Source: Candidatus Eremiobacteria bacterium (GTDB taxonomy: Bacteria > Vulcanimicrobiota > Vulcanimicrobiia > Vulcanimicrobiales > Vulcanimicrobiaceae). From it: a DNA stretch of 64,000 nt. Shown in pieces: positions 1-64,000 of the stretch (positions are counted from its first letter, which is position 1; each line of letters opens with the position of its first letter). The translations under genes and the position numbers were made by a program. The stretch is taken from assembly GCA_963737065.1 (NCBI GenBank), contig CAVTRC010000001.1:352001-416000 (forward strand). The letters are read 5' to 3'. The notes below the pieces were generated by a model. The model was not told the origin of the DNA and did not search any database. It worked only from the letters and a program-made list of their open reading frames with translations.

Positions 1-1
1 C

Positions 2-415
2 ATCGACTTTCGCGCGGCCGTCGTCGCGGCGATGAGCGGCGGCGTCGCGCCATGTCCCGCGGCAATCGTCGTCATGCTTGCGGCGCTGCGATTGCATCAA
101 ATCGGCTACGGCATCGTTCTCATCGTCATCTTCAGCCTCGGTCTTGCATGCGTCCTCACCGGAATCGGTATTGCGGTCGTTCATGGATCGGCGTGGATTG
201 GACGAAGCGGGCGGTTCGATCGGATGATCGCATACGGTCCGCTCGCTTCGGCCGTGCTCATTTCGCTCGTCGGTGCGGTGATGGTCGGTCAAGGATTCGT
301 CGCGGAGGGAATCCGAGCTCCCCTCGCGCTCCTCGTTGGAATTACCGTGCTGGCAATTGCCGGATACGCGCTCGCACCGCAACACACTCACGCGCACGCA
401 ATAGGTGAATCATGA
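2..415 (+). CDS. Nickel/cobalt transporter, RcnA/NicO-like (5' partial)
   Basis: Frame open from the window edge (IDFRAAVVAAMSGGVAPCPAA...); PCPAA motif, several TM segments, His-rich tail HTHAHA. Confidence 0.75.
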   Translation: MDFRAAVVAAMSGGVAPCPAAIVVMLAALRLHQIGYGIVLIVIFSLGLACVLTGIGIAVVHGSAWIGRSGRFDRMIAYGPLASAVLISLVGAVMVGQGFVAEGIRAPLALLVGITVLAIAGYALAPQHTHAHAIGES

Positions 416-1209
416 TCGGTACCACGGCATTTACCGTCTTCACGTTGGGCCTGCGACACGGCGCCGACCCCGACCATCTTGCCGCGATCGATAACATGAC
501 GAGAAACTCGATCGTACGCGCGCCGCGTCTTTCGCGTTTCATCGGTGCGCTTTTCGCGGGCGGCCATACGATTATGGTTCTCGCGATCGCAATGCTCGTC
601 GGCTTCTTAGGAACGCGTTTCGCCGCACATGGCGCAGCGATCGAAACAGCCGGAACGTGGATCTCAATCATCGTGCTTCTCGCCATCGCGGGCCTTAATC
701 TGCGGCAACTTCAACTCGGGCAGAACGATCGGGTTGCCGGACTGAAATCGCGACTGCTTCCGGCGAGTCTGCGTAATGCGACGTCGCCTCTCGTCGCGAT
801 TCCGGTCGGCTTGCTCTTCGGGTTCGGCTTTGAGACTTCGAGCCAAATCGCAACGTACGCGCTTGCGTTCGGTATTGACGCCGGCATGGCGGGCGCGCTG
901 GCCGTCGGTTCGACATTCTGTGCCGGCATGATCTGCACCGATACGCTCGATTCGCTCTTTGTCCACCGAATCGTCTCCTACCGCGCCGGTCAGTTACCTC
1001 GCGTAATGCGCGTGTGGATATGGTCGGTTACGATCTTTGCAATCGTCGTTGCGGCGTACGAGCTCGCGCAACTGCTCGGGTGGAAGCCGCCCTTCCCCGA
1101 CATTTCGGTGAGTGCGGTCCTCGTCACAGCGCTCGCGGCAGTCTTCGCATGGATCTTTTTCGCGACGCGCGCGGTCCGGCGCGTCGATCCGGTCCTGCAA
1201 CAGTATTAA
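412..1209 (+). CDS. HoxN/HupN/NixA (NiCoT) family Ni/Co permease
   Basis: Signature GLRHGADPDHLAAIDN, GH in TM3, LFGFGFETSSQ; ATGA overlap with the upstream gene. Confidence 0.9.
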   Translation: MIGTTAFTVFTLGLRHGADPDHLAAIDNMTRNSIVRAPRLSRFIGALFAGGHTIMVLAIAMLVGFLGTRFAAHGAAIETAGTWISIIVLLAIAGLNLRQLQLGQNDRVAGLKSRLLPASLRNATSPLVAIPVGLLFGFGFETSSQIATYALAFGIDAGMAGALAVGSTFCAGMICTDTLDSLFVHRIVSYRAGQLPRVMRVWIWSVTIFAIVVAAYELAQLLGWKPPFPDISVSAVLVTALAAVFAWIFFATRAVRRVDPVLQQY

Positions 1210-1339
1210 TTGTCTTCCTGCGCTAGTAATGGATGTCGTTGTCAGGTACGCGCGCCGTTAAACCGCCGATAGATGCGTGGAGGGACTGCGTGACGAAAGT
1301 GCGCACAACGTGTTTCACGTAGAAGCGTTGGAGAGCAAC

Positions 1340-1447
1340 ATGAACGACGACAACAAGAAACCGGCACCGCCGCAGCCCCCGCAACCAGACACGTGGTCTT
1401 CCGTCCCCCTGAAGCCGCAGACACAAAAACCGCAAAACGGCGATTAA
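1340..1447 (+). CDS. Putative 35-aa Pro/Gln-rich small protein
   Basis: GGAG 6 nt before ATG; MNDDNKKPAPPQPPQPDTWSSVPLKPQTQKPQNGD*; fits the intergenic gap without overlap. Confidence 0.4.
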   Translation: MNDDNKKPAPPQPPQPDTWSSVPLKPQTQKPQNGD

Positions 1448-1452
1448 TCTCG

Positions 1453-2124
1453 CTACTCGAACTCCCATAGCGCCGCGCGAGTCCACGCCCCACTGCAATC
1501 GCGCAATTTGATCGGCGCGCACACGAACAAGCGTCGCTTGCCGTCCATCACATCGTCGGGGAAATACAGCTCCTCGACGATGAATTTCCCGTTCCCGAGC
1601 ATAGCGCGATGCGAGGGGCCGGCTTTTGCCGGATCGTTGTATCCGCCGAAGCTGACCGCATCGATGCCGGCGCCCTTCGCGCCGGCTTTCACGATCGCTT
1701 CGGCCGCATCACCGCCGCAATAGACGTACTCCGTGAGAAACTCTTTCGTATTTGCGCGCTTGTGGCCCCAGCCGGTATTCAATAGCACGATGTCGTCGCG
1801 TTCGATGCGATCGAGATACGGCTCAACATCATCGGCCGTAATCGCAGAACCCGGCGACTTTCCACGCACGTCGACGATCGTTGCCCAGCCAACGTAGGCG
1901 TCCAACGCAACGCGGTCGATTGGTGTCCCATCTGAAAAAAAGTGAAACGGCGCATCGCAGTGCGTTCCGGTATGCGTGCTGATCTCGACGATCTCTTTAT
2001 TGACCGGCTCGACGCCCTGAATGTACATCCACCGCACTTCCGCCGGCCGCGGCGTCGTATCGGGATATTGCGGACAATTGCTGAAAACCGGCTGGCTAAT
2101 ATCGATAATTCGCGTGGGAATCAT
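1453..2124 (-). CDS. Cyclase family (kynurenine formamidase-like) metal-dependent hydrolase
   Basis: HTGTHCDAPFH motif, GIDA, downstream H and IVEEL. Confidence 0.9.
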   Translation of the reverse strand: MIPTRIIDISQPVFSNCPQYPDTTPRPAEVRWMYIQGVEPVNKEIVEISTHTGTHCDAPFHFFSDGTPIDRVALDAYVGWATIVDVRGKSPGSAITADDVEPYLDRIERDDIVLLNTGWGHKRANTKEFLTEYVYCGGDAAEAIVKAGAKGAGIDAVSFGGYNDPAKAGPSHRAMLGNGKFIVEELYFPDDVMDGKRRLFVCAPIKLRDCSGAWTRAALWEFE

Positions 2125-3038
2125 GCTTGAACGGTGCCGCGATGGATCTCGACAGTGTCACCCTGAGCCTGTCGAAGGGCCGCCTCGTCCCACATGCGCT
2201 CGAACGCCATGATATTGCGATCGATGACTTCGTCGAGATCGGCTCGCCACAGCGAGTCGGGCAGCGATTCCGACGAAAAGATTTCGACGACGTACGGCCG
2301 GTCGTAACCCGTTGCGCGAATCGCGCTGAGGAGCTCGACCGTCGGAATCGTCCCGTCGCCGAGGCATCGCCGGTCGGCGTTGCTGCGCGGCCGCCGCCAA
2401 TCACTCACTTGCACGAGAAAGATGCGCTTGCCGCACTCCCGGATGACGGCGCTCACGTTCGGCGTTTGAAAAATATTCCACGTGTCGCACGTCAGGCCCA
2501 GCGCCGGATGGTCGATGCGCTCGATCAGTTCGAGCCCGTCATCGAGTCCCCAAAGTGAGGTATCCGAATTGAACAAGATCGGATTGAGCGGCTCGAACGC
2601 AATGCGCATCCCGTGCGAGGCCGCCAGATCCGCCAGCCGCGCGAGCGCTTCCACTGCAAATCGATACACACGCTGGCAATTGCCGCCGGGCGCTGCGCCC
2701 GTAATGATGTTGAACGGCGTTCCTTCCGGAACGTGCGGCGCAATCCGTTCGATCGACGCCATGATGTGCGCGAGACGGTCACCGGGCTCCGTCGGTGCGG
2801 GGACGAGCGAATCGACGAAGAGCGAGTGCACCGTCGTCTGCACGGAGCTGACGCCGAGCCCTACTTCGCGGATGCGTTGTAACTGCGGCGCATAGTCGTC
2901 CCGATTGAGCTTGAACTCGCATACTTCGATATCGTCCACGCCGTGCGCCGCGTACCGCTCGATGTCGCGTTCGAACGACCAGGGCGTCGTCGTGAACTCA
3001 CTGATGCCGAAGCGATACGACGATGAGGAGTTTTTCAT
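2121..3038 (-). CDS. Sugar phosphate isomerase/epimerase (xylose isomerase-like TIM barrel)
   Basis: IAFEPLN, DTWN, GDGTIP, VVEIF motifs; start ATG 3038 overlaps the upstream stop (TGATG). Confidence 0.85.
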   Translation of the reverse strand: MKNSSSSYRFGISEFTTTPWSFERDIERYAAHGVDDIEVCEFKLNRDDYAPQLQRIREVGLGVSSVQTTVHSLFVDSLVPAPTEPGDRLAHIMASIERIAPHVPEGTPFNIITGAAPGGNCQRVYRFAVEALARLADLAASHGMRIAFEPLNPILFNSDTSLWGLDDGLELIERIDHPALGLTCDTWNIFQTPNVSAVIRECGKRIFLVQVSDWRRPRSNADRRCLGDGTIPTVELLSAIRATGYDRPYVVEIFSSESLPDSLWRADLDEVIDRNIMAFERMWDEAALRQAQGDTVEIHRGTVQA

Positions 3039-5407
3039 CAGATAGTGCGCCTCCGTAGTTCGACCACCGAAAAGCCACGCCGGTCGATCTGGACGGCGAA
3101 TCCTTTGTAGATTTCTTTGCTCGTGCGCGTCTCCTCGAGCCACTCGCCACGCATGCTCGTATACGTTCTCACGTCAAATGTCGCTTCCAAGTCTTTCGTA
3201 AATTTGATCGATGTCGAAACCGTGCGATCCGCGGTATTGCCGACGAAGAGTACCAGCTCGCCGTCGCGCTGCAGCAGGATCGCCGTAACGTCGTCGTTGA
3301 GCGCCTCGAGCAGTTCATCGGTCACGTCATCGTCGTACTGGTGATATTCGAGATCGCTGCGCACGCGAAACGTCGCGTACATCACTTCAGCCGGCGTACG
3401 GGCGATGAACCACGTCACGAACCCGCCGCGGAAACGCAACTTGCGCACGCCGAGCCAGCGCCAATCGGGTGCGAGCCGCGGATTACAACTCGGCTCCTCA
3501 ACGGAAAGATCCAGTCCCGCCGCGCCTTCGATGGCAGCCCACACGTATCGCGGCGGAAACCATGGCGAGAGCATCATGCCGCGATTCACCAGCGTCTCGC
3601 CATGGAGCCATTCGCTGAACTGACCCGGAACGGTGTTGTTTGCGCGCGGATCGCGCGAATAGTGCCGAAAACTCTCGCTCAATGCCGACGCCATAAAATC
3701 CGGATTGAATCGTGCGGCGGCAAACGCATACCAGAATGTAACGCCGACCCAGACGCCGCCGCGCAATCCGTATCCGCCGGACGGCGTGTACGTGATATCG
3801 TCACGCGGAACGGTCCGGATGCCGGCCTCGGTCCAGAACGGCTCGACGCTCAAACGCGTGATGATCTGCGCGGCGCGATCGCGGTCGGCAACGCCGAACA
3901 TCACGGGGAAAACCAAATCGCACGTCACGTCGGTGCGTTTTGTCCCATCGACGTCGATCGTCAGGTAGTACAATCCGGTTTCCGGATTGACAAGATGCTC
4001 GTTGATCGCCTTACGCAACGCCTGCGACTCACGCTTGAAGCGGTCGCTCTCTTCCGCCTTGCCGACTTCCCGCGCCATCTTCGCGACGGCGCCGAGCGCC
4101 GCGTAACATTCCGAATTCAGTTCGGTCACCGCGCCGCTGATGCGATAATTCTCGATGACATTCCGCCAGCCGGCGATGCCCCAATCGGCCGTTCCACGGG
4201 CCGTACAAAATACCAATCCTTCCTCGTTACGCTGTGTCAAAATGTATTCGGCAGCGCGTTTGCACGGCCGGTATGCGCGCTTCAAGAACTCGCGATCGCC
4301 CGTCGCGTTGAAGTGATGCCAAGCCGCAAGAATAATGAGCGGCGTGTCGTCGTTGATATTTAAATCGTAATCGGCCGTTTTGCCGTTGCGGATGTCGTAG
4401 TACTCGACCGCCATCCCTTTGCGCTCCATGTGATCGAGATACCAGAGCAGTGATTGGCGCGCGAAGTCGGGCGTAACGTAATCCGAGCCGAAGGCGAACC
4501 ACGCGGTGTCGCGCGCGACGCTGTTGTTCGAACGCGTCGGATCGTTGACGAAACACCAGCCGGTAGGCGAGAGCAGCTGCGTGCGCAGCATGTTGGCCTT
4601 CGCCCAGAGCACGCCGCGATTGACGTCGGCGTCGGGCGTCATCACGACCGCGCGGCTCAAGATCGAATGATAGCGTGCCCGCGTGCGGCGGCCGGCGTCG
4701 GTATGCGACGGCGCGCGGTCCAAGATGCGCCGAAGCCCCGCCGTACCGTTCGCCGATGCCGCGAGCGTAAACGTAATGGAAAATCGTTCGTCGGCTTGGA
4801 GCCGAAAACGGTGCTCCAAGAGCGCGATGTGTTCGTGTCCCGAACGATTTACTTTGCCGCTTAGCGGCCCCGGATAATCGACGCGGCTGCACTTGCCGTG
4901 GTCGTTCGTGACCTCCCAATGTCCCGGCCGAACGGAAGAAACGAACGCCCGCGCACAGTCTGGTTCGCTCGCATTGGTCGCCATAACCGCATGCCGGCGC
5001 TCGTCGTAACGTGCGCGCACGTCGTTCCCGAGCGATCCTCGCAGGTCGGCCGCCGCGATGGACGCCATGTCGATCGCTCGCCCGGACGAGTTTTCGAGCT
5101 GCACGTGGTAATACGCGATCGCCGGATCGGCGCTCTCGAGTTCCGGCAGCGTATTGAGCATGAAGACTCGCTCGCGCACCATTACGCCGTTGGTAAGTTC
5201 GTAGACATGCTCTTGCCGGTCGGGATGGATGATGTACTGACCGGGCAGTTTTCCGAGTGACACGTTCGTGACGGGATTCCAATAGTAGATCTGCATCCCG
5301 CCGATGACGATGTGTCCCGTATCTATCGAGAAAAACCGGTCGATGGAGCCGTCGGCTTTGAGAATGATCGCGCCCTTCGGTGCGCCGAGCGTGCTCCCGG
5401 CCGCCAT
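3038..5407 (-). CDS. Six-hairpin glycoside hydrolase (amylo-alpha-1,6-glucosidase/GDE-like)
   Basis: ARDTAW, DDTPL, ELNSECYAAL, GIRT, GGVW motifs; GAGG before ATG 5407 (alternative GTG at 5470). Confidence 0.8.
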   Translation of the reverse strand: MAAGSTLGAPKGAIILKADGSIDRFFSIDTGHIVIGGMQIYYWNPVTNVSLGKLPGQYIIHPDRQEHVYELTNGVMVRERVFMLNTLPELESADPAIAYYHVQLENSSGRAIDMASIAAADLRGSLGNDVRARYDERRHAVMATNASEPDCARAFVSSVRPGHWEVTNDHGKCSRVDYPGPLSGKVNRSGHEHIALLEHRFRLQADERFSITFTLAASANGTAGLRRILDRAPSHTDAGRRTRARYHSILSRAVVMTPDADVNRGVLWAKANMLRTQLLSPTGWCFVNDPTRSNNSVARDTAWFAFGSDYVTPDFARQSLLWYLDHMERKGMAVEYYDIRNGKTADYDLNINDDTPLIILAAWHHFNATGDREFLKRAYRPCKRAAEYILTQRNEEGLVFCTARGTADWGIAGWRNVIENYRISGAVTELNSECYAALGAVAKMAREVGKAEESDRFKRESQALRKAINEHLVNPETGLYYLTIDVDGTKRTDVTCDLVFPVMFGVADRDRAAQIITRLSVEPFWTEAGIRTVPRDDITYTPSGGYGLRGGVWVGVTFWYAFAAARFNPDFMASALSESFRHYSRDPRANNTVPGQFSEWLHGETLVNRGMMLSPWFPPRYVWAAIEGAAGLDLSVEEPSCNPRLAPDWRWLGVRKLRFRGGFVTWFIARTPAEVMYATFRVRSDLEYHQYDDDVTDELLEALNDDVTAILLQRDGELVLFVGNTADRTVSTSIKFTKDLEATFDVRTYTSMRGEWLEETRTSKEIYKGFAVQIDRRGFSVVELRRRTI

Positions 5408-5466
5408 CTGCGTATCCTCGACTTCGTACGTCGAAATGCGTTCGCCCGAACCGGTGACTTTTGCGA

Positions 5467-6234
5467 TCACAGGCTGCCCGACTTCTTCGTCATGCCGCCG
5501 TCGATGATGAACGATGCACCCGTCACGTAGGACGCTTCTTCCGACGCCAGATACACGCACATCCCCGCAATTTCGTCGGGCTTTGCCATACGATGTAACG
5601 GAATCTCGTTCAACAGCGCATCATACTTCTTTTCATTGGTCTTCAGTTTCGCGTCCATCGGCGTATCGACGGCGCCCGGACAAACGTTGTTCACCGTAAT
5701 CCCGTACTGCGCGAGTTCGACGGCGATCGTCCGCATCAACATGCGCAGCCCGCCTTTCGCGGCACAGTACGGCGCGTTGGTGGGCATCGTCAGTTCTTCG
5801 TGCACCGAGCTGATGTTGATGATCCGCCCGCCCGACTGCTGGCGCACCATCTGCTTCGCTGCGGACTGCGAACAGAGCCACGGGCCGGTCAAGTCGACGT
5901 CGATGACCTTACGATACGTGTCGAACGGCATCTCGAGGAACGGATGCTTTTGCTCGATTCCGGCATTGTTCACGAGGATGTCGAGCTGCCCGAAGTGCTT
6001 CGCCGCTTCCTTGACGATCTTCTCGACGTCATCCGGTTGCGTGACATTCGCCTCAACGGCGTGCGCGCGACCGCCGAAATTCTCGATTTCGTCGATCAAC
6101 GCATCAGCCGTCGTGCGATCGCCGAGATAGTCGACGACGACGCGCGCGCCTTCCCGCGCCATCATGGTGGAAATCGCTTTCCCAATCCCCGTATCGCCGC
6201 CGGTAACGATAGCTACCTTATCGTGCAGTCGCAT
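5467..6234 (-). CDS. SDR oxidoreductase, glucose 1-dehydrogenase-like
   Basis: TGGDTGIG, NNAG, SSVHE, YCAAK. Confidence 0.9.
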   Translation of the reverse strand: MRLHDKVAIVTGGDTGIGKAISTMMAREGARVVVDYLGDRTTADALIDEIENFGGRAHAVEANVTQPDDVEKIVKEAAKHFGQLDILVNNAGIEQKHPFLEMPFDTYRKVIDVDLTGPWLCSQSAAKQMVRQQSGGRIINISSVHEELTMPTNAPYCAAKGGLRMLMRTIAVELAQYGITVNNVCPGAVDTPMDAKLKTNEKKYDALLNEIPLHRMAKPDEIAGMCVYLASEEASYVTGASFIIDGGMTKKSGSL

Positions 6235-7511
6235 CACTGTGTCATCCTGACCGGGTCGAAGGAACGCAACGCGTCATCTGCGCGTCCGAATGCGACCGCG
6301 AGCGTCCAATCCAACGCAACGCGCGTCTTCCGAGAGAACCCCGGTAACCGTCCCAAGTAATACGTCCGCCACAGCACCCACGCGGGTAATCCGGTCAGCG
6401 TCACGCCGCCCGGCAAGTCCGCGAGTGCACGCCGATTTCCAAGCGACGCCATCTGCCCCTTCGTTTTGTATCGAAACGGTTTCGTCTGTTTTCCCTGCAA
6501 TCGCCGAAGCACATTACGCGCGAGCAACGGTCCTTCACGCGTCGCATTCTGCGCAAGCGGCGCGTACGTTCCGCCGCTCTTCTTCGGAATCGCGGCGCAA
6601 TCGCCGATCGCCCAAAGATGCGCATGTCCCTCGACGGAAAAATCGCGCGACGTCTCGACCGCCCCGTGTCGCGAGACCTTGAGCCCCAACCGCTCCACGA
6701 TCGGTGCCGGCTTCGTCCCGGCAGCCCACACGATGGTGCGACTCTCATATCTGTCGCCGTTTTTCAACGTCACGCCGGCCGGATCGACCGCGGAGACATC
6801 CGTGCCGACGCGAATCTCCACGCCACGGTCGTGCAGCACGCGCGCCGCGTACTTTCCGAAGCGTTCCGGCAGATGCGGGAGCAAACGCTTTTCGCCTTGC
6901 ACGACAACGACGCTCGGCACGTGTTGCCGCAACGAAGCATAGTAACGCAAGAGCGACCGCAAGAACGCGCTCAACTCGCCTGCCGCTTCGACCCCGGTGA
7001 ACCCGCCGCCGACGATGACGAAGCGCAGCAATCGGTCGCGCTCCGACAGATCGTTGCTTTGCGACGCGACCTCAACCGCCGCAATGACGCTGCTGCGCAA
7101 CCGTTCGGCATCGCGAAGGGTACGCAACGGCAACGTACACCGGTCGACACCATCGATTCCCATCGTTGATCGAGTCGATCCGAGCGCGAGCACGAGTTCA
7201 TCGTATTCGAGCGTCTTCGACTCATTCGTCAACGGATGGCGCAGCGTAACCAACCGTCGTTCCTCGTCGACGCTCAACACCTCGCCGAGTTCGAATCGTA
7301 CGTGACGGAGCTGCTCGCGAAAGGGCTGCGTGATGTGCTGCGCCTCAACGCTTCCCGTGGCCGCTTCCGGCAACATCGGCGTGAACAACATATAGTTGTT
7401 GCGATCCACAAGCACGATCTCGAGACCGCGCACGCGCTTACACCGGCGCTCGAATTCCCGCGCCGCGGAAAACCCGGCAAATCCGCCGCCAAGAATTACG
7501 ATCCGCGGCAT
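6234..7511 (-). CDS. NAD(P)/FAD oxidoreductase, type II NADH dehydrogenase-like
   Basis: Two Rossmann motifs (ILGGGFAG, IVGGGFTGVE), FTPML, WAIGD. Confidence 0.88.
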   Translation of the reverse strand: MPRIVILGGGFAGFSAAREFERRCKRVRGLEIVLVDRNNYMLFTPMLPEAATGSVEAQHITQPFREQLRHVRFELGEVLSVDEERRLVTLRHPLTNESKTLEYDELVLALGSTRSTMGIDGVDRCTLPLRTLRDAERLRSSVIAAVEVASQSNDLSERDRLLRFVIVGGGFTGVEAAGELSAFLRSLLRYYASLRQHVPSVVVVQGEKRLLPHLPERFGKYAARVLHDRGVEIRVGTDVSAVDPAGVTLKNGDRYESRTIVWAAGTKPAPIVERLGLKVSRHGAVETSRDFSVEGHAHLWAIGDCAAIPKKSGGTYAPLAQNATREGPLLARNVLRRLQGKQTKPFRYKTKGQMASLGNRRALADLPGGVTLTGLPAWVLWRTYYLGRLPGFSRKTRVALDWTLAVAFGRADDALRSFDPVRMTQ

Positions 7512-10500
7512 CAGCGTCGCCTCCGTAACACGGCAGCACTTGCAATCGCCGCTACGCAAACGGCCGCAACGCCGAGTGCACCGAACAACCGATACTGCTT
7601 CGCTTGCGCACGCGGGTCCGCCATATACGCGCGCTCGGGATACGCCGGCGCGTCGTGCGCGGAGCCGTTCGTAGGAGAATCGCGGCGATCGATTGCCATT
7701 TTCAGGAGTTGCGCGGGATGCAACGCCAACCGGTCCGTCATCTGCGCGATTTGCTCGCGGCAGCTAAACCCGTCGGCCACGATGATCGTCTCGGCGTCCG
7801 CACCGCGCACCGCCGGCAGCAGGCGGCGTTCGCCGACCGCGACCGAGACGTCGTAGTGCCCTTCTTCAAAACCGAAGGCGCCGGCCATTCCACAGCATCC
7901 GTCATCGGGCGCCGTGTAGTTAACGCCGGTCTTATCAAAGAGCGCCCGTTCGGCAGCGGAATTCAAGATCGCCTTATGGTGACAGTGCTGGTGCACGATC
8001 GCGACGCCGTCAAGCTTCGGCGGCTTATACTCCGGCGCGTGTTTCGTCAAGAAGTCCGAGAACAAAAACGTCTGCGCCGCAAGCCGTCCCGCATCGATAT
8101 CGTCGCCGAGCAAGTCGCACATTTCGTCGCGGAACACCGACACGCAACTCGGTTCTAAGCCAACGACCATCGTGCCCGCACGAATCTCGTCGCGCAATTC
8201 GTCGAGAATGTCGTGCAGCATCGCCTTCGCACGATCGAGCATCCCGTAATCGTAGAACGGCCGCCCGCAACAGAGAACCTTTTGCGGTATCGTCACGTGG
8301 AATCCGGCATCTTCCAGCACTTCGACCGCCGCAATCGCCGTCGACGGATGGAAGTGATCGTTCCAGGTATCCGGCCACAGAATAACGCGCGTCTTTCCAA
8401 CGTTCCGCGGCTGATGCGACGCGAACCACGCGCGAAACGTTTGCGTCGCAAAGGGCGGAATGCGGCGCCGCGCATCCATTCGCGCGGCCCACTTCGCGAT
8501 TCGATTGAGCCCCGGAGCCTGCGCAAGCGCATTCGCAATCCATGGGATAAGCGCCGCAATGCGAGCCCAGTACATCATCAACCCGAACGCATACGCATTG
8601 CGCGGCCGCGGCGTGCCTTCGTAATAGTGCGAAAGAAACTCCGCCTTATATGTCGCCATGTCGACGTTGACCGGACACTCTTCCTTGCACCCTTTACAGG
8701 CGAGACACAGATCGAGCGCCTCTTTAACGGCGTCGTTCTTCCACGTGCGCTTCAGCGGATCGCCGCGGAGCATTTCAAAGAGCAGCCGCGCTCGCCCGCG
8801 CGTCGCATATTTCTCGTCGAGCGTCGCCATGTAGCTCGGGCACATCGTGCCGCTATCGTGCTTGCGGCACTTTCCGGTGCCGACGCAACGATTCGCCGCA
8901 TACGCGAAGCTGCCGTTATCACGCTTCAGATGAAAGTGCGTCGACGGATTCCACGGCTCGTACGACGTGCCCCAGCGCAGATCGGCGTCGAGCTTGTTCG
9001 GATGGACGACCTTTCCGGGATTCATCTTGTCCTGCGGATCCCAGATCATCTTGAATTCCCAAAACGCCTGGCACAACGCATCGCCGTACATGATCGGCAG
9101 CAACTCGCCGCGCGCCTGACCGTCGCCATGCTCGCCGGAGAGCGAACCGTTGTATTTCACGCACAAGTGCGCGGCGCGGGTAACGAACTCGCGATAGCGC
9201 CGGATACCCTCCGCGGTGAAGAGATCGAAGTTGATGCTGCAGTGCAAGCATCCTTGCCCGAAGTGGCCGTAGAGCGACGCCTTGTAGCCGAACTCATTCA
9301 TCAGCGGCTGGAAATCGCGCAAGTAGTCGCCGAGATCTTTGGGGTCGACGGCAGAGTCTTCCCACCCGGGATAAAAGTCCGGCTCGTTCGGAATCTTCGA
9401 CGTCGAGCCCAAGCCCGCGTCGCGTAACGACCACAACTCCGCTTGTTGTCCGCGGTCTTTGATCAACCGGTACGTCGGCGCATCTTGGCGCGACTCGAAG
9501 TCTTTGGCAAGCGCGTTCGCCTTCGCATCCGCGTCGTCGGCATTTTCGGCGCCGAACTCGACGATCAGCCACGCGTTTCCGTCCGGAAACATACTGCGTT
9601 GCTTCGTCGACATGCCCTTGTCTTGCATGTACATGAACATGCTCTCATCGAGTCCTTCGAGCGCAATCGGCCCGTGTTCATTGCAGAACGGAACGTGATC
9701 CGCGGCCGTAGCAATGTCTTTGAACCCGAAGAGCGCAAGCGAACGATGCGGGGGACTATGCACCAGGCGCACCGTCGCCTCGGTGATCGTCACGCACGTC
9801 CCTTCGGACCCGACGAGCGCGCGCGCAACGTTGAATCCGTTCTCCGGCAAGAGCTGATCGATCGCGAAGCCGGACACGCGCCGTGGAATCTTCGGAAATT
9901 TCTCCCGGATGAGATCGGCATACCGGTCGCGCAAGTCACGCAACTTCGAGTAAATTTCACCCTTGCGGCCGCCTTCGGAAATGATGCGCTCGAGTTCTTC
10001 ATCGCTCGTCGGCCCGACGCGCATGCGAAGCCCGTCGTACGTGATGATCTCAAGCTCCTCGGTGTTCTCTTCCGATTTGCCGGCCATTTGCGCGTGCATG
10101 CCGCACGAATTGTTGCCGAGCATACCACCGAACGTGTTGCGGTCGTGCGTCGCGGGATCCGGTCCCCACGTTAAATGACGCTCTTCGGCGGCATGGCGCA
10201 AGTCGTCGTTCACGAGGCCGGGCTGCACGCGTGCGCGCTTACGATCCCATTCGATCTCCAAAATGCTGTTCATGTACTTGCTGAAGTCGATGACGACCGC
10301 AACGTTGCACGTCTCGCCGGCGAGGCTCGTACCGCCGCCGCGCGCGACGATCGGCGCGCCGAATTCGCGGCATACGCGCAGCGTCGCCTCGACATCTTGC
10401 GTATCGCGCGGAATGACCACGCCGAGCGGTACTTGCCGGTAGTTGGATGCGTCGGTCGAATACATCGCCCGCGATCCACGATCGAATCGGACGTCGCCGT

Positions 10501-10594
10501 GCACCGCGTCGAGCAGTGCCTTTTCGAGCGCGTCCAAATCGACCTCGACACTCGACCGCTCAACGGTCTCTTTCGTGCCGAGAACTTTGATCAT
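7511..10594 (-). CDS. FAD-binding and Fe-S domain oxidoreductase (GlcD/GlcF-like fusion, D-2-hydroxyacid dehydrogenase type)
   Basis: RGGGTSLAG, GEHGDG, CVGTGKC, CLACKGCKEECP, two CCG motifs. Confidence 0.92.
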   Translation of the reverse strand: MIKVLGTKETVERSSVEVDLDALEKALLDAVHGDVRFDRGSRAMYSTDASNYRQVPLGVVIPRDTQDVEATLRVCREFGAPIVARGGGTSLAGETCNVAVVIDFSKYMNSILEIEWDRKRARVQPGLVNDDLRHAAEERHLTWGPDPATHDRNTFGGMLGNNSCGMHAQMAGKSEENTEELEIITYDGLRMRVGPTSDEELERIISEGGRKGEIYSKLRDLRDRYADLIREKFPKIPRRVSGFAIDQLLPENGFNVARALVGSEGTCVTITEATVRLVHSPPHRSLALFGFKDIATAADHVPFCNEHGPIALEGLDESMFMYMQDKGMSTKQRSMFPDGNAWLIVEFGAENADDADAKANALAKDFESRQDAPTYRLIKDRGQQAELWSLRDAGLGSTSKIPNEPDFYPGWEDSAVDPKDLGDYLRDFQPLMNEFGYKASLYGHFGQGCLHCSINFDLFTAEGIRRYREFVTRAAHLCVKYNGSLSGEHGDGQARGELLPIMYGDALCQAFWEFKMIWDPQDKMNPGKVVHPNKLDADLRWGTSYEPWNPSTHFHLKRDNGSFAYAANRCVGTGKCRKHDSGTMCPSYMATLDEKYATRGRARLLFEMLRGDPLKRTWKNDAVKEALDLCLACKGCKEECPVNVDMATYKAEFLSHYYEGTPRPRNAYAFGLMMYWARIAALIPWIANALAQAPGLNRIAKWAARMDARRRIPPFATQTFRAWFASHQPRNVGKTRVILWPDTWNDHFHPSTAIAAVEVLEDAGFHVTIPQKVLCCGRPFYDYGMLDRAKAMLHDILDELRDEIRAGTMVVGLEPSCVSVFRDEMCDLLGDDIDAGRLAAQTFLFSDFLTKHAPEYKPPKLDGVAIVHQHCHHKAILNSAAERALFDKTGVNYTAPDDGCCGMAGAFGFEEGHYDVSVAVGERRLLPAVRGADAETIIVADGFSCREQIAQMTDRLALHPAQLLKMAIDRRDSPTNGSAHDAPAYPERAYMADPRAQAKQYRLFGALGVAAVCVAAIASAAVLRRRR

Positions 10595-10607
10595 TGCTAG
10601 CCTTTCT

Positions 10608-11720
10608 TCAAACTTGATAACGCCGCGCGTCTGCGCGCTTCAACGTTAAACCGATTCCGGGCCGAGTCAAATCCGGCTCCAGTTTCCCATCGATGGGATC
10701 GCTTATGCCCTCGAACAACATGCGCTCGATGCGCGCGTGATCGTAGAAATACTCCATGTGGCGCAGCATTTTGCACGCGAGGGCCGCATGCAGTTGCAGG
10801 TGCGGCGCGCAATGTGTCGAGAGCGGCATCATCGCCGTCTGAGCGAGACCGTCGACGGCAAGCAATCCGCTGAAGCCGCCGCAGCGCGTCGCATCCGCTT
10901 GTAAACAATCAACGGTCTTCGCTTCGAGCATGCGCCAAAAATGATACAAGCCGTATCCATACTCGCCCGATGCAACGTCCATGCACGCCGGCGCCCGTTC
11001 GCGAATCTGCGAGAGCCCTTCAAAGTCCTGATGGTAGACCGGCTCTTCGAACCAGCTTACGCGCAGATCCGCAAATTTCTCGGCAAACTGCATCGCCTGC
11101 TTGCGCGAATAGGCGCCGTTCGCGTCGACGAACAACTCGGCGTCGTTGCCAATCGCACGCCGCGCTTCGGTAACGCGCTCCACGTCGCGCGAAGGCTCTC
11201 GTCCGATCTTCATCTTGACGCGCGGAATGCCCGACGCGACCCAGCCGCTTAGCTGATCGCGCAGCCGCTCGAGCGTATACGAAGTAAATCCACCACTCCC
11301 GTAGACCGGCGCCGCGCTGCGCGCATTTCCGAGCAACACGCAGACCGGCGCATCGAGCAATTTGCCTTTCAAATCCCAGAGCGCGACGTCGACAGCCGAG
11401 ATCGCCATCGACGTAATCCCATCGCGACCGAGATTGCGGATCTTCCCCTGCATGTCGGCAAATCGTTTGCCGGTTGCGAGTGCGTCCGCGCCCTTGAGCA
11501 GCTCGCGAAACTCAGAATGAATGACGCTCGCCGTCGCTTCGTCCGCGTACGTGAAGCCGATGCCGGTTTCACCGCCGGCCGTGACCTCGACGAAGACCAT
11601 CGTCGTCGCATCCCACACGGCGGTGCCGTCGGATTCCGGACCGCCGTCGGTTGGGATTCGAAAGACCGATACGTCGACCGCGTCGATTGCTGCTTCCGTG
11701 CGCGGCGTCGTCGCCGTCAC
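10608..11720 (-). CDS. Mandelate racemase/muconate lactonizing (enolase superfamily) enzyme
   Basis: SAVDVALWDL, KMK, DAN, EEP, GEY, STH; GTG start overlaps the upstream TGA. Confidence 0.9.
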   Translation of the reverse strand: MTATTPRTEAAIDAVDVSVFRIPTDGGPESDGTAVWDATTMVFVEVTAGGETGIGFTYADEATASVIHSEFRELLKGADALATGKRFADMQGKIRNLGRDGITSMAISAVDVALWDLKGKLLDAPVCVLLGNARSAAPVYGSGGFTSYTLERLRDQLSGWVASGIPRVKMKIGREPSRDVERVTEARRAIGNDAELFVDANGAYSRKQAMQFAEKFADLRVSWFEEPVYHQDFEGLSQIRERAPACMDVASGEYGYGLYHFWRMLEAKTVDCLQADATRCGGFSGLLAVDGLAQTAMMPLSTHCAPHLQLHAALACKMLRHMEYFYDHARIERMLFEGISDPIDGKLEPDLTRPGIGLTLKRADARRYQV

Positions 11721-13501
11721 GAACGATCCCCGGTCGGTACGACGGTTGCCATCACGCTCTTGATCGATTCCTTGATGATGTTGCCTTCGTCGGGATCGCC
11801 TTTGACGAGCGCCTCGAAGTACTTGTGCGCTTCTTCGAACGTGATGTGCGGTGGCAGTTGCGCGATATTTGCTGAAACGTGCGCATCGACGATCACCGGG
11901 CGATCGGAGGCAAACGCGCGCTCCCACCCACTGTCGACGTCGTCGGGGCTCTCCATCCGAATCCCGAGGAATCCGAGCTGCTGCGCGTACGCCGCGTAAT
12001 CAAACGGCGGCAAGTCCTGCGATGCATCGAACTTGGGATCGCCGCTCATAATTCGCATCTCCCACGTCACCTGATTGAGATCCGAGTTGTTGAGCACGAG
12101 GAAAATGACACGCGGATCGGTCCACTCTTTCCAGTATTTCGCGACCGTCAGCATCTCGGCATTCCCGTTCATCTGCATCGCGCCGTCGCCGGTGCACGCG
12201 ATTGCGACGCGACCCGGATACGCGAACTTCGCAGCGATAGCGTACGGGACGGCTGCACCCATCGTCGCGAGTCCGCCGGAGAGCGAACCCTTCATGCCGC
12301 GGCGCATCATAATGTTGCGCGCGTACCAATTCGTGGCCGTGCCTGCATCGCCGCTGAGGATCGCGTCATCGGGCAAATGATCGTTGAGCGACGTGAATAC
12401 CAATTGCGGGTTGATCGGATCCGCGGTCACGTGCGAGCGCGCCGTTTCGTCCTCGTGCCACTTCTTCTTTGTCTTTTCGAGCCGGTTGCGCCACGAGTGG
12501 TGCGTCTTCGTTTCAAGCAGCGGCAGTAGTGCGCGCAGCGTTGCGGCTGCATCGCCGACCAAGTTCAATTCCGTCGGATAGCGTAAGCCCAGGTTCTTCG
12601 GCTCGATGTCAATCTGGATACCGCGTGCATGACCTTCCTTCGGCAAGAATTCCGCATACGGAAACGACGTGCCGACCATTAGGAGCGTGTCGCAATGTTC
12701 CATCATGTCAAAACTCGTCAACGTGCCAAGCAGTCCGATGGTGCCGGTTACGAACGGTAGATCATCCGGCACCGCAGCTTTTCCAAGTAGTGCCTTCGCA
12801 ACGCCGGCGCCGAGTCGTTCTGCAACGGCGATTACCTCATCGGTCGCATTCAAACATCCCGCGCCGACCAGCATCGCGACGCGCTCGCCCGCGTTGAGAA
12901 TATCCGCTGCAGCGCGCAACGCCTCGGGCGGCGGAACGGTCACTCCGAGCGTGATGCCGGGGCTCGAATGAATCGTGTTGTGTTTGTGCGGCGGATTGGA
13001 ATACTTCTCTTCTTGGATGTCTTTCGGCAGCACGATTGCCGCCACGCCGCGATGTCCGATCGCCGTACGAAATGCGCGATCGGTGATGTGCCGAACCGCA
13101 ATGGGACTCGAAGCGGTGTAAACGTAGTCGCACACATCTTCGAAGAGTTGTTGAAGGTCGACTTCCTGCTGGTACGAACCGCCGAGCGCCGTCGTTGCCG
13201 CTTGCCCGACGACTGCTACCACGGGAACGTGGTCCATCTTCGCGTCGTACAGTCCGTTCATGAGGTGGATGGCGCCCGGACCCGACGTCGCCATGCATAC
13301 GCCTACTTCGCCGGTGTACTTGGCGTGCGCACACGCCATGAACGCCGCCATTTCTTCGTGCCGAACTTGGATAAACTGAATTTTTCCGTCGATGCGCTGC
13401 AAGGCGCCAAGCACGCCGTTGATTCCATCGCCGGGATAACCATAAATACGTGTGACGCCCCAGTCCATCAGACGGCGCATCAAAAAGTCGCTCGCGTTCA
13501 T
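11717..13501 (-). CDS. Thiamine pyrophosphate-requiring enzyme (pyruvate oxidase/PoxB-like)
   Basis: YPGDGIN, RHEE, SGPGA, GDGAMQM...LNN TPP motif. Confidence 0.93.
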   Translation of the reverse strand: MNASDFLMRRLMDWGVTRIYGYPGDGINGVLGALQRIDGKIQFIQVRHEEMAAFMACAHAKYTGEVGVCMATSGPGAIHLMNGLYDAKMDHVPVVAVVGQAATTALGGSYQQEVDLQQLFEDVCDYVYTASSPIAVRHITDRAFRTAIGHRGVAAIVLPKDIQEEKYSNPPHKHNTIHSSPGITLGVTVPPPEALRAAADILNAGERVAMLVGAGCLNATDEVIAVAERLGAGVAKALLGKAAVPDDLPFVTGTIGLLGTLTSFDMMEHCDTLLMVGTSFPYAEFLPKEGHARGIQIDIEPKNLGLRYPTELNLVGDAAATLRALLPLLETKTHHSWRNRLEKTKKKWHEDETARSHVTADPINPQLVFTSLNDHLPDDAILSGDAGTATNWYARNIMMRRGMKGSLSGGLATMGAAVPYAIAAKFAYPGRVAIACTGDGAMQMNGNAEMLTVAKYWKEWTDPRVIFLVLNNSDLNQVTWEMRIMSGDPKFDASQDLPPFDYAAYAQQLGFLGIRMESPDDVDSGWERAFASDRPVIVDAHVSANIAQLPPHITFEEAHKYFEALVKGDPDEGNIIKESIKSVMATVVPTGDRS

Positions 13502-13510
13502 GTTTCTGTT

Positions 13511-13537
13511 CTACCCGCCGCGACTTTAAGAAGAAAC
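13511..13537 (-). promoter_or_regulatory. SigB/SigF-like promoter of the 8-gene operon
   Basis: Minus strand GTTT-N17-GGGTAG, 9 nt before ATG 13501. Confidence 0.55.
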
Positions 13538-13713
13538 AGATGACGCGCATCACTACGTGCACGCTTGCACGTTAGACCAGCGCGCGAACCTTGCAAGCGG
13601 TACGCTACGCAACGAGCATGCGCGCGTCAGCCGTTCACTGACACATCGTTCATCGTGATTTGCGCCCATTCGAGCGGCGTTGGCGCGTGATGAATATCGC
13701 GCACATCGCTCGG

Positions 13714-15084
13714 TTAGCTGCAGCCGTTTGCGGTCGTAAACAGCACGTATGCTTTTGCTCCGCCGACCGGCAGCAAACTCGTGATCGGCGCACCCATGAG
13801 ATCGGTATACGTGTGGCTCGGGAGCGTGATACGTTGCGTTCCGGCACCTCCATCGTTTGCAATGACGAACCCGTGCGTATACCGGCGATAGAACAGGTGT
13901 CCACTCGTTGCGTAGGCCGCACACGCGCTGCCGATGCGCGAATTGACCGTCGCGTACTGCGAGAAATACGACGGCAATCCGTACGGACCGCTCGTCACGA
14001 AAAACGCAGCGCGCCCGTCCGTGCCGAGCAGATCGGTTGCGATCGCCCACGCGAGTTGCGCGCTTGTGATGCCGGCCGTCGGCGTTCCGCTCCGGCTCGC
14101 CCCAAATTTGTCGATCGCCAAGAACGCCGGACCATGCGACTGCACGAACGTCATGTACCGCAACGTCGCGCCGAGCAGCGTCGGGTTTGTTGTATATTTC
14201 CCGTAGTCCGTGAAACCATCCTCATCGAGCTCCATATCGGCGTTGCTCATCAGCACGGCTTCATTTGCGGACGATGGATTGCCCAACGGATGATTGATCG
14301 CGAGCTTCACGTGGTGCGGTGCGAGAACCGGATCCGTCGTGAGAATGTGCTTCGCAACCTTCACCCAATTGGCGACATCGGTCGCCCACTTCGGATCGTA
14401 GTTCGGAAAGCCGGTCGTCGACGAACCCCATCTGCGCTCGAACTTCGTAAAATTCGGCCCCGCGTAGACGCCGCAACCGAACCATCCGGGTTCTTGATTC
14501 CCATCGTAGTCGAAGAACACCGTTTGATCGCTGCCGATCGCGTTGTTCTTGCGGCTGATCGCAGCGTTTGCTGCAAGATGAATTTGGTAGCTGATTACAT
14601 CAGGATTGCTGATATCGAGCGGAACGCCGGTCAGCCCCGGCTGAAACGCCACGGTTTTCGTGGGACGATTGCTCGTGTCGCAATCGTACACGACCCAACT
14701 CGGATGGTTGGCGGTAAACCAGCTGATGTTTTTGCCTGACAGCGACGGATCATCGACACCCTGATAAAAATAGAGGATGTTGGTCAAACTCGGGTTCGCC
14801 GCTTGCCATTGCGCCGCCGTTGGACCATGGACTCCGCTTCCACCGCCCCAAAGATACGTGATTTGCTTTGCCGCCGTTGGAACTTGCGAGGGCGTCATTG
14901 AGAAGTCGAACACCTGAAGTAAGCGCAGTGCCGGTACCGGCGCCGGCGTTGCTTCGCTTACGAACTCCGCACTCGGTGCGCGGGGCTCGTGCGCGGACGG
15001 CACCGGGGCCGGGCCACCGGAACACGCGGCAAACGCAAGCAAAATGACGCAAAGCCAGAACGGTTGCAACACAATACGCTTCAT
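13714..15084 (-). CDS. Lipoprotein, putative glycoside hydrolase (GHL15-like TIM barrel)
   Basis: Lipobox FAAC, GGAGG RBS, DISNP, DEDGF, C-terminal YRRYTHGFVIAN. Confidence 0.6.
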   Translation of the reverse strand: MKRIVLQPFWLCVILLAFAACSGGPAPVPSAHEPRAPSAEFVSEATPAPVPALRLLQVFDFSMTPSQVPTAAKQITYLWGGGSGVHGPTAAQWQAANPSLTNILYFYQGVDDPSLSGKNISWFTANHPSWVVYDCDTSNRPTKTVAFQPGLTGVPLDISNPDVISYQIHLAANAAISRKNNAIGSDQTVFFDYDGNQEPGWFGCGVYAGPNFTKFERRWGSSTTGFPNYDPKWATDVANWVKVAKHILTTDPVLAPHHVKLAINHPLGNPSSANEAVLMSNADMELDEDGFTDYGKYTTNPTLLGATLRYMTFVQSHGPAFLAIDKFGASRSGTPTAGITSAQLAWAIATDLLGTDGRAAFFVTSGPYGLPSYFSQYATVNSRIGSACAAYATSGHLFYRRYTHGFVIANDGGAGTQRITLPSHTYTDLMGAPITSLLPVGGAKAYVLFTTANGCS

Positions 15085-15278
15085 TGCAGCACCTCCGCAA
15101 CGAGGCTACCTCGCCGTAGGCTGCAGTTCCATTTACCTCCGGTAATGTTTCGCACCGTTCTTTTACGAAGTCTTTTGCGAAAACGGCGTTCGTTACCAAC
15201 GGTGCCGAGGCCGTGCAAGCGTGTTTGACTGTTCCGGCGGCGGTAATAACTGCAGTCTCTACCGTTCCTGGAGGCATC

Positions 15279-16034
15279 ATGCAAGACCGTTCCACCACCA
15301 TCTACTTTTCCAACGACGACGATGCACGCGACGCGATGCGGGAATTGGAAACGAGCGGATACTCGAACGCGAGCATGCGTCTTGAACGCGCCGACGGCGA
15401 GCACGAGTCGGGCACGTTCATGGATAAGGTCAAAGAATTTTTTGGCGCGGCACCGCCAACCGATAGTTCGGTGAACGGCGTCTTCCTCGTTATCGACCGG
15501 CTGGACGCGGAGGCGGTCAACGTCTTACGCCGTTACGGCGGCCAATTCAACGAACCTCCGACCGGCGCTACGGACATCGCGAGCCCGACGTCAAGAATTG
15601 CTACGGACGCGACTACCGGCGACACCGATGAACAACGGTTGCGGCTGCATGAAGAGCGTCTGCAGATCGAAAAAGAGGCGCAGCAGCAGGGCGAATTCCG
15701 CGTACGCAAAGAGGTCGTCACCGAGACGCAACAGGTCGATGTCCCGGTCAGCCACGACGAGATTTATGTCGAGCGGCGCCCCGTTACCGGAAGCGATACC
15801 GGCACCGATGCGGCGACGATCAACGAAGAAGGCGAGATTCGCATACCGCTGACACGCGAGGAAGTGCATGTCGAGAAGAGACCCGTGACAACGGAAGAAA
15901 TCGTCGTCGGCAAGCAGCGCGTCACCGAAACACAAACCGTCGGAGCCGACGTTCGAAAAGAACGTGCGCGGATCGAGAGCGACGTCGACGTGGATTCCGC
16001 GAACGTGCGCGACAAGCTCAACGATAATCCGTAA
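15279..16034 (+). CDS. YsnF/AvaK (DUF2382) stress protein
   Basis: LRLHEERLQIEK, RVRKEV, VPVSHDEIYVERRPV, IRIPLTREE; GGAGG RBS. Confidence 0.92.
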   Translation: MQDRSTTIYFSNDDDARDAMRELETSGYSNASMRLERADGEHESGTFMDKVKEFFGAAPPTDSSVNGVFLVIDRLDAEAVNVLRRYGGQFNEPPTGATDIASPTSRIATDATTGDTDEQRLRLHEERLQIEKEAQQQGEFRVRKEVVTETQQVDVPVSHDEIYVERRPVTGSDTGTDAATINEEGEIRIPLTREEVHVEKRPVTTEEIVVGKQRVTETQTVGADVRKERARIESDVDVDSANVRDKLNDNP

Positions 16035-16458
16035 ACGAGTGGCAGTAGCGGAGTAAGTCAGGATCACAGTGATTGTCTGCGAACCAGCGTTGCAGAAATG
16101 CGATGCTGGTGTCGTAGGCTTTCACTTCGTCGTCTCCGCGGCTCTTTGGCGTGTCGGGTTTCTTACCTACGGGCTCGGGGCGATGCTCGCACGTCGCTCG
16201 GTGCACTGCCTCGTGCGTCTCAATGCCGTCCCGTATGACGCCGTGAGGGCGCATGGCTTCCCAGTACAAGGTTGTGTCGCACATTTGCACGTCGGTGAAG
16301 GCGAGTTTCATTACATCGTTCTTTCCGTTTGAAGCAGCCTTCCCAGCGGATTTCGGCGATTTAACGCGGTTTGAACCATCGCTAGAGAAGCCGGGGATAC
16401 CGGAAAGGGACTGGATCTGCGCAAGAACCGCAAGCGTCAGCGTGGACGATGCCACCAT
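16018..16458 (-). CDS. Hypothetical protein with HExxH motif (possible zincin-like)
   Basis: GAGGAG upstream; HEAVH followed by DEVKAY. Confidence 0.45.
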   Translation of the reverse strand: MVASSTLTLAVLAQIQSLSGIPGFSSDGSNRVKSPKSAGKAASNGKNDVMKLAFTDVQMCDTTLYWEAMRPHGVIRDGIETHEAVHRATCEHRPEPVGKKPDTPKSRGDDEVKAYDTSIAFLQRWFADNHCDPDLLRYCHSFTDYR

Positions 16459-16632
16459 ACCATCCACTCCTCTAGTACACAGCGTAGCAACGCGGCGTCC
16501 GGAAGGCGTGCGTTCTCGCAATGTGGGCGGCCGCACGGCAGCACGATTGAACGATGCGCCCTGCGCCCGAGATGGCTCAATCGCGTGCTGACGAACAGCT
16601 AAGGCATTACCGCACCCGTGCTCCGACGTCGT

Positions 16633-16935
16633 ATGGTCAGAGAGCTTTACATCCACGAGATCAACGTCCCAGACGCTTCGGCGCGCGTCGAAATCGATGC
16701 GAACGTACCGGTGTTTCTTCTGACGTTTACTGCGTGCGCGACGTATCTTTTCGGCGGCCCGCTGGTCGCAATCAGAGGACCCTACGAGCAACGCCATATC
16801 GTCCTCGAACCGAAACAAAGCGGCTCATGGTATCTCGCCGGCTCGAGCCCTGGGAACGGAAAGTACCGATTGGTACTGAGTGAGCGCACAACCGATTGGG
16901 ATGAGTTCTATTTGAAAGTCTGCGGTTTCGGATAG
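16633..16935 (+). CDS. Hypothetical small protein, weakly DUF1883-like
   Basis: Beta-rich with VFLL...Y..GG...P..SGSWYL pattern; resemblance from memory only. Confidence 0.35.
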   Translation: MVRELYIHEINVPDASARVEIDANVPVFLLTFTACATYLFGGPLVAIRGPYEQRHIVLEPKQSGSWYLAGSSPGNGKYRLVLSERTTDWDEFYLKVCGFG

Positions 16936-16984
16936 GGCGACGTAATGGGTAGAATCTTGAGGTCCATCCGCGGAGGTCTTTTGC

Positions 16985-17512
16985 ATGAACGAGAGTGGCA
17001 ATCGCAGCAGTGAGCGTGGAAGCGTCGAACCGCGACGAAGCGGCATGCTCGGCCTGGGAAACCTTTTCGATATCGATCCGTTCCGCGCGTTTTTTCCCGG
17101 TAACTGGAATCAAACGCTCGGGATGAACGTGACGCGTCGAGAGAACGGATATGAGATCGAGATGCCGGTCCCCGGTTTCCGCCCGGAAGATCTTGACGTG
17201 AGTTACCAAGACGGCGTCATCACGGTAAGCGGACGCAACGATCGGCGAACGTTTACCCGATCGCTCACCGTTCCCGACGACATCGACGAGGAAAACATTC
17301 AAGCAACGGTCGAGCACGGAATGTTGGTATTGACGCTGAGTGAAACACCGCAGAAACAGGCTCGCCGGATTCCCGTTTCAACAGGCGCCGCAGGGACGCA
17401 GCCGAGCGGCGGTTCACAAACGTCGCAAACGACGACGGGAACAGCCGGGACCGACAGCGGCGCAACGACGACGAGCAGCTCGGGAACGTCGCGCTCGAGC
17501 GGTACCAGCTAA
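16985..17512 (+). CDS. Hsp20/alpha-crystallin protein with Thr/Ser/Gly-rich tail
   Basis: VPGFRPEDLDV, FTRSLTVP, ATVEHGMLVL, IPV motif; GGAGG RBS. Confidence 0.93.
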   Translation: MNESGNRSSERGSVEPRRSGMLGLGNLFDIDPFRAFFPGNWNQTLGMNVTRRENGYEIEMPVPGFRPEDLDVSYQDGVITVSGRNDRRTFTRSLTVPDDIDEENIQATVEHGMLVLTLSETPQKQARRIPVSTGAAGTQPSGGSQTSQTTTGTAGTDSGATTTSSSGTSRSSGTS

Positions 17513-17520
17513 CACGTGAG

Positions 17521-17545
17521 AAGGCCCGATACATCGGGCCTTTTT
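17521..17545 (+). terminator. Rho-independent terminator after hsp20
   Basis: AAGGCCCGAT-ac-ATCGGGCCTT followed by TTT. Confidence 0.8.
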
Positions 17546-18266
17546 ACGAACGTCTGGCCTTGTCGTCCGTGGTCGAGGTGCCAATGCTGCGAACGAATAG
17601 CACGAGCAATCCGATACCGAATAGCCATGCCACCAAACCTTCGGCGACCGGTCCGATGTGCGCGAGCGGTACGCCGCCGGCATCGATACTATACGGTTGA
17701 TCGGATTGCGTCTGCACGTAGTTGATGTAGCGCGCGATGTCGCTGACATCTTGGTCGCTCAACACGTCAGGCCCAAAGCGCGGCATGATCTCGGGTCCCG
17801 AGCGAATCGCTTCGGCAACTTGAAATACCGTCGCATTCATCAACGACGGCGCAACGTTGTCGTACCCGACCGATGCTCCATTGCCGACGGCGCCGTGACA
17901 ATGCGCACAGTTCTCGTTGAAGAGCGCGCGCCCGTGCGCAATATTTCCCGGCAGAATCGTTGGAAGTCTCGAATCGGACGAGCCGTGCGTGAAGGACTGC
18001 ACGTACCTGACGATCGCGGTCATTTGCGGGAACGTAAACCGCGGTGCTTTATGGATCTCGTTGATATACGGCACCGCGGCCGGCATGCGCCCCGTATCGA
18101 GCATCAAATGGATGTCTGCCGCGGACTTGCCGATAAGCGGCGGCGCGACGGCGGACCCTTGACCGCGCTCACCGTGACACGACGAACAATGCGTCATGTA
18201 TAACGTCTGTCCGTCATTCGGCAAGCCTTGCACTGCCAGTACGAGCGCGATCGCGGCCAAGATCAT
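17544..18266 (-). CDS. Diheme c-type cytochrome, QcrC-like
   Basis: Signal peptide, CSSCH and CAHCH, TGRMP, EAIRSGP..MP.F, C-terminal GPVAEGL TM helix as in actinobacterial QcrC. Confidence 0.85.
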   Translation of the reverse strand: MILAAIALVLAVQGLPNDGQTLYMTHCSSCHGERGQGSAVAPPLIGKSAADIHLMLDTGRMPAAVPYINEIHKAPRFTFPQMTAIVRYVQSFTHGSSDSRLPTILPGNIAHGRALFNENCAHCHGAVGNGASVGYDNVAPSLMNATVFQVAEAIRSGPEIMPRFGPDVLSDQDVSDIARYINYVQTQSDQPYSIDAGGVPLAHIGPVAEGLVAWLFGIGLLVLFVRSIGTSTTDDKARRS

Positions 18267-18318
18267 CGTAAAAACAGCGTTCCCCAATTGTGGGTAAAAC
18301 GCACGTGCAGGAGGAGCC

Positions 18319-18669
18319 ATGCCACGTCGTCTCTGCGCGGGCCTTGCATTGATCGCCATCGCATTGTGCGGATGCGCGCCGGCGGTCGCCGAAAAAACCG
18401 ACACGAGCATCGGAACGTCGACGACGCTCGGCGGTGATGCAAAGATCGGCGCACAACTCTACAAAAGCAATTGCGCTACGTGCCATGGCCCAACCGGCGT
18501 GGAAGGCGGCGTCATCGGCCCCTCACTACGCAACGAAAGATCGCGCATGGACTTCGCGACAACGGACTCGTGGATCAAAGACCCCGAACCGCCCATGCCG
18601 AAACTCTATCCGCAATCACTAACCGACACCCAAGTCCGCGACCTAACCGCGTACGTTCAGACGCTCTAA
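18319..18669 (+). CDS. Monoheme cytochrome c lipoprotein
   Basis: AGGAG RBS, lipobox LCGC, CATCH, GPSL, distal Met in PMP. Confidence 0.88.
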   Translation: MPRRLCAGLALIAIALCGCAPAVAEKTDTSIGTSTTLGGDAKIGAQLYKSNCATCHGPTGVEGGVIGPSLRNERSRMDFATTDSWIKDPEPPMPKLYPQSLTDTQVRDLTAYVQTL

Positions 18670-18672
18670 CGT

Positions 18673-19236
18673 TCACACGCGCGTTAATCGGATGTCAACC
18701 TCACGGTCGACATAGCGCCACTCCGTGCTCTCGCGCAGGCGCCGAACAAGCACTTCGAACGCATCACTCTGTTCCGGCGCATATTGAAACCAAGTAAGGA
18801 AATCGAACGGCTCGCGAACATCGCGGCTGTGGTATAGGCGACGCGCGATGGCCGGCAGATATTCCGAACCGATTTCTATGTGGTGCGATCGCTCTTCGAA
18901 AATCGCGCGCCGCTCATCCTGAGCGAGCTTCCACCATGCCTCGTTCTTTCGAATCGGAATCAGAGCAGCTCGCGTCGCTTCGGCGTGTGGCAAGGCGTGC
19001 GTACGTTGCGCAAGCGAAGTGGCTTCCGCGCGCGTCGTATAACGAACGTTGCTCGTAACGCCTCGCAAGCTCCAGCGCGAGTCCCGGCCGGTAGGACACG
19101 GTAGGTCTTCCACTACGTCAAGCCGGTCAGCGAGTGGAAGGCCCTCACCGACAACTGCACTGATTCGTTCGATGCACCACGTGCCGTGATTACCGGCGAT
19201 GAAGCTAACCGCGAAAACCGACGCCGGCTCTTGCAT
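18673..19236 (-). CDS. cld: Chlorite dismutase, short clade-2 type
   Basis: SNVRY, LIPIRK..WW, SHH (proximal His), ARRLYHSRD (distal Arg), FDFLTWF, EWRYVDRE; 187 aa. Confidence 0.88.
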   Translation of the reverse strand: MQEPASVFAVSFIAGNHGTWCIERISAVVGEGLPLADRLDVVEDLPCPTGRDSRWSLRGVTSNVRYTTRAEATSLAQRTHALPHAEATRAALIPIRKNEAWWKLAQDERRAIFEERSHHIEIGSEYLPAIARRLYHSRDVREPFDFLTWFQYAPEQSDAFEVLVRRLRESTEWRYVDREVDIRLTRV

Positions 19237-19354
19237 ACTGCTATACGTTGGTTCAGGTTAGAGTGAACCCTTCGAGTCGCCGACACTTCCAGCGAGCGTG
19301 AGCGAGAACCAAGCCGCTCGATGAGCGTAACGCGAGGTTAAGGAGAAGTGTCGC

Positions 19355-19846
19355 ATGTCACAGCGACGTGTATCTCACGTTCTACGGAGCATGCATACGC
19401 CGCCGCCCGCCTATGTGTCGCGCGCTTGCGCAGCACCGCATCACCGCGAATTCGATTATTTTCTCGGAAACTTCATCGTGTTCAATAGAGCGGGAAAGCA
19501 AATCGGAACCGACGAGGTGACATCCGAGATGGATGGTTGTGCGCTGCTCGAACACTGGCACGGCCATACCGTTCAAGGCGTCGGCTATTCCGGCTACGAC
19601 GACACGCGCAAACAATGGCTGCAAACGTTCTTCCAGAACGACGGAACCGTATTGATCTTCCGCGGAAATATGACGAGCGACGGCATGCTGATCTCAGGCG
19701 TCGACTATCCGAAACGCGGCGTAACCGAGCAGAATCGCGTCTTATTCCGGCGCCTTTCGAACGGCTTCGAAGAATACTGGACGGCATCGACCGACAATGG
19801 TCGAACCTGGCACGTCGTCTTTGACGGCTTCTTTCGTCGCCGCTGA
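19355..19846 (+). CDS. Hypothetical beta-barrel protein (DUF1579-like)
   Basis: AGGAG RBS; EFDYFLG, YD....W, STDNGRTW. Confidence 0.7.
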   Translation: MSQRRVSHVLRSMHTPPPAYVSRACAAPHHREFDYFLGNFIVFNRAGKQIGTDEVTSEMDGCALLEHWHGHTVQGVGYSGYDDTRKQWLQTFFQNDGTVLIFRGNMTSDGMLISGVDYPKRGVTEQNRVLFRRLSNGFEEYWTASTDNGRTWHVVFDGFFRRR

Positions 19847-19982
19847 GCTCTTCGTTCTCCTCACGTTCCGCAGTTGTCCAGGACAAACCACGACGTGTTA
19901 TTCCGCAAGCGGCGGGTATACCGAGCATGCCGGCGTTCCGGCAGTTTCACACTCCGCGCACTGGATAAGGATTTTGGAAACT

Positions 19983-20600
19983 ATGCAAGATGAAAAGCAC
20001 AGCCTTCAGACGTACGTGAGCGATATGCTCGCGTTGGAGCGGCACGTGCGCATTCCGTTCGAAACGCAGACGAAGGACGACGACTTTTCGAAGTACGGCT
20101 CGGCCGACCGGTTGGTCTCGCAGATTCTTTCAACGTCACAACAGCATATCGACGCGCTGGAAACGTGTCTCGAACGGCTTGGCGGGCACGCAGCGGCACC
20201 CGTTAAAGACACGGTCTCTCAAGTCGAGGGCTTCTTCGCCGGCGCGATCGACAAGATGCGCAAAACGAAGGTGTCGAAAGCACTTCGCGACGACTATACG
20301 GCCCTGGCGTTGTGCACGGCTGGATACACGATGTTGCAGGCGACGGCAACCGCAATGCATGACACGACGGTCGCGCAGCTCGCACAGCTGCACTTAGAAG
20401 ACTACGCAAGCCTCGTGATGCGAATCGGACGCGAACTTCCCACGGTCGTTATCGCGGAACTTGCCGATACGGGCCTCGCAGTTGATCCGACGATGGCCAC
20501 GCCCGCGACGCAAGCGACAGAACAAGCATGGAGAAACGGCGCGCAACGTACGTCAACCCAAACGGGCGACATCGGGTCAAACGCTTCCGCCACCGTGTAA
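19983..20600 (+). CDS. Ferritin-like (YciE/DUF892-like) stress protein
   Basis: YVSDMLALERH, QHIDALE, KALRDDY; four-helix pattern. Confidence 0.75.
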   Translation: MQDEKHSLQTYVSDMLALERHVRIPFETQTKDDDFSKYGSADRLVSQILSTSQQHIDALETCLERLGGHAAAPVKDTVSQVEGFFAGAIDKMRKTKVSKALRDDYTALALCTAGYTMLQATATAMHDTTVAQLAQLHLEDYASLVMRIGRELPTVVIAELADTGLAVDPTMATPATQATEQAWRNGAQRTSTQTGDIGSNASATV

Positions 20601-22052
20601 CGTAGCAGCGCGAAACACTCCAATGGCGCGATCGCGCGCTTCACGGTGATCCACAATGGGCGCCGGATAATTGCGCCCGATCACAACGTCAATACTAGCC
20701 TGAAGCAGCGGAGGCATCGTCCACGGCGCGTGAACGAATTCGCTTGGCACATTGCGAAGCTCTGAAACGAACTGCTTGATGTAGAGGCCGTCGGGATCAA
20801 ACCGGCGGCCTTGTGCAATGGGGTTGAAGATTCGAAAATACGGGGCCGCGTCCGTCCCCGTTGAAGCGGCCCACTGCCAACCGCCGTTATTTTGTGCACG
20901 ATCCGCGTCGATGAGACGACGTTCGAAATACCGTTCACCGCGGCGCCAATCGATGAGCAGATGCTTGGTAAGAAACGACGCCGTAATCATGCGCAGGCGG
21001 TTATGCATCCAGCCCGTGGAGTTGAGTTGCCGCATGCCGGCGTCCACAATCGGATACCCGGTCTGTCCATCGCACCAGGCGTCGAACGCTCCATTCGCCG
21101 ATTCCCAAGCGATGGGTCGAAGCTTCAAAAAGTTCGATGTTGTTACGGCGGGAAAGTTCTTCAAGATCATTTGATAAAAGTCGCGCCAGATCAATTCGTC
21201 GACCCACGCCTGCACGCCGGCGCTCGCCCCACCATCCGCGGCCTCGCAGAAACGATACGCCGACTCGACACACGTGCGAATTCCGATCGTTCCGGCTCGG
21301 AGATGAACCGACAATCGCGACGTGCCTTCCTTCGAAGGAACGTTGCGGCGATCAGCGTACCGCGCAACCGTTTCGCTCAAGAACTCCGCCAGACGCGCGT
21401 GCGCGATCGCTTCACTAACGCGCGTAGCGACGCCGAAGCTCTCGAACCCGTAGTCGTGCGGTTTCGGCAGCGCGCCCGTTATATCGAGCGAATCGCAGCG
21501 CATGAGACGGTTTCTCAGTGCAGCGCGCGACGGTACCGGATGACGCGGGCTAACGGCTCGCTGTTCGCGCCACCGCCGTCTATACGGCGAAAAGATTCGG
21601 TACGGCGATCCGTCCGCGCTCAGCACTTCGTCTGCTCCGAAATAGACGTGATCGACGAACGTCTGAACGGCAACGCCCTCACGTTCGAGCGCCGCGCGCA
21701 CAACCGTATCGCGGTCAATCGCGTCCGGCTCATAGTCGACGTTATAGAAGAGCGCTTGCGCGCGCACGCGCTTGATGAGCGTAAGTAACTCTGCTTCGAA
21801 GTCGCCCGTGAGTACAACCAGGTCGCTGCCATAGCTTCGAATGTCACGCCGCAGGCCTTCTAACGCGTCGAAGAACGCCGTAACGAGCGGCGCTCCCATT
21901 CGATCGTCGCGAAGCAGCGGCGGATTTACGACAAACGCGATGCAGACGCGACGGCTGGAGCGACAGGCTTCGAAGAGCGCGACGTTATCAGTAAGCCGAA
22001 GATCGCGACGCAGCCAGACGACACTCGTCTCGTAACGATGCGCCTCAGTCAC
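20577..22052 (-). CDS. phrB: Deoxyribodipyrimidine photolyase (CPD photolyase)
   Basis: WLRRDLRLTDN, TSRLSVHL, TGYPIVDAGMRQL, WMHNRLRM, NNGGWQW, PYFRIFNP. Confidence 0.95.
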   Translation of the reverse strand: MTEAHRYETSVVWLRRDLRLTDNVALFEACRSSRRVCIAFVVNPPLLRDDRMGAPLVTAFFDALEGLRRDIRSYGSDLVVLTGDFEAELLTLIKRVRAQALFYNVDYEPDAIDRDTVVRAALEREGVAVQTFVDHVYFGADEVLSADGSPYRIFSPYRRRWREQRAVSPRHPVPSRAALRNRLMRCDSLDITGALPKPHDYGFESFGVATRVSEAIAHARLAEFLSETVARYADRRNVPSKEGTSRLSVHLRAGTIGIRTCVESAYRFCEAADGGASAGVQAWVDELIWRDFYQMILKNFPAVTTSNFLKLRPIAWESANGAFDAWCDGQTGYPIVDAGMRQLNSTGWMHNRLRMITASFLTKHLLIDWRRGERYFERRLIDADRAQNNGGWQWAASTGTDAAPYFRIFNPIAQGRRFDPDGLYIKQFVSELRNVPSEFVHAPWTMPPLLQASIDVVIGRNYPAPIVDHREARDRAIGVFRAATLHGGGSV

Positions 22053-22053
22053 G

Positions 22054-22938
22054 TTAGCGCTCGTCCAAGTTTTCGCAGAACGATGCGAGCGTTTCCAATC
22101 GCAACACGTCGCCGTGCCACCGGTCGACACTCGAGACGCCGGCGCCCCCGACCCACACCTGCATTCGGCTCGGAGCTCGCGCGCGAAGCGACGCCACGAA
22201 GTCTGTAGCCGAACCGGCGAGATCGCGCAGCGTGACACCGATCACGATGGTCGAGGGCGCAATGTATCGAGCCGCACGCAGCACCTCGGCAACCGGAACT
22301 TGTGGCCCGAGCACGCACGGTTTCACACCGCGCATCGACGCCAAGAATGCCGCGAGCGCAATGCCGAATTCGTGCGGTTCACCCGGCGGTGTCGCAAAGA
22401 GCATCGTCGTGCCGTTCTCGATCGGACGCAGCCGCATCATGCTGCCGAGCAAGTTACGAACCAACACGGATATCAAATGTTCTTGCGCAATGCTGAAGTA
22501 ACCACGCTCCCAAAGGCGCCCGACGCGATTCATAAGCGGCGTTAAAACGTTGACAACGAGACTTTCGGGCGACTGCAGCAGTGCCGCCGCGCTGAGCAAC
22601 TCTTCCGCGTGCCGCACATCGTAACGCCGGATGCTTTGGAGGATCTTGCCGACAACCCGGTTTCCGCCGGAACCGCGTTCCTCGTCCTTTTCGCGCACGA
22701 TAACGAGCGATCGAAGTTCTTCGTCAGAAAGTGAAGCCAGCGTACGGATAGGATGGCCGAGCGCCGTCGCAGAGCGCGCGAGCTCCAAGCGTTCGATGTC
22801 GGTCTCTCCGTAACGCCGGTTGCCGCTCGGATCGCGGCGCGGCGTTACGATCCGGTAGCGGCGCTCCCATGCACGCAAAGTCTCAACCGAAAGACCGGTA
22901 CGCTTGGCAGCGGCCGCAATCGAATACGTGGCTATCAT
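22054..22938 (-). CDS. B12-binding MerR-family photoreceptor/repressor (CarH/LitR-like)
   Basis: LRAWERRY HTH, W-x9-EH (WERGYFSIAQEH), ExH (GEPHEFG) cobalamin motif, VGG. Confidence 0.88.
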   Translation of the reverse strand: MIATYSIAAAAKRTGLSVETLRAWERRYRIVTPRRDPSGNRRYGETDIERLELARSATALGHPIRTLASLSDEELRSLVIVREKDEERGSGGNRVVGKILQSIRRYDVRHAEELLSAAALLQSPESLVVNVLTPLMNRVGRLWERGYFSIAQEHLISVLVRNLLGSMMRLRPIENGTTMLFATPPGEPHEFGIALAAFLASMRGVKPCVLGPQVPVAEVLRAARYIAPSTIVIGVTLRDLAGSATDFVASLRARAPSRMQVWVGGAGVSSVDRWHGDVLRLETLASFCENLDER

Positions 22939-22948
22939 GACACGCCGA

Positions 22949-22989
22949 AGCGTACCGTAACGCGCACACTGTTGTCTAGCCTTTGTTCA
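22949..22989 (-). promoter_or_regulatory. carH-phr promoter with CarH-type operator repeats
   Basis: Minus strand TGAACA-N5-TAGACA (TnnACA at 11-bp period); TAGACA-N18-TACGCT forms a sigma70-like promoter. Confidence 0.65.
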
Positions 22990-23121
22990 GGACAAGCAGC
23001 GAACGAAAACGGCTACCGTGCGGCTCCCTGGTTCAGTACATAGCATCTTGTGCCGTGGAGGAACGGAGGTTACGCTCAACACTGAGCCGAGGCATCCGTT
23101 TGATGCATGCGGGGTGCAGTT

Positions 23122-24798
23122 ATGTTGCGACACGTCGTTTTCGTATTTGCTTTCATCGCGCTTGATGTTCTATCGATCGGATCTCGTACGAGCGCGCAAA
23201 CGACCTCTGCGGCGGAACGCACGATCCGCCACGTCCTCGGACGGAACGCAACCGAAGATCAAATCAAACAAGCCGTAAACGGTTTCGAAGATCAAAAGCG
23301 GCGAGAGAGCCAGCCGCGCCTCGTTCCCGTAGAAGCAGTTCCCGGCGGCGCAACGCCAACTCCGCCGAAACTCGCGATAACGCCGATCGCGACCAGTCAG
23401 CCGATTCCGCCGAAGCAAACAAGTTCCGGCGGGAAAAGCGTCTTCAAGCAAATCGGTAGGCTGATTGCAATTTGCGCGCGGCAATGGCGCTCGGGAAAGT
23501 GCATAATAGACGTACGCGATCCGAACAATCCCGTCGACGGATCGAACGACAAACAGATCACCGACATGCTCGCAAGTCCCGGCGAAGCGTTTACTGACGT
23601 TTCGATCCCAACCGCATTTCCGACCGATCCACCAAGTCCAACGCCCGCGGAGCAACGCGTGCAAGCGCTAAAATCCGCGATCGACGATGCGTTCGTCGGG
23701 AATGCGAATCCGCCGGAAAACTATGTGCCGAATCCCGAGCTCGAAACGGCGCTACACGACGCGACGGCTGTCCACGTTACCGCGCCTGCCGATCGGAGTC
23801 TTATCCCGAATGCAACTCCTACACCGTCAGTCATCGTACGCCTTGCCGATGGCCCGTACGGATCGGCTGAACTAGACTTCGAAACGTCAGTGACCGCGCC
23901 GGCGTTTTTCCCCTCGGACCCAACCGCTGTGCAATTCGGCGCCGGCATATGCAGCACAGCAGTACTTAAACTCAATCTCATTCTAAGCGGTCATCTCTAT
24001 CAACCGGATCCAATAACGGTTTCAGCGCTCGACGTCGAAGGTGCGCTTGCAGACGGTTCAAAGCCGTCTCTGACCGTGACACCGACGATTTTCGGCAAAA
24101 CGGGCTCCGCCCTCGTCAAACTGTCGAGTAACGCGACGCTCGAATATAACAATGCATCCGTCGCGAGCTTCTCGCAGGATCTGTGTGGCATCACGGAGCC
24201 GTTTCAGCTCCTTACCGGTATCAACATCACCGCTCAGTTGCAGTGCGAAATATCAGCGGGGTATGGAGCCTACGTCGACGCGAATGTCGGCGTGCAAAGG
24301 CTGCTCGTCACGCCTGTTATTCGCGCGTACCTTATCGGCTCGATCGATACGTCATTTTTCGGCAACCTCATCGAGGCGAAAGCCGCCGGACGATACAACG
24401 TCATCGATGCGTACGGCAATGCGGGACTGTACGCTCGTCCGGTTCACGACTTTGCCGCAGGAGCAAACCGGCGCGCAGTTTTCCTCGCAATGGCGCCCTA
24501 CACGTACGCGTCCGCTAATACCGGCGAGAGCCTCATAACATTCACCGTGTCGGCATTGTCTAAAAGTATCGTTTTTGTCGTCGGCCTCACCCCGGCACGG
24601 ACGATTGCGGAGTTCCCAGCAGCGAGCAACGCGAACGGTGCCGGTTATTTCTACGCGATCTCAACGCCGCTCCACGCATCCGGTACGACGCCCGGTAACT
24701 GCACCGACTACTCACTGACGCGTCGACTACCGAGGATAGATAGGCTCGCCGCCGCTCGCGGCCGTTGGAGCTGTAGCGACCTACGAGCCGCCCGGTAG
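23122..24798 (+). CDS. Secreted hypothetical protein, Pro/Thr-rich linkers and beta-strand-rich C-terminal half
   Basis: Long ORF, signal peptide, PTP repeats, alternating hydrophobic strands. Confidence 0.7.
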   Translation: MLRHVVFVFAFIALDVLSIGSRTSAQTTSAAERTIRHVLGRNATEDQIKQAVNGFEDQKRRESQPRLVPVEAVPGGATPTPPKLAITPIATSQPIPPKQTSSGGKSVFKQIGRLIAICARQWRSGKCIIDVRDPNNPVDGSNDKQITDMLASPGEAFTDVSIPTAFPTDPPSPTPAEQRVQALKSAIDDAFVGNANPPENYVPNPELETALHDATAVHVTAPADRSLIPNATPTPSVIVRLADGPYGSAELDFETSVTAPAFFPSDPTAVQFGAGICSTAVLKLNLILSGHLYQPDPITVSALDVEGALADGSKPSLTVTPTIFGKTGSALVKLSSNATLEYNNASVASFSQDLCGITEPFQLLTGINITAQLQCEISAGYGAYVDANVGVQRLLVTPVIRAYLIGSIDTSFFGNLIEAKAAGRYNVIDAYGNAGLYARPVHDFAAGANRRAVFLAMAPYTYASANTGESLITFTVSALSKSIVFVVGLTPARTIAEFPAASNANGAGYFYAISTPLHASGTTPGNCTDYSLTRRLPRIDRLAAARGRWSCSDLRAAR

Positions 24799-24921
24799 CC
24801 GATCCGGGCCGACTACTCAGTTTTAGGTATTCTCGCAAGCGCTCCCACAGCCATACGCTCGTGGAGGTGGTTCACTTCGCAGCCCGTGCCTCGGGCGTTC
24901 CGCGCTATTGGAGATGCCGCG

Positions 24922-26865
24922 ATGAAGAAACTGTTTCTCTCGTTGTTCGCAGCGGGAATTGGCATTGTGCCGGTGTCCTGCTCGCACACCACGACGTCCA
25001 CGATGCCGCCGATGGCGCCCGAATCCGGTGCCGGCGGATTTTCACAAAGGTTTGCTGCTACAGCAAACGTCCCGTCGGGCTGGGCCGCGACCGCGACGCG
25101 AGCGGTATCGATCGGGACTTCGTCGGCTGGCAAGACGTCAGCGGCAGCGGTCCTATCTGAATCGGTTCCGCTTCGCATTGTCGTCGGCCTCAGCATGCGA
25201 GATGCCGCGGGCGCGCAGGCGTTCGTCCAGCGCGCGTACACGCCTGGGAGTGCTTCGTTTCACGCCTGGATGACTCCGGATCAGTTCACAGCAACGTTCA
25301 ATCCGACGCTCGCGCAAGCGAACGCCGTCGCGTCGTACTTGCGCGGACAGGGCCTCACCGATGTTTCGATCGAGCCGAATCGATTGATGGTGACGGCCAC
25401 CGGCACGCCTGCGCGCATTGGAGCCGCGTTTCACACGTCGATTCGCACGTCAACGGCAAATGGCCAACGCGTGTACGGCAACGTTACACCGGCACTCGTG
25501 CCGGCGCAGTTCCGCGGTGTCGTGGTTGCGGTTCTGGGACTGAACAATACCTACCAGATGAAAACGCACTTCATGCTGAGCCAGCATTCGCGCATATTGA
25601 CCGCGCCCGCGTTTGGAACCGCAGAGCCCAACGTTGCCGGCACGCCATCGCCGTGTCTTCAGGTCGTCAACGGCATCTGCATCGGTGGCGAATACGGGCC
25701 ACCGCAATATCAAGTCGCGTACGACGCGGATGCAAAACAGTGCCCCGCGACCTGCCAGGGCGGCAATACGTCGATTGCCGTGATGGCGGAAGGGAAAGTC
25801 AGCCAAGTTTTAACGGACCTGCGCACCGCCGAAACATTTTGGGCGCTTCCGAAGGTTGCGTACTCGGTGCGGCAGGTGGGCATCTCGAGCGTCGATACAT
25901 CGGGCATCGATGAGTGGGATTTAGACACGCAAATTTCGAGCGGAATCGCGCAAAGCGTGAAACACCTCTATCTGTATGACACGACCTCGCTCACGGATTC
26001 CGACACGGCACTGGAGTTCAGTCACTGGGTCAACGACAATCTCACGCAGGCCGGCAATGCATCGTTCGGTGAGCCCGAAAGTTTGGCATACGCGGACGGA
26101 TCGATGTTGGTCGACGATGAGGAATTCAATCAGGCCGCGGCTCAAGGAATGACGATGTTCGCTTCAACCGGCGACAACGGCGAAGGCTGTCCGGTCGTGG
26201 CGGCAACCGGCGTACCGAACACCGGCGTGCCCGAAGTATGCTATCCCGCAGCATCGCCGTACGTCGTCGCCGTGGGCGGCACGACGCTCGACACGAACGC
26301 CAGCGGCACGCAGCCCGGCACCTATTATGGTGAGCACGTATGGGTTGGAACCGGCGGCGGCGTCAGTAAATACGAAACCGCTCCGTATTGGCAGACGAAC
26401 GGCATCTGCGCTGCATGCACGGCCGGACGCAGCATCGCGGACGTCGCCATGTGCGCGGACAATAATGGGTGCCCGATGGACGTGTTCGTCAACGGCGCGC
26501 AAACCGGCGTTGGCGGCACGAGTCTCTCGTCGCCGATGTCGATGGGAATCTGGGCGCGCTTGGAGACGCATTTCGGCAACAAGTTGGGCTTCGCGGCTCC
26601 GGTCTATTACGGCGTCTATGCGCACTACGAACCGTGTCCGTTGGGATCGACGGCGTGCGTGCCATCAGGCGAACCGGCCGACAATACATCAGCGCTACCG
26701 CCGGACACGACCGCTCCAATCGGAGGCTTCCACGACATTCTCTTTGGAACCAACGGCATTCCAAGCTCCGCAGCGCCGGGTTGGGACACGCCGACGGGAC
26801 TCGGCTCCGTGAACTACTGCGTCATGCAAAAGGATCTTTCAAACTCGGCGTTCTCCGGTCACTAA
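24922..26865 (+). CDS. S53 family (sedolisin/kumamolisin) peptidase with prodomain
   Basis: EWDLD, STGDNG, VGGTTL, GGTSLSSP, GWDTPTGLGS; GGAG RBS. Confidence 0.93.
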   Translation: MKKLFLSLFAAGIGIVPVSCSHTTTSTMPPMAPESGAGGFSQRFAATANVPSGWAATATRAVSIGTSSAGKTSAAAVLSESVPLRIVVGLSMRDAAGAQAFVQRAYTPGSASFHAWMTPDQFTATFNPTLAQANAVASYLRGQGLTDVSIEPNRLMVTATGTPARIGAAFHTSIRTSTANGQRVYGNVTPALVPAQFRGVVVAVLGLNNTYQMKTHFMLSQHSRILTAPAFGTAEPNVAGTPSPCLQVVNGICIGGEYGPPQYQVAYDADAKQCPATCQGGNTSIAVMAEGKVSQVLTDLRTAETFWALPKVAYSVRQVGISSVDTSGIDEWDLDTQISSGIAQSVKHLYLYDTTSLTDSDTALEFSHWVNDNLTQAGNASFGEPESLAYADGSMLVDDEEFNQAAAQGMTMFASTGDNGEGCPVVAATGVPNTGVPEVCYPAASPYVVAVGGTTLDTNASGTQPGTYYGEHVWVGTGGGVSKYETAPYWQTNGICAACTAGRSIADVAMCADNNGCPMDVFVNGAQTGVGGTSLSSPMSMGIWARLETHFGNKLGFAAPVYYGVYAHYEPCPLGSTACVPSGEPADNTSALPPDTTAPIGGFHDILFGTNGIPSSAAPGWDTPTGLGSVNYCVMQKDLSNSAFSGH

Positions 26866-27380
26866 GTCGAATTTGTGCAGCGGCAAAAGAGGCGCAGCTA
26901 AAAAGCTGCGCTTCTTGCCGCATAGGTCGGCGCGCTGCAGCGGAAGTCCACAGCAGCACATTGGTCCAGTCTGCGAGATACGCTGACCACCACTCGAGTC
27001 CGTCACTTGCGCATTGTTCGAAAATACGCGCAGCGAGCGGTTGCGTTACGGCGCGATCGCGAGTAACGATTTCGATTACGCGCGCGACGCGTTGTGCGCA
27101 AAGCGTTGTGACATCACCAAGATCGGTAAGTTGTAAGTGGCCGGCCTCCATGATGGCAGGCGCGTATGGTCCTCGGGGGCTGCGAAATGTCTTTGGCCGC
27201 CAAGCGCGAAGCTGCGCGAATCGTTCGCCGATCGCGCCCTCGGGCGACGTCAAGCAGTACAGCCCGTGGTGCAGGTCAGTTGTCAAAGCGACCCACTGAC
27301 GATGTTGGACGAAAGAAAACGCCGCCGGGCGCATCGACGGCGGCGTTGTGGTCCCAAGAAAAGACGCGGTAGAGCCTCAG
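26862..27380 (-). pseudogene. RES-domain toxin, frameshifted
   Basis: LRLYRVFSWD...GRFDN* continues in another frame as DLHHGLY...GAIGE...VTRDRAVTQ...GLEWWS; no intact start; 3' end approximate. Confidence 0.7.
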
Positions 27381-27546
27381 GCAAAGCCCCGGCTTCGATT
27401 CGATCCAGCACTTCCAGCACCGGCGCCGCGCCGCGAGCAGCGAGCATGGCGACGGGTTGGCAGAATCCGAACGTCGGCTCTGAGCCTTCGAGCCAATCGA
27501 TCACGACGTTGGCATCGCCGAAGACTTGGACGGCTCGCGCGAGAGT
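27377..27546 (-). pseudogene. Xre/MbcA/ParS antitoxin C-terminal half
   Basis: LARAVQVFGD...DWLEGSEPTFG..QPVAML....VLEVLDRIEAG, directly upstream of the RES gene. Confidence 0.7.
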
Positions 27547-27552
27547 AGACGC

Positions 27553-27769
27553 ATGAGCTGGACAATTAACGCGAGCCGCATCCCGGTTGCCAAACTGCAC
27601 GAATTAGGCGCAATGCAGCTGCGGCTTGCCCGCTTTGCCTCGATCATCGGCACGAGGGCGTTGGCCGATCTCCTAGGCGTGGACAACGGAAACTTGTCCC
27701 GTATGATTGCCGGCAGCCGTTCTGTCCCTGAACAAATTGGAAAGCGGCTCCTCGATCTGGATCACGTCT
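27553..27769 (+). pseudogene. Xre antitoxin N-terminal HTH half (inverted)
   Basis: MSW...GTRALADLLGVDNGNLSRMIAG...RLLDLDHV on the opposite strand to its C-terminal half. Confidence 0.65.
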
Positions 27770-27782
27770 TACCCCGCGCGTT

Positions 27783-27803
27783 TGACAGCGTAAAGCGCTG
27801 TCA
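27783..27803. promoter_or_regulatory. Palindromic operator candidate
   Basis: TGACAGCG-taaag-CGCTGTCA perfect 8-bp inverted repeat. Confidence 0.5.
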
Positions 27804-27853
27804 GCGCATTCCCATGATTCGAACCGTTTCCGACGCTGCCGCGCGAAGCTACT

Positions 27854-28222
27854 ATGTCGTTAGATATACCATTTTACGAAGATGACGCGTGGAAGTTGCC
27901 CGCTCCAGCCCTATTCGGCACCCGAATGCGGACCGCGCTTTTAATGCTTATCGCCGTGCTGGAGCAAACCTACCCAGCGGAAATCAGTCGCTACCTTGGT
28001 TCCACCATTCCGGCAATTCAAAAAACGCTCGACAAGCTGGAGGACGAGGGCCTACTCGCCACGCGGCAAGTTGCGGTGAGGACGGTATCTCTAAACCCAC
28101 AATATCCCGCATTTCGAGAACTGCGCGCTTTCCTACTGAGGCTTGCGGAGGGATACGAGCAATATCGTCTCGTCAAGGAGTCGCGTCGAACGCGGCCGCG
28201 CAGGCGACGTAAGCCACTTTGA
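27854..28222 (+). CDS. Winged-helix DNA-binding protein (ArsR/MarR-like), putative antitoxin
   Basis: LFGTRMR, YPAEISRYL...IQKTLDKLEDEGLL, LNPQYP..ELRAFL. Confidence 0.8.
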   Translation: MSLDIPFYEDDAWKLPAPALFGTRMRTALLMLIAVLEQTYPAEISRYLGSTIPAIQKTLDKLEDEGLLATRQVAVRTVSLNPQYPAFRELRAFLLRLAEGYEQYRLVKESRRTRPRRRRKPL

Positions 28223-28770
28223 TTTCGCGGCAAAGTAGCCTCGCTGATATCTGCTTTGCCGTGTCGCAAGCGCTTGAGGTACACGGCATTAGCGCCGTCC
28301 TCACCGGAGGCAGCGCAGCGGCTGTGCATGCCCGTGGCGCCTATACATCATACGATGTGGACTTCATTCTCGAACGGGATGAGCCACTTACGGAAATCGT
28401 CAACGCGCTCGGCTCGATTCGGTTCATACGTAACGGAAAATCGCGCATGTTCGTCCATCCGGATACAAGTTATACGATTGACTTCCCACGCGGCCCGCTG
28501 GCCGTCGGTGGCGATTACGTACATGAAACTGCAACACTGACGAATGGGGACATGACGTTGCGTATTCTTTCACCGACGGATTGTGTGCGCGATCGCTTAG
28601 CCCATTTCTATCGTTGGGGCGACTACACGGCGCTCAATGCGGCCGTCGCTGTTGCAGCCGCCAACCGTGAGAACATCAATTTCGATCTCCTACGCTCGTG
28701 GTCGACTCGCGAGGAAGGTCTAGAGGAATTCGCCGAGTTCGAGCGTCGACTCGCGAAGGCCAAGGGATAG
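28219..28770 (+). CDS. Pol-beta-like nucleotidyltransferase (AbiEii/DUF6036-like), putative toxin
   Basis: VLTGGSAA...YTSYDVDF, IDFP, DCVRDRL; TTGA overlap with the wHTH gene. Confidence 0.75.
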   Translation: MISRQSSLADICFAVSQALEVHGISAVLTGGSAAAVHARGAYTSYDVDFILERDEPLTEIVNALGSIRFIRNGKSRMFVHPDTSYTIDFPRGPLAVGGDYVHETATLTNGDMTLRILSPTDCVRDRLAHFYRWGDYTALNAAVAVAAANRENINFDLLRSWSTREEGLEEFAEFERRLAKAKG

Positions 28771-28925
28771 ACACATAACGTTTCGCGCAGGCGAAAGCAG
28801 CAGTTGTCGACGCTGCCTCATTCTCTAACTTTGATAACTTCATGTGATGGTATCCCCGTGAGTGCGCCGCTGGTATGTCGAATGTGAGGCCTAAGCCTCT
28901 AAGGACGCCACACGTGGAAATCTCG

Positions 28926-29222
28926 ATGCAGCGAAACTCAATCGTCGGGATCCTCAGGAGCTCAAAGGCGGCTCGGCGCGCTGTGCCGCAAGTACGGGAT
29001 CAGCAAAGCAACGTTCTACAACTAGCGATCGAAGTACGCCGGCCTGGAAGTGAGCTACTTGATGCGGCTCAAGCAGCTCAGACGAAAACGGGGATTGAAA
29101 AAGATCGTCGCTGAGCGTCAACCGCAAACTGTTGCGTGATCGGTCGCTACGGAATGACGATTCGTTGCGGTTACGTCTGATTGCGCGTGCGGCGGAAAAC
29201 CGGCGATACGGTCTTCCACGCC
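28926..29222 (+). mobile_element. IS3-family (IS407-like) remnant
   Basis: Degenerate orfA (LCRKYGISKATFYN*RSKYAGLEVS...LKKIVAE, stop at 29023) and orfB fragment (LRLRLIARAAENRRYG). Confidence 0.75.
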
Positions 29223-29332
29223 GCGATTCTCGCCGATGTCGCGATAGCGGCAGACGAGCTGCGCGCGCTGTTGTAATGATTTCACTGCATGGCAATCGGG
29301 CGCAGCGGTTCCGTTAACCGTTCGCGTCGCTC

Positions 29333-29875
29333 GCGCGCCCATGAACCGATATTCGGTGTGCAGATGATCGATCCGCCGCATCATCTCCAGATCGGTGTGC
29401 GAAACCGGTACCGGCGTGTAATACAAAGAACTGCGCGAAAGATCGAGCAGATCGGCTTGATGCGTAAGCGGAAGACCGTGCTCGCGATCGATCATCGCTT
29501 TCCGCTAGGGCCGCCGACGCGCCCGGCGCTTTTCCTAGAAATTGTTTTCCAACGTGAGCCGGCCGATTTTCGCGTGGAGCTTTTCGACATCGACTTCCTC
29601 GGTCTTCACGCTGCTGCCGTGGAACGCCGAGACTGCGTTCTCGAGCAGTTGGCTCTTCCACTGCGCGATGAGGTGTGGATGGATATCGAACTTCGTCGCG
29701 ATTTCGGCGACGTCGGTTCGCCGCGAACGGCGAGGAGCGACACCTTTGCCTTGAAAACCGGAGAGTGATTCCGGCGGGAACGCCTGCCGCGAAAATGAAC
29801 TTGTGACGCCTTTTCGCTTCGGATGGAGCGAAGTCATCAATTACGCGGCTGTCCGATTATTCGAGGCGATCTCTA
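29333..29875 (-). mobile_element. IS3-family element, left-end remnant
   Basis: End TAGAGATCGCCTCG...CGGACAG; frameshifted orfA (FKAKV...AEIATKFDIHP..IAQWKSQL...LHAKIGRLTLENNF); truncated orfB (LLDLSRSSLYY...RRIDHLH). Confidence 0.8.
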
Positions 29876-29889
29876 GGTGGAGCGGCTTA

Positions 29890-30690
29890 GTCAGCTCTGT
29901 TACGCGGCGACTTCAATACTATTGCGACGATGCGCGCAAGTCGTTCTTGCATCGCGCTTACGCGCATAATAGAGGTCGCCCTGACGATTCCGCGTGCGGT
30001 TTTGGACCAACGCAATAACATGGAAGGATCTTTTGAGCTGACGATCACCACCAGTGTTGACACGGACGCTCGCGTTGCGACCGCTCGAACACGGAACGGG
30101 CGCCGCCCCGGCGCGCATCGCGAAGCTCGCGGCGTTACACTAGATGCGAAGATTGCCGGCATGCCCAATGATCCCGGCGGCAACGACAATCGAAACGCCT
30201 CGAAGCTCGAACAATGCGGGCGCAAGGCGTTTAACGAAAGGGCGCAGTTGGCGTTTCAGCTCATTCACTGCAGCACTGCGTCGGCGGATTCCGAGATGGC
30301 CTCGTCGATCTCATCAACAAGCGCATCACCAGTGTTGCTTTTACCGCGATGACCCGTTAGAAGATCTGCTGCATTCTGCAATGCAATTTCGGTCGTCATG
30401 TTTGAGGCGCAGCGGTCCAATCGCGAGCCGCAATGCAGCATCCCGCAGCCGATTTACAGCTTCCGTCCGCTGTCGCACGAGTCGATCGCGGAATGGCGCC
30501 CACGCTCGTGGAGGCGCTGATGGGCCGCTTTGCCGCAACGAAGGCCAGAAAAAACGACGTCGTCCTCGATGGGGTCGCCGAAGCGATCGGGCAAGAGCCG
30601 GCAAGCCTCAAAGACTGGCGAGTCGAAATGCCGCAGCGTTCACGTGATGCGTCCGGCGCATCGATATTTCATCAAAGTCTGAAACTATCG
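29890..30690 (-). mobile_element. IS110-family transposase pseudogene
   Basis: RDRLVRQRTEAVNRLR; ELRGVSIVVAAGIIGHAGN; FAMRAGAAPVPCSSG...NTGGDRQL...YYARKR; internal stop at 30140-30142; ends approximate. Confidence 0.75.
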
Positions 30691-30760
30691 TTGGACAGCG
30701 TTACGCGACTGAGCCACTCCCGCCGCGACACAACGCGGGCGCGTCACGCGTTATGGCAGC

Positions 30761-31612
30761 ATGTTGAAACGACTGACTGATCCGGCGGACTGCGAGCGCC
30801 GGAGCGTTGTTCAAGTAACGAGCAAAAATCGAAATTGGGCCGGACTCGAAGCATTCGTTTGCGATGTGTCGGAAGGGTTTTCGTTGCCGGCACCATCCGA
30901 AAATTACAAAATCTGCATGCACATCGGCGAGCCGATCCATTCGACTTGCCGTTGCGATGGTGCAGTGCATGCCAGGCTTCAGGTTCATGGCGACCTCGAC
31001 ATCATGCCACCGGGATCATTTGCCGCGTGGCACGATGAAGCGCCATCAAGGCTGCTTTGCATCCGGCTTTATCCATCACTACTTAGTGAAGTGAGTCGAA
31101 CAATGGGAGGCGCGTTCGCCGGAAGTCCTCGGCTTCAGATACGCGACCCACGCATCGAACACATCGCTTGGGCAATCAACAGCGAGCTGCAGGCAGAGGA
31201 ACCCTTTGGCCGGCTGTACGCCGAGAGTCTCGGCGTAGCGCTGTGCACGCACGTGTTGCGCCAATACGCCTACATGGCGCCGATCGCCCAGCCTCGGGCC
31301 TTGCCGAAACGGCGGGTGCAGCGCGCCGTTCATCATATCCACGAGCGAATCGATGCGGAGCTTTCGCTGCAGGAACTGGCTGCTGTAGCGGATCTAAGCG
31401 TCTCGCATTTCAAAGCAGTGTTTAAAGAAGTCGTCGGCATGCCGGTGCATCGGTACGTAATGAAAGCGCGCGTAGAATATGCCGTTAACCTTATTACGCT
31501 CGGGCGCCTCCCGCTATGCGACGTTGCTGCGCGATCCGGGTTCGCAAATCAAAGCCACATGGCGCGCTGCATTCGGCGCATGACTGGTTCATCGCCGAGC
31601 GGTTTGCGCTAG
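30761..31612 (+). CDS. AraC family transcriptional regulator
   Basis: GRLYAESL, LSLQELAAVADLSVSHFKAVFK, GFANQSHM. Confidence 0.92.
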   Translation: MLKRLTDPADCERRSVVQVTSKNRNWAGLEAFVCDVSEGFSLPAPSENYKICMHIGEPIHSTCRCDGAVHARLQVHGDLDIMPPGSFAAWHDEAPSRLLCIRLYPSLLSEVSRTMGGAFAGSPRLQIRDPRIEHIAWAINSELQAEEPFGRLYAESLGVALCTHVLRQYAYMAPIAQPRALPKRRVQRAVHHIHERIDAELSLQELAAVADLSVSHFKAVFKEVVGMPVHRYVMKARVEYAVNLITLGRLPLCDVAARSGFANQSHMARCIRRMTGSSPSGLR

Positions 31613-32180
31613 TGCGTTTCTCGCGCAGTTTGCACAAGTCGCGCTGGAAGCCTCCGGCGATAACACAAAGCGATGAGGTATGCGGCACATTACAACCGCG
31701 CGATCGTGGAGTACGCGTCGGACCGCTCGCGTGACGTGTTCGCTCGGGGCGTCAACCTCAGCCTCTAGCTTTTCCGGAACCTGACGCAGAAAGCACATGA
31801 TAGGACGCGGCCGAAACGTGTGCAATCGTGAACATTCCGGCGCCTCGGCGCAGTATTCCCGCCGCCCGCCGTTCCTCTGGTATACCTTTACGAAGCGTTT
31901 CGATCCAAACAAAGGCATTGTGTGATTGGCTTTTTCGTGTCGTTCCACACAGCGGTCCGCGCGGATGCCGCGCAGTGAAGGCTTGCCATCGATGCTGTAA
32001 CGTCGCTGCGCAGCGCTTGCCGCGCGCTATGGATCGAAAGAATCGGCGCGATTCCAACCAATCGCGTAAGGACTGGTGAAGGTGCTTATGTCAACGCCGA
32101 AACCATCGGCTATCAGCTGCGCATGTTCGTGTCCTGCTGCGATCAGGAGCTTTCGGATTTCGGAGCATACACAGCTTGCG

Positions 32181-32747
32181 CTACTTCGAGTCCTTCGTGC
32201 ATGTGGTCTTTACCGTCACAAGGTAGCCCGAAGGCTCCTTGAACGATGCGGCAGTGAACGACTTCCTGTCATTAATCTTCATCAATTTTCGTGGATCGTT
32301 CACGGCGGTCGCATGCGACTGTGGATAAGCGAGGTCCGTCCATACGATCTTGTTTTTGTTCCAACCCGGTGACGTGCTCAAGTCGTATGCTCCATAGTTA
32401 TCCATGCTGATATCCACCCATCGAGAAGTGGACGAATCAAAGGTTACGTACTCATTATTGACGATCGTGATTGGATTCCATGGCACGCTCTCGGTAACGG
32501 TTCGCGTGACCATCCAATAGCCGTCAGGGCTGATTGACGTGGTAGATCGCGTTCGGAAAGCCGTCGGCCGACGGGAACTCATGACACTGCATGTCCACCT
32601 TCCGGTCAAGAAGTGCATGCTCGAAAAATCGGGTTTTCTGTCTCGGGGAATCGGGGTGCTCTCTGTGCGAGGATGCTGCGCTAATGCTATACCGTTTAGG
32701 AATGCGATTGCCAGCGTCACCATGCATGCAATACCGAAGCGAGGCAA
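32181..32747 (-). CDS. Secreted hypothetical protein (DUF1579-like barrel)
   Basis: AGGGGG plus TTG start, signal peptide, PDFSSMHFLTGRWTC, terminal Cys. Confidence 0.7.
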   Translation of the reverse strand: MPRFGIACMVTLAIAFLNGIALAQHPRTESTPIPRDRKPDFSSMHFLTGRWTCSVMSSRRPTAFRTRSTTSISPDGYWMVTRTVTESVPWNPITIVNNEYVTFDSSTSRWVDISMDNYGAYDLSTSPGWNKNKIVWTDLAYPQSHATAVNDPRKLMKINDRKSFTAASFKEPSGYLVTVKTTCTKDSK

Positions 32748-32928
32748 ATGACCCCCTAGAATTCCTGAAGGCGCTTGCGTACAAGTAACGGTTACTATCA
32801 CGGTAGCAGCTCGACTGACGAGCCGTCGCGCCCATTCGGACGTTTTCAAGTACAAATGAGTAGTATTCGAAATGAACTGAAATTTGGTACAGTCGTGATC
32901 CGCCCGGCCGGATACTAGGAGGCTCTAT

Positions 32929-34041
32929 ATGCATACTACCGCGCCCGTTACCGTGCGTCTAGACGAACTACGCGTCGTTTCGACGATGATCGACGGCAAA
33001 GGGCCGTATCATTTCGTGCTAGACACCGGAGCCGGCATCACCGTGATCACACCGGAACTCGCCGAACGCATCGGTCTCGAAGGAAAGAAAAGCGGGCAAG
33101 TTACCGGTAGCGCAACGGTACCGGTAAAGATGCTAACCTTGCAAGATGTACGCGTTGGACGCGCCGAAGTGCGCGGCGTTGCGGCTGCAATCGTTCCGCT
33201 ACCGCTCGATCTCACGTATCAGGGCGACTACGGCAGAATCGACGGTGTACTCGGTTACTCTTTTCTCTCGCACTTCGCCGTGACGATCGACCTGAAGGAC
33301 GACGTAGCTACGTTTACGCCGCCGCAAGCTTACCGAAAGCCGGCACGCGCGTACGGTGTTGGAGCCGATCTCTCCGATAAGACGCCCATCGTCGAAGGTC
33401 GCGCCGATGGATTCACGGGAACGTTTAAAATCGATACCGGTGACTCAGGAGCGCTGACGCTGACTGCGCGGTTCAGAGCAGCGCACAATGTCAAGGAGCG
33501 CTATTCGGATGGAGAACCGGAAATGCTGGAGGGTGTAGGCGGTATGGAGGCAGCCCTCGCGATCCGCGTGCAGACCTTTACACTTGCAGGAGCAGCAATT
33601 GGCAATGTAAGCGCCTCGCTTCCAGCTACGAAGACGGGGGTCTTGGGGACCGCAAGCGGCAACGTTGGCGTCGGCGTGCTGCGCCGCTTTACGTTCACGG
33701 TCGACTACACCGGCCGACGCGTCGACTTCATGCCGAACCATTTGATCGACTCATACGTACCGTATGAGTCAACGGGCCTAAAATCGATGCGACAGTTTGA
33801 CGGAACCTTTCGAGTGATCGCTGTCATTCCACATTCGGCCGGTGAGAAGGCCGGCGTTCAAGTCGGCGACGTGCTTATCACAATCAACGGCGATCAGCTC
33901 CGATCAATGAGCGTTGCTCAAATTGCGGACGCAATGACCGCTGATTCGGTGACATATCTCATCCGATCGGGAAAACATAGTCGCCGCGTGACGCTCCCGC
34001 TCTTCGACTTGCTTCCGCCTCGCTACGTCAGGAAGCGTTGA
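32929..34041 (+). CDS. Double retropepsin-like aspartyl protease with PDZ domain
   Basis: AGGAGG RBS; LDTGA and IDTGD, GVLGYSFL, AEKAG-type PDZ (AGEKAGVQVGDVLITING). Confidence 0.88.
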   Translation: MHTTAPVTVRLDELRVVSTMIDGKGPYHFVLDTGAGITVITPELAERIGLEGKKSGQVTGSATVPVKMLTLQDVRVGRAEVRGVAAAIVPLPLDLTYQGDYGRIDGVLGYSFLSHFAVTIDLKDDVATFTPPQAYRKPARAYGVGADLSDKTPIVEGRADGFTGTFKIDTGDSGALTLTARFRAAHNVKERYSDGEPEMLEGVGGMEAALAIRVQTFTLAGAAIGNVSASLPATKTGVLGTASGNVGVGVLRRFTFTVDYTGRRVDFMPNHLIDSYVPYESTGLKSMRQFDGTFRVIAVIPHSAGEKAGVQVGDVLITINGDQLRSMSVAQIADAMTADSVTYLIRSGKHSRRVTLPLFDLLPPRYVRKR

Positions 34042-34223
34042 ACCGGTGACGCACCCGTTCAACACCACGCAGTTGGATCCCATGCATCGGCGCAGACGTT
34101 CGTCAAACTCCGCGCGTGCCAAGCGCTAGCTACGTCAAACGATTTTTGAATTTCCAGCGCTTTGGGACCCGATCGTGCGGATGAAGCCGAATGCCGCCGG
34201 CGCGTTCCGCTGGTGATGCAAAG

Positions 34224-34733
34224 CTAGCCGAGTTCGGCGTCTCCAGCCGGCGCGGGCGGCACATTCCTTGCCTCCTCGCTAAGCCGCAGTCGCCGTCGCG
34301 CGGAAAACATCGCACCGTGTGCGGGCTGAATGGGCGCGAACGCAGAGAACCCTATCTCCCTTTTCACGTCGTCGTAGATCGCCTCCATGCCGCCACGGGC
34401 GAAATAGGTCTCATGCCAGAAGCCGGTACCGCCGGAATTTTTCACGTATTCCTGCCACCAGACTTGGTGCGGCTCGCTGCGCGCCCAGCGCTCCAACGAG
34501 TCGAAGTCGCGCCAGTACTGCCGCATGCCTGCGTGCGGCGGAACAAGCGAATAGACGATATTTTCGTGCAACAGTAATCCATCGGGTTTTTCCGCGACGC
34601 TGCTCTGGATTTTTGGGCCAAATCCAAACAGTGTTTTCAAGCCAGCCCATGTTCGAACGCGCATACCGAGATAAATAACGACGAGATCGGGATAACCAGA
34701 AAGATCGACGGTTAACCGTTGGACCGGCGCCAT
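34224..34733 (-). CDS. DUF4188 family protein
   Basis: LVVIYLGMR, QYWRDFDSLERWARSEPH, GFWHETY; GGAGG RBS. Confidence 0.85.
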   Translation of the reverse strand: MAPVQRLTVDLSGYPDLVVIYLGMRVRTWAGLKTLFGFGPKIQSSVAEKPDGLLLHENIVYSLVPPHAGMRQYWRDFDSLERWARSEPHQVWWQEYVKNSGGTGFWHETYFARGGMEAIYDDVKREIGFSAFAPIQPAHGAMFSARRRLRLSEEARNVPPAPAGDAELG

Positions 34734-36589
34734 AGCGTGCCTCCGGGAGTGCCGCAGAGCGGCGTCCTCGACGTGGCAACGGATGCTCGCGATTCCGCGC
34801 TACGCAACAGTCGCCCTATACTTGTTTGGGTTCGGCATTGTGGTTCCGGATCGGTGCAAGCTCCATGAACAGTAAATCCGCGGCAACATCCCGCGCCACT
34901 TCGCTCGCTGCATTAGCAGGCCGTTGAATTTCAACGAGCCGGGTTTGCGATAGAGCTGGATCGCTTTCCCCGTCGTCGGTACGTGCGTGCCCAAACGCAT
35001 CTGTTGATATCGGCATGTACGCGCGTGCGATGTTTGGCGATCAAAGCAGTCCGGAGCTGCTCGAGCCAATCGGCGCGGCGCGCCATGAGCACGAACGTGG
35101 CGACCCGTGCTGGAAAGCTGGATGGAGAGCTCACGCCCGATACGTGCGGTGCACCGGTAATTAATACCCTGCCACCGTTCATCGCTGGTCGGCCCGTGGT
35201 TATCCGGACGACCGAAGAGGCGTTTAAACAGTCGTTGCACGCAATTGTCCTCATCATAAAGAACATGGCCGACCGCAATTCGGTTTTCTCGTACTGGCAC
35301 GCCTTCAACGCGAACGCAAAGGATACCGTCAAGAACCTCGACAGGTTCGGACGATCTAACGCACGTTCGGACGAAATTGTGGCGCATCAGTATGGCGAAG
35401 GCCACTCTCGCCATTGTGCGAAAGGCTTCGGATCTTTCGGAGTGGCCGATTTGCTGGCTGGTCAGCTCGCTAAGCGTCGCAGTCGCTCGCGTCCCGAAGA
35501 CACTGCTGGCCGCTCCGTCGATGCCGGCTCGCGTGGGCGTACGCTGCGGTTGACATCGAACTGTGCCTCGACGTCCGCAAAGAGCGCGGCGACGAGATTC
35601 CTGCCTCCGAAGCCCAGCGGACACGGAGGCACTAAACTATGATAAAAAAGTCGCACAGTGAGCGCTCGCGTTAATCGGATTCGCTTTCATTATTGCGATC
35701 TTCGTCGTGCGAGATCACAACCTCGCCTACACGCTATCGGTTACCGGCCGTATCATCATGGCGCTAAACAACTCCTTTCTCGGAGGGCCTGATGCCGAAG
35801 TCGAGCCGCATAATCGTCGCAATAACTGTACCCGTTTCGCTGGTAGCGGTATGGACAATCTACTTCCTCGGTGGAAAAGCGCCTTACTTAACCGTCGCAT
35901 TGGTTGTTTTTATAGGCTTTGCTTTCGCATGCTACAGCACGTCTCGGCGTCTCGCGTCGCCATGTTTGGGTTCGGCATGGGCGCGTATGGGCTCTCCTAT
36001 CTACTGGTCGGCACACTGCCTGCGGCGCTGCTGTGGCAGTGCGAGCACCAACTGTACAACGTTGCTTTCAAACGGGCAGCAAACTAAGATGCTGCGATTT
36101 ACGAATCTGCGCTTTACGTTGTCCTTGTTCTCCTAGCGATTGGCACGGCTTCTAGTGGCCGCTAAGAAACTTCTTCGCCAGTAACTACGCCTATGCGAGC
36201 AACAGTAGTGCAGCCGTGACAACGAATCCAGACGGCTCCATTGTTAGCGACGTGGCGCCGACGCCGCGCATGGGCCATGGCACCCGCACATCATGCCGTT
36301 CATCGCACAATCAGCGGTCGCGAACTGGTCCGCCGGATTCGATGGCTCTCCCGTGATCCTGGGCCCATACCAGCGCGCGTACGAGCCGAATACCATCTTT
36401 ATTCCCGTGCGCGCGTGGTCGGACGGCACGGCCGACGTGCTCAATCGCGCGTGACACGTACATAATTTCCGCGCGCCACGCTGCTCGCCAGGTAACGATC
36501 ACTACAGACGTTCCGCGTAGGAAGCGGTGGTTCTAGACGCTACCGCGACAATGGCTCTTGAGTGGCGGTGCGATTCTACCTACCATCTT

Positions 36590-37210
36590 ATGATGAACAA
36601 GCGGTACAGGATCGGTCGAGCATATTTCTTCTTGATGGGAATCCTTTCGGCATTGTTTGCGGTGACCGGCACAGATGCAAGGGCGACGAGCTGCTTGGAT
36701 ACCGCGATGAAAGGCATCGATCGACGGTCTTCGACCGCGCGGTCATTCGATTTTTTTGAAGGCCACTGGACCGTGTCGATGCAACAACGAAAAATCGATC
36801 GTGAATTGCACCCATCATCACACTGGGTGCGCTTTCCGGCAACGGTTTCAGTGCGGCGCGTGCTCGAGGGCGCAGGCTTTGAAGAAGACTATACCCTTAT
36901 CAAGCCGCGTGGCTCGAAATATGCAATCGGTACTCGGCTGTACGACCCAAGAAAGAATCAATGGGCGATCTACTGGGCGAACAAAGACGACGGCCAATGG
37001 CAGCCTCCCGCCATTGGAGGTTTCAAGACGGCGGCGGGATTTACCGTAATTTACGACGACACGTGGGCGTCGCGTCCGATCTTGACTCGATACGAGTGGA
37101 CGACCCGAGATCCGAATCATCCGAGTTGGGTTCAATCACTTTCCGGCAATTGCGGCGCAACGTGGATTTCGAACTGGATAATGCAGTTTTCACGATTGAA
37201 GCGACGCTAA
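36590..37210 (+). CDS. Secreted DUF1579-like protein
   Basis: Signal peptide, SFDFFEGHW, RLYDP...WAIYW, WVQSLS..G.TW..NWIM.F. Confidence 0.75.
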   Translation: MMNKRYRIGRAYFFLMGILSALFAVTGTDARATSCLDTAMKGIDRRSSTARSFDFFEGHWTVSMQQRKIDRELHPSSHWVRFPATVSVRRVLEGAGFEEDYTLIKPRGSKYAIGTRLYDPRKNQWAIYWANKDDGQWQPPAIGGFKTAAGFTVIYDDTWASRPILTRYEWTTRDPNHPSWVQSLSGNCGATWISNWIMQFSRLKRR

Positions 37211-37420
37211 GATCGGTGAGTGAAAGATTGTCCGATATTCGGGTGGCTGGGATAAACGAATGCCATGAATAAAATGCGAAAGGATGCGCCTACATGCGAG
37301 TCCGGCCACATGAGGAAATCGAACGCAAACTGCGCGATGAAGATCTTCAGGTAGGCCGTCTCGCGCAGATAAATGTCCGCGTTCAGGTCTATCCGTGCCG
37401 GGGAAGAGCGGCCTGAGTTC

Positions 37421-37957
37421 TCAAACGACGACGCGCAGATGCTTTCGCCGATACGCGCTTCCGGCCTCGCCGAATTCCGCTTCGGTCACTAAGACCAGTT
37501 GGTCATTCTCAGTCGCGCGATTAGCTGACAGCAGAAGAACGATGTCGCTAGAAGATCTGCAGTGCGCTTCGAGCGCCGGCGCGATAAATTCTTCTCTGCC
37601 ACCCGTCCGTTCATCGTTGACGATTTCACGAATAACGCGCGCCGGATACGCTAGATAGAGTTCGTTGGCCTGGCGCACGACCGCGGCGCGTTCGGTGTAC
37701 TTGCGCAATATGTCGGCTACGCTTGGACGTGCAATGAATACCAGATGGACCCTGTTGCCGAGTGGGCACTCGAGGGCGACCCGCCGTGAACCGACGTCCC
37801 AGAAAATCGTGTCGTCGTCTTCGACCGGCGCTGCAGTGACGAACACCGAGCGTACCATCGCAGTAGCATCATCGTGCGTCCGAACGACGATCTCGAGGAC
37901 GAGCGACTCCCGAACGTTCTCCATCCTCGTTTCGTTCGCGTATGGCAGGTAGTTCAC
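37421..37957 (-). CDS. Hypothetical protein, possibly frameshifted at its 3' end
   Basis: 178-aa ORF with protein-like composition; no motif recognised. Confidence 0.4.
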   Translation of the reverse strand: MNYLPYANETRMENVRESLVLEIVVRTHDDATAMVRSVFVTAAPVEDDDTIFWDVGSRRVALECPLGNRVHLVFIARPSVADILRKYTERAAVVRQANELYLAYPARVIREIVNDERTGGREEFIAPALEAHCRSSSDIVLLLSANRATENDQLVLVTEAEFGEAGSAYRRKHLRVVV

Positions 37958-38109
37958 TTGGAGTCATAAGCCCCAATGAACCGCTGCCGCACGCCCTATC
38001 AAGATGGCGGAGCGAACTCCCGGCGGTGATTTGCAACCTAACCGTCCCATCGCCTGGTAGGAGCGTCTACAGCAAGTCCTCGAAGCGACCGCTCGGGGAG
38101 GCGCTTTTC

Positions 38110-38460
38110 ATGAAGGGCGATGGGAATCGGGACGTCGCGTACTACGTTCTGGCATCAGCGACGATCGCGATAACGATCATTTCGTTCAGGGCTTCGCACG
38201 AATTCGGTTTTGTCTTATCAGGGATGGGTGCGGATCTGTTCCTCGTTTCCGGTTGGCGCAGCTCTTTCAATTTCGACGATCGAACCGCACTCAACATCAT
38301 GCTTTTCGCGCTTTTGGTCGCCGTCCCGTTGCAACTGTACTCATTCCAATATCATGTTATGTGGCCGGGCTCCGTCGGAAGCGCGGCGACTCTCGCTGGG
38401 GCATTTCTTCTTATGCGCCGCGCAAAGCGTATCTCGAAACAAAGAAGCGCCGCTTCATAG
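38110..38460 (+). CDS. Small 4-TM membrane protein
   Basis: GGGGAGG RBS, four hydrophobic segments, basic C-terminal tail. Confidence 0.65.
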   Translation: MKGDGNRDVAYYVLASATIAITIISFRASHEFGFVLSGMGADLFLVSGWRSSFNFDDRTALNIMLFALLVAVPLQLYSFQYHVMWPGSVGSAATLAGAFLLMRRAKRISKQRSAAS

Positions 38461-38472
38461 TCTGCGCTCTTT

Positions 38473-41400
38473 CTAATGCGCTGCGCTCATCGCCGCGCGT
38501 AGCTTTGCCTCGGCTCTTGCGGCGTCGGAGCTCAGTTTGTCGAACACCTCGTACTCCGCGGCGGTCGGACGGACGTATCCTGTGTCGACTTCCGCGTTGA
38601 GGTACGCGATGAAACTGCGTAAGCGCGATTCGTACAGCAGCGCGCCTTCATCGGACTGCTTATGCACGAGATCGACCACATTGCCGATCGCATCATCCAG
38701 TTGCTTCGCAGCCGCGCTACCCGCGAGCAACCTTCGCGCGCGCCGCAACCGCCTCGTTCACAGTGCGATCCAGCGCGTCTTGCAATGCGTGGATCTTCAA
38801 GCCGAGATCGCGACGTGCCGCGAGATCAGCCGCCGTTGCGGTACTGCGCGGATCGAGCGTCAGCACGAGCGGCTGCGACACCGTCGCACCACCATACGAA
38901 AGCGTCACCGTGTAGTTCCCCGGCACGATCTGCGCTCCGAGCAGCGAATCATCGAGCCCACCGCCGGAACCCGACGGTTCGAATCCGGTAATCTCGGTCG
39001 AATCCGGATACCGAAGATCCCACTGGAACGTATTCATGCCCGGCGCAATACCGGTGAGCCGTTCGTAGGCATGCTGACGATCTTCCGTCGGATGATAACG
39101 CTCGCTCGGCGCTTCGGGCTCACCGCGTTGCCGCATGTGAAGATCGAACGTGCGCACGACGTTGCCGGCACTATCTTTGAACGTCAACGACGCCGGCGTG
39201 CTACCGCTGTACGACCGCGGCACGTAAAAGATCACCGCTGCGCCGAACAGCGGATTCTCACCGTTGCCCGCCGCATTCGGTCCGCCGCCGAACATCGGTG
39301 CACCATACGCATGCGTCAACCACGCGCGCTGCGGTTGATAGAGAACTGCCCCATTCGCATTCGACGGAGACGCCTTCGCGAGTTGCTCGAGCAACGTCAG
39401 GTTATCGAGCACCCACATCGAGCGGCCATGCGTTGCGATCACAACCTTGCCTTCACGGCTGTTGATCGCGACATCGCGCACCTGAACGTTCGGCAGGTTG
39501 AGCGTCAGCGGTTGCCAGTGATTCGCACCATCGAAGCTCACGAAGATCGTGCTCTTCGTTGTCAGGAAGAACAGGTTCGGCGCGTTCGGATCCTGCCGCA
39601 CCGTGTACAAATACTGATCGGTAGGCACACCATCGGCGATTGCCGTCCATGTCTTGCCGAAATCCGTCGTCTTGTAGATGTACGGATGAAAATCGTCGTA
39701 CTGATAACGCGACGCGGTGAGGTATGCCGTGCCTTTCTCGGTGTGCGACGCTTCGATCGACGTAATTTCCGCCCACTGCGGCAATGCCGGCGGCGTGATC
39801 GCCGTCCACGTCGCACCATGATCGGTCGTCACGTGCACCAGACCGTCCGCCGATCCGGCCCACATCTCGTTGCCGTCAAGCGGTGAAACCGAAAGCGCGG
39901 AGACATATGGGAAAATCTCGGCACTCGACGCATCGACATCGATCGGACCGCCGCTCGCCGCTTCGCTTTTCGGATCGTTGCGCGTCAGGTCCGGACTGAT
40001 CTTCTTCCATGTTTGCCCGTAATCGGTGCTGCTGAGCACGTATTGCGCGCCGACCAGCAGTTCTTTCGGATTCGTCGGCGAGAAAATAATGGGATGCGTC
40101 CACGCGAGCCGGTACTCGAGCTCGCCGGAACTTGCGCCTTCGCGGTAGAGCGGGTACGGACTGACGCTATTGTACTCGTCAGTCGTATTATCGTGGCGCA
40201 TCATGATGCTGTAGTAGCCGCTGCCGTAGTCGATATTGACGTTGCCCGGCTGCGGTGCGACGTACGTGCTCTCGCCCAGCGCCGTGCGCCGCCAATCGCT
40301 CGTCAAAACAACGCCGCCTGAAGCCGCGCTCGGCCCTTCCCATGAACCTTCGTCTTGTTGCGCGCCGTAAATGTTAAACGGAAACGCTTCGTCGAGCGCG
40401 ACGTGATAAAACTGCGCCGTGAGTTGATTGTGCTCGGTGCTCCACGTCTTGCCGCGGTCGGTCGACACCGTGCCGCCGCCGTCGTTGCCCTCCAGAATGA
40501 TGTTCGAATTCTTCGGATCGATCCACACGATGTGATTGTCGCCATGCGGCGGACGTAACAAGCTGAAATGATAGCCGCCGTCATGCGAAACGAAAAACCG
40601 TGCGTTCGGCACGTAAATCGTGTTCGGATCACTCGGATCGGTATAGACGGCCGTGTAATAGAACGCCCGCTGACGCATCTCCATGCTGTCGTTCACGCGC
40701 TTCCAGCGAGCGCCGCCGTCGTCCGACCGAAAGACGCCGCCATCCTTTGCTTGCACGATCGCATACACGATCTTCGGATTGCTCTGCGCGATGCTCACGC
40801 CGATACGTCCCAGCACGCCGATCGCAAACCCGGGATTCGTCGAGATTTTCGTCCAGTGCGCGCCGCCGTCGGTCGTTTTATAGAGACCGCTACGGGGACC
40901 GCCTGAACTCAGTCCCCACGCTCGGCGATAGGCCTGCCACATCGAAGCATAGAGCGTGTTCGGATGTGAATTATCCATCACGAGATCGATCGCGCCGGTC
41001 GCGTCGTCAATGTAGAGAATCTTGCGCCAATGCGCTCCACCGTCCGTCGACTTGAAAATCCCGCGGTCGGGATTATTCGCGTATACATGACCCATTGAGG
41101 CCGCATACACCACGTTGGCATCGTGCGGGTCGACCACGATCTTTGCGATCGTATGCGTGTCCTTTAGCCCCGAGTAGTGCCACGTTTTGCCGGCGTTCGT
41201 CGTCTTGTACACGCCGTCGCCGGTGATAAACGTGTTGCGTATATCAGCCTCGCCGGTGCCTGCGTAGATGACGTTCGGATTCGACGGGGCAACGGCAAGC
41301 GCGCCGATGCTATTCGAAGCATTCAGCTGGCCGTCGGTAATGTTCGTCCACGTGAGGCCATAGTTCGTCGAACGCCATACGCCGCCGTCAACCCCGCCGA

Positions 41401-41593
41401 AGTAAAACGTAAACGGATTTCCGGGTACGGCATCAACGGCGACCGCGCGCCCGCCGATGCCGGGCCCGACGTTACGCCAATGCAGCGCTCTTAAAACGGT
41501 TTCCGTACTGGGCGCAGCAGTTTGCGCCCCGGTTGGTATAGCAGCAAGGAACAGCAATGCAGCGATCCCCGCAAATCGCTTCGTTCTCCACAT
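38473..41593 (-). CDS. VPS10/BNR-repeat beta-propeller, glycosyl hydrolase-like (+1 frameshift near 38720)
   Basis: Signal peptide, WRNVGP..GGR, many S/T-x-D-x-G-x-x-W repeats, GAQQDEGS; C-terminus continues in ORF 38473-38748. Confidence 0.88.
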
Positions 41594-41614
41594 GCTGCGC
41601 ACTTTGACGAGCGA

Positions 41615-41636
41615 CGGGTAGTGCCTCCACTACCCG
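41615..41636. terminator. Hairpin between alr and the VPS10 gene
   Basis: CGGGTAGTG-cctc-CACTACCCG; no clear U tract. Confidence 0.4.
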
Positions 41637-41665
41637 CCTACAAACAAGAATTGACTTACATCAAT

Positions 41666-42679
41666 TCAGCGCGCAGATTGCGGGAGCGCGCAGTGATGCG
41701 CCAGGCCGAGCGTTGTGACGATTTGATGCGGTAACAGGTTTGCGGCAGCCGCGAGTTCATCGAGGTCGTCGTCGGCTCCGAGAACTTGCGTCTCGTCGCC
41801 GGTGGTCGCATCGTCGAGGACGCTGTACTGCATTCCCACCGAAAGAATGTTGCGATACGGCCGCGTAACGCGCGGGAAACCGTCGCTATAGCCGCAGCGC
41901 ACCACGCTAACGCGAGACCCGGCTGGAAGCGTTGCGGTGCCATACCCCGCACCGAGGCTGCCGTCGGAACCGATCCGATCGACAACCGGCGCACAAACGT
42001 CGATCGCGCACGTCAGCGGCGTCGTCGCATCAGGCTTCCCCGCGCCGAAGAGCCCGACACCAACACGTATGGTCTTGTCGCAGCTACGGCTGCGACTCGC
42101 CGGAAACGTGCTCTCGACGTCTTCTCCGACGACGTGAACGCCGCGGTTTCGAAATGCTGCGACGAATCGAACGAACTTCTCGCGATCGACCGCCTCGGTA
42201 TCGTCGTTGGTAAGATGCGTCCACAACTCCACACGCATATGAGAATCGGCGAGGAGCGTCGCGTATCCGTGCGCGTCTTCGATGTCGATTGCCGACCACC
42301 CGGCCGCCAAACGTAGCCCGAGCCGAACGGTTATTTCTGAGGCATCCGAGCGCATCGCGAGCGCGGACAACGAATCCAGACGAGCAACGTTGACGATGCC
42401 GCGAAGGTCCGCCGCGCGGGTCGCGTCTTGCGGGCCCCCATCGTACAACGTCGCAGCCGGCGCCTGCGTCATCGCGCGTACCCGCTTGAGCTCATGGACG
42501 TCCGAAACGACGAATCCGTCGGCGACGCCGTCGAGTTCGCGAACGACGCGCTCGAGGCCAAAGCCGTAACCATTCGCTTTCACGACGGCTCGCACCGCGG
42601 CGCCCGTTCGCTGCTTCCACGCGCAGACGTTGTCGCGAAGCGCCATGCCGCGAAGGTTTATCGTCGGCGCGTCGTTCAT
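41666..42679 (-). CDS. alr: Alanine racemase family protein (divergent)
   Basis: AVVKANGYG (PLP Lys), RVGVGLFG, GYG, GYSDG; ATGA overlap with the upstream gene. Confidence 0.8.
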   Translation of the reverse strand: MNDAPTINLRGMALRDNVCAWKQRTGAAVRAVVKANGYGFGLERVVRELDGVADGFVVSDVHELKRVRAMTQAPAATLYDGGPQDATRAADLRGIVNVARLDSLSALAMRSDASEITVRLGLRLAAGWSAIDIEDAHGYATLLADSHMRVELWTHLTNDDTEAVDREKFVRFVAAFRNRGVHVVGEDVESTFPASRSRSCDKTIRVGVGLFGAGKPDATTPLTCAIDVCAPVVDRIGSDGSLGAGYGTATLPAGSRVSVVRCGYSDGFPRVTRPYRNILSVGMQYSVLDDATTGDETQVLGADDDLDELAAAANLLPHQIVTTLGLAHHCALPQSAR

Positions 42680-44179
42680 CGGCCGAGCGAATCCGCCGGC
42701 CACGCGTAGTTTCCGAGCGCATCCCATTGATACGGCTCCGTACCGTCCCACGCGAAAAAGCACTCACCGAGTGCGCCGATACGTTTGCTCGCAGCGAGCG
42801 ACGAGGTAATTTCTTGCGCTGGCGGCGCGCCATTGCGACCGACAGCGCTCGTCTGCCCACCGATGCTGATCGGAATCATTCGCCCGGCATAGCGCAGCAA
42901 CGTCTCGTACGATGCCTGCACGATCTGCTCGACATCTTCCGGTGTCGTGGGCGTTCGGCGCATCATCCGCCAATACGTCATCGGCTGCAACGCCGTGCTG
43001 AAGCGCGCAATCTGCGCGTACGGATACGTGCGATCGTCGAGACGTTCGAGGTACGCGTCTTCAACCGTCGGCATTATGAGATATGCTGGACCCATTGCAT
43101 TGCGAACGAATTCAACGTAGTGCCACAGCGCGCTCGGCCCTTGCGGCGCGCCGCCCATAAAATCGTCGCCGCGCTCCACGTCGAGCGCGAGGCCGTCCAG
43201 CGGCGTTCCGTTCGCCGTTCGATAGTACGCACCGCGCACGGCCGTTTGCACATCCTCGAAACTCTCGTCGCGCGGCACCGCCCATGCTATCGTCTTGATG
43301 CCGTGCGCCGCAAGTCCGTCGATTATGGCATCGATCCGTCGGCTTTGCCTCCGGGGTGATTTCCCAATACGCGCCGTATGACGTGCGCAACTCGACGTAG
43401 TGCAGCCCCGCGCGTACCGCTTGCGCGACGATCGCTCCGGGATCGAGATGCTTGAAATAGATCGCGTCAACCGGATTCGACGTGAAGTACAGCCACATGC
43501 CTTTGCCGCGCACGTTGTCGATCGGCGTCGCGGGCGCCGTCTGCGGTGTCGTGACGGCAAGGCGCGCCGGTTCGTGTCCTGTGCGCTCGACGACGTACTG
43601 GTACGAGCGGCCGGGTTCGGCATTCGTGTCGCGAAACGTCGAGCTTGGCCCCGCGATGAGCGCAAGGAGACGTCGCGCACCGCCCTCTTCCGCACGAAAG
43701 ATCCGCACCTCGCCCGCTTCGCGCGGAAACCAACCGATTTGCACGAGATGCGGACCCAGCGCTTTCGCGACGGCGCGCGGCGAACGCCAAGACCGCGTAT
43801 TCGTGCGCACCGTTACGCTGCCGATGCGCGGCTCGTTTGCGACAACGGTCATCGTCAGGGCGCCATCCACAGTCGTCGAGAGAATCGCCGATGGTTGGCC
43901 ATACGCGAGACGCGTCTGCCATTGCACGTAACCGTCGCTCGAGCGATACGTGAAGTCGCTGTTTGCGATAATTCGCGTCGGTTTGTTCTGCGCATCGAAG
44001 AATTTCGTCACGACGAGCCACCGTGCGTTGCCGTCGGGATCGAAGCCGAGCGCGCGCGCATCGACCGCCATGCGCACGGCCGGATTTCCGAAATAGACCG
44101 GAACGTTCGGCGTCGGCGCCGGTGAGGGCAGCGGCGTCATCTGCGTCAGGACGGCTGCCAGCATGAACGCGTAGTGCAT
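42676..44179 (-). CDS. Secreted protein with FN3-like and glycoside hydrolase-like TIM barrel domains (+1 frameshift near 43336)
   Basis: N-terminal half in ORF 43112-44227 (FRDT..PG..YQY, GKGMW); C-terminal half in 42676-43695 (LALDVE, LQPMTYW, FFAW). Confidence 0.65.
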
Positions 44180-44241
44180 CGTTGCGCGCTCTCTTCGTTG
44201 GCAGGCGCGCGAACTCTGTTGAACCAACCTTCGCGTTTGGT

Positions 44242-45708
44242 ATGGGTCGACGTCTAGCCGCGCTCGCGATTTGCATCATGCTTGTGGCCGCAATGCCGCG
44301 CCCCGTCCCGGGCGGATCGCCGTGGACGCGTGCGCAAATCGCAGCATTAGGGCACACGATCGACGCGCTGCTGAAAAACGGCGCACTGCGCGGCGCGCAG
44401 ATCGGACTGATCGCGGCCGATACGGTGCGCGGCACGCTGCTTTACTCACGCAACGCCGACGAAGAATTCATGCCGGCGTCCAATTTCAAACTTCTTGTCG
44501 GTTCCGCTGCGCTGCAGATTCTCGGGCCGAACTTTTCATATGTTACGTCGGTTCTCGGCGACCGCGCACCATCCGACGGCGTCATCGCCGGGAATTTGTA
44601 CTTGCACGGCGGAGGCGACGCGCTTCTCAGCGCCGCGGACCTCAACACAGCGGCCGCGTCGCTCGCCGCCGCGGGCATCAAGCGCATCGAGGGTGATCTC
44701 GTCGCGGACGCGACGCATGACGACGCGCAGCGCTATGGATATGGTTGGTCGTGGGACGATCTGCCGTATTACTATGCGCCGGTCATCACGGCGCTCGAAC
44801 TCGAAGACGGCGTCGTGCATATCATCATGCTGCCCGGAACATCGGTCGGCGCGCCGGTGGTGCTGCGAATCGAACCGCAGACCGGCGCGTTCACCATCGT
44901 GAACCGGCTGCAAACGGGGGCGCCCGGTTCACAAGACACGTCGGAGATCGTACGCTCGTGGGATGCACCGAAGCAAATCGAACTGACCGGCACGTATCCT
45001 CTAAACGCGAAACCCTCGGGCGATATTGAACCTAGCGTTCCGGATCCGGAATCCTACGCGGCGGATGTTTTCGCGCGCGCGCTTGCGGCGCACGGGGTCA
45101 CCGTTACGGGAACGGTTCGCGACGGCAAAACGCCGCCGCACGCAACGGTACTGTGGTCGCATGATTCGCTTTCAATGCCGAAGCTGATGCAGCAGTTTTG
45201 GTATCCAAGCGACAACCTCATGGGTGAATTATTGCTCAAAGAGCTCGGCGTGGCGCTGCGCGGCGAGCCGGGAACCGACGAAAACGGCAGCATCGCCGAA
45301 CAGCGTTATCTTCGCTCGATAGGCATCGATCCGCGAACGGTCACGATCGGCGACGGCTCGGGCCTTTCCAGTTACGATCGCATCACGCCGCGAGATCTCT
45401 TTACGATCTTGCAAACCGATTGGAACGGCCCGTATCGCGACATCGTCGTTGATGCGCTTCCGATCGCCGGCGTGCGCGGGTCGCTGCGCCGCCAATTTCT
45501 CAAGACGCCGGCGCAGCGTAAGGTGTTCGCGAAAACCGGCAGCATCAGTCACGTGCGCACGATCTCCGGCTTCATTCAAACGAAGACACACGGCGTCGTG
45601 ACGTTCTCGTTCCTCGTGAACCAGTGGATGGGCGCGGATCAGCCGCGCGGCGTCGCCGCGCTTGCGCGCGTGCGCGGCGCGGTGCTCTCCGCGATTGCGG
45701 ATCGGTAA
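44242..45708 (+). CDS. dacB: D-alanyl-D-alanine carboxypeptidase/endopeptidase (PBP4, S13)
   Basis: PASNFK, SDN, DGSGLS, AKTGS, GWSWDD. Confidence 0.93.
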   Translation: MGRRLAALAICIMLVAAMPRPVPGGSPWTRAQIAALGHTIDALLKNGALRGAQIGLIAADTVRGTLLYSRNADEEFMPASNFKLLVGSAALQILGPNFSYVTSVLGDRAPSDGVIAGNLYLHGGGDALLSAADLNTAAASLAAAGIKRIEGDLVADATHDDAQRYGYGWSWDDLPYYYAPVITALELEDGVVHIIMLPGTSVGAPVVLRIEPQTGAFTIVNRLQTGAPGSQDTSEIVRSWDAPKQIELTGTYPLNAKPSGDIEPSVPDPESYAADVFARALAAHGVTVTGTVRDGKTPPHATVLWSHDSLSMPKLMQQFWYPSDNLMGELLLKELGVALRGEPGTDENGSIAEQRYLRSIGIDPRTVTIGDGSGLSSYDRITPRDLFTILQTDWNGPYRDIVVDALPIAGVRGSLRRQFLKTPAQRKVFAKTGSISHVRTISGFIQTKTHGVVTFSFLVNQWMGADQPRGVAALARVRGAVLSAIADR

Positions 45709-45784
45709 TCGCGATGACGGGTGAAGGCGATTGTTGCCGTGGCTGGAAGGAAAATCGTTTCGGCCATTTTCCGGAGGGATTTGG

Positions 45785-48643
45785 ATGCTTCAACTATCGA
45801 GCCGATGGCAATCGCTCGTCGCGATCGTGCTCTTTGTGATTGGATTTTCCACGCTCCCAATCGGCGCCGTTGCGCAGCAACTCACGACGGGAACCATCAG
45901 CGGCGTCGTGACCGATGCGCAAACCGGCGCGCCGCTCGCGGGCGTGAAGGTTACCGCCACTTCACCAAGCGGCGTGAAGACCACCGTGACCGACAGCCGG
46001 GGTTTTTACACGCTGCAACAGCTCAGCGTCGATACGTACACCGTCTCATTCGAACTGAGTGGATATTCGTCCGCGAGCGTGCCCGGCATCAATGCACCGC
46101 AAGCAGTCGTCGAACGCGTGAACCAAACCCTCACGAAAGAGATGCGGGTTATCGCAAACGTCAGCGCTCGTTCATCAGCGAGCTTGGTGCAGCCCAATGT
46201 CACGACCGATCAATATACGGTGAGCGGGGAGCACCTTGACGCCGTCTCCGGCGGGAACCAGCTGCAGAAAACGCTCTACCAGTACGTCGATACGATTCCC
46301 GGCATCACGGTCGGCGGCTTCAGCACGCAGCCGCGTATTCACGGCGGATCGGTCACCGACGAACAGTACGAGTTCGACGGCATCCCGATTCGCGATCGCA
46401 TCACCGGATTTTTCACCACGAATTTGTCGAATCTCGGCGTCGCGAACGTCGAGGTTTCAACGGGCGGGCTCGGCTCGGAAACCTCCGATGCCGGACTCGG
46501 CATCATTAATACGGTGATGAAGACCGGTACGTATCCGGCGTTCGGGACCATTGCGTACGGCGCCGACGTTACCGACCGGCTCCTAAACTTTATGTTCGAG
46601 TACGGCGGTGCGACGCCGAACCGTCGCTGGTCGTGGTATGTCGGCGCGCAGAAAACCGGATCGCAGAACGAGTACGCGTCCGGCGCAAGTTATCCGGCCG
46701 TCGTGGTCGAGGGTTTCAACGGCCCCGGTCCCGTCTATACCACCGACATCGTCGGCAACTTTCACTACCGTCCGAATAACAAGGACGACTTCCAATTCTT
46801 GATCCAGAACGGCCTCGGCGATTTCATCTTTGGTTACGGATTCCAGCGAAACAGTCCCGGTCAGCCGCTTCCGTTGACCGCCGTTCCGTGTCCCGGATAC
46901 ACGGTGAGTTCGACGACGCCGACGGGAGCGGCCGGAGGCACAGCGCCGAACGGCCAAACGTGTCCGGCCGGTCTGTATTTTGGTACCGCGAGTGGTGCGA
47001 CGCTCGGCATGGGCGGCAATATCTGGCATCACTACTCCGGCATCGGTAAGCTGCAGTGGAATCACATCATCAACGATCACTCGTCGTTCTCACTGCGCCT
47101 CGCCGAAAATTTCAACCAATATATCTTCGACCAACCGATCGTCGACGCGAACATTCCAGCGATCGAGAACAGTCCCGATTTTCACCCCGGCGACTGCCCG
47201 CCATATCCCTACGCACCAAAGACGCCGATCCCCGTCGTCGGCGGCCAACTTTGTGCCGAGCAAGATCTCTTCTTCGAGACCGGCTACTTAGGCGATCGCC
47301 GCTCGAACATGTGGCTCGGATCGCTCGATTACACAAACCAGATCAGCGACAACGCGACGATCCGCGCGGGCGTGAGCGAAGAGTACGACAATAATCTCGA
47401 CAATTCGTACTACACGTTCTACATGAATCCCGACGGCTCGTGGCCCGGCGTGAACTCGCTCTCATCGTATCCCGACCATATTCCGGCGTTTTACGTGAAC
47501 GGCTCGCTGCGCGCGCGCAAATGGCTCCTCGAGCCCGGCGTGAGGTGGCAGCGCATGTATTACGATTATCCCGCGAGCACGATCGGCGGCGTGTCGTATC
47601 CGGCTGGTCCGTACTCCGTTGGCGTCTGGAATCCGACGTTCGCCGCAACCTACACGATGAACAACCACAACGTCATTCGCGGATCGTGGACCGATTCGAC
47701 GTCATTCGTCGGTACGGCGTACATCTGGCGCGAGGGTTCGAGTGAATACAATCCGGGTGGCATATTCAGCGCGAATCCGACGATCTTCCACAGCGCCGAT
47801 CTCATGTGGGAGCACGAGTTCGATCCCGACACGTCGCTGCGAATCGGACCGTATTGGAACAAAGCGACGAATGTGTTCTACACCTATCGTCCGGTGCTCA
47901 GCGTCAACCCGGCAACGGGCGCCATTACGTACGGTCCGGCACGCCCGACAAACGGTGGTCTGCGTCAATCGTTCGGAGCGGAGCTTGGCCTCAATCACGT
48001 GGATCGGCACCGGTACGGCGTCTCGTACTGGCTCTCCGGAACGTACGATAACTTCTGGACGAACATCACATCGTCGTTGACCGGCTCGTACGGCGGAGCC
48101 GGACTACCGTCGTTTCTCCCGGTCGTTCGCAGTCCGTACAATCCATTGATCAGCGCGTCGCTCGTCGCCGACGTGCACGCGGATCGCTGGCACTTCATGC
48201 CGACCGTGTACTACCAGGGACCATCGCCGTATCAGACGGGCGAATGCGCAGCGTCGCAAAAATGGATCAATCTGACCGGTTATCCGTACTACTCGACCTG
48301 CTTGAGCGCGAGCAGCAACCTCGTGCAGCCGGTTCGGATGTTGCCTGAACTCTGGTCCACGCCGTACTGGTGGTCGAACGCAACGCTGGCCTACGACCTG
48401 GGGCCGACGCGCGCCACTCGCATCGGCGTACAGGTGACGAATCTGTTCAACAACGTCAACCCGAGCAATCCGGCCGTGCCGTGCTACTCGAACGTGCAAG
48501 CGAACACGCCTGCACTCGGTGCCGGGTGTTCGCCGTACTATCCGCTTGCCGGCCAGCAACCGCTGCCGAGCAGCGGCTACATCTACCAAAACACGTCGGT
48601 AACGCCGCGTCAGATCATGTTGTTCGTCCAACAACGGTTCTAA
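45785..48643 (+). CDS. TonB-dependent receptor-like outer membrane protein
   Basis: GGAGG RBS, signal peptide, carboxypeptidase-regulatory N-domain, plug (IPGI...IHGG...DGIPI), beta-barrel, terminal Phe. Confidence 0.85.
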   Translation: MLQLSSRWQSLVAIVLFVIGFSTLPIGAVAQQLTTGTISGVVTDAQTGAPLAGVKVTATSPSGVKTTVTDSRGFYTLQQLSVDTYTVSFELSGYSSASVPGINAPQAVVERVNQTLTKEMRVIANVSARSSASLVQPNVTTDQYTVSGEHLDAVSGGNQLQKTLYQYVDTIPGITVGGFSTQPRIHGGSVTDEQYEFDGIPIRDRITGFFTTNLSNLGVANVEVSTGGLGSETSDAGLGIINTVMKTGTYPAFGTIAYGADVTDRLLNFMFEYGGATPNRRWSWYVGAQKTGSQNEYASGASYPAVVVEGFNGPGPVYTTDIVGNFHYRPNNKDDFQFLIQNGLGDFIFGYGFQRNSPGQPLPLTAVPCPGYTVSSTTPTGAAGGTAPNGQTCPAGLYFGTASGATLGMGGNIWHHYSGIGKLQWNHIINDHSSFSLRLAENFNQYIFDQPIVDANIPAIENSPDFHPGDCPPYPYAPKTPIPVVGGQLCAEQDLFFETGYLGDRRSNMWLGSLDYTNQISDNATIRAGVSEEYDNNLDNSYYTFYMNPDGSWPGVNSLSSYPDHIPAFYVNGSLRARKWLLEPGVRWQRMYYDYPASTIGGVSYPAGPYSVGVWNPTFAATYTMNNHNVIRGSWTDSTSFVGTAYIWREGSSEYNPGGIFSANPTIFHSADLMWEHEFDPDTSLRIGPYWNKATNVFYTYRPVLSVNPATGAITYGPARPTNGGLRQSFGAELGLNHVDRHRYGVSYWLSGTYDNFWTNITSSLTGSYGGAGLPSFLPVVRSPYNPLISASLVADVHADRWHFMPTVYYQGPSPYQTGECAASQKWINLTGYPYYSTCLSASSNLVQPVRMLPELWSTPYWWSNATLAYDLGPTRATRIGVQVTNLFNNVNPSNPAVPCYSNVQANTPALGAGCSPYYPLAGQQPLPSSGYIYQNTSVTPRQIMLFVQQRF

Positions 48644-49239
48644 GACAAGGACGCTCGCCGGATTCGCTCGCGCAGCTCCTCGCCCACGTCGATCGCTTCA
48701 CGTGGTTCGAGGAGCTGTGGTGACGGACGCAGACGCGCGATATCCCACCGTTGGTCTTCCGCGGTGCCGAAATAGCCGTCGCACATCGCTGCTTCCGCGT
48801 GCGACATAACGTGGTCCGCGTCCACCGGCACGTCGTAGAATGCGGCTAGTCGTCCGCCGACGGTGCACAACGCATCGATCAGTGCTTCGGTGAGCGGATA
48901 CGCACCGAAATCTTGCGGCGTCGCGTCCTGCATCGCCATGATCGAAATCCCGAGCGCGTACGAATTGCGGCTACGCGTGTGCGCAGCATACGGTCGCTCC
49001 GGCGAGCCATAGATTTCGCGCATGTTCTCGCGCACATCGTGCGTATTGACGACCACGATGCCCACTCCCGGTTCGATCGCAACGCAAAAGTGATACGCCG
49101 GAAAAACCTTCTCGTAATCGTATGCCGACCAGTGCGTGTAAATGCGCTCGATACGGCCGGGGACGTCGGGACGCCAGGCATCGAGCGACAAGTGCGGGTA
49201 CGCGTCGATGCGCGTCTCGATGCCGCTCAGATCTGCCAT
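48640..49239 (-). CDS. N-acetylmuramoyl-L-alanine amidase (Amidase_2), no signal peptide
   Basis: IYTHWS, YHF, AHT..RNS..LGISI, VMSHAE. Confidence 0.78.
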   Translation of the reverse strand: MADLSGIETRIDAYPHLSLDAWRPDVPGRIERIYTHWSAYDYEKVFPAYHFCVAIEPGVGIVVVNTHDVRENMREIYGSPERPYAAHTRSRNSYALGISIMAMQDATPQDFGAYPLTEALIDALCTVGGRLAAFYDVPVDADHVMSHAEAAMCDGYFGTAEDQRWDIARLRPSPQLLEPREAIDVGEELRERIRRASLS

Positions 49240-50846
49240 TGCCAGGCGTTCCATTCATCGGCGATAAACGCCGCCGGTTCGTAGTGCTTGACGTCTGTAT
49301 TGAGCGCGTAATAGGTTTCGTGCCAGAAGGCGAATACGGCGGGATCGAGTTCGCGAATTCGCGCCGCCTCCCGCTGATAGAGCGCCTTGCGCTTCGCCTG
49401 ATCGAACGTTCTCGCGGCGGCGCTGCTCGTCTCGTCAACGATTCTGTCGCTGAGCCAACTCGTGTTCGCGCCGTTCGGCGGGATGAAATGCGAGTTCCAT
49501 GAACCCGAGTCGTCGGGGTCGGCACCGTTGTACGACTGCGACCACTCGAGGTCGTACGTCCCACCGTACAGCGGCCCGTTTTGCGCGAACAACACGTTCG
49601 CCGCCGCATTATGAATAGAAAGCGCAATGCCGAGCGGTTGCAGCATCGATTGCATGAGCACTTCTGAGCGTTCGTTCTGCTGATTGTCGGTCGTCGCCGT
49701 AATCGTCAATCGCAATGCAAGAGCGCCTTTGTGGAGTACGCCGTCCGAGCCCATGCGCCAGCCGTCCGACGCGAGCAGCGTGCGCGCCGACGCGGGATCG
49801 TGACGATACGGCGGAAGCGACGGCGCGGCCCACGACTGAGGAAACACGTCGGAGACTGCAAGCTCGCCATAGCCCCGGTATACCGTCTGCAGAATGCGGT
49901 TCCAGTCAACGCTCATTGCAATCGCGTGCCGCACGTTCACGTCGGCGAGCTGCGGCTTGCGTATGTTCATGCCGAGGTGCTGCCACGACGCGATCAACCG
50001 ATGCTCGACGCGAATGCCCGAGATGCCGGAGAGCGCGGCGATGGAATTCTTATTGACGTCGGGATAGACGTCGATTTCGTGCGAGCGCAGTTCGTCAAGC
50101 ATCGTATCGGGATTCGGGATGATCTTGTAGTGGATCTCGGTGAGCCCGGGCGCGCCGCGAAAATAGCGCCGATTCGCGGTGAAGACCAATTCGTTGCCGC
50201 GATCCCATCGCTTTAGGACGAACGGGCCGCTTGAAATCGGCATGCTATTGAACGACGCATGATTGAGGTCGGGCAGCTTCGCAAGAAGGTGTGCCGGAAG
50301 CGGCGGATATGCATCGCCGCCCATGGTCAGAATCTCCATTCCCGCGACCGTCGGCCGTTTCAGCCGAATGACAATGGTATACGGATCGGGCGCCGACGCC
50401 GACGCAATCTCCGTCCAGCCATACGCCGTTTTCGTGTTGTTGCGCGGATTCATCACCGCGTGATACGTGAAGAGCCAGTCGCCCGCCGTCAGCGGCGCAC
50501 CGTCCGACCAGACCGCGCCGTGGCGCAAGTGGACGGTGATCGTCTTGCCGTCGGCGCTGATGCCGCCGTTTTGCGGCGTCGGCACCGTGGTCGCGAGATC
50601 GGGAAACAGATTTCCGTTCGCATCGGTGCGAAGAATGAACGCGAAGAGCAGACAGTCGACCTGCGCGGTTGCGATCGTGTGGCCGAACATCAGGTTGAGA
50701 TTATCGGGCTCTTCCGCGCTGCCGATGCGCAGCACGCCGGGAACCGTCCAACTATTCCTTCCCGCCGCCGTCGGCGTGCCGGCTTTCGAGCACGCCGCAA
50801 GCGCCGCAATCACCAGCAACGACAGAATAACGCAACGGTATCGCAC
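49227..50846 (-). CDS. Peptide ABC transporter substrate-binding lipoprotein (SBP family 5)
   Basis: Lipobox LAAC, PDLA, WSDGAPLT, SGPF, VRHAIAMSVD. Confidence 0.92.
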   Translation of the reverse strand: MRYRCVILSLLVIAALAACSKAGTPTAAGRNSWTVPGVLRIGSAEEPDNLNLMFGHTIATAQVDCLLFAFILRTDANGNLFPDLATTVPTPQNGGISADGKTITVHLRHGAVWSDGAPLTAGDWLFTYHAVMNPRNNTKTAYGWTEIASASAPDPYTIVIRLKRPTVAGMEILTMGGDAYPPLPAHLLAKLPDLNHASFNSMPISSGPFVLKRWDRGNELVFTANRRYFRGAPGLTEIHYKIIPNPDTMLDELRSHEIDVYPDVNKNSIAALSGISGIRVEHRLIASWQHLGMNIRKPQLADVNVRHAIAMSVDWNRILQTVYRGYGELAVSDVFPQSWAAPSLPPYRHDPASARTLLASDGWRMGSDGVLHKGALALRLTITATTDNQQNERSEVLMQSMLQPLGIALSIHNAAANVLFAQNGPLYGGTYDLEWSQSYNGADPDDSGSWNSHFIPPNGANTSWLSDRIVDETSSAAARTFDQAKRKALYQREAARIRELDPAVFAFWHETYYALNTDVKHYEPAAFIADEWNAWQWQI

Positions 50847-50855
50847 GAGATGCTG

Positions 50856-51764
50856 TTACTTCCACCCATCGACGATCGTCTTCGCCATGTTTGCCATTAG
50901 CAGTTCGCCGGCGTTATCGGGCGTCCAGCTGCGATCGCGGTTGTTGTACGTGAAGGCCGCCATGACGATCGGTCCTTGCGGTGCATAAATGATTGCGACA
51001 TCGTTGCGCACCGCATCGAGCGCTCCCGTCTTATTCGCGACGGTCAGGCGGCCGATGTACCGCGGAATTCCGTCGCGGTCCGATTGATTTTTCAGCATAG
51101 CGAGCGCTTTCGCGCAGAGCGCTTGCTGCGTCGGCGTCGGCGGAGCGGTGTCACCGGGCGCGTTCAAATTGCACTCCGCAAAGCGCTGCATCAGTTGAAC
51201 GATCTCGCGCGCCGTTGTTTTTCCGAGGCCGAACTTCGGCTGATCGCTCGGCACATCACCTGTCGGCGGCTTGAAGACTTTCTTGTAGAGCCATGTGCTG
51301 TTCAGGCCGAGCCACTTCAACCGGGCATCGATTCGGGTGAGACCGAGATGATCGATCGCCAAGTTCGTCGCCGTGTTGTCGCTCTGTACGATCATCATCG
51401 TGAGCGCGTCCTTGAACGTCAGCACCAGCGGCGTATCGAAGAGCGTGAGCACGCCCGATCCCTCGACTTGGTTCTCCGGCGTGAGCGTCAGACGATCGTT
51501 CCAATGCGCCTCGCCCGCTTCGATTGCTTTGAGCGCTTCGAAGAGAATCGCAAGTTTGATGGTCGACGCCGTCGGCACCGGTGTGTCGGCATCAATACCA
51601 ACTGTTCGGCCCGTCTTTAGATCGACCGCATAAAGTGCCACGTTTCCAGCGTAGCTTGCCGCCAGCGCACGCAGCTGTCCTTCGATGCTGTCGGCGGCGC
51701 GGGATATTGCCGGGTGTGCTGCAGCAAACGCGACCAAAAGAAATCCAAAGAAACGTCGTATCAT
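50856..51764 (-). CDS. Serine hydrolase, class A beta-lactamase-like
   Basis: ASTIK, SDN, KTG, signal peptide; alternative start at 51773. Confidence 0.88.
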   Translation of the reverse strand: MIRRFFGFLLVAFAAAHPAISRAADSIEGQLRALAASYAGNVALYAVDLKTGRTVGIDADTPVPTASTIKLAILFEALKAIEAGEAHWNDRLTLTPENQVEGSGVLTLFDTPLVLTFKDALTMMIVQSDNTATNLAIDHLGLTRIDARLKWLGLNSTWLYKKVFKPPTGDVPSDQPKFGLGKTTAREIVQLMQRFAECNLNAPGDTAPPTPTQQALCAKALAMLKNQSDRDGIPRYIGRLTVANKTGALDAVRNDVAIIYAPQGPIVMAAFTYNNRDRSWTPDNAGELLMANMAKTIVDGWK

Positions 51765-51771
51765 TGTCGAC

Positions 51772-53842
51772 ATGTTGCAAACGATCGTTGCATCGCTTCT
51801 CCTTCTCGCTGCCGCGCCGGCCGCGGCCTCCCGCTTTTCGCTCGAGCAAATTCTCTCGTATCCGTTTCCGATGTCGCTGGTTCCTAGCGGCGACGGACGC
51901 ACGATCGCCTACCAGATCGATCAGCGGGGAGCCCGCAGCGTTTGGATCGCGCGGGCGCCGGATTACCGTCCGCAGCGCATCGCGAATTACGCGAACGACG
52001 ACGGACAAGCGGTGAGTTCACTGCAACTTTCGCGCGACGGAACGCGCCTGGTCTACACGCATGGAAATACCCAAAATCCGTCGCTCGACGTACGTCAGCC
52101 GCAACCGCATGTCGTCTCCGTTGATACGACGACCGGTACGCAAGTCGATCTCGGCGAAGGCTACGCGTCCGCCGTCTCTGCCGACGGCACGCGCGTGGCG
52201 TTTCTGCGCGACGCCGTTGTCTGGAGCGCTCCGGCGACAGGCAGCGCACCGGCTGCGCGCCTGTTTTATGACGCAGGTCGCGATCGCGACGTGCAATGGT
52301 CGCCGAACGGCGACGCGCTCGCGTTTGTCTCGGAACGCGGCGATCACGCCTTCATCGGCATTTACCGCAGCAACGCTCGGCCTTTGCAGTTTCTCGCTCC
52401 GTCGACCGGCAACGACACCGAACCGCGGTGGTCACCCGACGGCGGCAGCATTGTCTTCGCGCGTACGCCCGGCGCGGGCGGAGCCGTTGCGTCGCCGCTC
52501 GCAATGCCCGTTGTGCCGTGGTCGATCTGGATCGCGCGCGTTTCGGACGGCGCTGCGCATCGCGTCTGGTCGAGTGGAGATTCGTCGCGCGCATCGTTTC
52601 CGACGCAAGGCGGCGACGTCGATCTCACCTGGCTTGGCAATGACGCGATCGCCTTTTTAAGCGAAACGGATGGGTGGCCGCATATTTACGTCGTCGGCGC
52701 GCCGGGCGGCACCGCGCGGCGTCTGACATCGGGCGCGTACGCAGTGATCAGCATGGCGGCCTCACGCGACGGACATTCGCTTGAGTATGTGGCGAATACC
52801 GGCGCGCTCGCCGGCGATATCGATCGCTGGCATCTCTTTCGCGTCGATGCGCGGAGCGGACGCGTGAGCGCGATCACGCGGGGAACCGGTTCGCAATGGT
52901 GGCCGCTGCCGCTCGATGGCGGAGAGATCGCGTACGCGACCACGACAGCGCAGATGCCGCCGCTCGTCGCGGTCGCAAACGCCGACGGTACCCGCGAACG
53001 GCTCGTCGATGCGGCGCTGATACCGAGCGACTTCCCCGCGTCGTCGCTCGTGACACCAAATGACGTCACGTACCACGCGTCCGATGGAAGGCTGATTCAC
53101 GCGCAACTTTTCGCACGCCGTAGCATACGGCGTCGTCCGGCGGTCGTCTTCGTACACGGCGGACCGATGCGCCAGATGTTGCTCACATGGAGTCCGATGA
53201 GCTACTACGCGAACAGCTACGCAGTCGATCAATATCTCGTTAACCGCGGCTTCGCGGTGCTCTCCGTGAACTACCGGACGGGAACGGACTACGGCCACGA
53301 TTTCCACTATGCGGTGCGCGCCGGATGGACCGGCGCGAGCGAGTATCAGGACGTGCTCGCCGGCGCGCGATGGCTGCAGCAGCAACCGTCGATCGATCCG
53401 AACCGCATCGGCATCTGGGGCGGTTCGTGGGGCGGATATCTGACGGCGCTTGCACTCGCTCGGAACTCCGACGTCTTCAAGGCCGGCGTGGACTACAGCG
53501 GCGTGCACGACTTGATGCACGACGCGATCGCATATTTTCATGCGTACGGTGAAGGCGCCGACAACATCGACCTGCGTCCATGGCTCAAACTTGCGTGGAA
53601 CTCGTCACCGGAAGGCGCGCTGGCGACGTGGCGTTCACCGGTATTGCTCATTCAAGGCGATCAAGATCCCGATGTGGAGTTCCATCAAACGGTCGATCTC
53701 GGCAGCGCGGCTACAAGCGCGACACATTCCACACGACGTCATCGTCCTGCCCGACGAGGCACACACGTTCTTACGTTGGAGTTCCTGGCTGCGCGCGGAC
53801 AGCGCGGCAGTGAACTTCCTAAGGGAAAATCTCGACCCATGA
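51772..53842 (+). CDS. S9 family peptidase with beta-propeller (+1 frameshift near 53701)
   Basis: PD40-like WSP repeats, HGGP, GGSWGG, GDQDPDV; catalytic His (DEAH) lies in frame 53540-53842. Confidence 0.88.
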
Positions 53843-53857
53843 GCCCGGCGAACCGCG

Positions 53858-54710
53858 CTATATATCGCGCCGTTGAAATGAGATCGTCCCGGCGATAAGG
53901 ACGACGGCGAACCAAAACAGACACCACACGAAGAACGCGATCGGCGGCGGTGCAGCGGGAACGAGCGGATTCATTGTGTTCGATGCGGCCTCTGTCGCTC
54001 GCACGATTGCCGGCTGCATCGAAAACGACGCCGCGCGCCATAAACCGTCGCTCGGAATGATCAGGCTGATCGCGGTCGTCGCACTGAGCATGCTCGAGTT
54101 GTGAAAGTACGTCGCGAAGCTTCCTACGATACCGGCGATCCACGCGATACCGAAAAGCACCACGGTTACGAAGCCGGCCGCGATCGCGGAGAGCCGCACG
54201 CTAATCGCCATCGTCAACGTAAGCAAAACGAGACTCTGCGCAACGAGCAACACCAGCGTCTGCAGCGGATAAGGTGGCGAGATAACCCGTCGTCCAACGA
54301 ACCGCGGCGAATTCCAGCGCTCCAATCACGAACGCATATCCGGCGAGCAACACCGCATTCCCGAGCCACTTTCCGATAAGGATCTCCGCGCGGCGAATTG
54401 GACGCGGGACGATCGCAAGCAGCGTGCCGTTTTCAATCTCGGCTCCCGTGGAGAGCGCGCCGAGGAACGCCGCGGCGAGCGCGAGCACGAAGCTGAACAT
54501 AAACGCCATCATGATCTCGAGAACGCTGGAGGCCTCCAGCACATCGTGATGCGCGATGCGGTTGCCGCTCCCCGTATGCATTGTCGCGAGCGCATGGAAG
54601 CCAAACGCCGTGAGTGCAACGAGAACGACGGTAGCGATGGCCGCGGTCAGCACCAAGCGCCGGCGCGATGCCTCACGAAGCGTGAGTGACGCGATCAACA
54701 GCACGTTCAT
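53858..54710 (-). CDS. ABC-2 type permease (+1 frameshift near 54281)
   Basis: LTLREASRRR, EIENGTL...PIRR...GKW; C-terminal FQRRDI in the second frame. Confidence 0.85.
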
Positions 54711-55566
54711 GGCCGTTGTTGCTCCGTACGATTTCGAGAAACCGCTCTTCGAGTGTTTGGCGAACCGGTACGACGGCGACGATCTCCGCGCCGCGTTCGA
54801 CGTATTCGGCGACGATATGCGGAATCTGAGCGGTCGTCACGTCTTCGATCAATGCCACGGTTCCGTTGGCAAACGCGATACGCACCGCAGGCCGTCCGAG
54901 CAGAGCGTCCAGCGACCCAACGGAACGGATCGTCCCGTCCGTAATGATCGCGACGGAATCGCATACGGATTCGACTTCGGTTAGCAAGTGCGAGTTTAAA
55001 AAGACGGTCGTCCCGCGTGCTTTCAATTCAGCAACCAGCGTTCGCACTTCGGCACGTCCCAGCGGATCGAGCGCGGACGTCGGCTCGTCGAGAATCACTA
55101 ATTCGGGTGAGCCGAGCATCGCAACGGCAAGCCCGAGCCGCTGCTGCATTCCTTTAGAAAAGGCGCCGATCCGATCGTTTGATCGCGCAGACAATCCGAC
55201 GCGGTTCAACGCGTCGTCAATCTGCGGCGCGCGTTTGGAACGTTCGATACGAAGCACGGCCGCGTGCCATCCTAAAATCTCGCGCGCGGTCAGCCAGTCT
55301 TGATAACGAAAGAGCTCGGGCAGATATCCGATCCTGCGTCGCGCGTCGAGCGAACCCAGCGGTTTCTCGAGGATTGCACCGTCGCCCGATGACGGGCGCA
55401 CGAGGCCGAGGAGGATCTTCACCGCCGTCGTCTTCCCGGCGCCGTTTGGTCCGAGAAAGCCGAAAACCTCACCGCGCGCAACACGCACGGTGAGATTTTC
55501 AATGGCAGCGCGCTTTCCGTAGAACTTCGTGAGGTCGCGGGTTTCGATCGCGTATCGCTGCGTCAC
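54673..55566 (-). CDS. ABC transporter ATP-binding protein
   Basis: GPNGAGKTT, FSKGM, LDEPT, NSH. Confidence 0.95.
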   Translation of the reverse strand: MTQRYAIETRDLTKFYGKRAAIENLTVRVARGEVFGFLGPNGAGKTTAVKILLGLVRPSSGDGAILEKPLGSLDARRRIGYLPELFRYQDWLTAREILGWHAAVLRIERSKRAPQIDDALNRVGLSARSNDRIGAFSKGMQQRLGLAVAMLGSPELVILDEPTSALDPLGRAEVRTLVAELKARGTTVFLNSHLLTEVESVCDSVAIITDGTIRSVGSLDALLGRPAVRIAFANGTVALIEDVTTAQIPHIVAEYVERGAEIVAVVPVRQTLEERFLEIVRSNNGHERAVDRVTHAS

Positions 55567-56711
55567 GACGTCATTGAATTCGCGACCTTCGTCATTTCGT
55601 CTGCCGAGTAGCCGCCGATAACCCAATAAAACGTCCCGCCCGAGACCCACAGTACGATGCTTCCGACGCCGGTGTTGTCTCCGATCAGCAAACCGCGGGC
55701 GCCGTGAACGAGTACCGGTCGCGACGTCGACTTATCGATCGCAACCGGGATCGGCAGCGTCGACGCCGGATCGCGTATCGCACGGATCTGCGCCTTGACG
55801 TTCTGCGGAACGTTCGGCAACGAAAGGAGATACGACTCGATCGTATTGGCGCTCAACGACGTGGACCGAACGGCCGGAACCGGCCCCTGCGCGACGATGA
55901 TCGCATCGCGTGGGAACTCACGATCGCGCGGCGCATGTTTTCCGTGTCGTTGCTCCAGCCGCATGCCATACGATTGCACGACGAACGGTCCGAGTTCAGC
56001 GGTCAACGTCGCGCCGTCGAGGCCGGACGGCGGCGGCGGGAGCGTGAAGTGCTTGCGCGCGGCACTGGCGCGCGCTTTGCGCTCGTCGAACGTGAACCGC
56101 ACGACGTGAAGCGGCTCGATGCCGTATTCTACGGTGTGCGTAACACTGGCCGGCAGATACGCCGGACGCGAGAAGCTTTGATGCGCGAATTGACGCGCAG
56201 CGGCGAGTGACGAAAAGCGCTGCATTTTGCCGCGGTTGCTTTCGCGCACGGTTCCGAGTTCACTCAATTCAGGTGCGCTGTGTAGTTGTTCGAGATCCGC
56301 ATGCGTCACTGAAATGGGCGTCACTTCACGCGGTTGGAAGATCGTCAATACATTTTGCGCATAAGCGCGGAACGGTGCATACGAGAGGGCGAACGCAACA
56401 ATGAGCGCGGCTGCGATTGCGGAGAGCGGCCGCCAATCGCGCAGGCGCGCCGGCTTCGCTTCAGCCCGTAGGCCGACAGTGTGCGTACTGCGGCGTGACC
56501 GCGCGAGAATCGCTGCACGCGCCGACGTGGTATCTACCGGCTCTTCTGCAGTGCTGAGCGCGCGCGCCGCCGCGCGCGCGTTCGCACGCACCGCGTCGAG
56601 CGTTTGCCGGCAACGCAAGCATTGCACCAGATGCTCTTTCTCATAGGAAAGCAGCGCTTCAGGCTCATCGACGTAGCGCCGAAGAGCCGCATCATTCAAG
56701 TGACGAAACAT
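55563..56711 (-). CDS. Zn-finger (HxxxCxxC) membrane anti-sigma factor
   Basis: HLVQCLRC, single TM helix, extracytoplasmic domain; overlaps the sigma gene. Confidence 0.82.
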   Translation of the reverse strand: MFRHLNDAALRRYVDEPEALLSYEKEHLVQCLRCRQTLDAVRANARAAARALSTAEEPVDTTSARAAILARSRRSTHTVGLRAEAKPARLRDWRPLSAIAAALIVAFALSYAPFRAYAQNVLTIFQPREVTPISVTHADLEQLHSAPELSELGTVRESNRGKMQRFSSLAAARQFAHQSFSRPAYLPASVTHTVEYGIEPLHVVRFTFDERKARASAARKHFTLPPPPSGLDGATLTAELGPFVVQSYGMRLEQRHGKHAPRDREFPRDAIIVAQGPVPAVRSTSLSANTIESYLLSLPNVPQNVKAQIRAIRDPASTLPIPVAIDKSTSRPVLVHGARGLLIGDNTGVGSIVLWVSGGTFYWVIGGYSADEMTKVANSMTS

Positions 56712-57189
56712 CGCGTAGCTCCTTTTTGATCGCAGCTTCAGCGCGCAACAGTAAGACGCCGACGCGCTGAACCGGCACGTCGAGTATCACCGCAATTTCC
56801 TTATAAGAAAATCCGCTGTGCCGCAACGACAGCGCGGCCGCATAATTCGGTTTCAGTTTGCGTAGAGCTCGCGCAACGAGTTCGCGCATCTCGCTGCGCT
56901 CTACCAGCTCGAACGGCTGCGCCGCTTGATGGTACGGCTGAATCTGCCGTTCGCGTTCGCGTTGCCGTGTGTTGGTTTTCACGACATCGAAAGCGCGATG
57001 CGTTGCGGCGCGGTAGACCCAACGCTTGGCGTGCAATTGATCGTCTGGTCCCGCCCTGTACAGCGCCGCGAACGCTTCCTGAGCAATATCTTCGGCCGCT
57101 GCCCTCCCGGCGATACGACGTGCAAGCGCCAGCACGCCTCGATATTCGCTCTCGAAGATCGTATCAAACAGCCGGCGTTCCATGCGCAT
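56692..57189 (-). CDS. ECF RNA polymerase sigma factor
   Basis: AEDIAQEAF, WVYR, SYKEIA; start uncertain (57183/57189/57195). Confidence 0.9.
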   Translation of the reverse strand: MRMERRLFDTIFESEYRGVLALARRIAGRAAAEDIAQEAFAALYRAGPDDQLHAKRWVYRAATHRAFDVVKTNTRQRERERQIQPYHQAAQPFELVERSEMRELVARALRKLKPNYAAALSLRHSGFSYKEIAVILDVPVQRVGVLLLRAEAAIKKELRDVSSLE

Positions 57190-57206
57190 GTGCATTCCGT
57201 CTGTAG

Positions 57207-57233
57207 TACGCCGCGCGAGGCGAATTTATTACA
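57207..57233 (-). promoter_or_regulatory. ECF-type autoregulatory promoter
   Basis: TGTAAT-N17-CGTA just upstream of the sigma gene, resembling SigW/SigX-type motifs. Confidence 0.55.
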
Positions 57234-57252
57234 GCGACGACGGTTTCCAGGA

Positions 57253-57318
57253 ATAGAGATTATCTATACAATGCATTGATGCCATTGGCTTGGGCTTACC
57301 ACCGTCTCGTACTACGAT
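57253..57318 (+). promoter_or_regulatory. katG promoter with OxyR/LysR-type site
   Basis: ATAG-N7-CTAT-N7-ATTG upstream of TTGGGC-N17-TACGAT. Confidence 0.6.
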
Positions 57319-57379
57319 AAGAGCGGTGGCCCTCGCCGAGCTGCCTGTTCCATTTCGCCGAAAATGAGGAGATCGCGCC

Positions 57380-59585
<2,206 letters not shown>

Positions 59586-59605
59586 CTCGCTCGCAGCCGA
59601 ACACC

Positions 59606-59634
59606 AAGACGCCGGTGCGATGCGCCGGCGTCTT
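59606..59634. terminator. Hairpin between convergent katG and DUF4432 genes
   Basis: AAGACGCCGGTGC-gat-GCGCCGGCGTCTT. Confidence 0.65.
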
Positions 59635-59639
59635 CGCGT

Positions 59640-60626
59640 TCAACGGAACGAAAAGCGCACGTTGTATTCGCGCGTCTCGTTGGGCTGCAGGAATGGAAGC
59701 GTACCTGCTTTCGCTGCCGCGATCCGTCCTTCGATCGTGGGACAATTCGCCGGTTCGACCGCCATTACGTACGTCCGTGTCCCGAGCATTCTCCAAGAGA
59801 AACACGTTGATAATTCGCTTGCGCGAAATTCGACGCTGACCGTCCTTCCAAGTTGCGTGTTATCGAACGTCGCCGAGCACCAGCCGTCCAACCCACCTTC
59901 AACGGTATGAATGAACACCTGTTCCTTGAAGTTGGCTTGCGCGGAACCGCCTTCGTTCCAAGAATCGATGCCGGCGCGTGCAGCTTCGTCGCGTGGGACC
60001 GTCGTGCTGCGCGGAATATCGAGGCGCAAGTGCTCGTCGAGCATCGGGTATCCCATGTTGCAGTGATAGAGCAGCATGTGAGGCACCGGCGACGCGCCGA
60101 GGTTCGTAACGCGATCGCGCAGCGTCAGGGTGGTCCCGCGTAACGCCGCGCGCCACGACCGTTCGAGCTGTAACGATTCGCCGAACATCCGAATCTGCGA
60201 GATGACCCCGCGCAATTCCATATACGGTTCGGCGGCGGCGAAATTGTTATCGATCGCGACATCGTGTGCCGCAGTGTGGTTGATATGGCCGTGTTCGCCC
60301 CAGCTGCCGTATGCGTCGCTTCCGGCCGGCCCAAACGCCTCGAGTCCGCACGTGGTTACCAAGCCGCCGAAGAATCGCCGCTGAAACTCGTCATCATTGA
60401 GAGTCCCGGGGTGCGGCGGCAAGAGCGCACCGGGACCGTGCCACACGAGCGGCGTTCCTTCAAAGCTGCACCACGCGATATCCATGCAGCGATCGAGAAT
60501 CGCGAGAACATCGAGCCCGCCAAGCGTGCGAATGCGCGCGGCGCGCACCCCGTTCTCGAGACGCAACGGCGTGATGCCGCCGAGCTGATCGTCGCGAATA
60601 ACTCGCTGCACATCGGAAGAACTCAT
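59640..60626 (-). CDS. DUF4432 / aldose 1-epimerase-like protein
   Basis: DRCMDI, FFGGLVTTCG, HG, LYHCNMGYP, AVEP. Confidence 0.88.
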   Translation of the reverse strand: MSSSDVQRVIRDDQLGGITPLRLENGVRAARIRTLGGLDVLAILDRCMDIAWCSFEGTPLVWHGPGALLPPHPGTLNDDEFQRRFFGGLVTTCGLEAFGPAGSDAYGSWGEHGHINHTAAHDVAIDNNFAAAEPYMELRGVISQIRMFGESLQLERSWRAALRGTTLTLRDRVTNLGASPVPHMLLYHCNMGYPMLDEHLRLDIPRSTTVPRDEAARAGIDSWNEGGSAQANFKEQVFIHTVEGGLDGWCSATFDNTQLGRTVSVEFRASELSTCFSWRMLGTRTYVMAVEPANCPTIEGRIAAAKAGTLPFLQPNETREYNVRFSFR

Positions 60627-60634
60627 GAGCGGCT

Positions 60635-60964
60635 TTAGCCGCCGCCTGAATTGCCGCCGCAACGATAGTCGAGCGTCATGCTACACGCTTTCAGCGTCAC
60701 ATGCGTCGAACTTCCGTGCACCCGAACTTTCACCGTCTGCGGTGGTACATCGCGAGATGAAAACTCCAATGCATAGTCGCCATCCGGAACAGATCGAAGG
60801 ACGAAATGTCCATCGGCATCGCTGCGCGTTCGCAGCATATGCGAACCGTGCGTCACGGTTACCGTGACACCTTGAAGGGGCTGGCCGGTGGTCTTGTCCG
60901 TGATCGTGCCGCTCAACACTGCAAGCGCCGCCGCGATATATACGCTCCCTTGTCGGGCTAGCAT
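60635..60964 (-). CDS. Standalone carboxypeptidase-regulatory-like domain protein
   Basis: LSGTITDKTTGQPLQGVTV, SDADGHF, VPDGDY; C-terminal Cys pair; start uncertain. Confidence 0.7.
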   Translation of the reverse strand: MLARQGSVYIAAALAVLSGTITDKTTGQPLQGVTVTVTHGSHMLRTRSDADGHFVLRSVPDGDYALEFSSRDVPPQTVKVRVHGSSTHVTLKACSMTLDYRCGGNSGGG

Positions 60965-63900
60965 ATCTCTGCGAGCGCCTGCGCTTCCGTATACCGTGAA
61001 CCGATGTGGGCGTTCGTCGCCAATGCCTCGGGATGTAGTCGTTCCCGTAGAATGGCCATTAACCGCTGGTGCATGACGTCTTCGCACGCATCCGCCTGCC
61101 GCGGCGCGTGGACCACGCCGCAGCGCGCATCGCAGAACGCAATGAGGCGGCTCGCGCGCTGGTAATCGCCCACGCCGGCATAGAAGGTCGCCATCGCTTG
61201 GACCGCCCAGGTCAGGTTCGCCAACTGCCGCGTTCCCGTGACGAGTTCCAAACTTCTCGTCGCGGCGGACTTTGCGACGTTCCATTCATCGAGCGCCGCG
61301 GCATAGAACGCGAAATTCGTCAGCGCGAGCAACAGCAAGTCGTTCGAACCGGCGAGCTCGGCGTAGTGCACCGCTTCGCGTCCGAGCTCATACGCGCGGC
61401 GTTCGTCTCCGACGTAGAACTCGAAATCGCTTAACCACGTGATCGTAGAGCTTATTTGCGCGTCCGCCGCGTGCTGTTTGAGCAGCGCGATACTCTCCGC
61501 AAAATCGGCGCGTTTGCGTTCGACGTCGGCATTGTCGCGCGTCAACCCGAGCGTTCGTAAGGAAAACGCCAATTGAACGGGATCGTTCAGCCGGCGCGCG
61601 ATTTCGACCGACTCGAACGCGACCTCTTCACCGGTTGTGCGCTCTTCAGGAAAGTACCACGCTATCGTCTGCGCAAGCGCACGGTAGCCTTCGGCAAGAC
61701 CCGCTTCATCGCCGATTCGTTTGTATAGTTCTACGGCGCGTTCGCCCGCGGCGCGCATCTGCGGTGCGGTTCCGCTGCGCGCGTTCGCGCCGATAGCGAG
61801 GTACAGCCGCGCTTCGATCTCGGGATGTTCGTCGGGCGTAAGCAGCTTGAGTGCAGACGCAACCCAGTGGTCCGCTTCGGATCTCGCAGCGTGATGAAAG
61901 AATTGGACGGTCGCACCGGCAAGCGCTCCGCCGAGGACCGGATCGCGCGCGACGTCGAGCGACCAACGCAGCGCGCTGCGAAAGTTTTCGAGATCCGGCT
62001 CGAGATGCGCGATCCAATCGCTCGAACGCGTTTTACGATACACCGCATCGGCCCGTCGCGCGAGCGATAGATAATACTCCGCGTGGCGGCGGGCGATCGC
62101 GTCGCGTTCGCCGGATCGCTCTAACTCTTCGTCCGCGAACTCATGTGTTGACTCCAGCAAGCGATACCGGTTTTCGCTCGACCCGAAATCGTCCGCGATC
62201 AGCGATTTTCGAATCAAGCTCGCAACCGTGTCGAAAACGGGTTCTCCGGTATCGTCGAAACCACACACGTCGATCGCCGCGTCGAATGAAAAACTGCCGC
62301 GAAAGATCGCAAGGCGAGCGAATACGCGTCGCTCGCTCGTGGTGAGCAGTTCGTAGCTCCAATCAATCGCCGCGCGGATCGTCTGCTGGCGAATCGGCGC
62401 GGTGCGATCGCCTCCGGTCAGGATGCTGAGCCGTGCATGAAGGCGCGCGAGCAACTGCTCGAGCGACATAATCGCAATGCGCGGTGCCGCGAGCTCGATC
62501 GCCAGCGCAATTCCGTCGAGTTCACGGCAGATCGCGCTCACCGTCTCGGCGTTTTGAAGCGTCACCGCAAAGGTGGGCTGAACGGCGCGCGCGCGCTCGA
62601 CGAACAATTCCATCGCATCGTTCGGGCCCAGCAGCGGCAACCGATACAACGTTTCGCCGGCCGTGCTCAACGGCTCGCGGCTCGTCGCGATAATACTCAC
62701 GTCGGGACATACGCGCAGTAACTGCGCAACCGCCTTCGCCGCGCCTTCGATGACGTGTTCGCAGTTATCAAAGACGAGCAACGCACGCTTTTCGCGCAGC
62801 AGCTCCACGGCGCCGTCTTCCAGTTCGGCGATTCCGCCGGCGCCGATTGCCGAAGCGAGCGCGTGCGCCACGAGCGCACTGTCTTCAACGCGCGCGAGAT
62901 CGACGAAGAATGCGCCGTCGGGAAATCGGCTTGCGGCATCATTCGCCAGCTGAACCGCGATGCGCGTCTTCCCGGTCCCACCGGGTCCAGTGATCGTCAG
63001 CAATCGCGTCTGCGCGAAGAGCGCTTGCAGATCCCGCAGTTCGGCATGGCGACCAACGAGCCGGTTGAGTTGGACGGGAAGATTGCTCGGCCCCGCGGCC
63101 GTAATACGCCGCGCCGGTTCTGCATCCGACTCGTATGCCGTCGTCACGACGCGATTGCGCCCGCGCATCTTCGCTCGGTACAGCGAGTGATCGGCATGCT
63201 CGATCAGCTCTTCGAACCGTTGATCGGCTTCCGGAACGACTGCGGCAACACCAATGCTTACCGTTACGCGCCCAATCGACGAGCCGCCGTGCATGAGGGC
63301 CAAGGCGGCAACGCTTTCGCGCAGTGATTCAGCGAGGCTGATCGCGCCGCCCACGTCCGTGCCGGGCAACAGAACGGCAAACTCCTCGCCGCCGTAGCGC
63401 GCGACGACATCTCCATGCCGTTTCAGCGTCCCCGCAAACGCTTCGGCGACTTGGCGCAAGCACAGGTCGCCGGCTTGATGACCGTATGCATCGTTAAACG
63501 TCTTGAAGAAATCGATGTCGACCATGAGCAACGCAATCGACAAGCGCTCGCGCGTCGCTCGCGCCCATTCGCGGTCGACGGTCTCGTTGAACATTCGCCG
63601 GTTCGCGATCCCGGTGAGGGCATCGGTGAGCGCAAGCCGTTCGATCCTCTCGTGATTGCGTGACGATTGTTCCTGAAAGAGCCGCGTGCCGATGGAAAGC
63701 GCACACGATTCGAGCAGCAGCATCAGCTCCGCATCATAGTCGGGCGCGCCGTCGATGCTGATCGCGCCGAGCAGCGTGTCGCCGAAGCGGATCGGCATTG
63801 CGACGATACGTTCGTTTCTTTCGATCACCGTTGAGCCGGTCGCAAGCGCACGCGAAAGCGGAGAACCAGGGGCCAAGGAAATCGCGCCCGTTGTACCGTG

Positions 63901-64000
63901 CGCGTCGTATGAGGACTGCAGCCGGTCCGTGCCGTCGTCGCGAACGGCGAATCCCACGCGGCGCGCCTCGGTAAGCTCCGCGATCAGAGCACAGCAGCGC
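60958..64000 (-). CDS. GAF-GGDEF-STAND ATPase-TPR protein (5' partial)
   Basis: TDALTG, DIDFFK, RHGD I-site, GGEEF; GPGGTGKT, LLVFDNCEH, LDGIALAIELAA, WSYELL; helical repeats. Confidence 0.92.
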   Translation of the reverse strand, partial: RCCALIAELTEARRVGFAVRDDGTDRLQSSYDAHGTTGAISLAPGSPLSRALATGSTVIERNERIVAMPIRFGDTLLGAISIDGAPDYDAELMLLLESCALSIGTRLFQEQSSRNHERIERLALTDALTGIANRRMFNETVDREWARATRERLSIALLMVDIDFFKTFNDAYGHQAGDLCLRQVAEAFAGTLKRHGDVVARYGGEEFAVLLPGTDVGGAISLAESLRESVAALALMHGGSSIGRVTVSIGVAAVVPEADQRFEELIEHADHSLYRAKMRGRNRVVTTAYESDAEPARRITAAGPSNLPVQLNRLVGRHAELRDLQALFAQTRLLTITGPGGTGKTRIAVQLANDAASRFPDGAFFVDLARVEDSALVAHALASAIGAGGIAELEDGAVELLREKRALLVFDNCEHVIEGAAKAVAQLLRVCPDVSIIATSREPLSTAGETLYRLPLLGPNDAMELFVERARAVQPTFAVTLQNAETVSAICRELDGIALAIELAAPRIAIMSLEQLLARLHARLSILTGGDRTAPIRQQTIRAAIDWSYELLTTSERRVFARLAIFRGSFSFDAAIDVCGFDDTGEPVFDTVASLIRKSLIADDFGSSENRYRLLESTHEFADEELERSGERDAIARRHAEYYLSLARRADAVYRKTRSSDWIAHLEPDLENFRSALRWSLDVARDPVLGGALAGATVQFFHHAARSEADHWVASALKLLTPDEHPEIEARLYLAIGANARSGTAPQMRAAGERAVELYKRIGDEAGLAEGYRALAQTIAWYFPEERTTGEEVAFESVEIARRLNDPVQLAFSLRTLGLTRDNADVERKRADFAESIALLKQHAADAQISSTITWLSDFEFYVGDERRAYELGREAVHYAELAGSNDLLLLALTNFAFYAAALDEWNVAKSAATRSLELVTGTRQLANLTWAVQAMATFYAGVGDYQRASRLIAFCDARCGVVHAPRQADACEDVMHQRLMAILRERLHPEALATNAHIGSRYTEAQALAEIC

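Follow-up and report, generated by a model that had tools for sequence, protein, structure and literature searches.

A TonB-receptor gene cluster of the Vulcanimicrobiota with a proposed role in the uptake of peptidoglycan fragments

The window analysed here is a stretch of 64,000 nucleotides from the genome (G000) of a soil bacterium belonging to the Vulcanimicrobiota, a phylum rich in uncultured members; the genome is of Baltobacteraceae type. It contains nine neighbouring genes, which are listed below with their coordinates, strands and family scores.

38717 to 41602, minus strand: VPS10/BNR repeat protein (Sortilin-Vps10, 124.1 bits)
41666 to 42679 (ORF to 42763), minus strand: Alr-like protein, an alanine-racemase-fold paralogue (Ala_racemase_N, 61.7 bits)
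42676 to 44179 (to 44227 in the gene listing), minus strand: GHL, a secreted GH-like protein of a family without a name
44242 to 45708, plus strand: DacB, a PBP4-type (S13) DD-carboxypeptidase/endopeptidase (Peptidase_S13, 329.6 bits)
45785 to 48643, plus strand: TonB-type outer-membrane receptor (CarboxypepD_reg, 55.5 bits; OMP_b-brl_3, 38.7 bits against a cut-off of 27)
48640 to 49254, minus strand: Amidase_2/PGRP-fold protein without signal peptide (PF01510, 21 bits against a gathering cut-off of 26)
49227 to 50846, minus strand: family-5 SBP with lipobox LAAC (SBP_bac_5, 252.9 bits)
50856 to 51773 (ORF to 51902), minus strand: class-A-beta-lactamase-fold serine hydrolase, PBP-A-like (Beta-lactamase2, 179.3 bits)
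51685 to 53898, plus strand: S9 serine peptidase with PD40/beta-propeller repeats (Peptidase_S9, 108.2 bits; PD40, 55.8 bits)

All nine genes of the original prediction were recovered at or near the positions it had given, but GHL proved to be split, and both amidase and racemase diverge strongly.

The predicted order of dacB followed by a TonB-type receptor was observed, with 22 nt between the two ORFs. The DacB ORF opens at 44182 with a likely start at M21, that of the receptor opens at 45731 with a likely start at M19, and both proteins carry a signal peptide. DacB scores 269.3 bits against TIGR00666 (PBP4), above the equivalog cut-off of 107.8, and its translation carries SNFK, SDN and KTG; the motifs SxxK, SxN and KTG define the PBP4/S13 family. 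In the receptor, the Plug domain (PF07715) reaches 16.6 bits where the cut-off is 23.9; in four of four orthologues its score is sub-threshold but falls in the same place. The receptor has no match to PF00593 (TonB_dep_Rec), the model for the 22-strand barrel, and no solved transporter was matched by sequence. Over residues 1-300 it shares 33-38% identity with paralogues that PF00593 does recognise, and the Atlas neighbours of the receptor carry both TonB_dep_Rec and Plug. TonB proteins are present in this genome, with six TonB_C matches over the cut-off.

On the opposite strand, the GHL gene is read in two frames. The piece at 43337-44179 ends in WEITPEAKPT and the piece at 42676-43335 opens with IDAIIDGL; since the two pieces abut without loss when compared with intact orthologues, one extra base lies near 43336. 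The gene is unbroken in all three congeners. Neither Pfam nor NCBIfam gave any match to the fragments, the intact orthologue is also Pfam-negative, and GH18 (PF00704) is likewise unmatched by both the fragments and the intact orthologue. An FN3 domain had been proposed for this protein; no family model matches, and in the predicted structure a pair of beta-sandwich domains leads into a TIM barrel in which a D-x-E motif is invariant. In GH18 enzymes a D-x-E stands at the end of strand 4, to which this motif may correspond. The structural comparison places the barrel closest to GH164, to Cwp19 (a peptidoglycan hydrolase of Clostridioides difficile), to GH18 chitinases and to SleL, and the leading Atlas assignment is GH18/DUF4015 (0.89). 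The model confirms a glycosidase-like fold for this candidate enzyme, whose closest known systems include Cwp19 and GH18 enzymes such as SleL.

The stop codon of GHL overlaps the start of the Alr-like gene in the sequence ATGA (42676-42679); the likely start of the latter is M29 (42679), without a signal peptide. The coupling of an alanine racemase to a secreted GH-like protein is thus borne out as far as the overlap is concerned, but the GHL gene is frameshifted and the racemase is divergent, scoring 52.7 bits against TIGR00492 where the equivalog cut-off is 168. Its VVKANGYG (Lys) and GYSDGFPR (Tyr) align with the motifs of alanine racemase 2odo that hold the PLP-binding lysine and the catalytic tyrosine. 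A canonical alr lies elsewhere in the genome (G000:C1:1753900-1755012, 332.6 bits), and the Alr-like protein is a second, divergent racemase paralogue.

The class-A-like hydrolase, the SBP and the signal-less amidase had been placed in one operon, and this agrees with their spacing: the hydrolase stop lies 9 nt ahead of the SBP start, and the amidase start overlaps the SBP stop by 28 nt. The hydrolase has a signal peptide after M44/M47 and carries STIK, SDN and KTG. Its assignment as a class A beta-lactamase was rejected, as it scores 76.9 bits against NF033103 (bla_class_A), under the cut-off of 200, and lacks the deacylating Glu166, with KPPTGDV standing opposite EpeLN of 4c75. Its matches include 4ewf (88 bits) and Tll2115, 2j7v (55 bits). 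For the SBP, the best solved relative is AppA (1xoc, 149.8 bits) and no MppA-type equivalog was reached in NCBIfam; kinship with MppA, the binder of the murein peptide L-Ala-gamma-D-Glu-mDAP, is not supported. Its closest paralogue group (41-63% identity) adjoins DgcA-like and C39_2-like genes in 17/17 loci and a DgcN-like gene in 16/17, a context that belongs to the paralogue and not to the SBP of the window. The S9 peptidase is secreted, with its start at 51685 or 51772. It is also divergent from a class-A-like gene at three loci of relatives (L033, L035 and L040), and at a fourth (L036) the two adjoin in the same orientation.

Although the amidase stays below the PF01510 threshold, its Amidase_2/PGRP fold was confirmed by a structure model, and PF01510 is present in 35 of the 120 listed homologues (hand count, precomputed data). 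A scan of the genome gave no other Amidase_2 match (E <= 0.001). Across 21 sequences H41 and H152 are invariant and position 159 is D, E or N; by the pattern His, His, Asp/Cys, H41, H152 and D159 are candidate zinc ligands. This protein is a candidate cytoplasmic MurNAc-L-Ala amidase with an AmpD-like role.

Because the locus combines DacB with AmpD-like and class-A-like folds, it might be read as serving beta-lactam sensing or resistance in the manner of AmpC regulation, with DacB (PBP4) as the trap. In Pseudomonas, dacB and ampD are linked to beta-lactamase control. We consider this reading highly improbable, because the hydrolase has the class A score and the missing E166 described above, no AmpR-type regulator occurs in the locus, and the receptor, GHL and SBPs, together with the SIS genes and permeases of the relatives, would be left unexplained.

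The original prediction had named synteny in relatives as its check. We compared 80 GHL-centred loci of other species and counted a partner if it lay within 9 kb of GHL. Counted this way, 44 of these loci have the receptor and 39 have DacB; an SIS gene resembling GlmS/NagB-II is present in 36, a permease of the DppB type in 35, and the amidase in 23. No partner gene was present in 24 of the 80, of which 14 had full 9-kb flanks, and in a smaller set 9 of 15 loci lacked any window family beside GHL. The commonest order is a divergent amidase followed by LysA-DacB-SIS-receptor-GHL-DppB-DppC-SBP5. A second order, S9-classA-like-SIS-SBP5-amidase-receptor-DgcA-DgcN, occurs in other genera (L033, L035, L040). 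By hand count, 33 of the sampled genomes contain both the amidase and GHL, and in 14 of these, from 9 genera, no more than 20 kb separates the two. The linkage, whose absence would have counted against the original prediction, is therefore conserved, with the orders rearranged, and part of it reflects inheritance since related genomes are not independent. The complete nine-gene layout is limited to one genus, and the class-A-like/SBP/amidase operon stands next to the DacB-receptor unit in this genus only (1/80).

Two genes of the window are less firmly attached. The Alr-like gene is near GHL in just 5 of the 80 loci (within 9 kb), a loose linkage. The VPS10/BNR gene is within that distance in one of the 80 and is missing beside the cluster in the congener G003 (L013). 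The S9 and VPS10 genes that were said to flank the locus are thus both present, but VPS10 is no conserved neighbour; it is an adjoining gene whose membership of the cluster is not supported.

These observations bear on whether the genes, as members of large paralogous families, are merely chance neighbours without a common function. Each of several families has many copies in this genome (18 SBP5, 5 S13, at least 7 VPS10/BNR paralogues and 10 PF00593 matches over the cut-off), the nine-gene layout is found in one genus, and the linkage of both VPS10 and the Alr-like gene is poor. Nevertheless, orthologues of DacB, SIS, the receptor, GHL, the permease and the amidase stay linked in at least 9 genera while their order and orientation vary, which is more than chance, and coding regions overlap inside the operons. 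Mere accident of position therefore has little to recommend it.

Our preferred reading, to which we assign a probability of about 0.6, is that the cluster imports and dismantles peptidoglycan fragments (muropeptides). It draws on the gene content, folds, catalytic motifs, signal peptides, operon overlaps and rearranged linkage, and the substrates and the direction of flux given here are those that would follow from them. In the envelope, secreted DacB (as DD-endo/carboxypeptidase), GHL, the S9 peptidase and the class-A-like PBP that lacks Glu166 would trim the material, and the fragments would cross the outer membrane via the TonB-type receptor. The lipoprotein SBP may then bind peptide-bearing products and hand them to an ABC importer, which is encoded in the locus in most relatives (DppB, DppC, SBP) and whose genes, should this genome have any, would lie outside the locus here. 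The Amidase_2-fold protein, which has no signal peptide, would cut MurNAc from the stem peptide in the cytoplasm. The sugars would pass to NagZ, AnmK and MurQ and a NagA-like enzyme, and in relatives also to the SIS deaminase/isomerase of the locus, while D-Ala may go to the Alr-like racemase and D-Glu to a DgcA/DgcN-like pair encoded elsewhere. The predicted system for the uptake of peptidoglycan fragments is partly supported, by its kept linkage, the modelled amidase and GHL folds and the NagZ-AnmK-MurQ genes of the genome, and is weakened by the poor linkage of VPS10 and the Alr-like gene, by the AppA-like SBP, by the sub-threshold receptor domains, by the GHL loci that have no partner and, in this genome, by the frameshift in GHL and the missing SIS and DppB genes. 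Neighbours added in relatives, namely SIS, DgcA/DgcN-like genes, DppB/DppC with another family-5 SBP, and LysA, fit peptidoglycan as the substrate. LysA may be a bystander, since in G000 it keeps with PMI where the module is absent.

The peptidoglycan may be foreign or the cell's own, and beyond what the Sec signals indicate the places of action given here are predictions. In the alternative reading, the cell would recycle or remodel its own wall as a housekeeping function: DacB, GHL and the class-A-like protein would be periplasmic autolysins, the amidase the AmpD equivalent, and the receptor would only regain leaked fragments or be unrelated. The lone Amidase_2 match, the NagZ, AnmK, BadF-type kinase and MurQ genes clustered on contig 2, and the plain Sec-type signals of the secreted enzymes, with no sign of export past the periplasm, are consistent with such a role. 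In addition, the TBDT NixC of X. campestris has been proposed to import the cell's own peptidoglycan degradation products, according to the available part of PMC4173781. We nevertheless regard it as rather unlikely. Among 113 genomes of the family, AnmK occurs in 109, whereas the amidase occurs in 43 and GHL in 40; the module is accessory and lineage-restricted. AmpG, LdcA and Mpl all remain below their cut-offs in this genome, and hence stem-peptide re-use in the E. coli style is not evident. An operon that unites an outer-membrane receptor with an SBP and an ABC importer also has the layout expected for nutrient uptake. When compared with peptidoglycan recycling in E. coli, the muropeptide-uptake reading shares a cytoplasmic Amidase_2-fold candidate, NagZ/AnmK/MurQ in the genome and a family-5 SBP. 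It differs in those three sub-threshold genes, in an SBP that is not MppA-like by sequence, in the clustering with an outer-membrane receptor, and in being accessory rather than universal.

A comparison was also made with loci for N-acetylglucosamine. The parts of PMC4173781 available to us describe a GlcNAc CUT system in Xanthomonas campestris with Nix TBDTs, NagA, NagB-II, NagK and NagP, and those of PMC13046382 describe GlcNAc TonB-receptor clusters in Caulobacter. Both resemble our locus in that a TonB-dependent transporter is clustered with an SIS (NagB-II-like) enzyme and glycoside hydrolases; the SIS protein of the relatives is closest to the isomerase half of GlmS (GlmS-C) and to NagB-II. 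This known layout, if GHL worked like GH18 enzymes and SIS were a NagB-II, would suit the utilisation of chitin oligomers, or of a different glycoconjugate or glycopeptide with amino sugars, in place of peptidoglycan. We find that improbable, because it leaves the PBP4 equivalog, the Amidase_2 fold, the peptide permeases and SBPs and the D-Glu/D-Ala genes unexplained, and GHL gave no Pfam GH18 match. Unlike the Xanthomonas and Caulobacter loci, the present one, in another phylum, has a PBP4 DD-peptidase, an Amidase_2 fold, peptide permeases/SBPs and the GHL family as partners, with no NagA, NagK, NagP or NagQ/NagR regulator in the locus.

The term PUL-like, used in the original prediction, applies only loosely. 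As in Bacteroidota PULs, secreted enzymes of degradation cluster with a receptor that has CarboxypepD_reg at its N-terminus, but there is no SusC/SusD pair: all locus genes are assigned and none is SusD-like. Further differences are that no hybrid two-component or ECF/anti-sigma regulator is tied to the locus, and that the inner membrane would be crossed by a peptide-type ABC system. Overall, we rate the locus as a probable variant of TonB-receptor nutrient loci. For the D-acidic amino acids, the accessible part of PMC12363236 describes a route of irreversible racemisation in which dgcN is the key gene. The neighbours in relatives best match DgcA (237.7 bits) and DgcN (224.1 bits), under the equivalog cut-offs of 400 and 480, and about 1 Mb separates the pair from the window in G000.

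Gene order in one genus (g29) also counts against the preferred reading: a PilZ gene and genes for GDP-sugars come after a DacB-SIS-(receptor)-GHL unit. The copy in this genome is partly decayed, with GHL frameshifted and SIS lost. The locus-type SIS gene is absent, its sole copy being a 55-57% paralogue elsewhere in the genome. The ABC permeases linked to the locus have been lost as well, and the locus-type DppB permease has no orthologue in the genome (best match 40%).

The part of the window from 41.6 to 53.9 kb probably serves the uptake and catabolism of peptidoglycan fragments, to which we assign a probability of about 0.6 on the basis of sequence comparison and structure models. The source genome (G000; 3.08 Mb in two contigs) has close relatives labelled Vulcanimicrobiota, Candidatus Eremiobacteraeota or Baltobacteraceae. 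The locus is organized as four tightly packed transcription units.

Transcription units of the locus, and its flanks
Minus strand: GHL (an unnamed secreted glycoside hydrolase-like family), then an alanine racemase-like (Alr-like) gene; GHL stop and Alr-like start overlap as ATGA, 42676-42679
Plus strand: DacB, then the TonB-type receptor
Minus strand: class-A-like protein (secreted serine hydrolase of class A beta-lactamase fold), SBP (family-5 solute-binding lipoprotein), Amidase_2-like protein (the amidase, 48640-49254); a 9-nt gap, then a 28-nt overlap
Plus strand: S9 peptidase
Upstream flank: AraC regulator, aspartyl protease/PDZ protein and monooxygenase, unrelated to the locus
Downstream flank: ABC-2 exporter and ECF sigma factor, and a peroxidase-family protein with two PF00141 stretches, unrelated

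This layout agrees with the original prediction in the coupling of the racemase to the GH-like gene, in dacB followed by the receptor, and in a single operon for the serine hydrolase, the SBP and a signal-less amidase. The receptor and amidase genes are convergent, with a 4-nt overlap of their stops. Signal peptides were seen in DacB, the receptor, GHL, the class-A-like protein and the S9 peptidase, the SBP has the lipobox LAAC, and no signal peptide was seen in the translations of the amidase and Alr-like genes. Two flanking genes had also been proposed as members; the S9 gene does lie beside the cluster, but the VPS10/BNR hydrolase was rejected, having at least seven paralogues and not standing beside the cluster in the sampled genome G003. 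The class-A-like gene (minus strand) starts at 51773 or 51764, and the divergent S9 gene (plus strand) at 51685 or 51772; their 5' coding ends touch or overlap, so there is no space for ordinary promoters. The aligned N-termini of both proteins overlap in locus L033 too.

The predicted structure of GHL consists of two beta-sandwiches followed by a TIM barrel. No family model calls the FN3 domain that had been assigned to it. Of 363 homologues found, 120 were listed; none of these has a Pfam domain, and those with a name are hypothetical proteins of Vulcanimicrobiota. The pair D334-x-E336 is invariant after the strand 331-334. The Atlas leads are GH18 and DUF4015 clusters at 0.89, under the 0.9 line. 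Substrates of the chitin type are considered less likely than peptidoglycan, which would also explain why the glycosidase-like barrel comes closest to hydrolases of GlcNAc polymers and of cell walls. In a phylum sample of 201 genomes, GHL occurs in 40 of the 113 genomes of the window's family and in 13 of 15 of one sister family, with none in the 72 genomes of the other 19 families. It was also met, at 47-56% identity to the query, on contigs labelled Acidoferrum, Acidiferrales, Verrucomicrobiia or Limnocylindrales (L111, L116, L121, L143, L149), by either mis-binning or gene transfer. In L034:12873-17196 (G145) the ORF caller gave receptor and GHL as a single open frame of 1465 codons, which may reflect a gene fusion, the loss of a stop codon or an error.

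In the window, GHL is split over two frames, while it is unbroken in the three other sampled genomes of the genus (the congeners). Because the pieces abut exactly when compared with intact orthologues (...EAKPT | IDAII...), one extra base is placed near 43336. Either decay or an assembly error would account for it, and a look for public sequencing runs returned none; indel errors are hinted at by a paralogous SBP gene of the same assembly (C1:1435533-1437070), which lies in three frames. Downstream of the locus, 53858-57195 (minus strand) carries an ECF sigma factor, a 382-aa unknown protein, an ABC ATPase and an ABC-2 permease in two overlapping ORFs (54201-54710 and 53858-54325), possibly another assembly frameshift. 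This operon was considered as regulator or exporter of the locus and rejected, since a conserved link was not seen.

For the amidase, the fold matches the proposed Amidase_2, but the Pfam score of 21 bits falls short of the cut-off of 26. Its AlphaFold model (pLDDT 79.7) gave weak Foldseek E-values, and nearly all matches listed are Amidase_2/PGRP proteins. In an alignment of 21 sequences, H41, H55, H92 and H152 are invariant and position 159 is D, E or N. The genome scan of G000 found no further PF01510 match, and against solved sequences the family profile returned only 2ew2 at chance level (E 0.36). The class-A-like protein has STIK, SDN and KTG but lacks a Glu at position E166. Its matches are 4ewf (88 bits) and the cyanobacterial Tll2115 (55 bits), a PBP-A of DD-peptidase character. 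A beta-lactam-sensing module is a less likely setting for such a protein than peptidoglycan catabolism. The receptor exceeds the cut-offs for CarboxypepD_reg and OMP_b-brl_3 and has a sub-threshold Plug at the same place in four of four orthologues. It has no PF00593 match, its residues 1-300 are 33-38% identical to paralogues matching PF00593, its Atlas neighbours carry Plug and TonB_dep_Rec, and G000 encodes TonB proteins. Against solved sequences, its family profile matched only an N-terminal CarboxypepD_reg-like domain, with no transporter among the matches listed. The comparison of the SBP with MppA was not supported by sequence: it is nearest to B. subtilis AppA and reaches no NCBIfam equivalog cut-off. 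The supposed alanine racemase keeps the Lys and Tyr motifs but has diverged as a paralogue, scoring 52.7 bits where the cut-off is 168. We downgraded it from core membership: 55 of 120 family genomes have its subfamily, mostly without linkage to the module. At G000:C1:1751422-1755012, the canonical alr (332.6 bits) adjoins another S13 DacB paralogue.

Linkage was counted from tblastn tables rather than ORF calls; the ORF caller sometimes took opposite-strand ORFs, such as "S9" labels at amidase positions. Centred on the SBP, the window layout was found in only 3 of 20 loci, those of the congeners. The linkage seemed confined to the genus because the SBPs found elsewhere form a paralogous group in a different setting, and this impression was reversed by re-centring on the amidase and GHL. 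The paralogues (41-63% identity, 17 loci) lie beside the D-glutamate genes DgcA-like (17/17) and DgcN-like (16/17) and a C39_2-like peptidase (17/17). This four-gene unit (L016-L032) spans two families and also stands in G000 at L055:5402-9958 (C1:1433402-1437958), where its SBP is the one in three frames.

The 21 amidase-centred loci, one of which is a 570-base slip, contained DacB in 8, the receptor in 9, GHL in 5, the orthologous SBP, class-A-like and S9 genes in 4 each and the Alr-like gene in 2. Seven had no partner, six of these being from more distant genera with tandem paralogous SBP5 arrays. In those loci (L048-L053) the amidase homologue lies 3-8 kb from arrays of 2-4 SBP genes, 30-35% identical to the window SBP. 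Two arrangements emerged. In arrangement A, complete in L069 and L076, a divergent amidase is followed by LysA-DacB-SIS-receptor(s)-GHL-DppB-DppC-SBP5-MsrA-MsrB, SIS being a GlmS-C/NagB-II-like gene. Arrangement B (L033, L035, L040) is S9-classA-like-SIS-SBP5-amidase-receptor-DgcA-DgcN-SBP5'-C39_2. The GHL-centred sample comprised 80 loci of species-representative genomes, many on short contigs.

Partners within 9 kb of GHL (80 loci)
Receptor: 44
DacB: 39
SIS: 36
DppB-like permease: 35
Amidase: 23
LysA: 18
PMI: 14
Alr-like: 5
Orthologous SBP: 1
Class-A-like: 1
No partner: 24, of which 14 have full flanks

The sole locus with the orthologous SBP and class-A-like genes belongs to a congener. By hand count, 33 sampled genomes (including the unpublished G036) have both amidase and GHL, less than 20 kb apart in 14 of them, spread over 9 genera. 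The conserved linkage that the original prediction asked for was found: DacB, SIS, receptor, GHL, permease and amidase co-occur in relatives, in rearranged orders. A cluster of chance neighbours is less likely. From these counts and the two arrangements, the layout in the window's genus is read on sequence grounds as derived, with parts of A and B fused: GHL has been turned round and linked with the Alr-like gene, and the operon of type B lies directly against the receptor. LysA was considered as a DAP salvage step and left as a possibility only, since the apparently single lysA stays with PMI in G000.

The copy of the locus in G000 is eroded. Its locus-type SIS was not found (the sole copy is 55-57% identical, against 71-92% for orthologues), nor was its locus-type DppB (best match 40%). 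At G000:C2:23845-31345 (L054:7845-15345), preceded by an ABC ATPase, lie NagZ (GH3), AnmK, a BadF/BadG-type kinase, a MurQ-like etherase and DUF4127, which looks like the sugar branch of peptidoglycan recycling. A NagA-like gene scores just below cut-off, the DgcA-like and DgcN-like genes are at C1:1433402-1435473, and AmpG, LdcA and Mpl gave nothing over cut-off in this 95% complete genome. AnmK is present in 174 of the 201 genomes of the phylum sample and in 109 of the 113 of the family, compared with 43 of 113 for the amidase and 40 of 113 for GHL; the module is thus accessory and the sugar-recycling core near universal. Tallies for SBP5, amidase, GHL, AnmK and Alr-like include the unpublished G014, G036, G192, G214, G216, G220, G229, G257, G266 and G274. 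The patchy distribution and the lack of Mpl, LdcA and AmpG make us lean towards scavenging over core recycling. Foreign and own fragments would both fit them, and recycling of the cell's own wall is kept as an unlikely alternative.

A receptor in the outer membrane, enzymes in the periplasm, an ABC importer and enzymes in the cytoplasm together have the layout of a nutrient uptake locus. Peptidoglycan alone would explain together the PBP4 equivalog, the Amidase_2 fold, the amino-sugar-phosphate SIS enzyme and a second racemase, as well as the permeases and SBPs of peptide type, whose paralogues accompany D-glutamate genes. Uptake of peptidoglycan fragments is favoured because this substrate fits these parts and the layout is that of nutrient uptake. 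By analogy with SusD and SusC, the lipoprotein SBP beside the receptor may be its substrate-capturing partner. A more specific picture, offered tentatively, is that Baltobacteraceae-type Vulcanimicrobiota feed on the cell walls of dead neighbours through a dedicated two-membrane system. It would combine a TonB-type receptor with a peptide-type ABC importer and lipoprotein family-5 SBP, a highly divergent cytoplasmic Amidase_2, and a glycosidase family that resembles GH18 and Cwp19, had no name before and occurs only in this class. PBP4 and the class-A-like PBP without Glu166 would have been taken over as DD-peptidases for digestion.

Peptidoglycan, with its D-amino acids and amino sugars, accounts for a large share of the organic nitrogen in soil and peat and turns over slowly, and to our knowledge few dedicated peptidoglycan uptake systems are known in diderm bacteria. 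The locus is coherent, conserved and testable, and it includes two protein families about which little is known, in a phylum that is abundant and uncultured. If the peptidoglycan reading is true, the locus would offer a testable gene marker of peptidoglycan scavenging for a soil phylum that is abundant and almost uncultured. It would also extend the cell-wall hydrolases by one new family of glycosidase-like proteins and one very divergent amidase, and would show penicillin-binding-protein folds serving digestion instead of wall synthesis. A literature search, mostly at abstract level, found no such locus described in this lineage. Among the systems found, the nearest described ones are the GlcNAc loci of Xanthomonas and Caulobacter with TonB-dependent transporters and NagB-II (PMC4173781; PMC13046382), from which the present locus differs in enzyme set and in its ABC/SBP route; in Xanthomonas, NixC was put forward as the first transporter to carry products of peptidoglycan degradation across the outer membrane (PMC4173781). 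The label of a PUL-like locus had to be dropped in the Bacteroidota sense, because SusD is absent.

One context does not fit the peptidoglycan reading. In both genomes of genus g29, genes for a PilZ-domain protein and a GDP-sugar dehydratase/epimerase directly follow GHL (L061:8501-9493; L062:10791-11462). At L061:6474-8495 (G051), a GDP-mannose 4,6-dehydratase of 673 residues matches in two stretches with LAGLIDADG_3 between them, and this insert looks like an intein.
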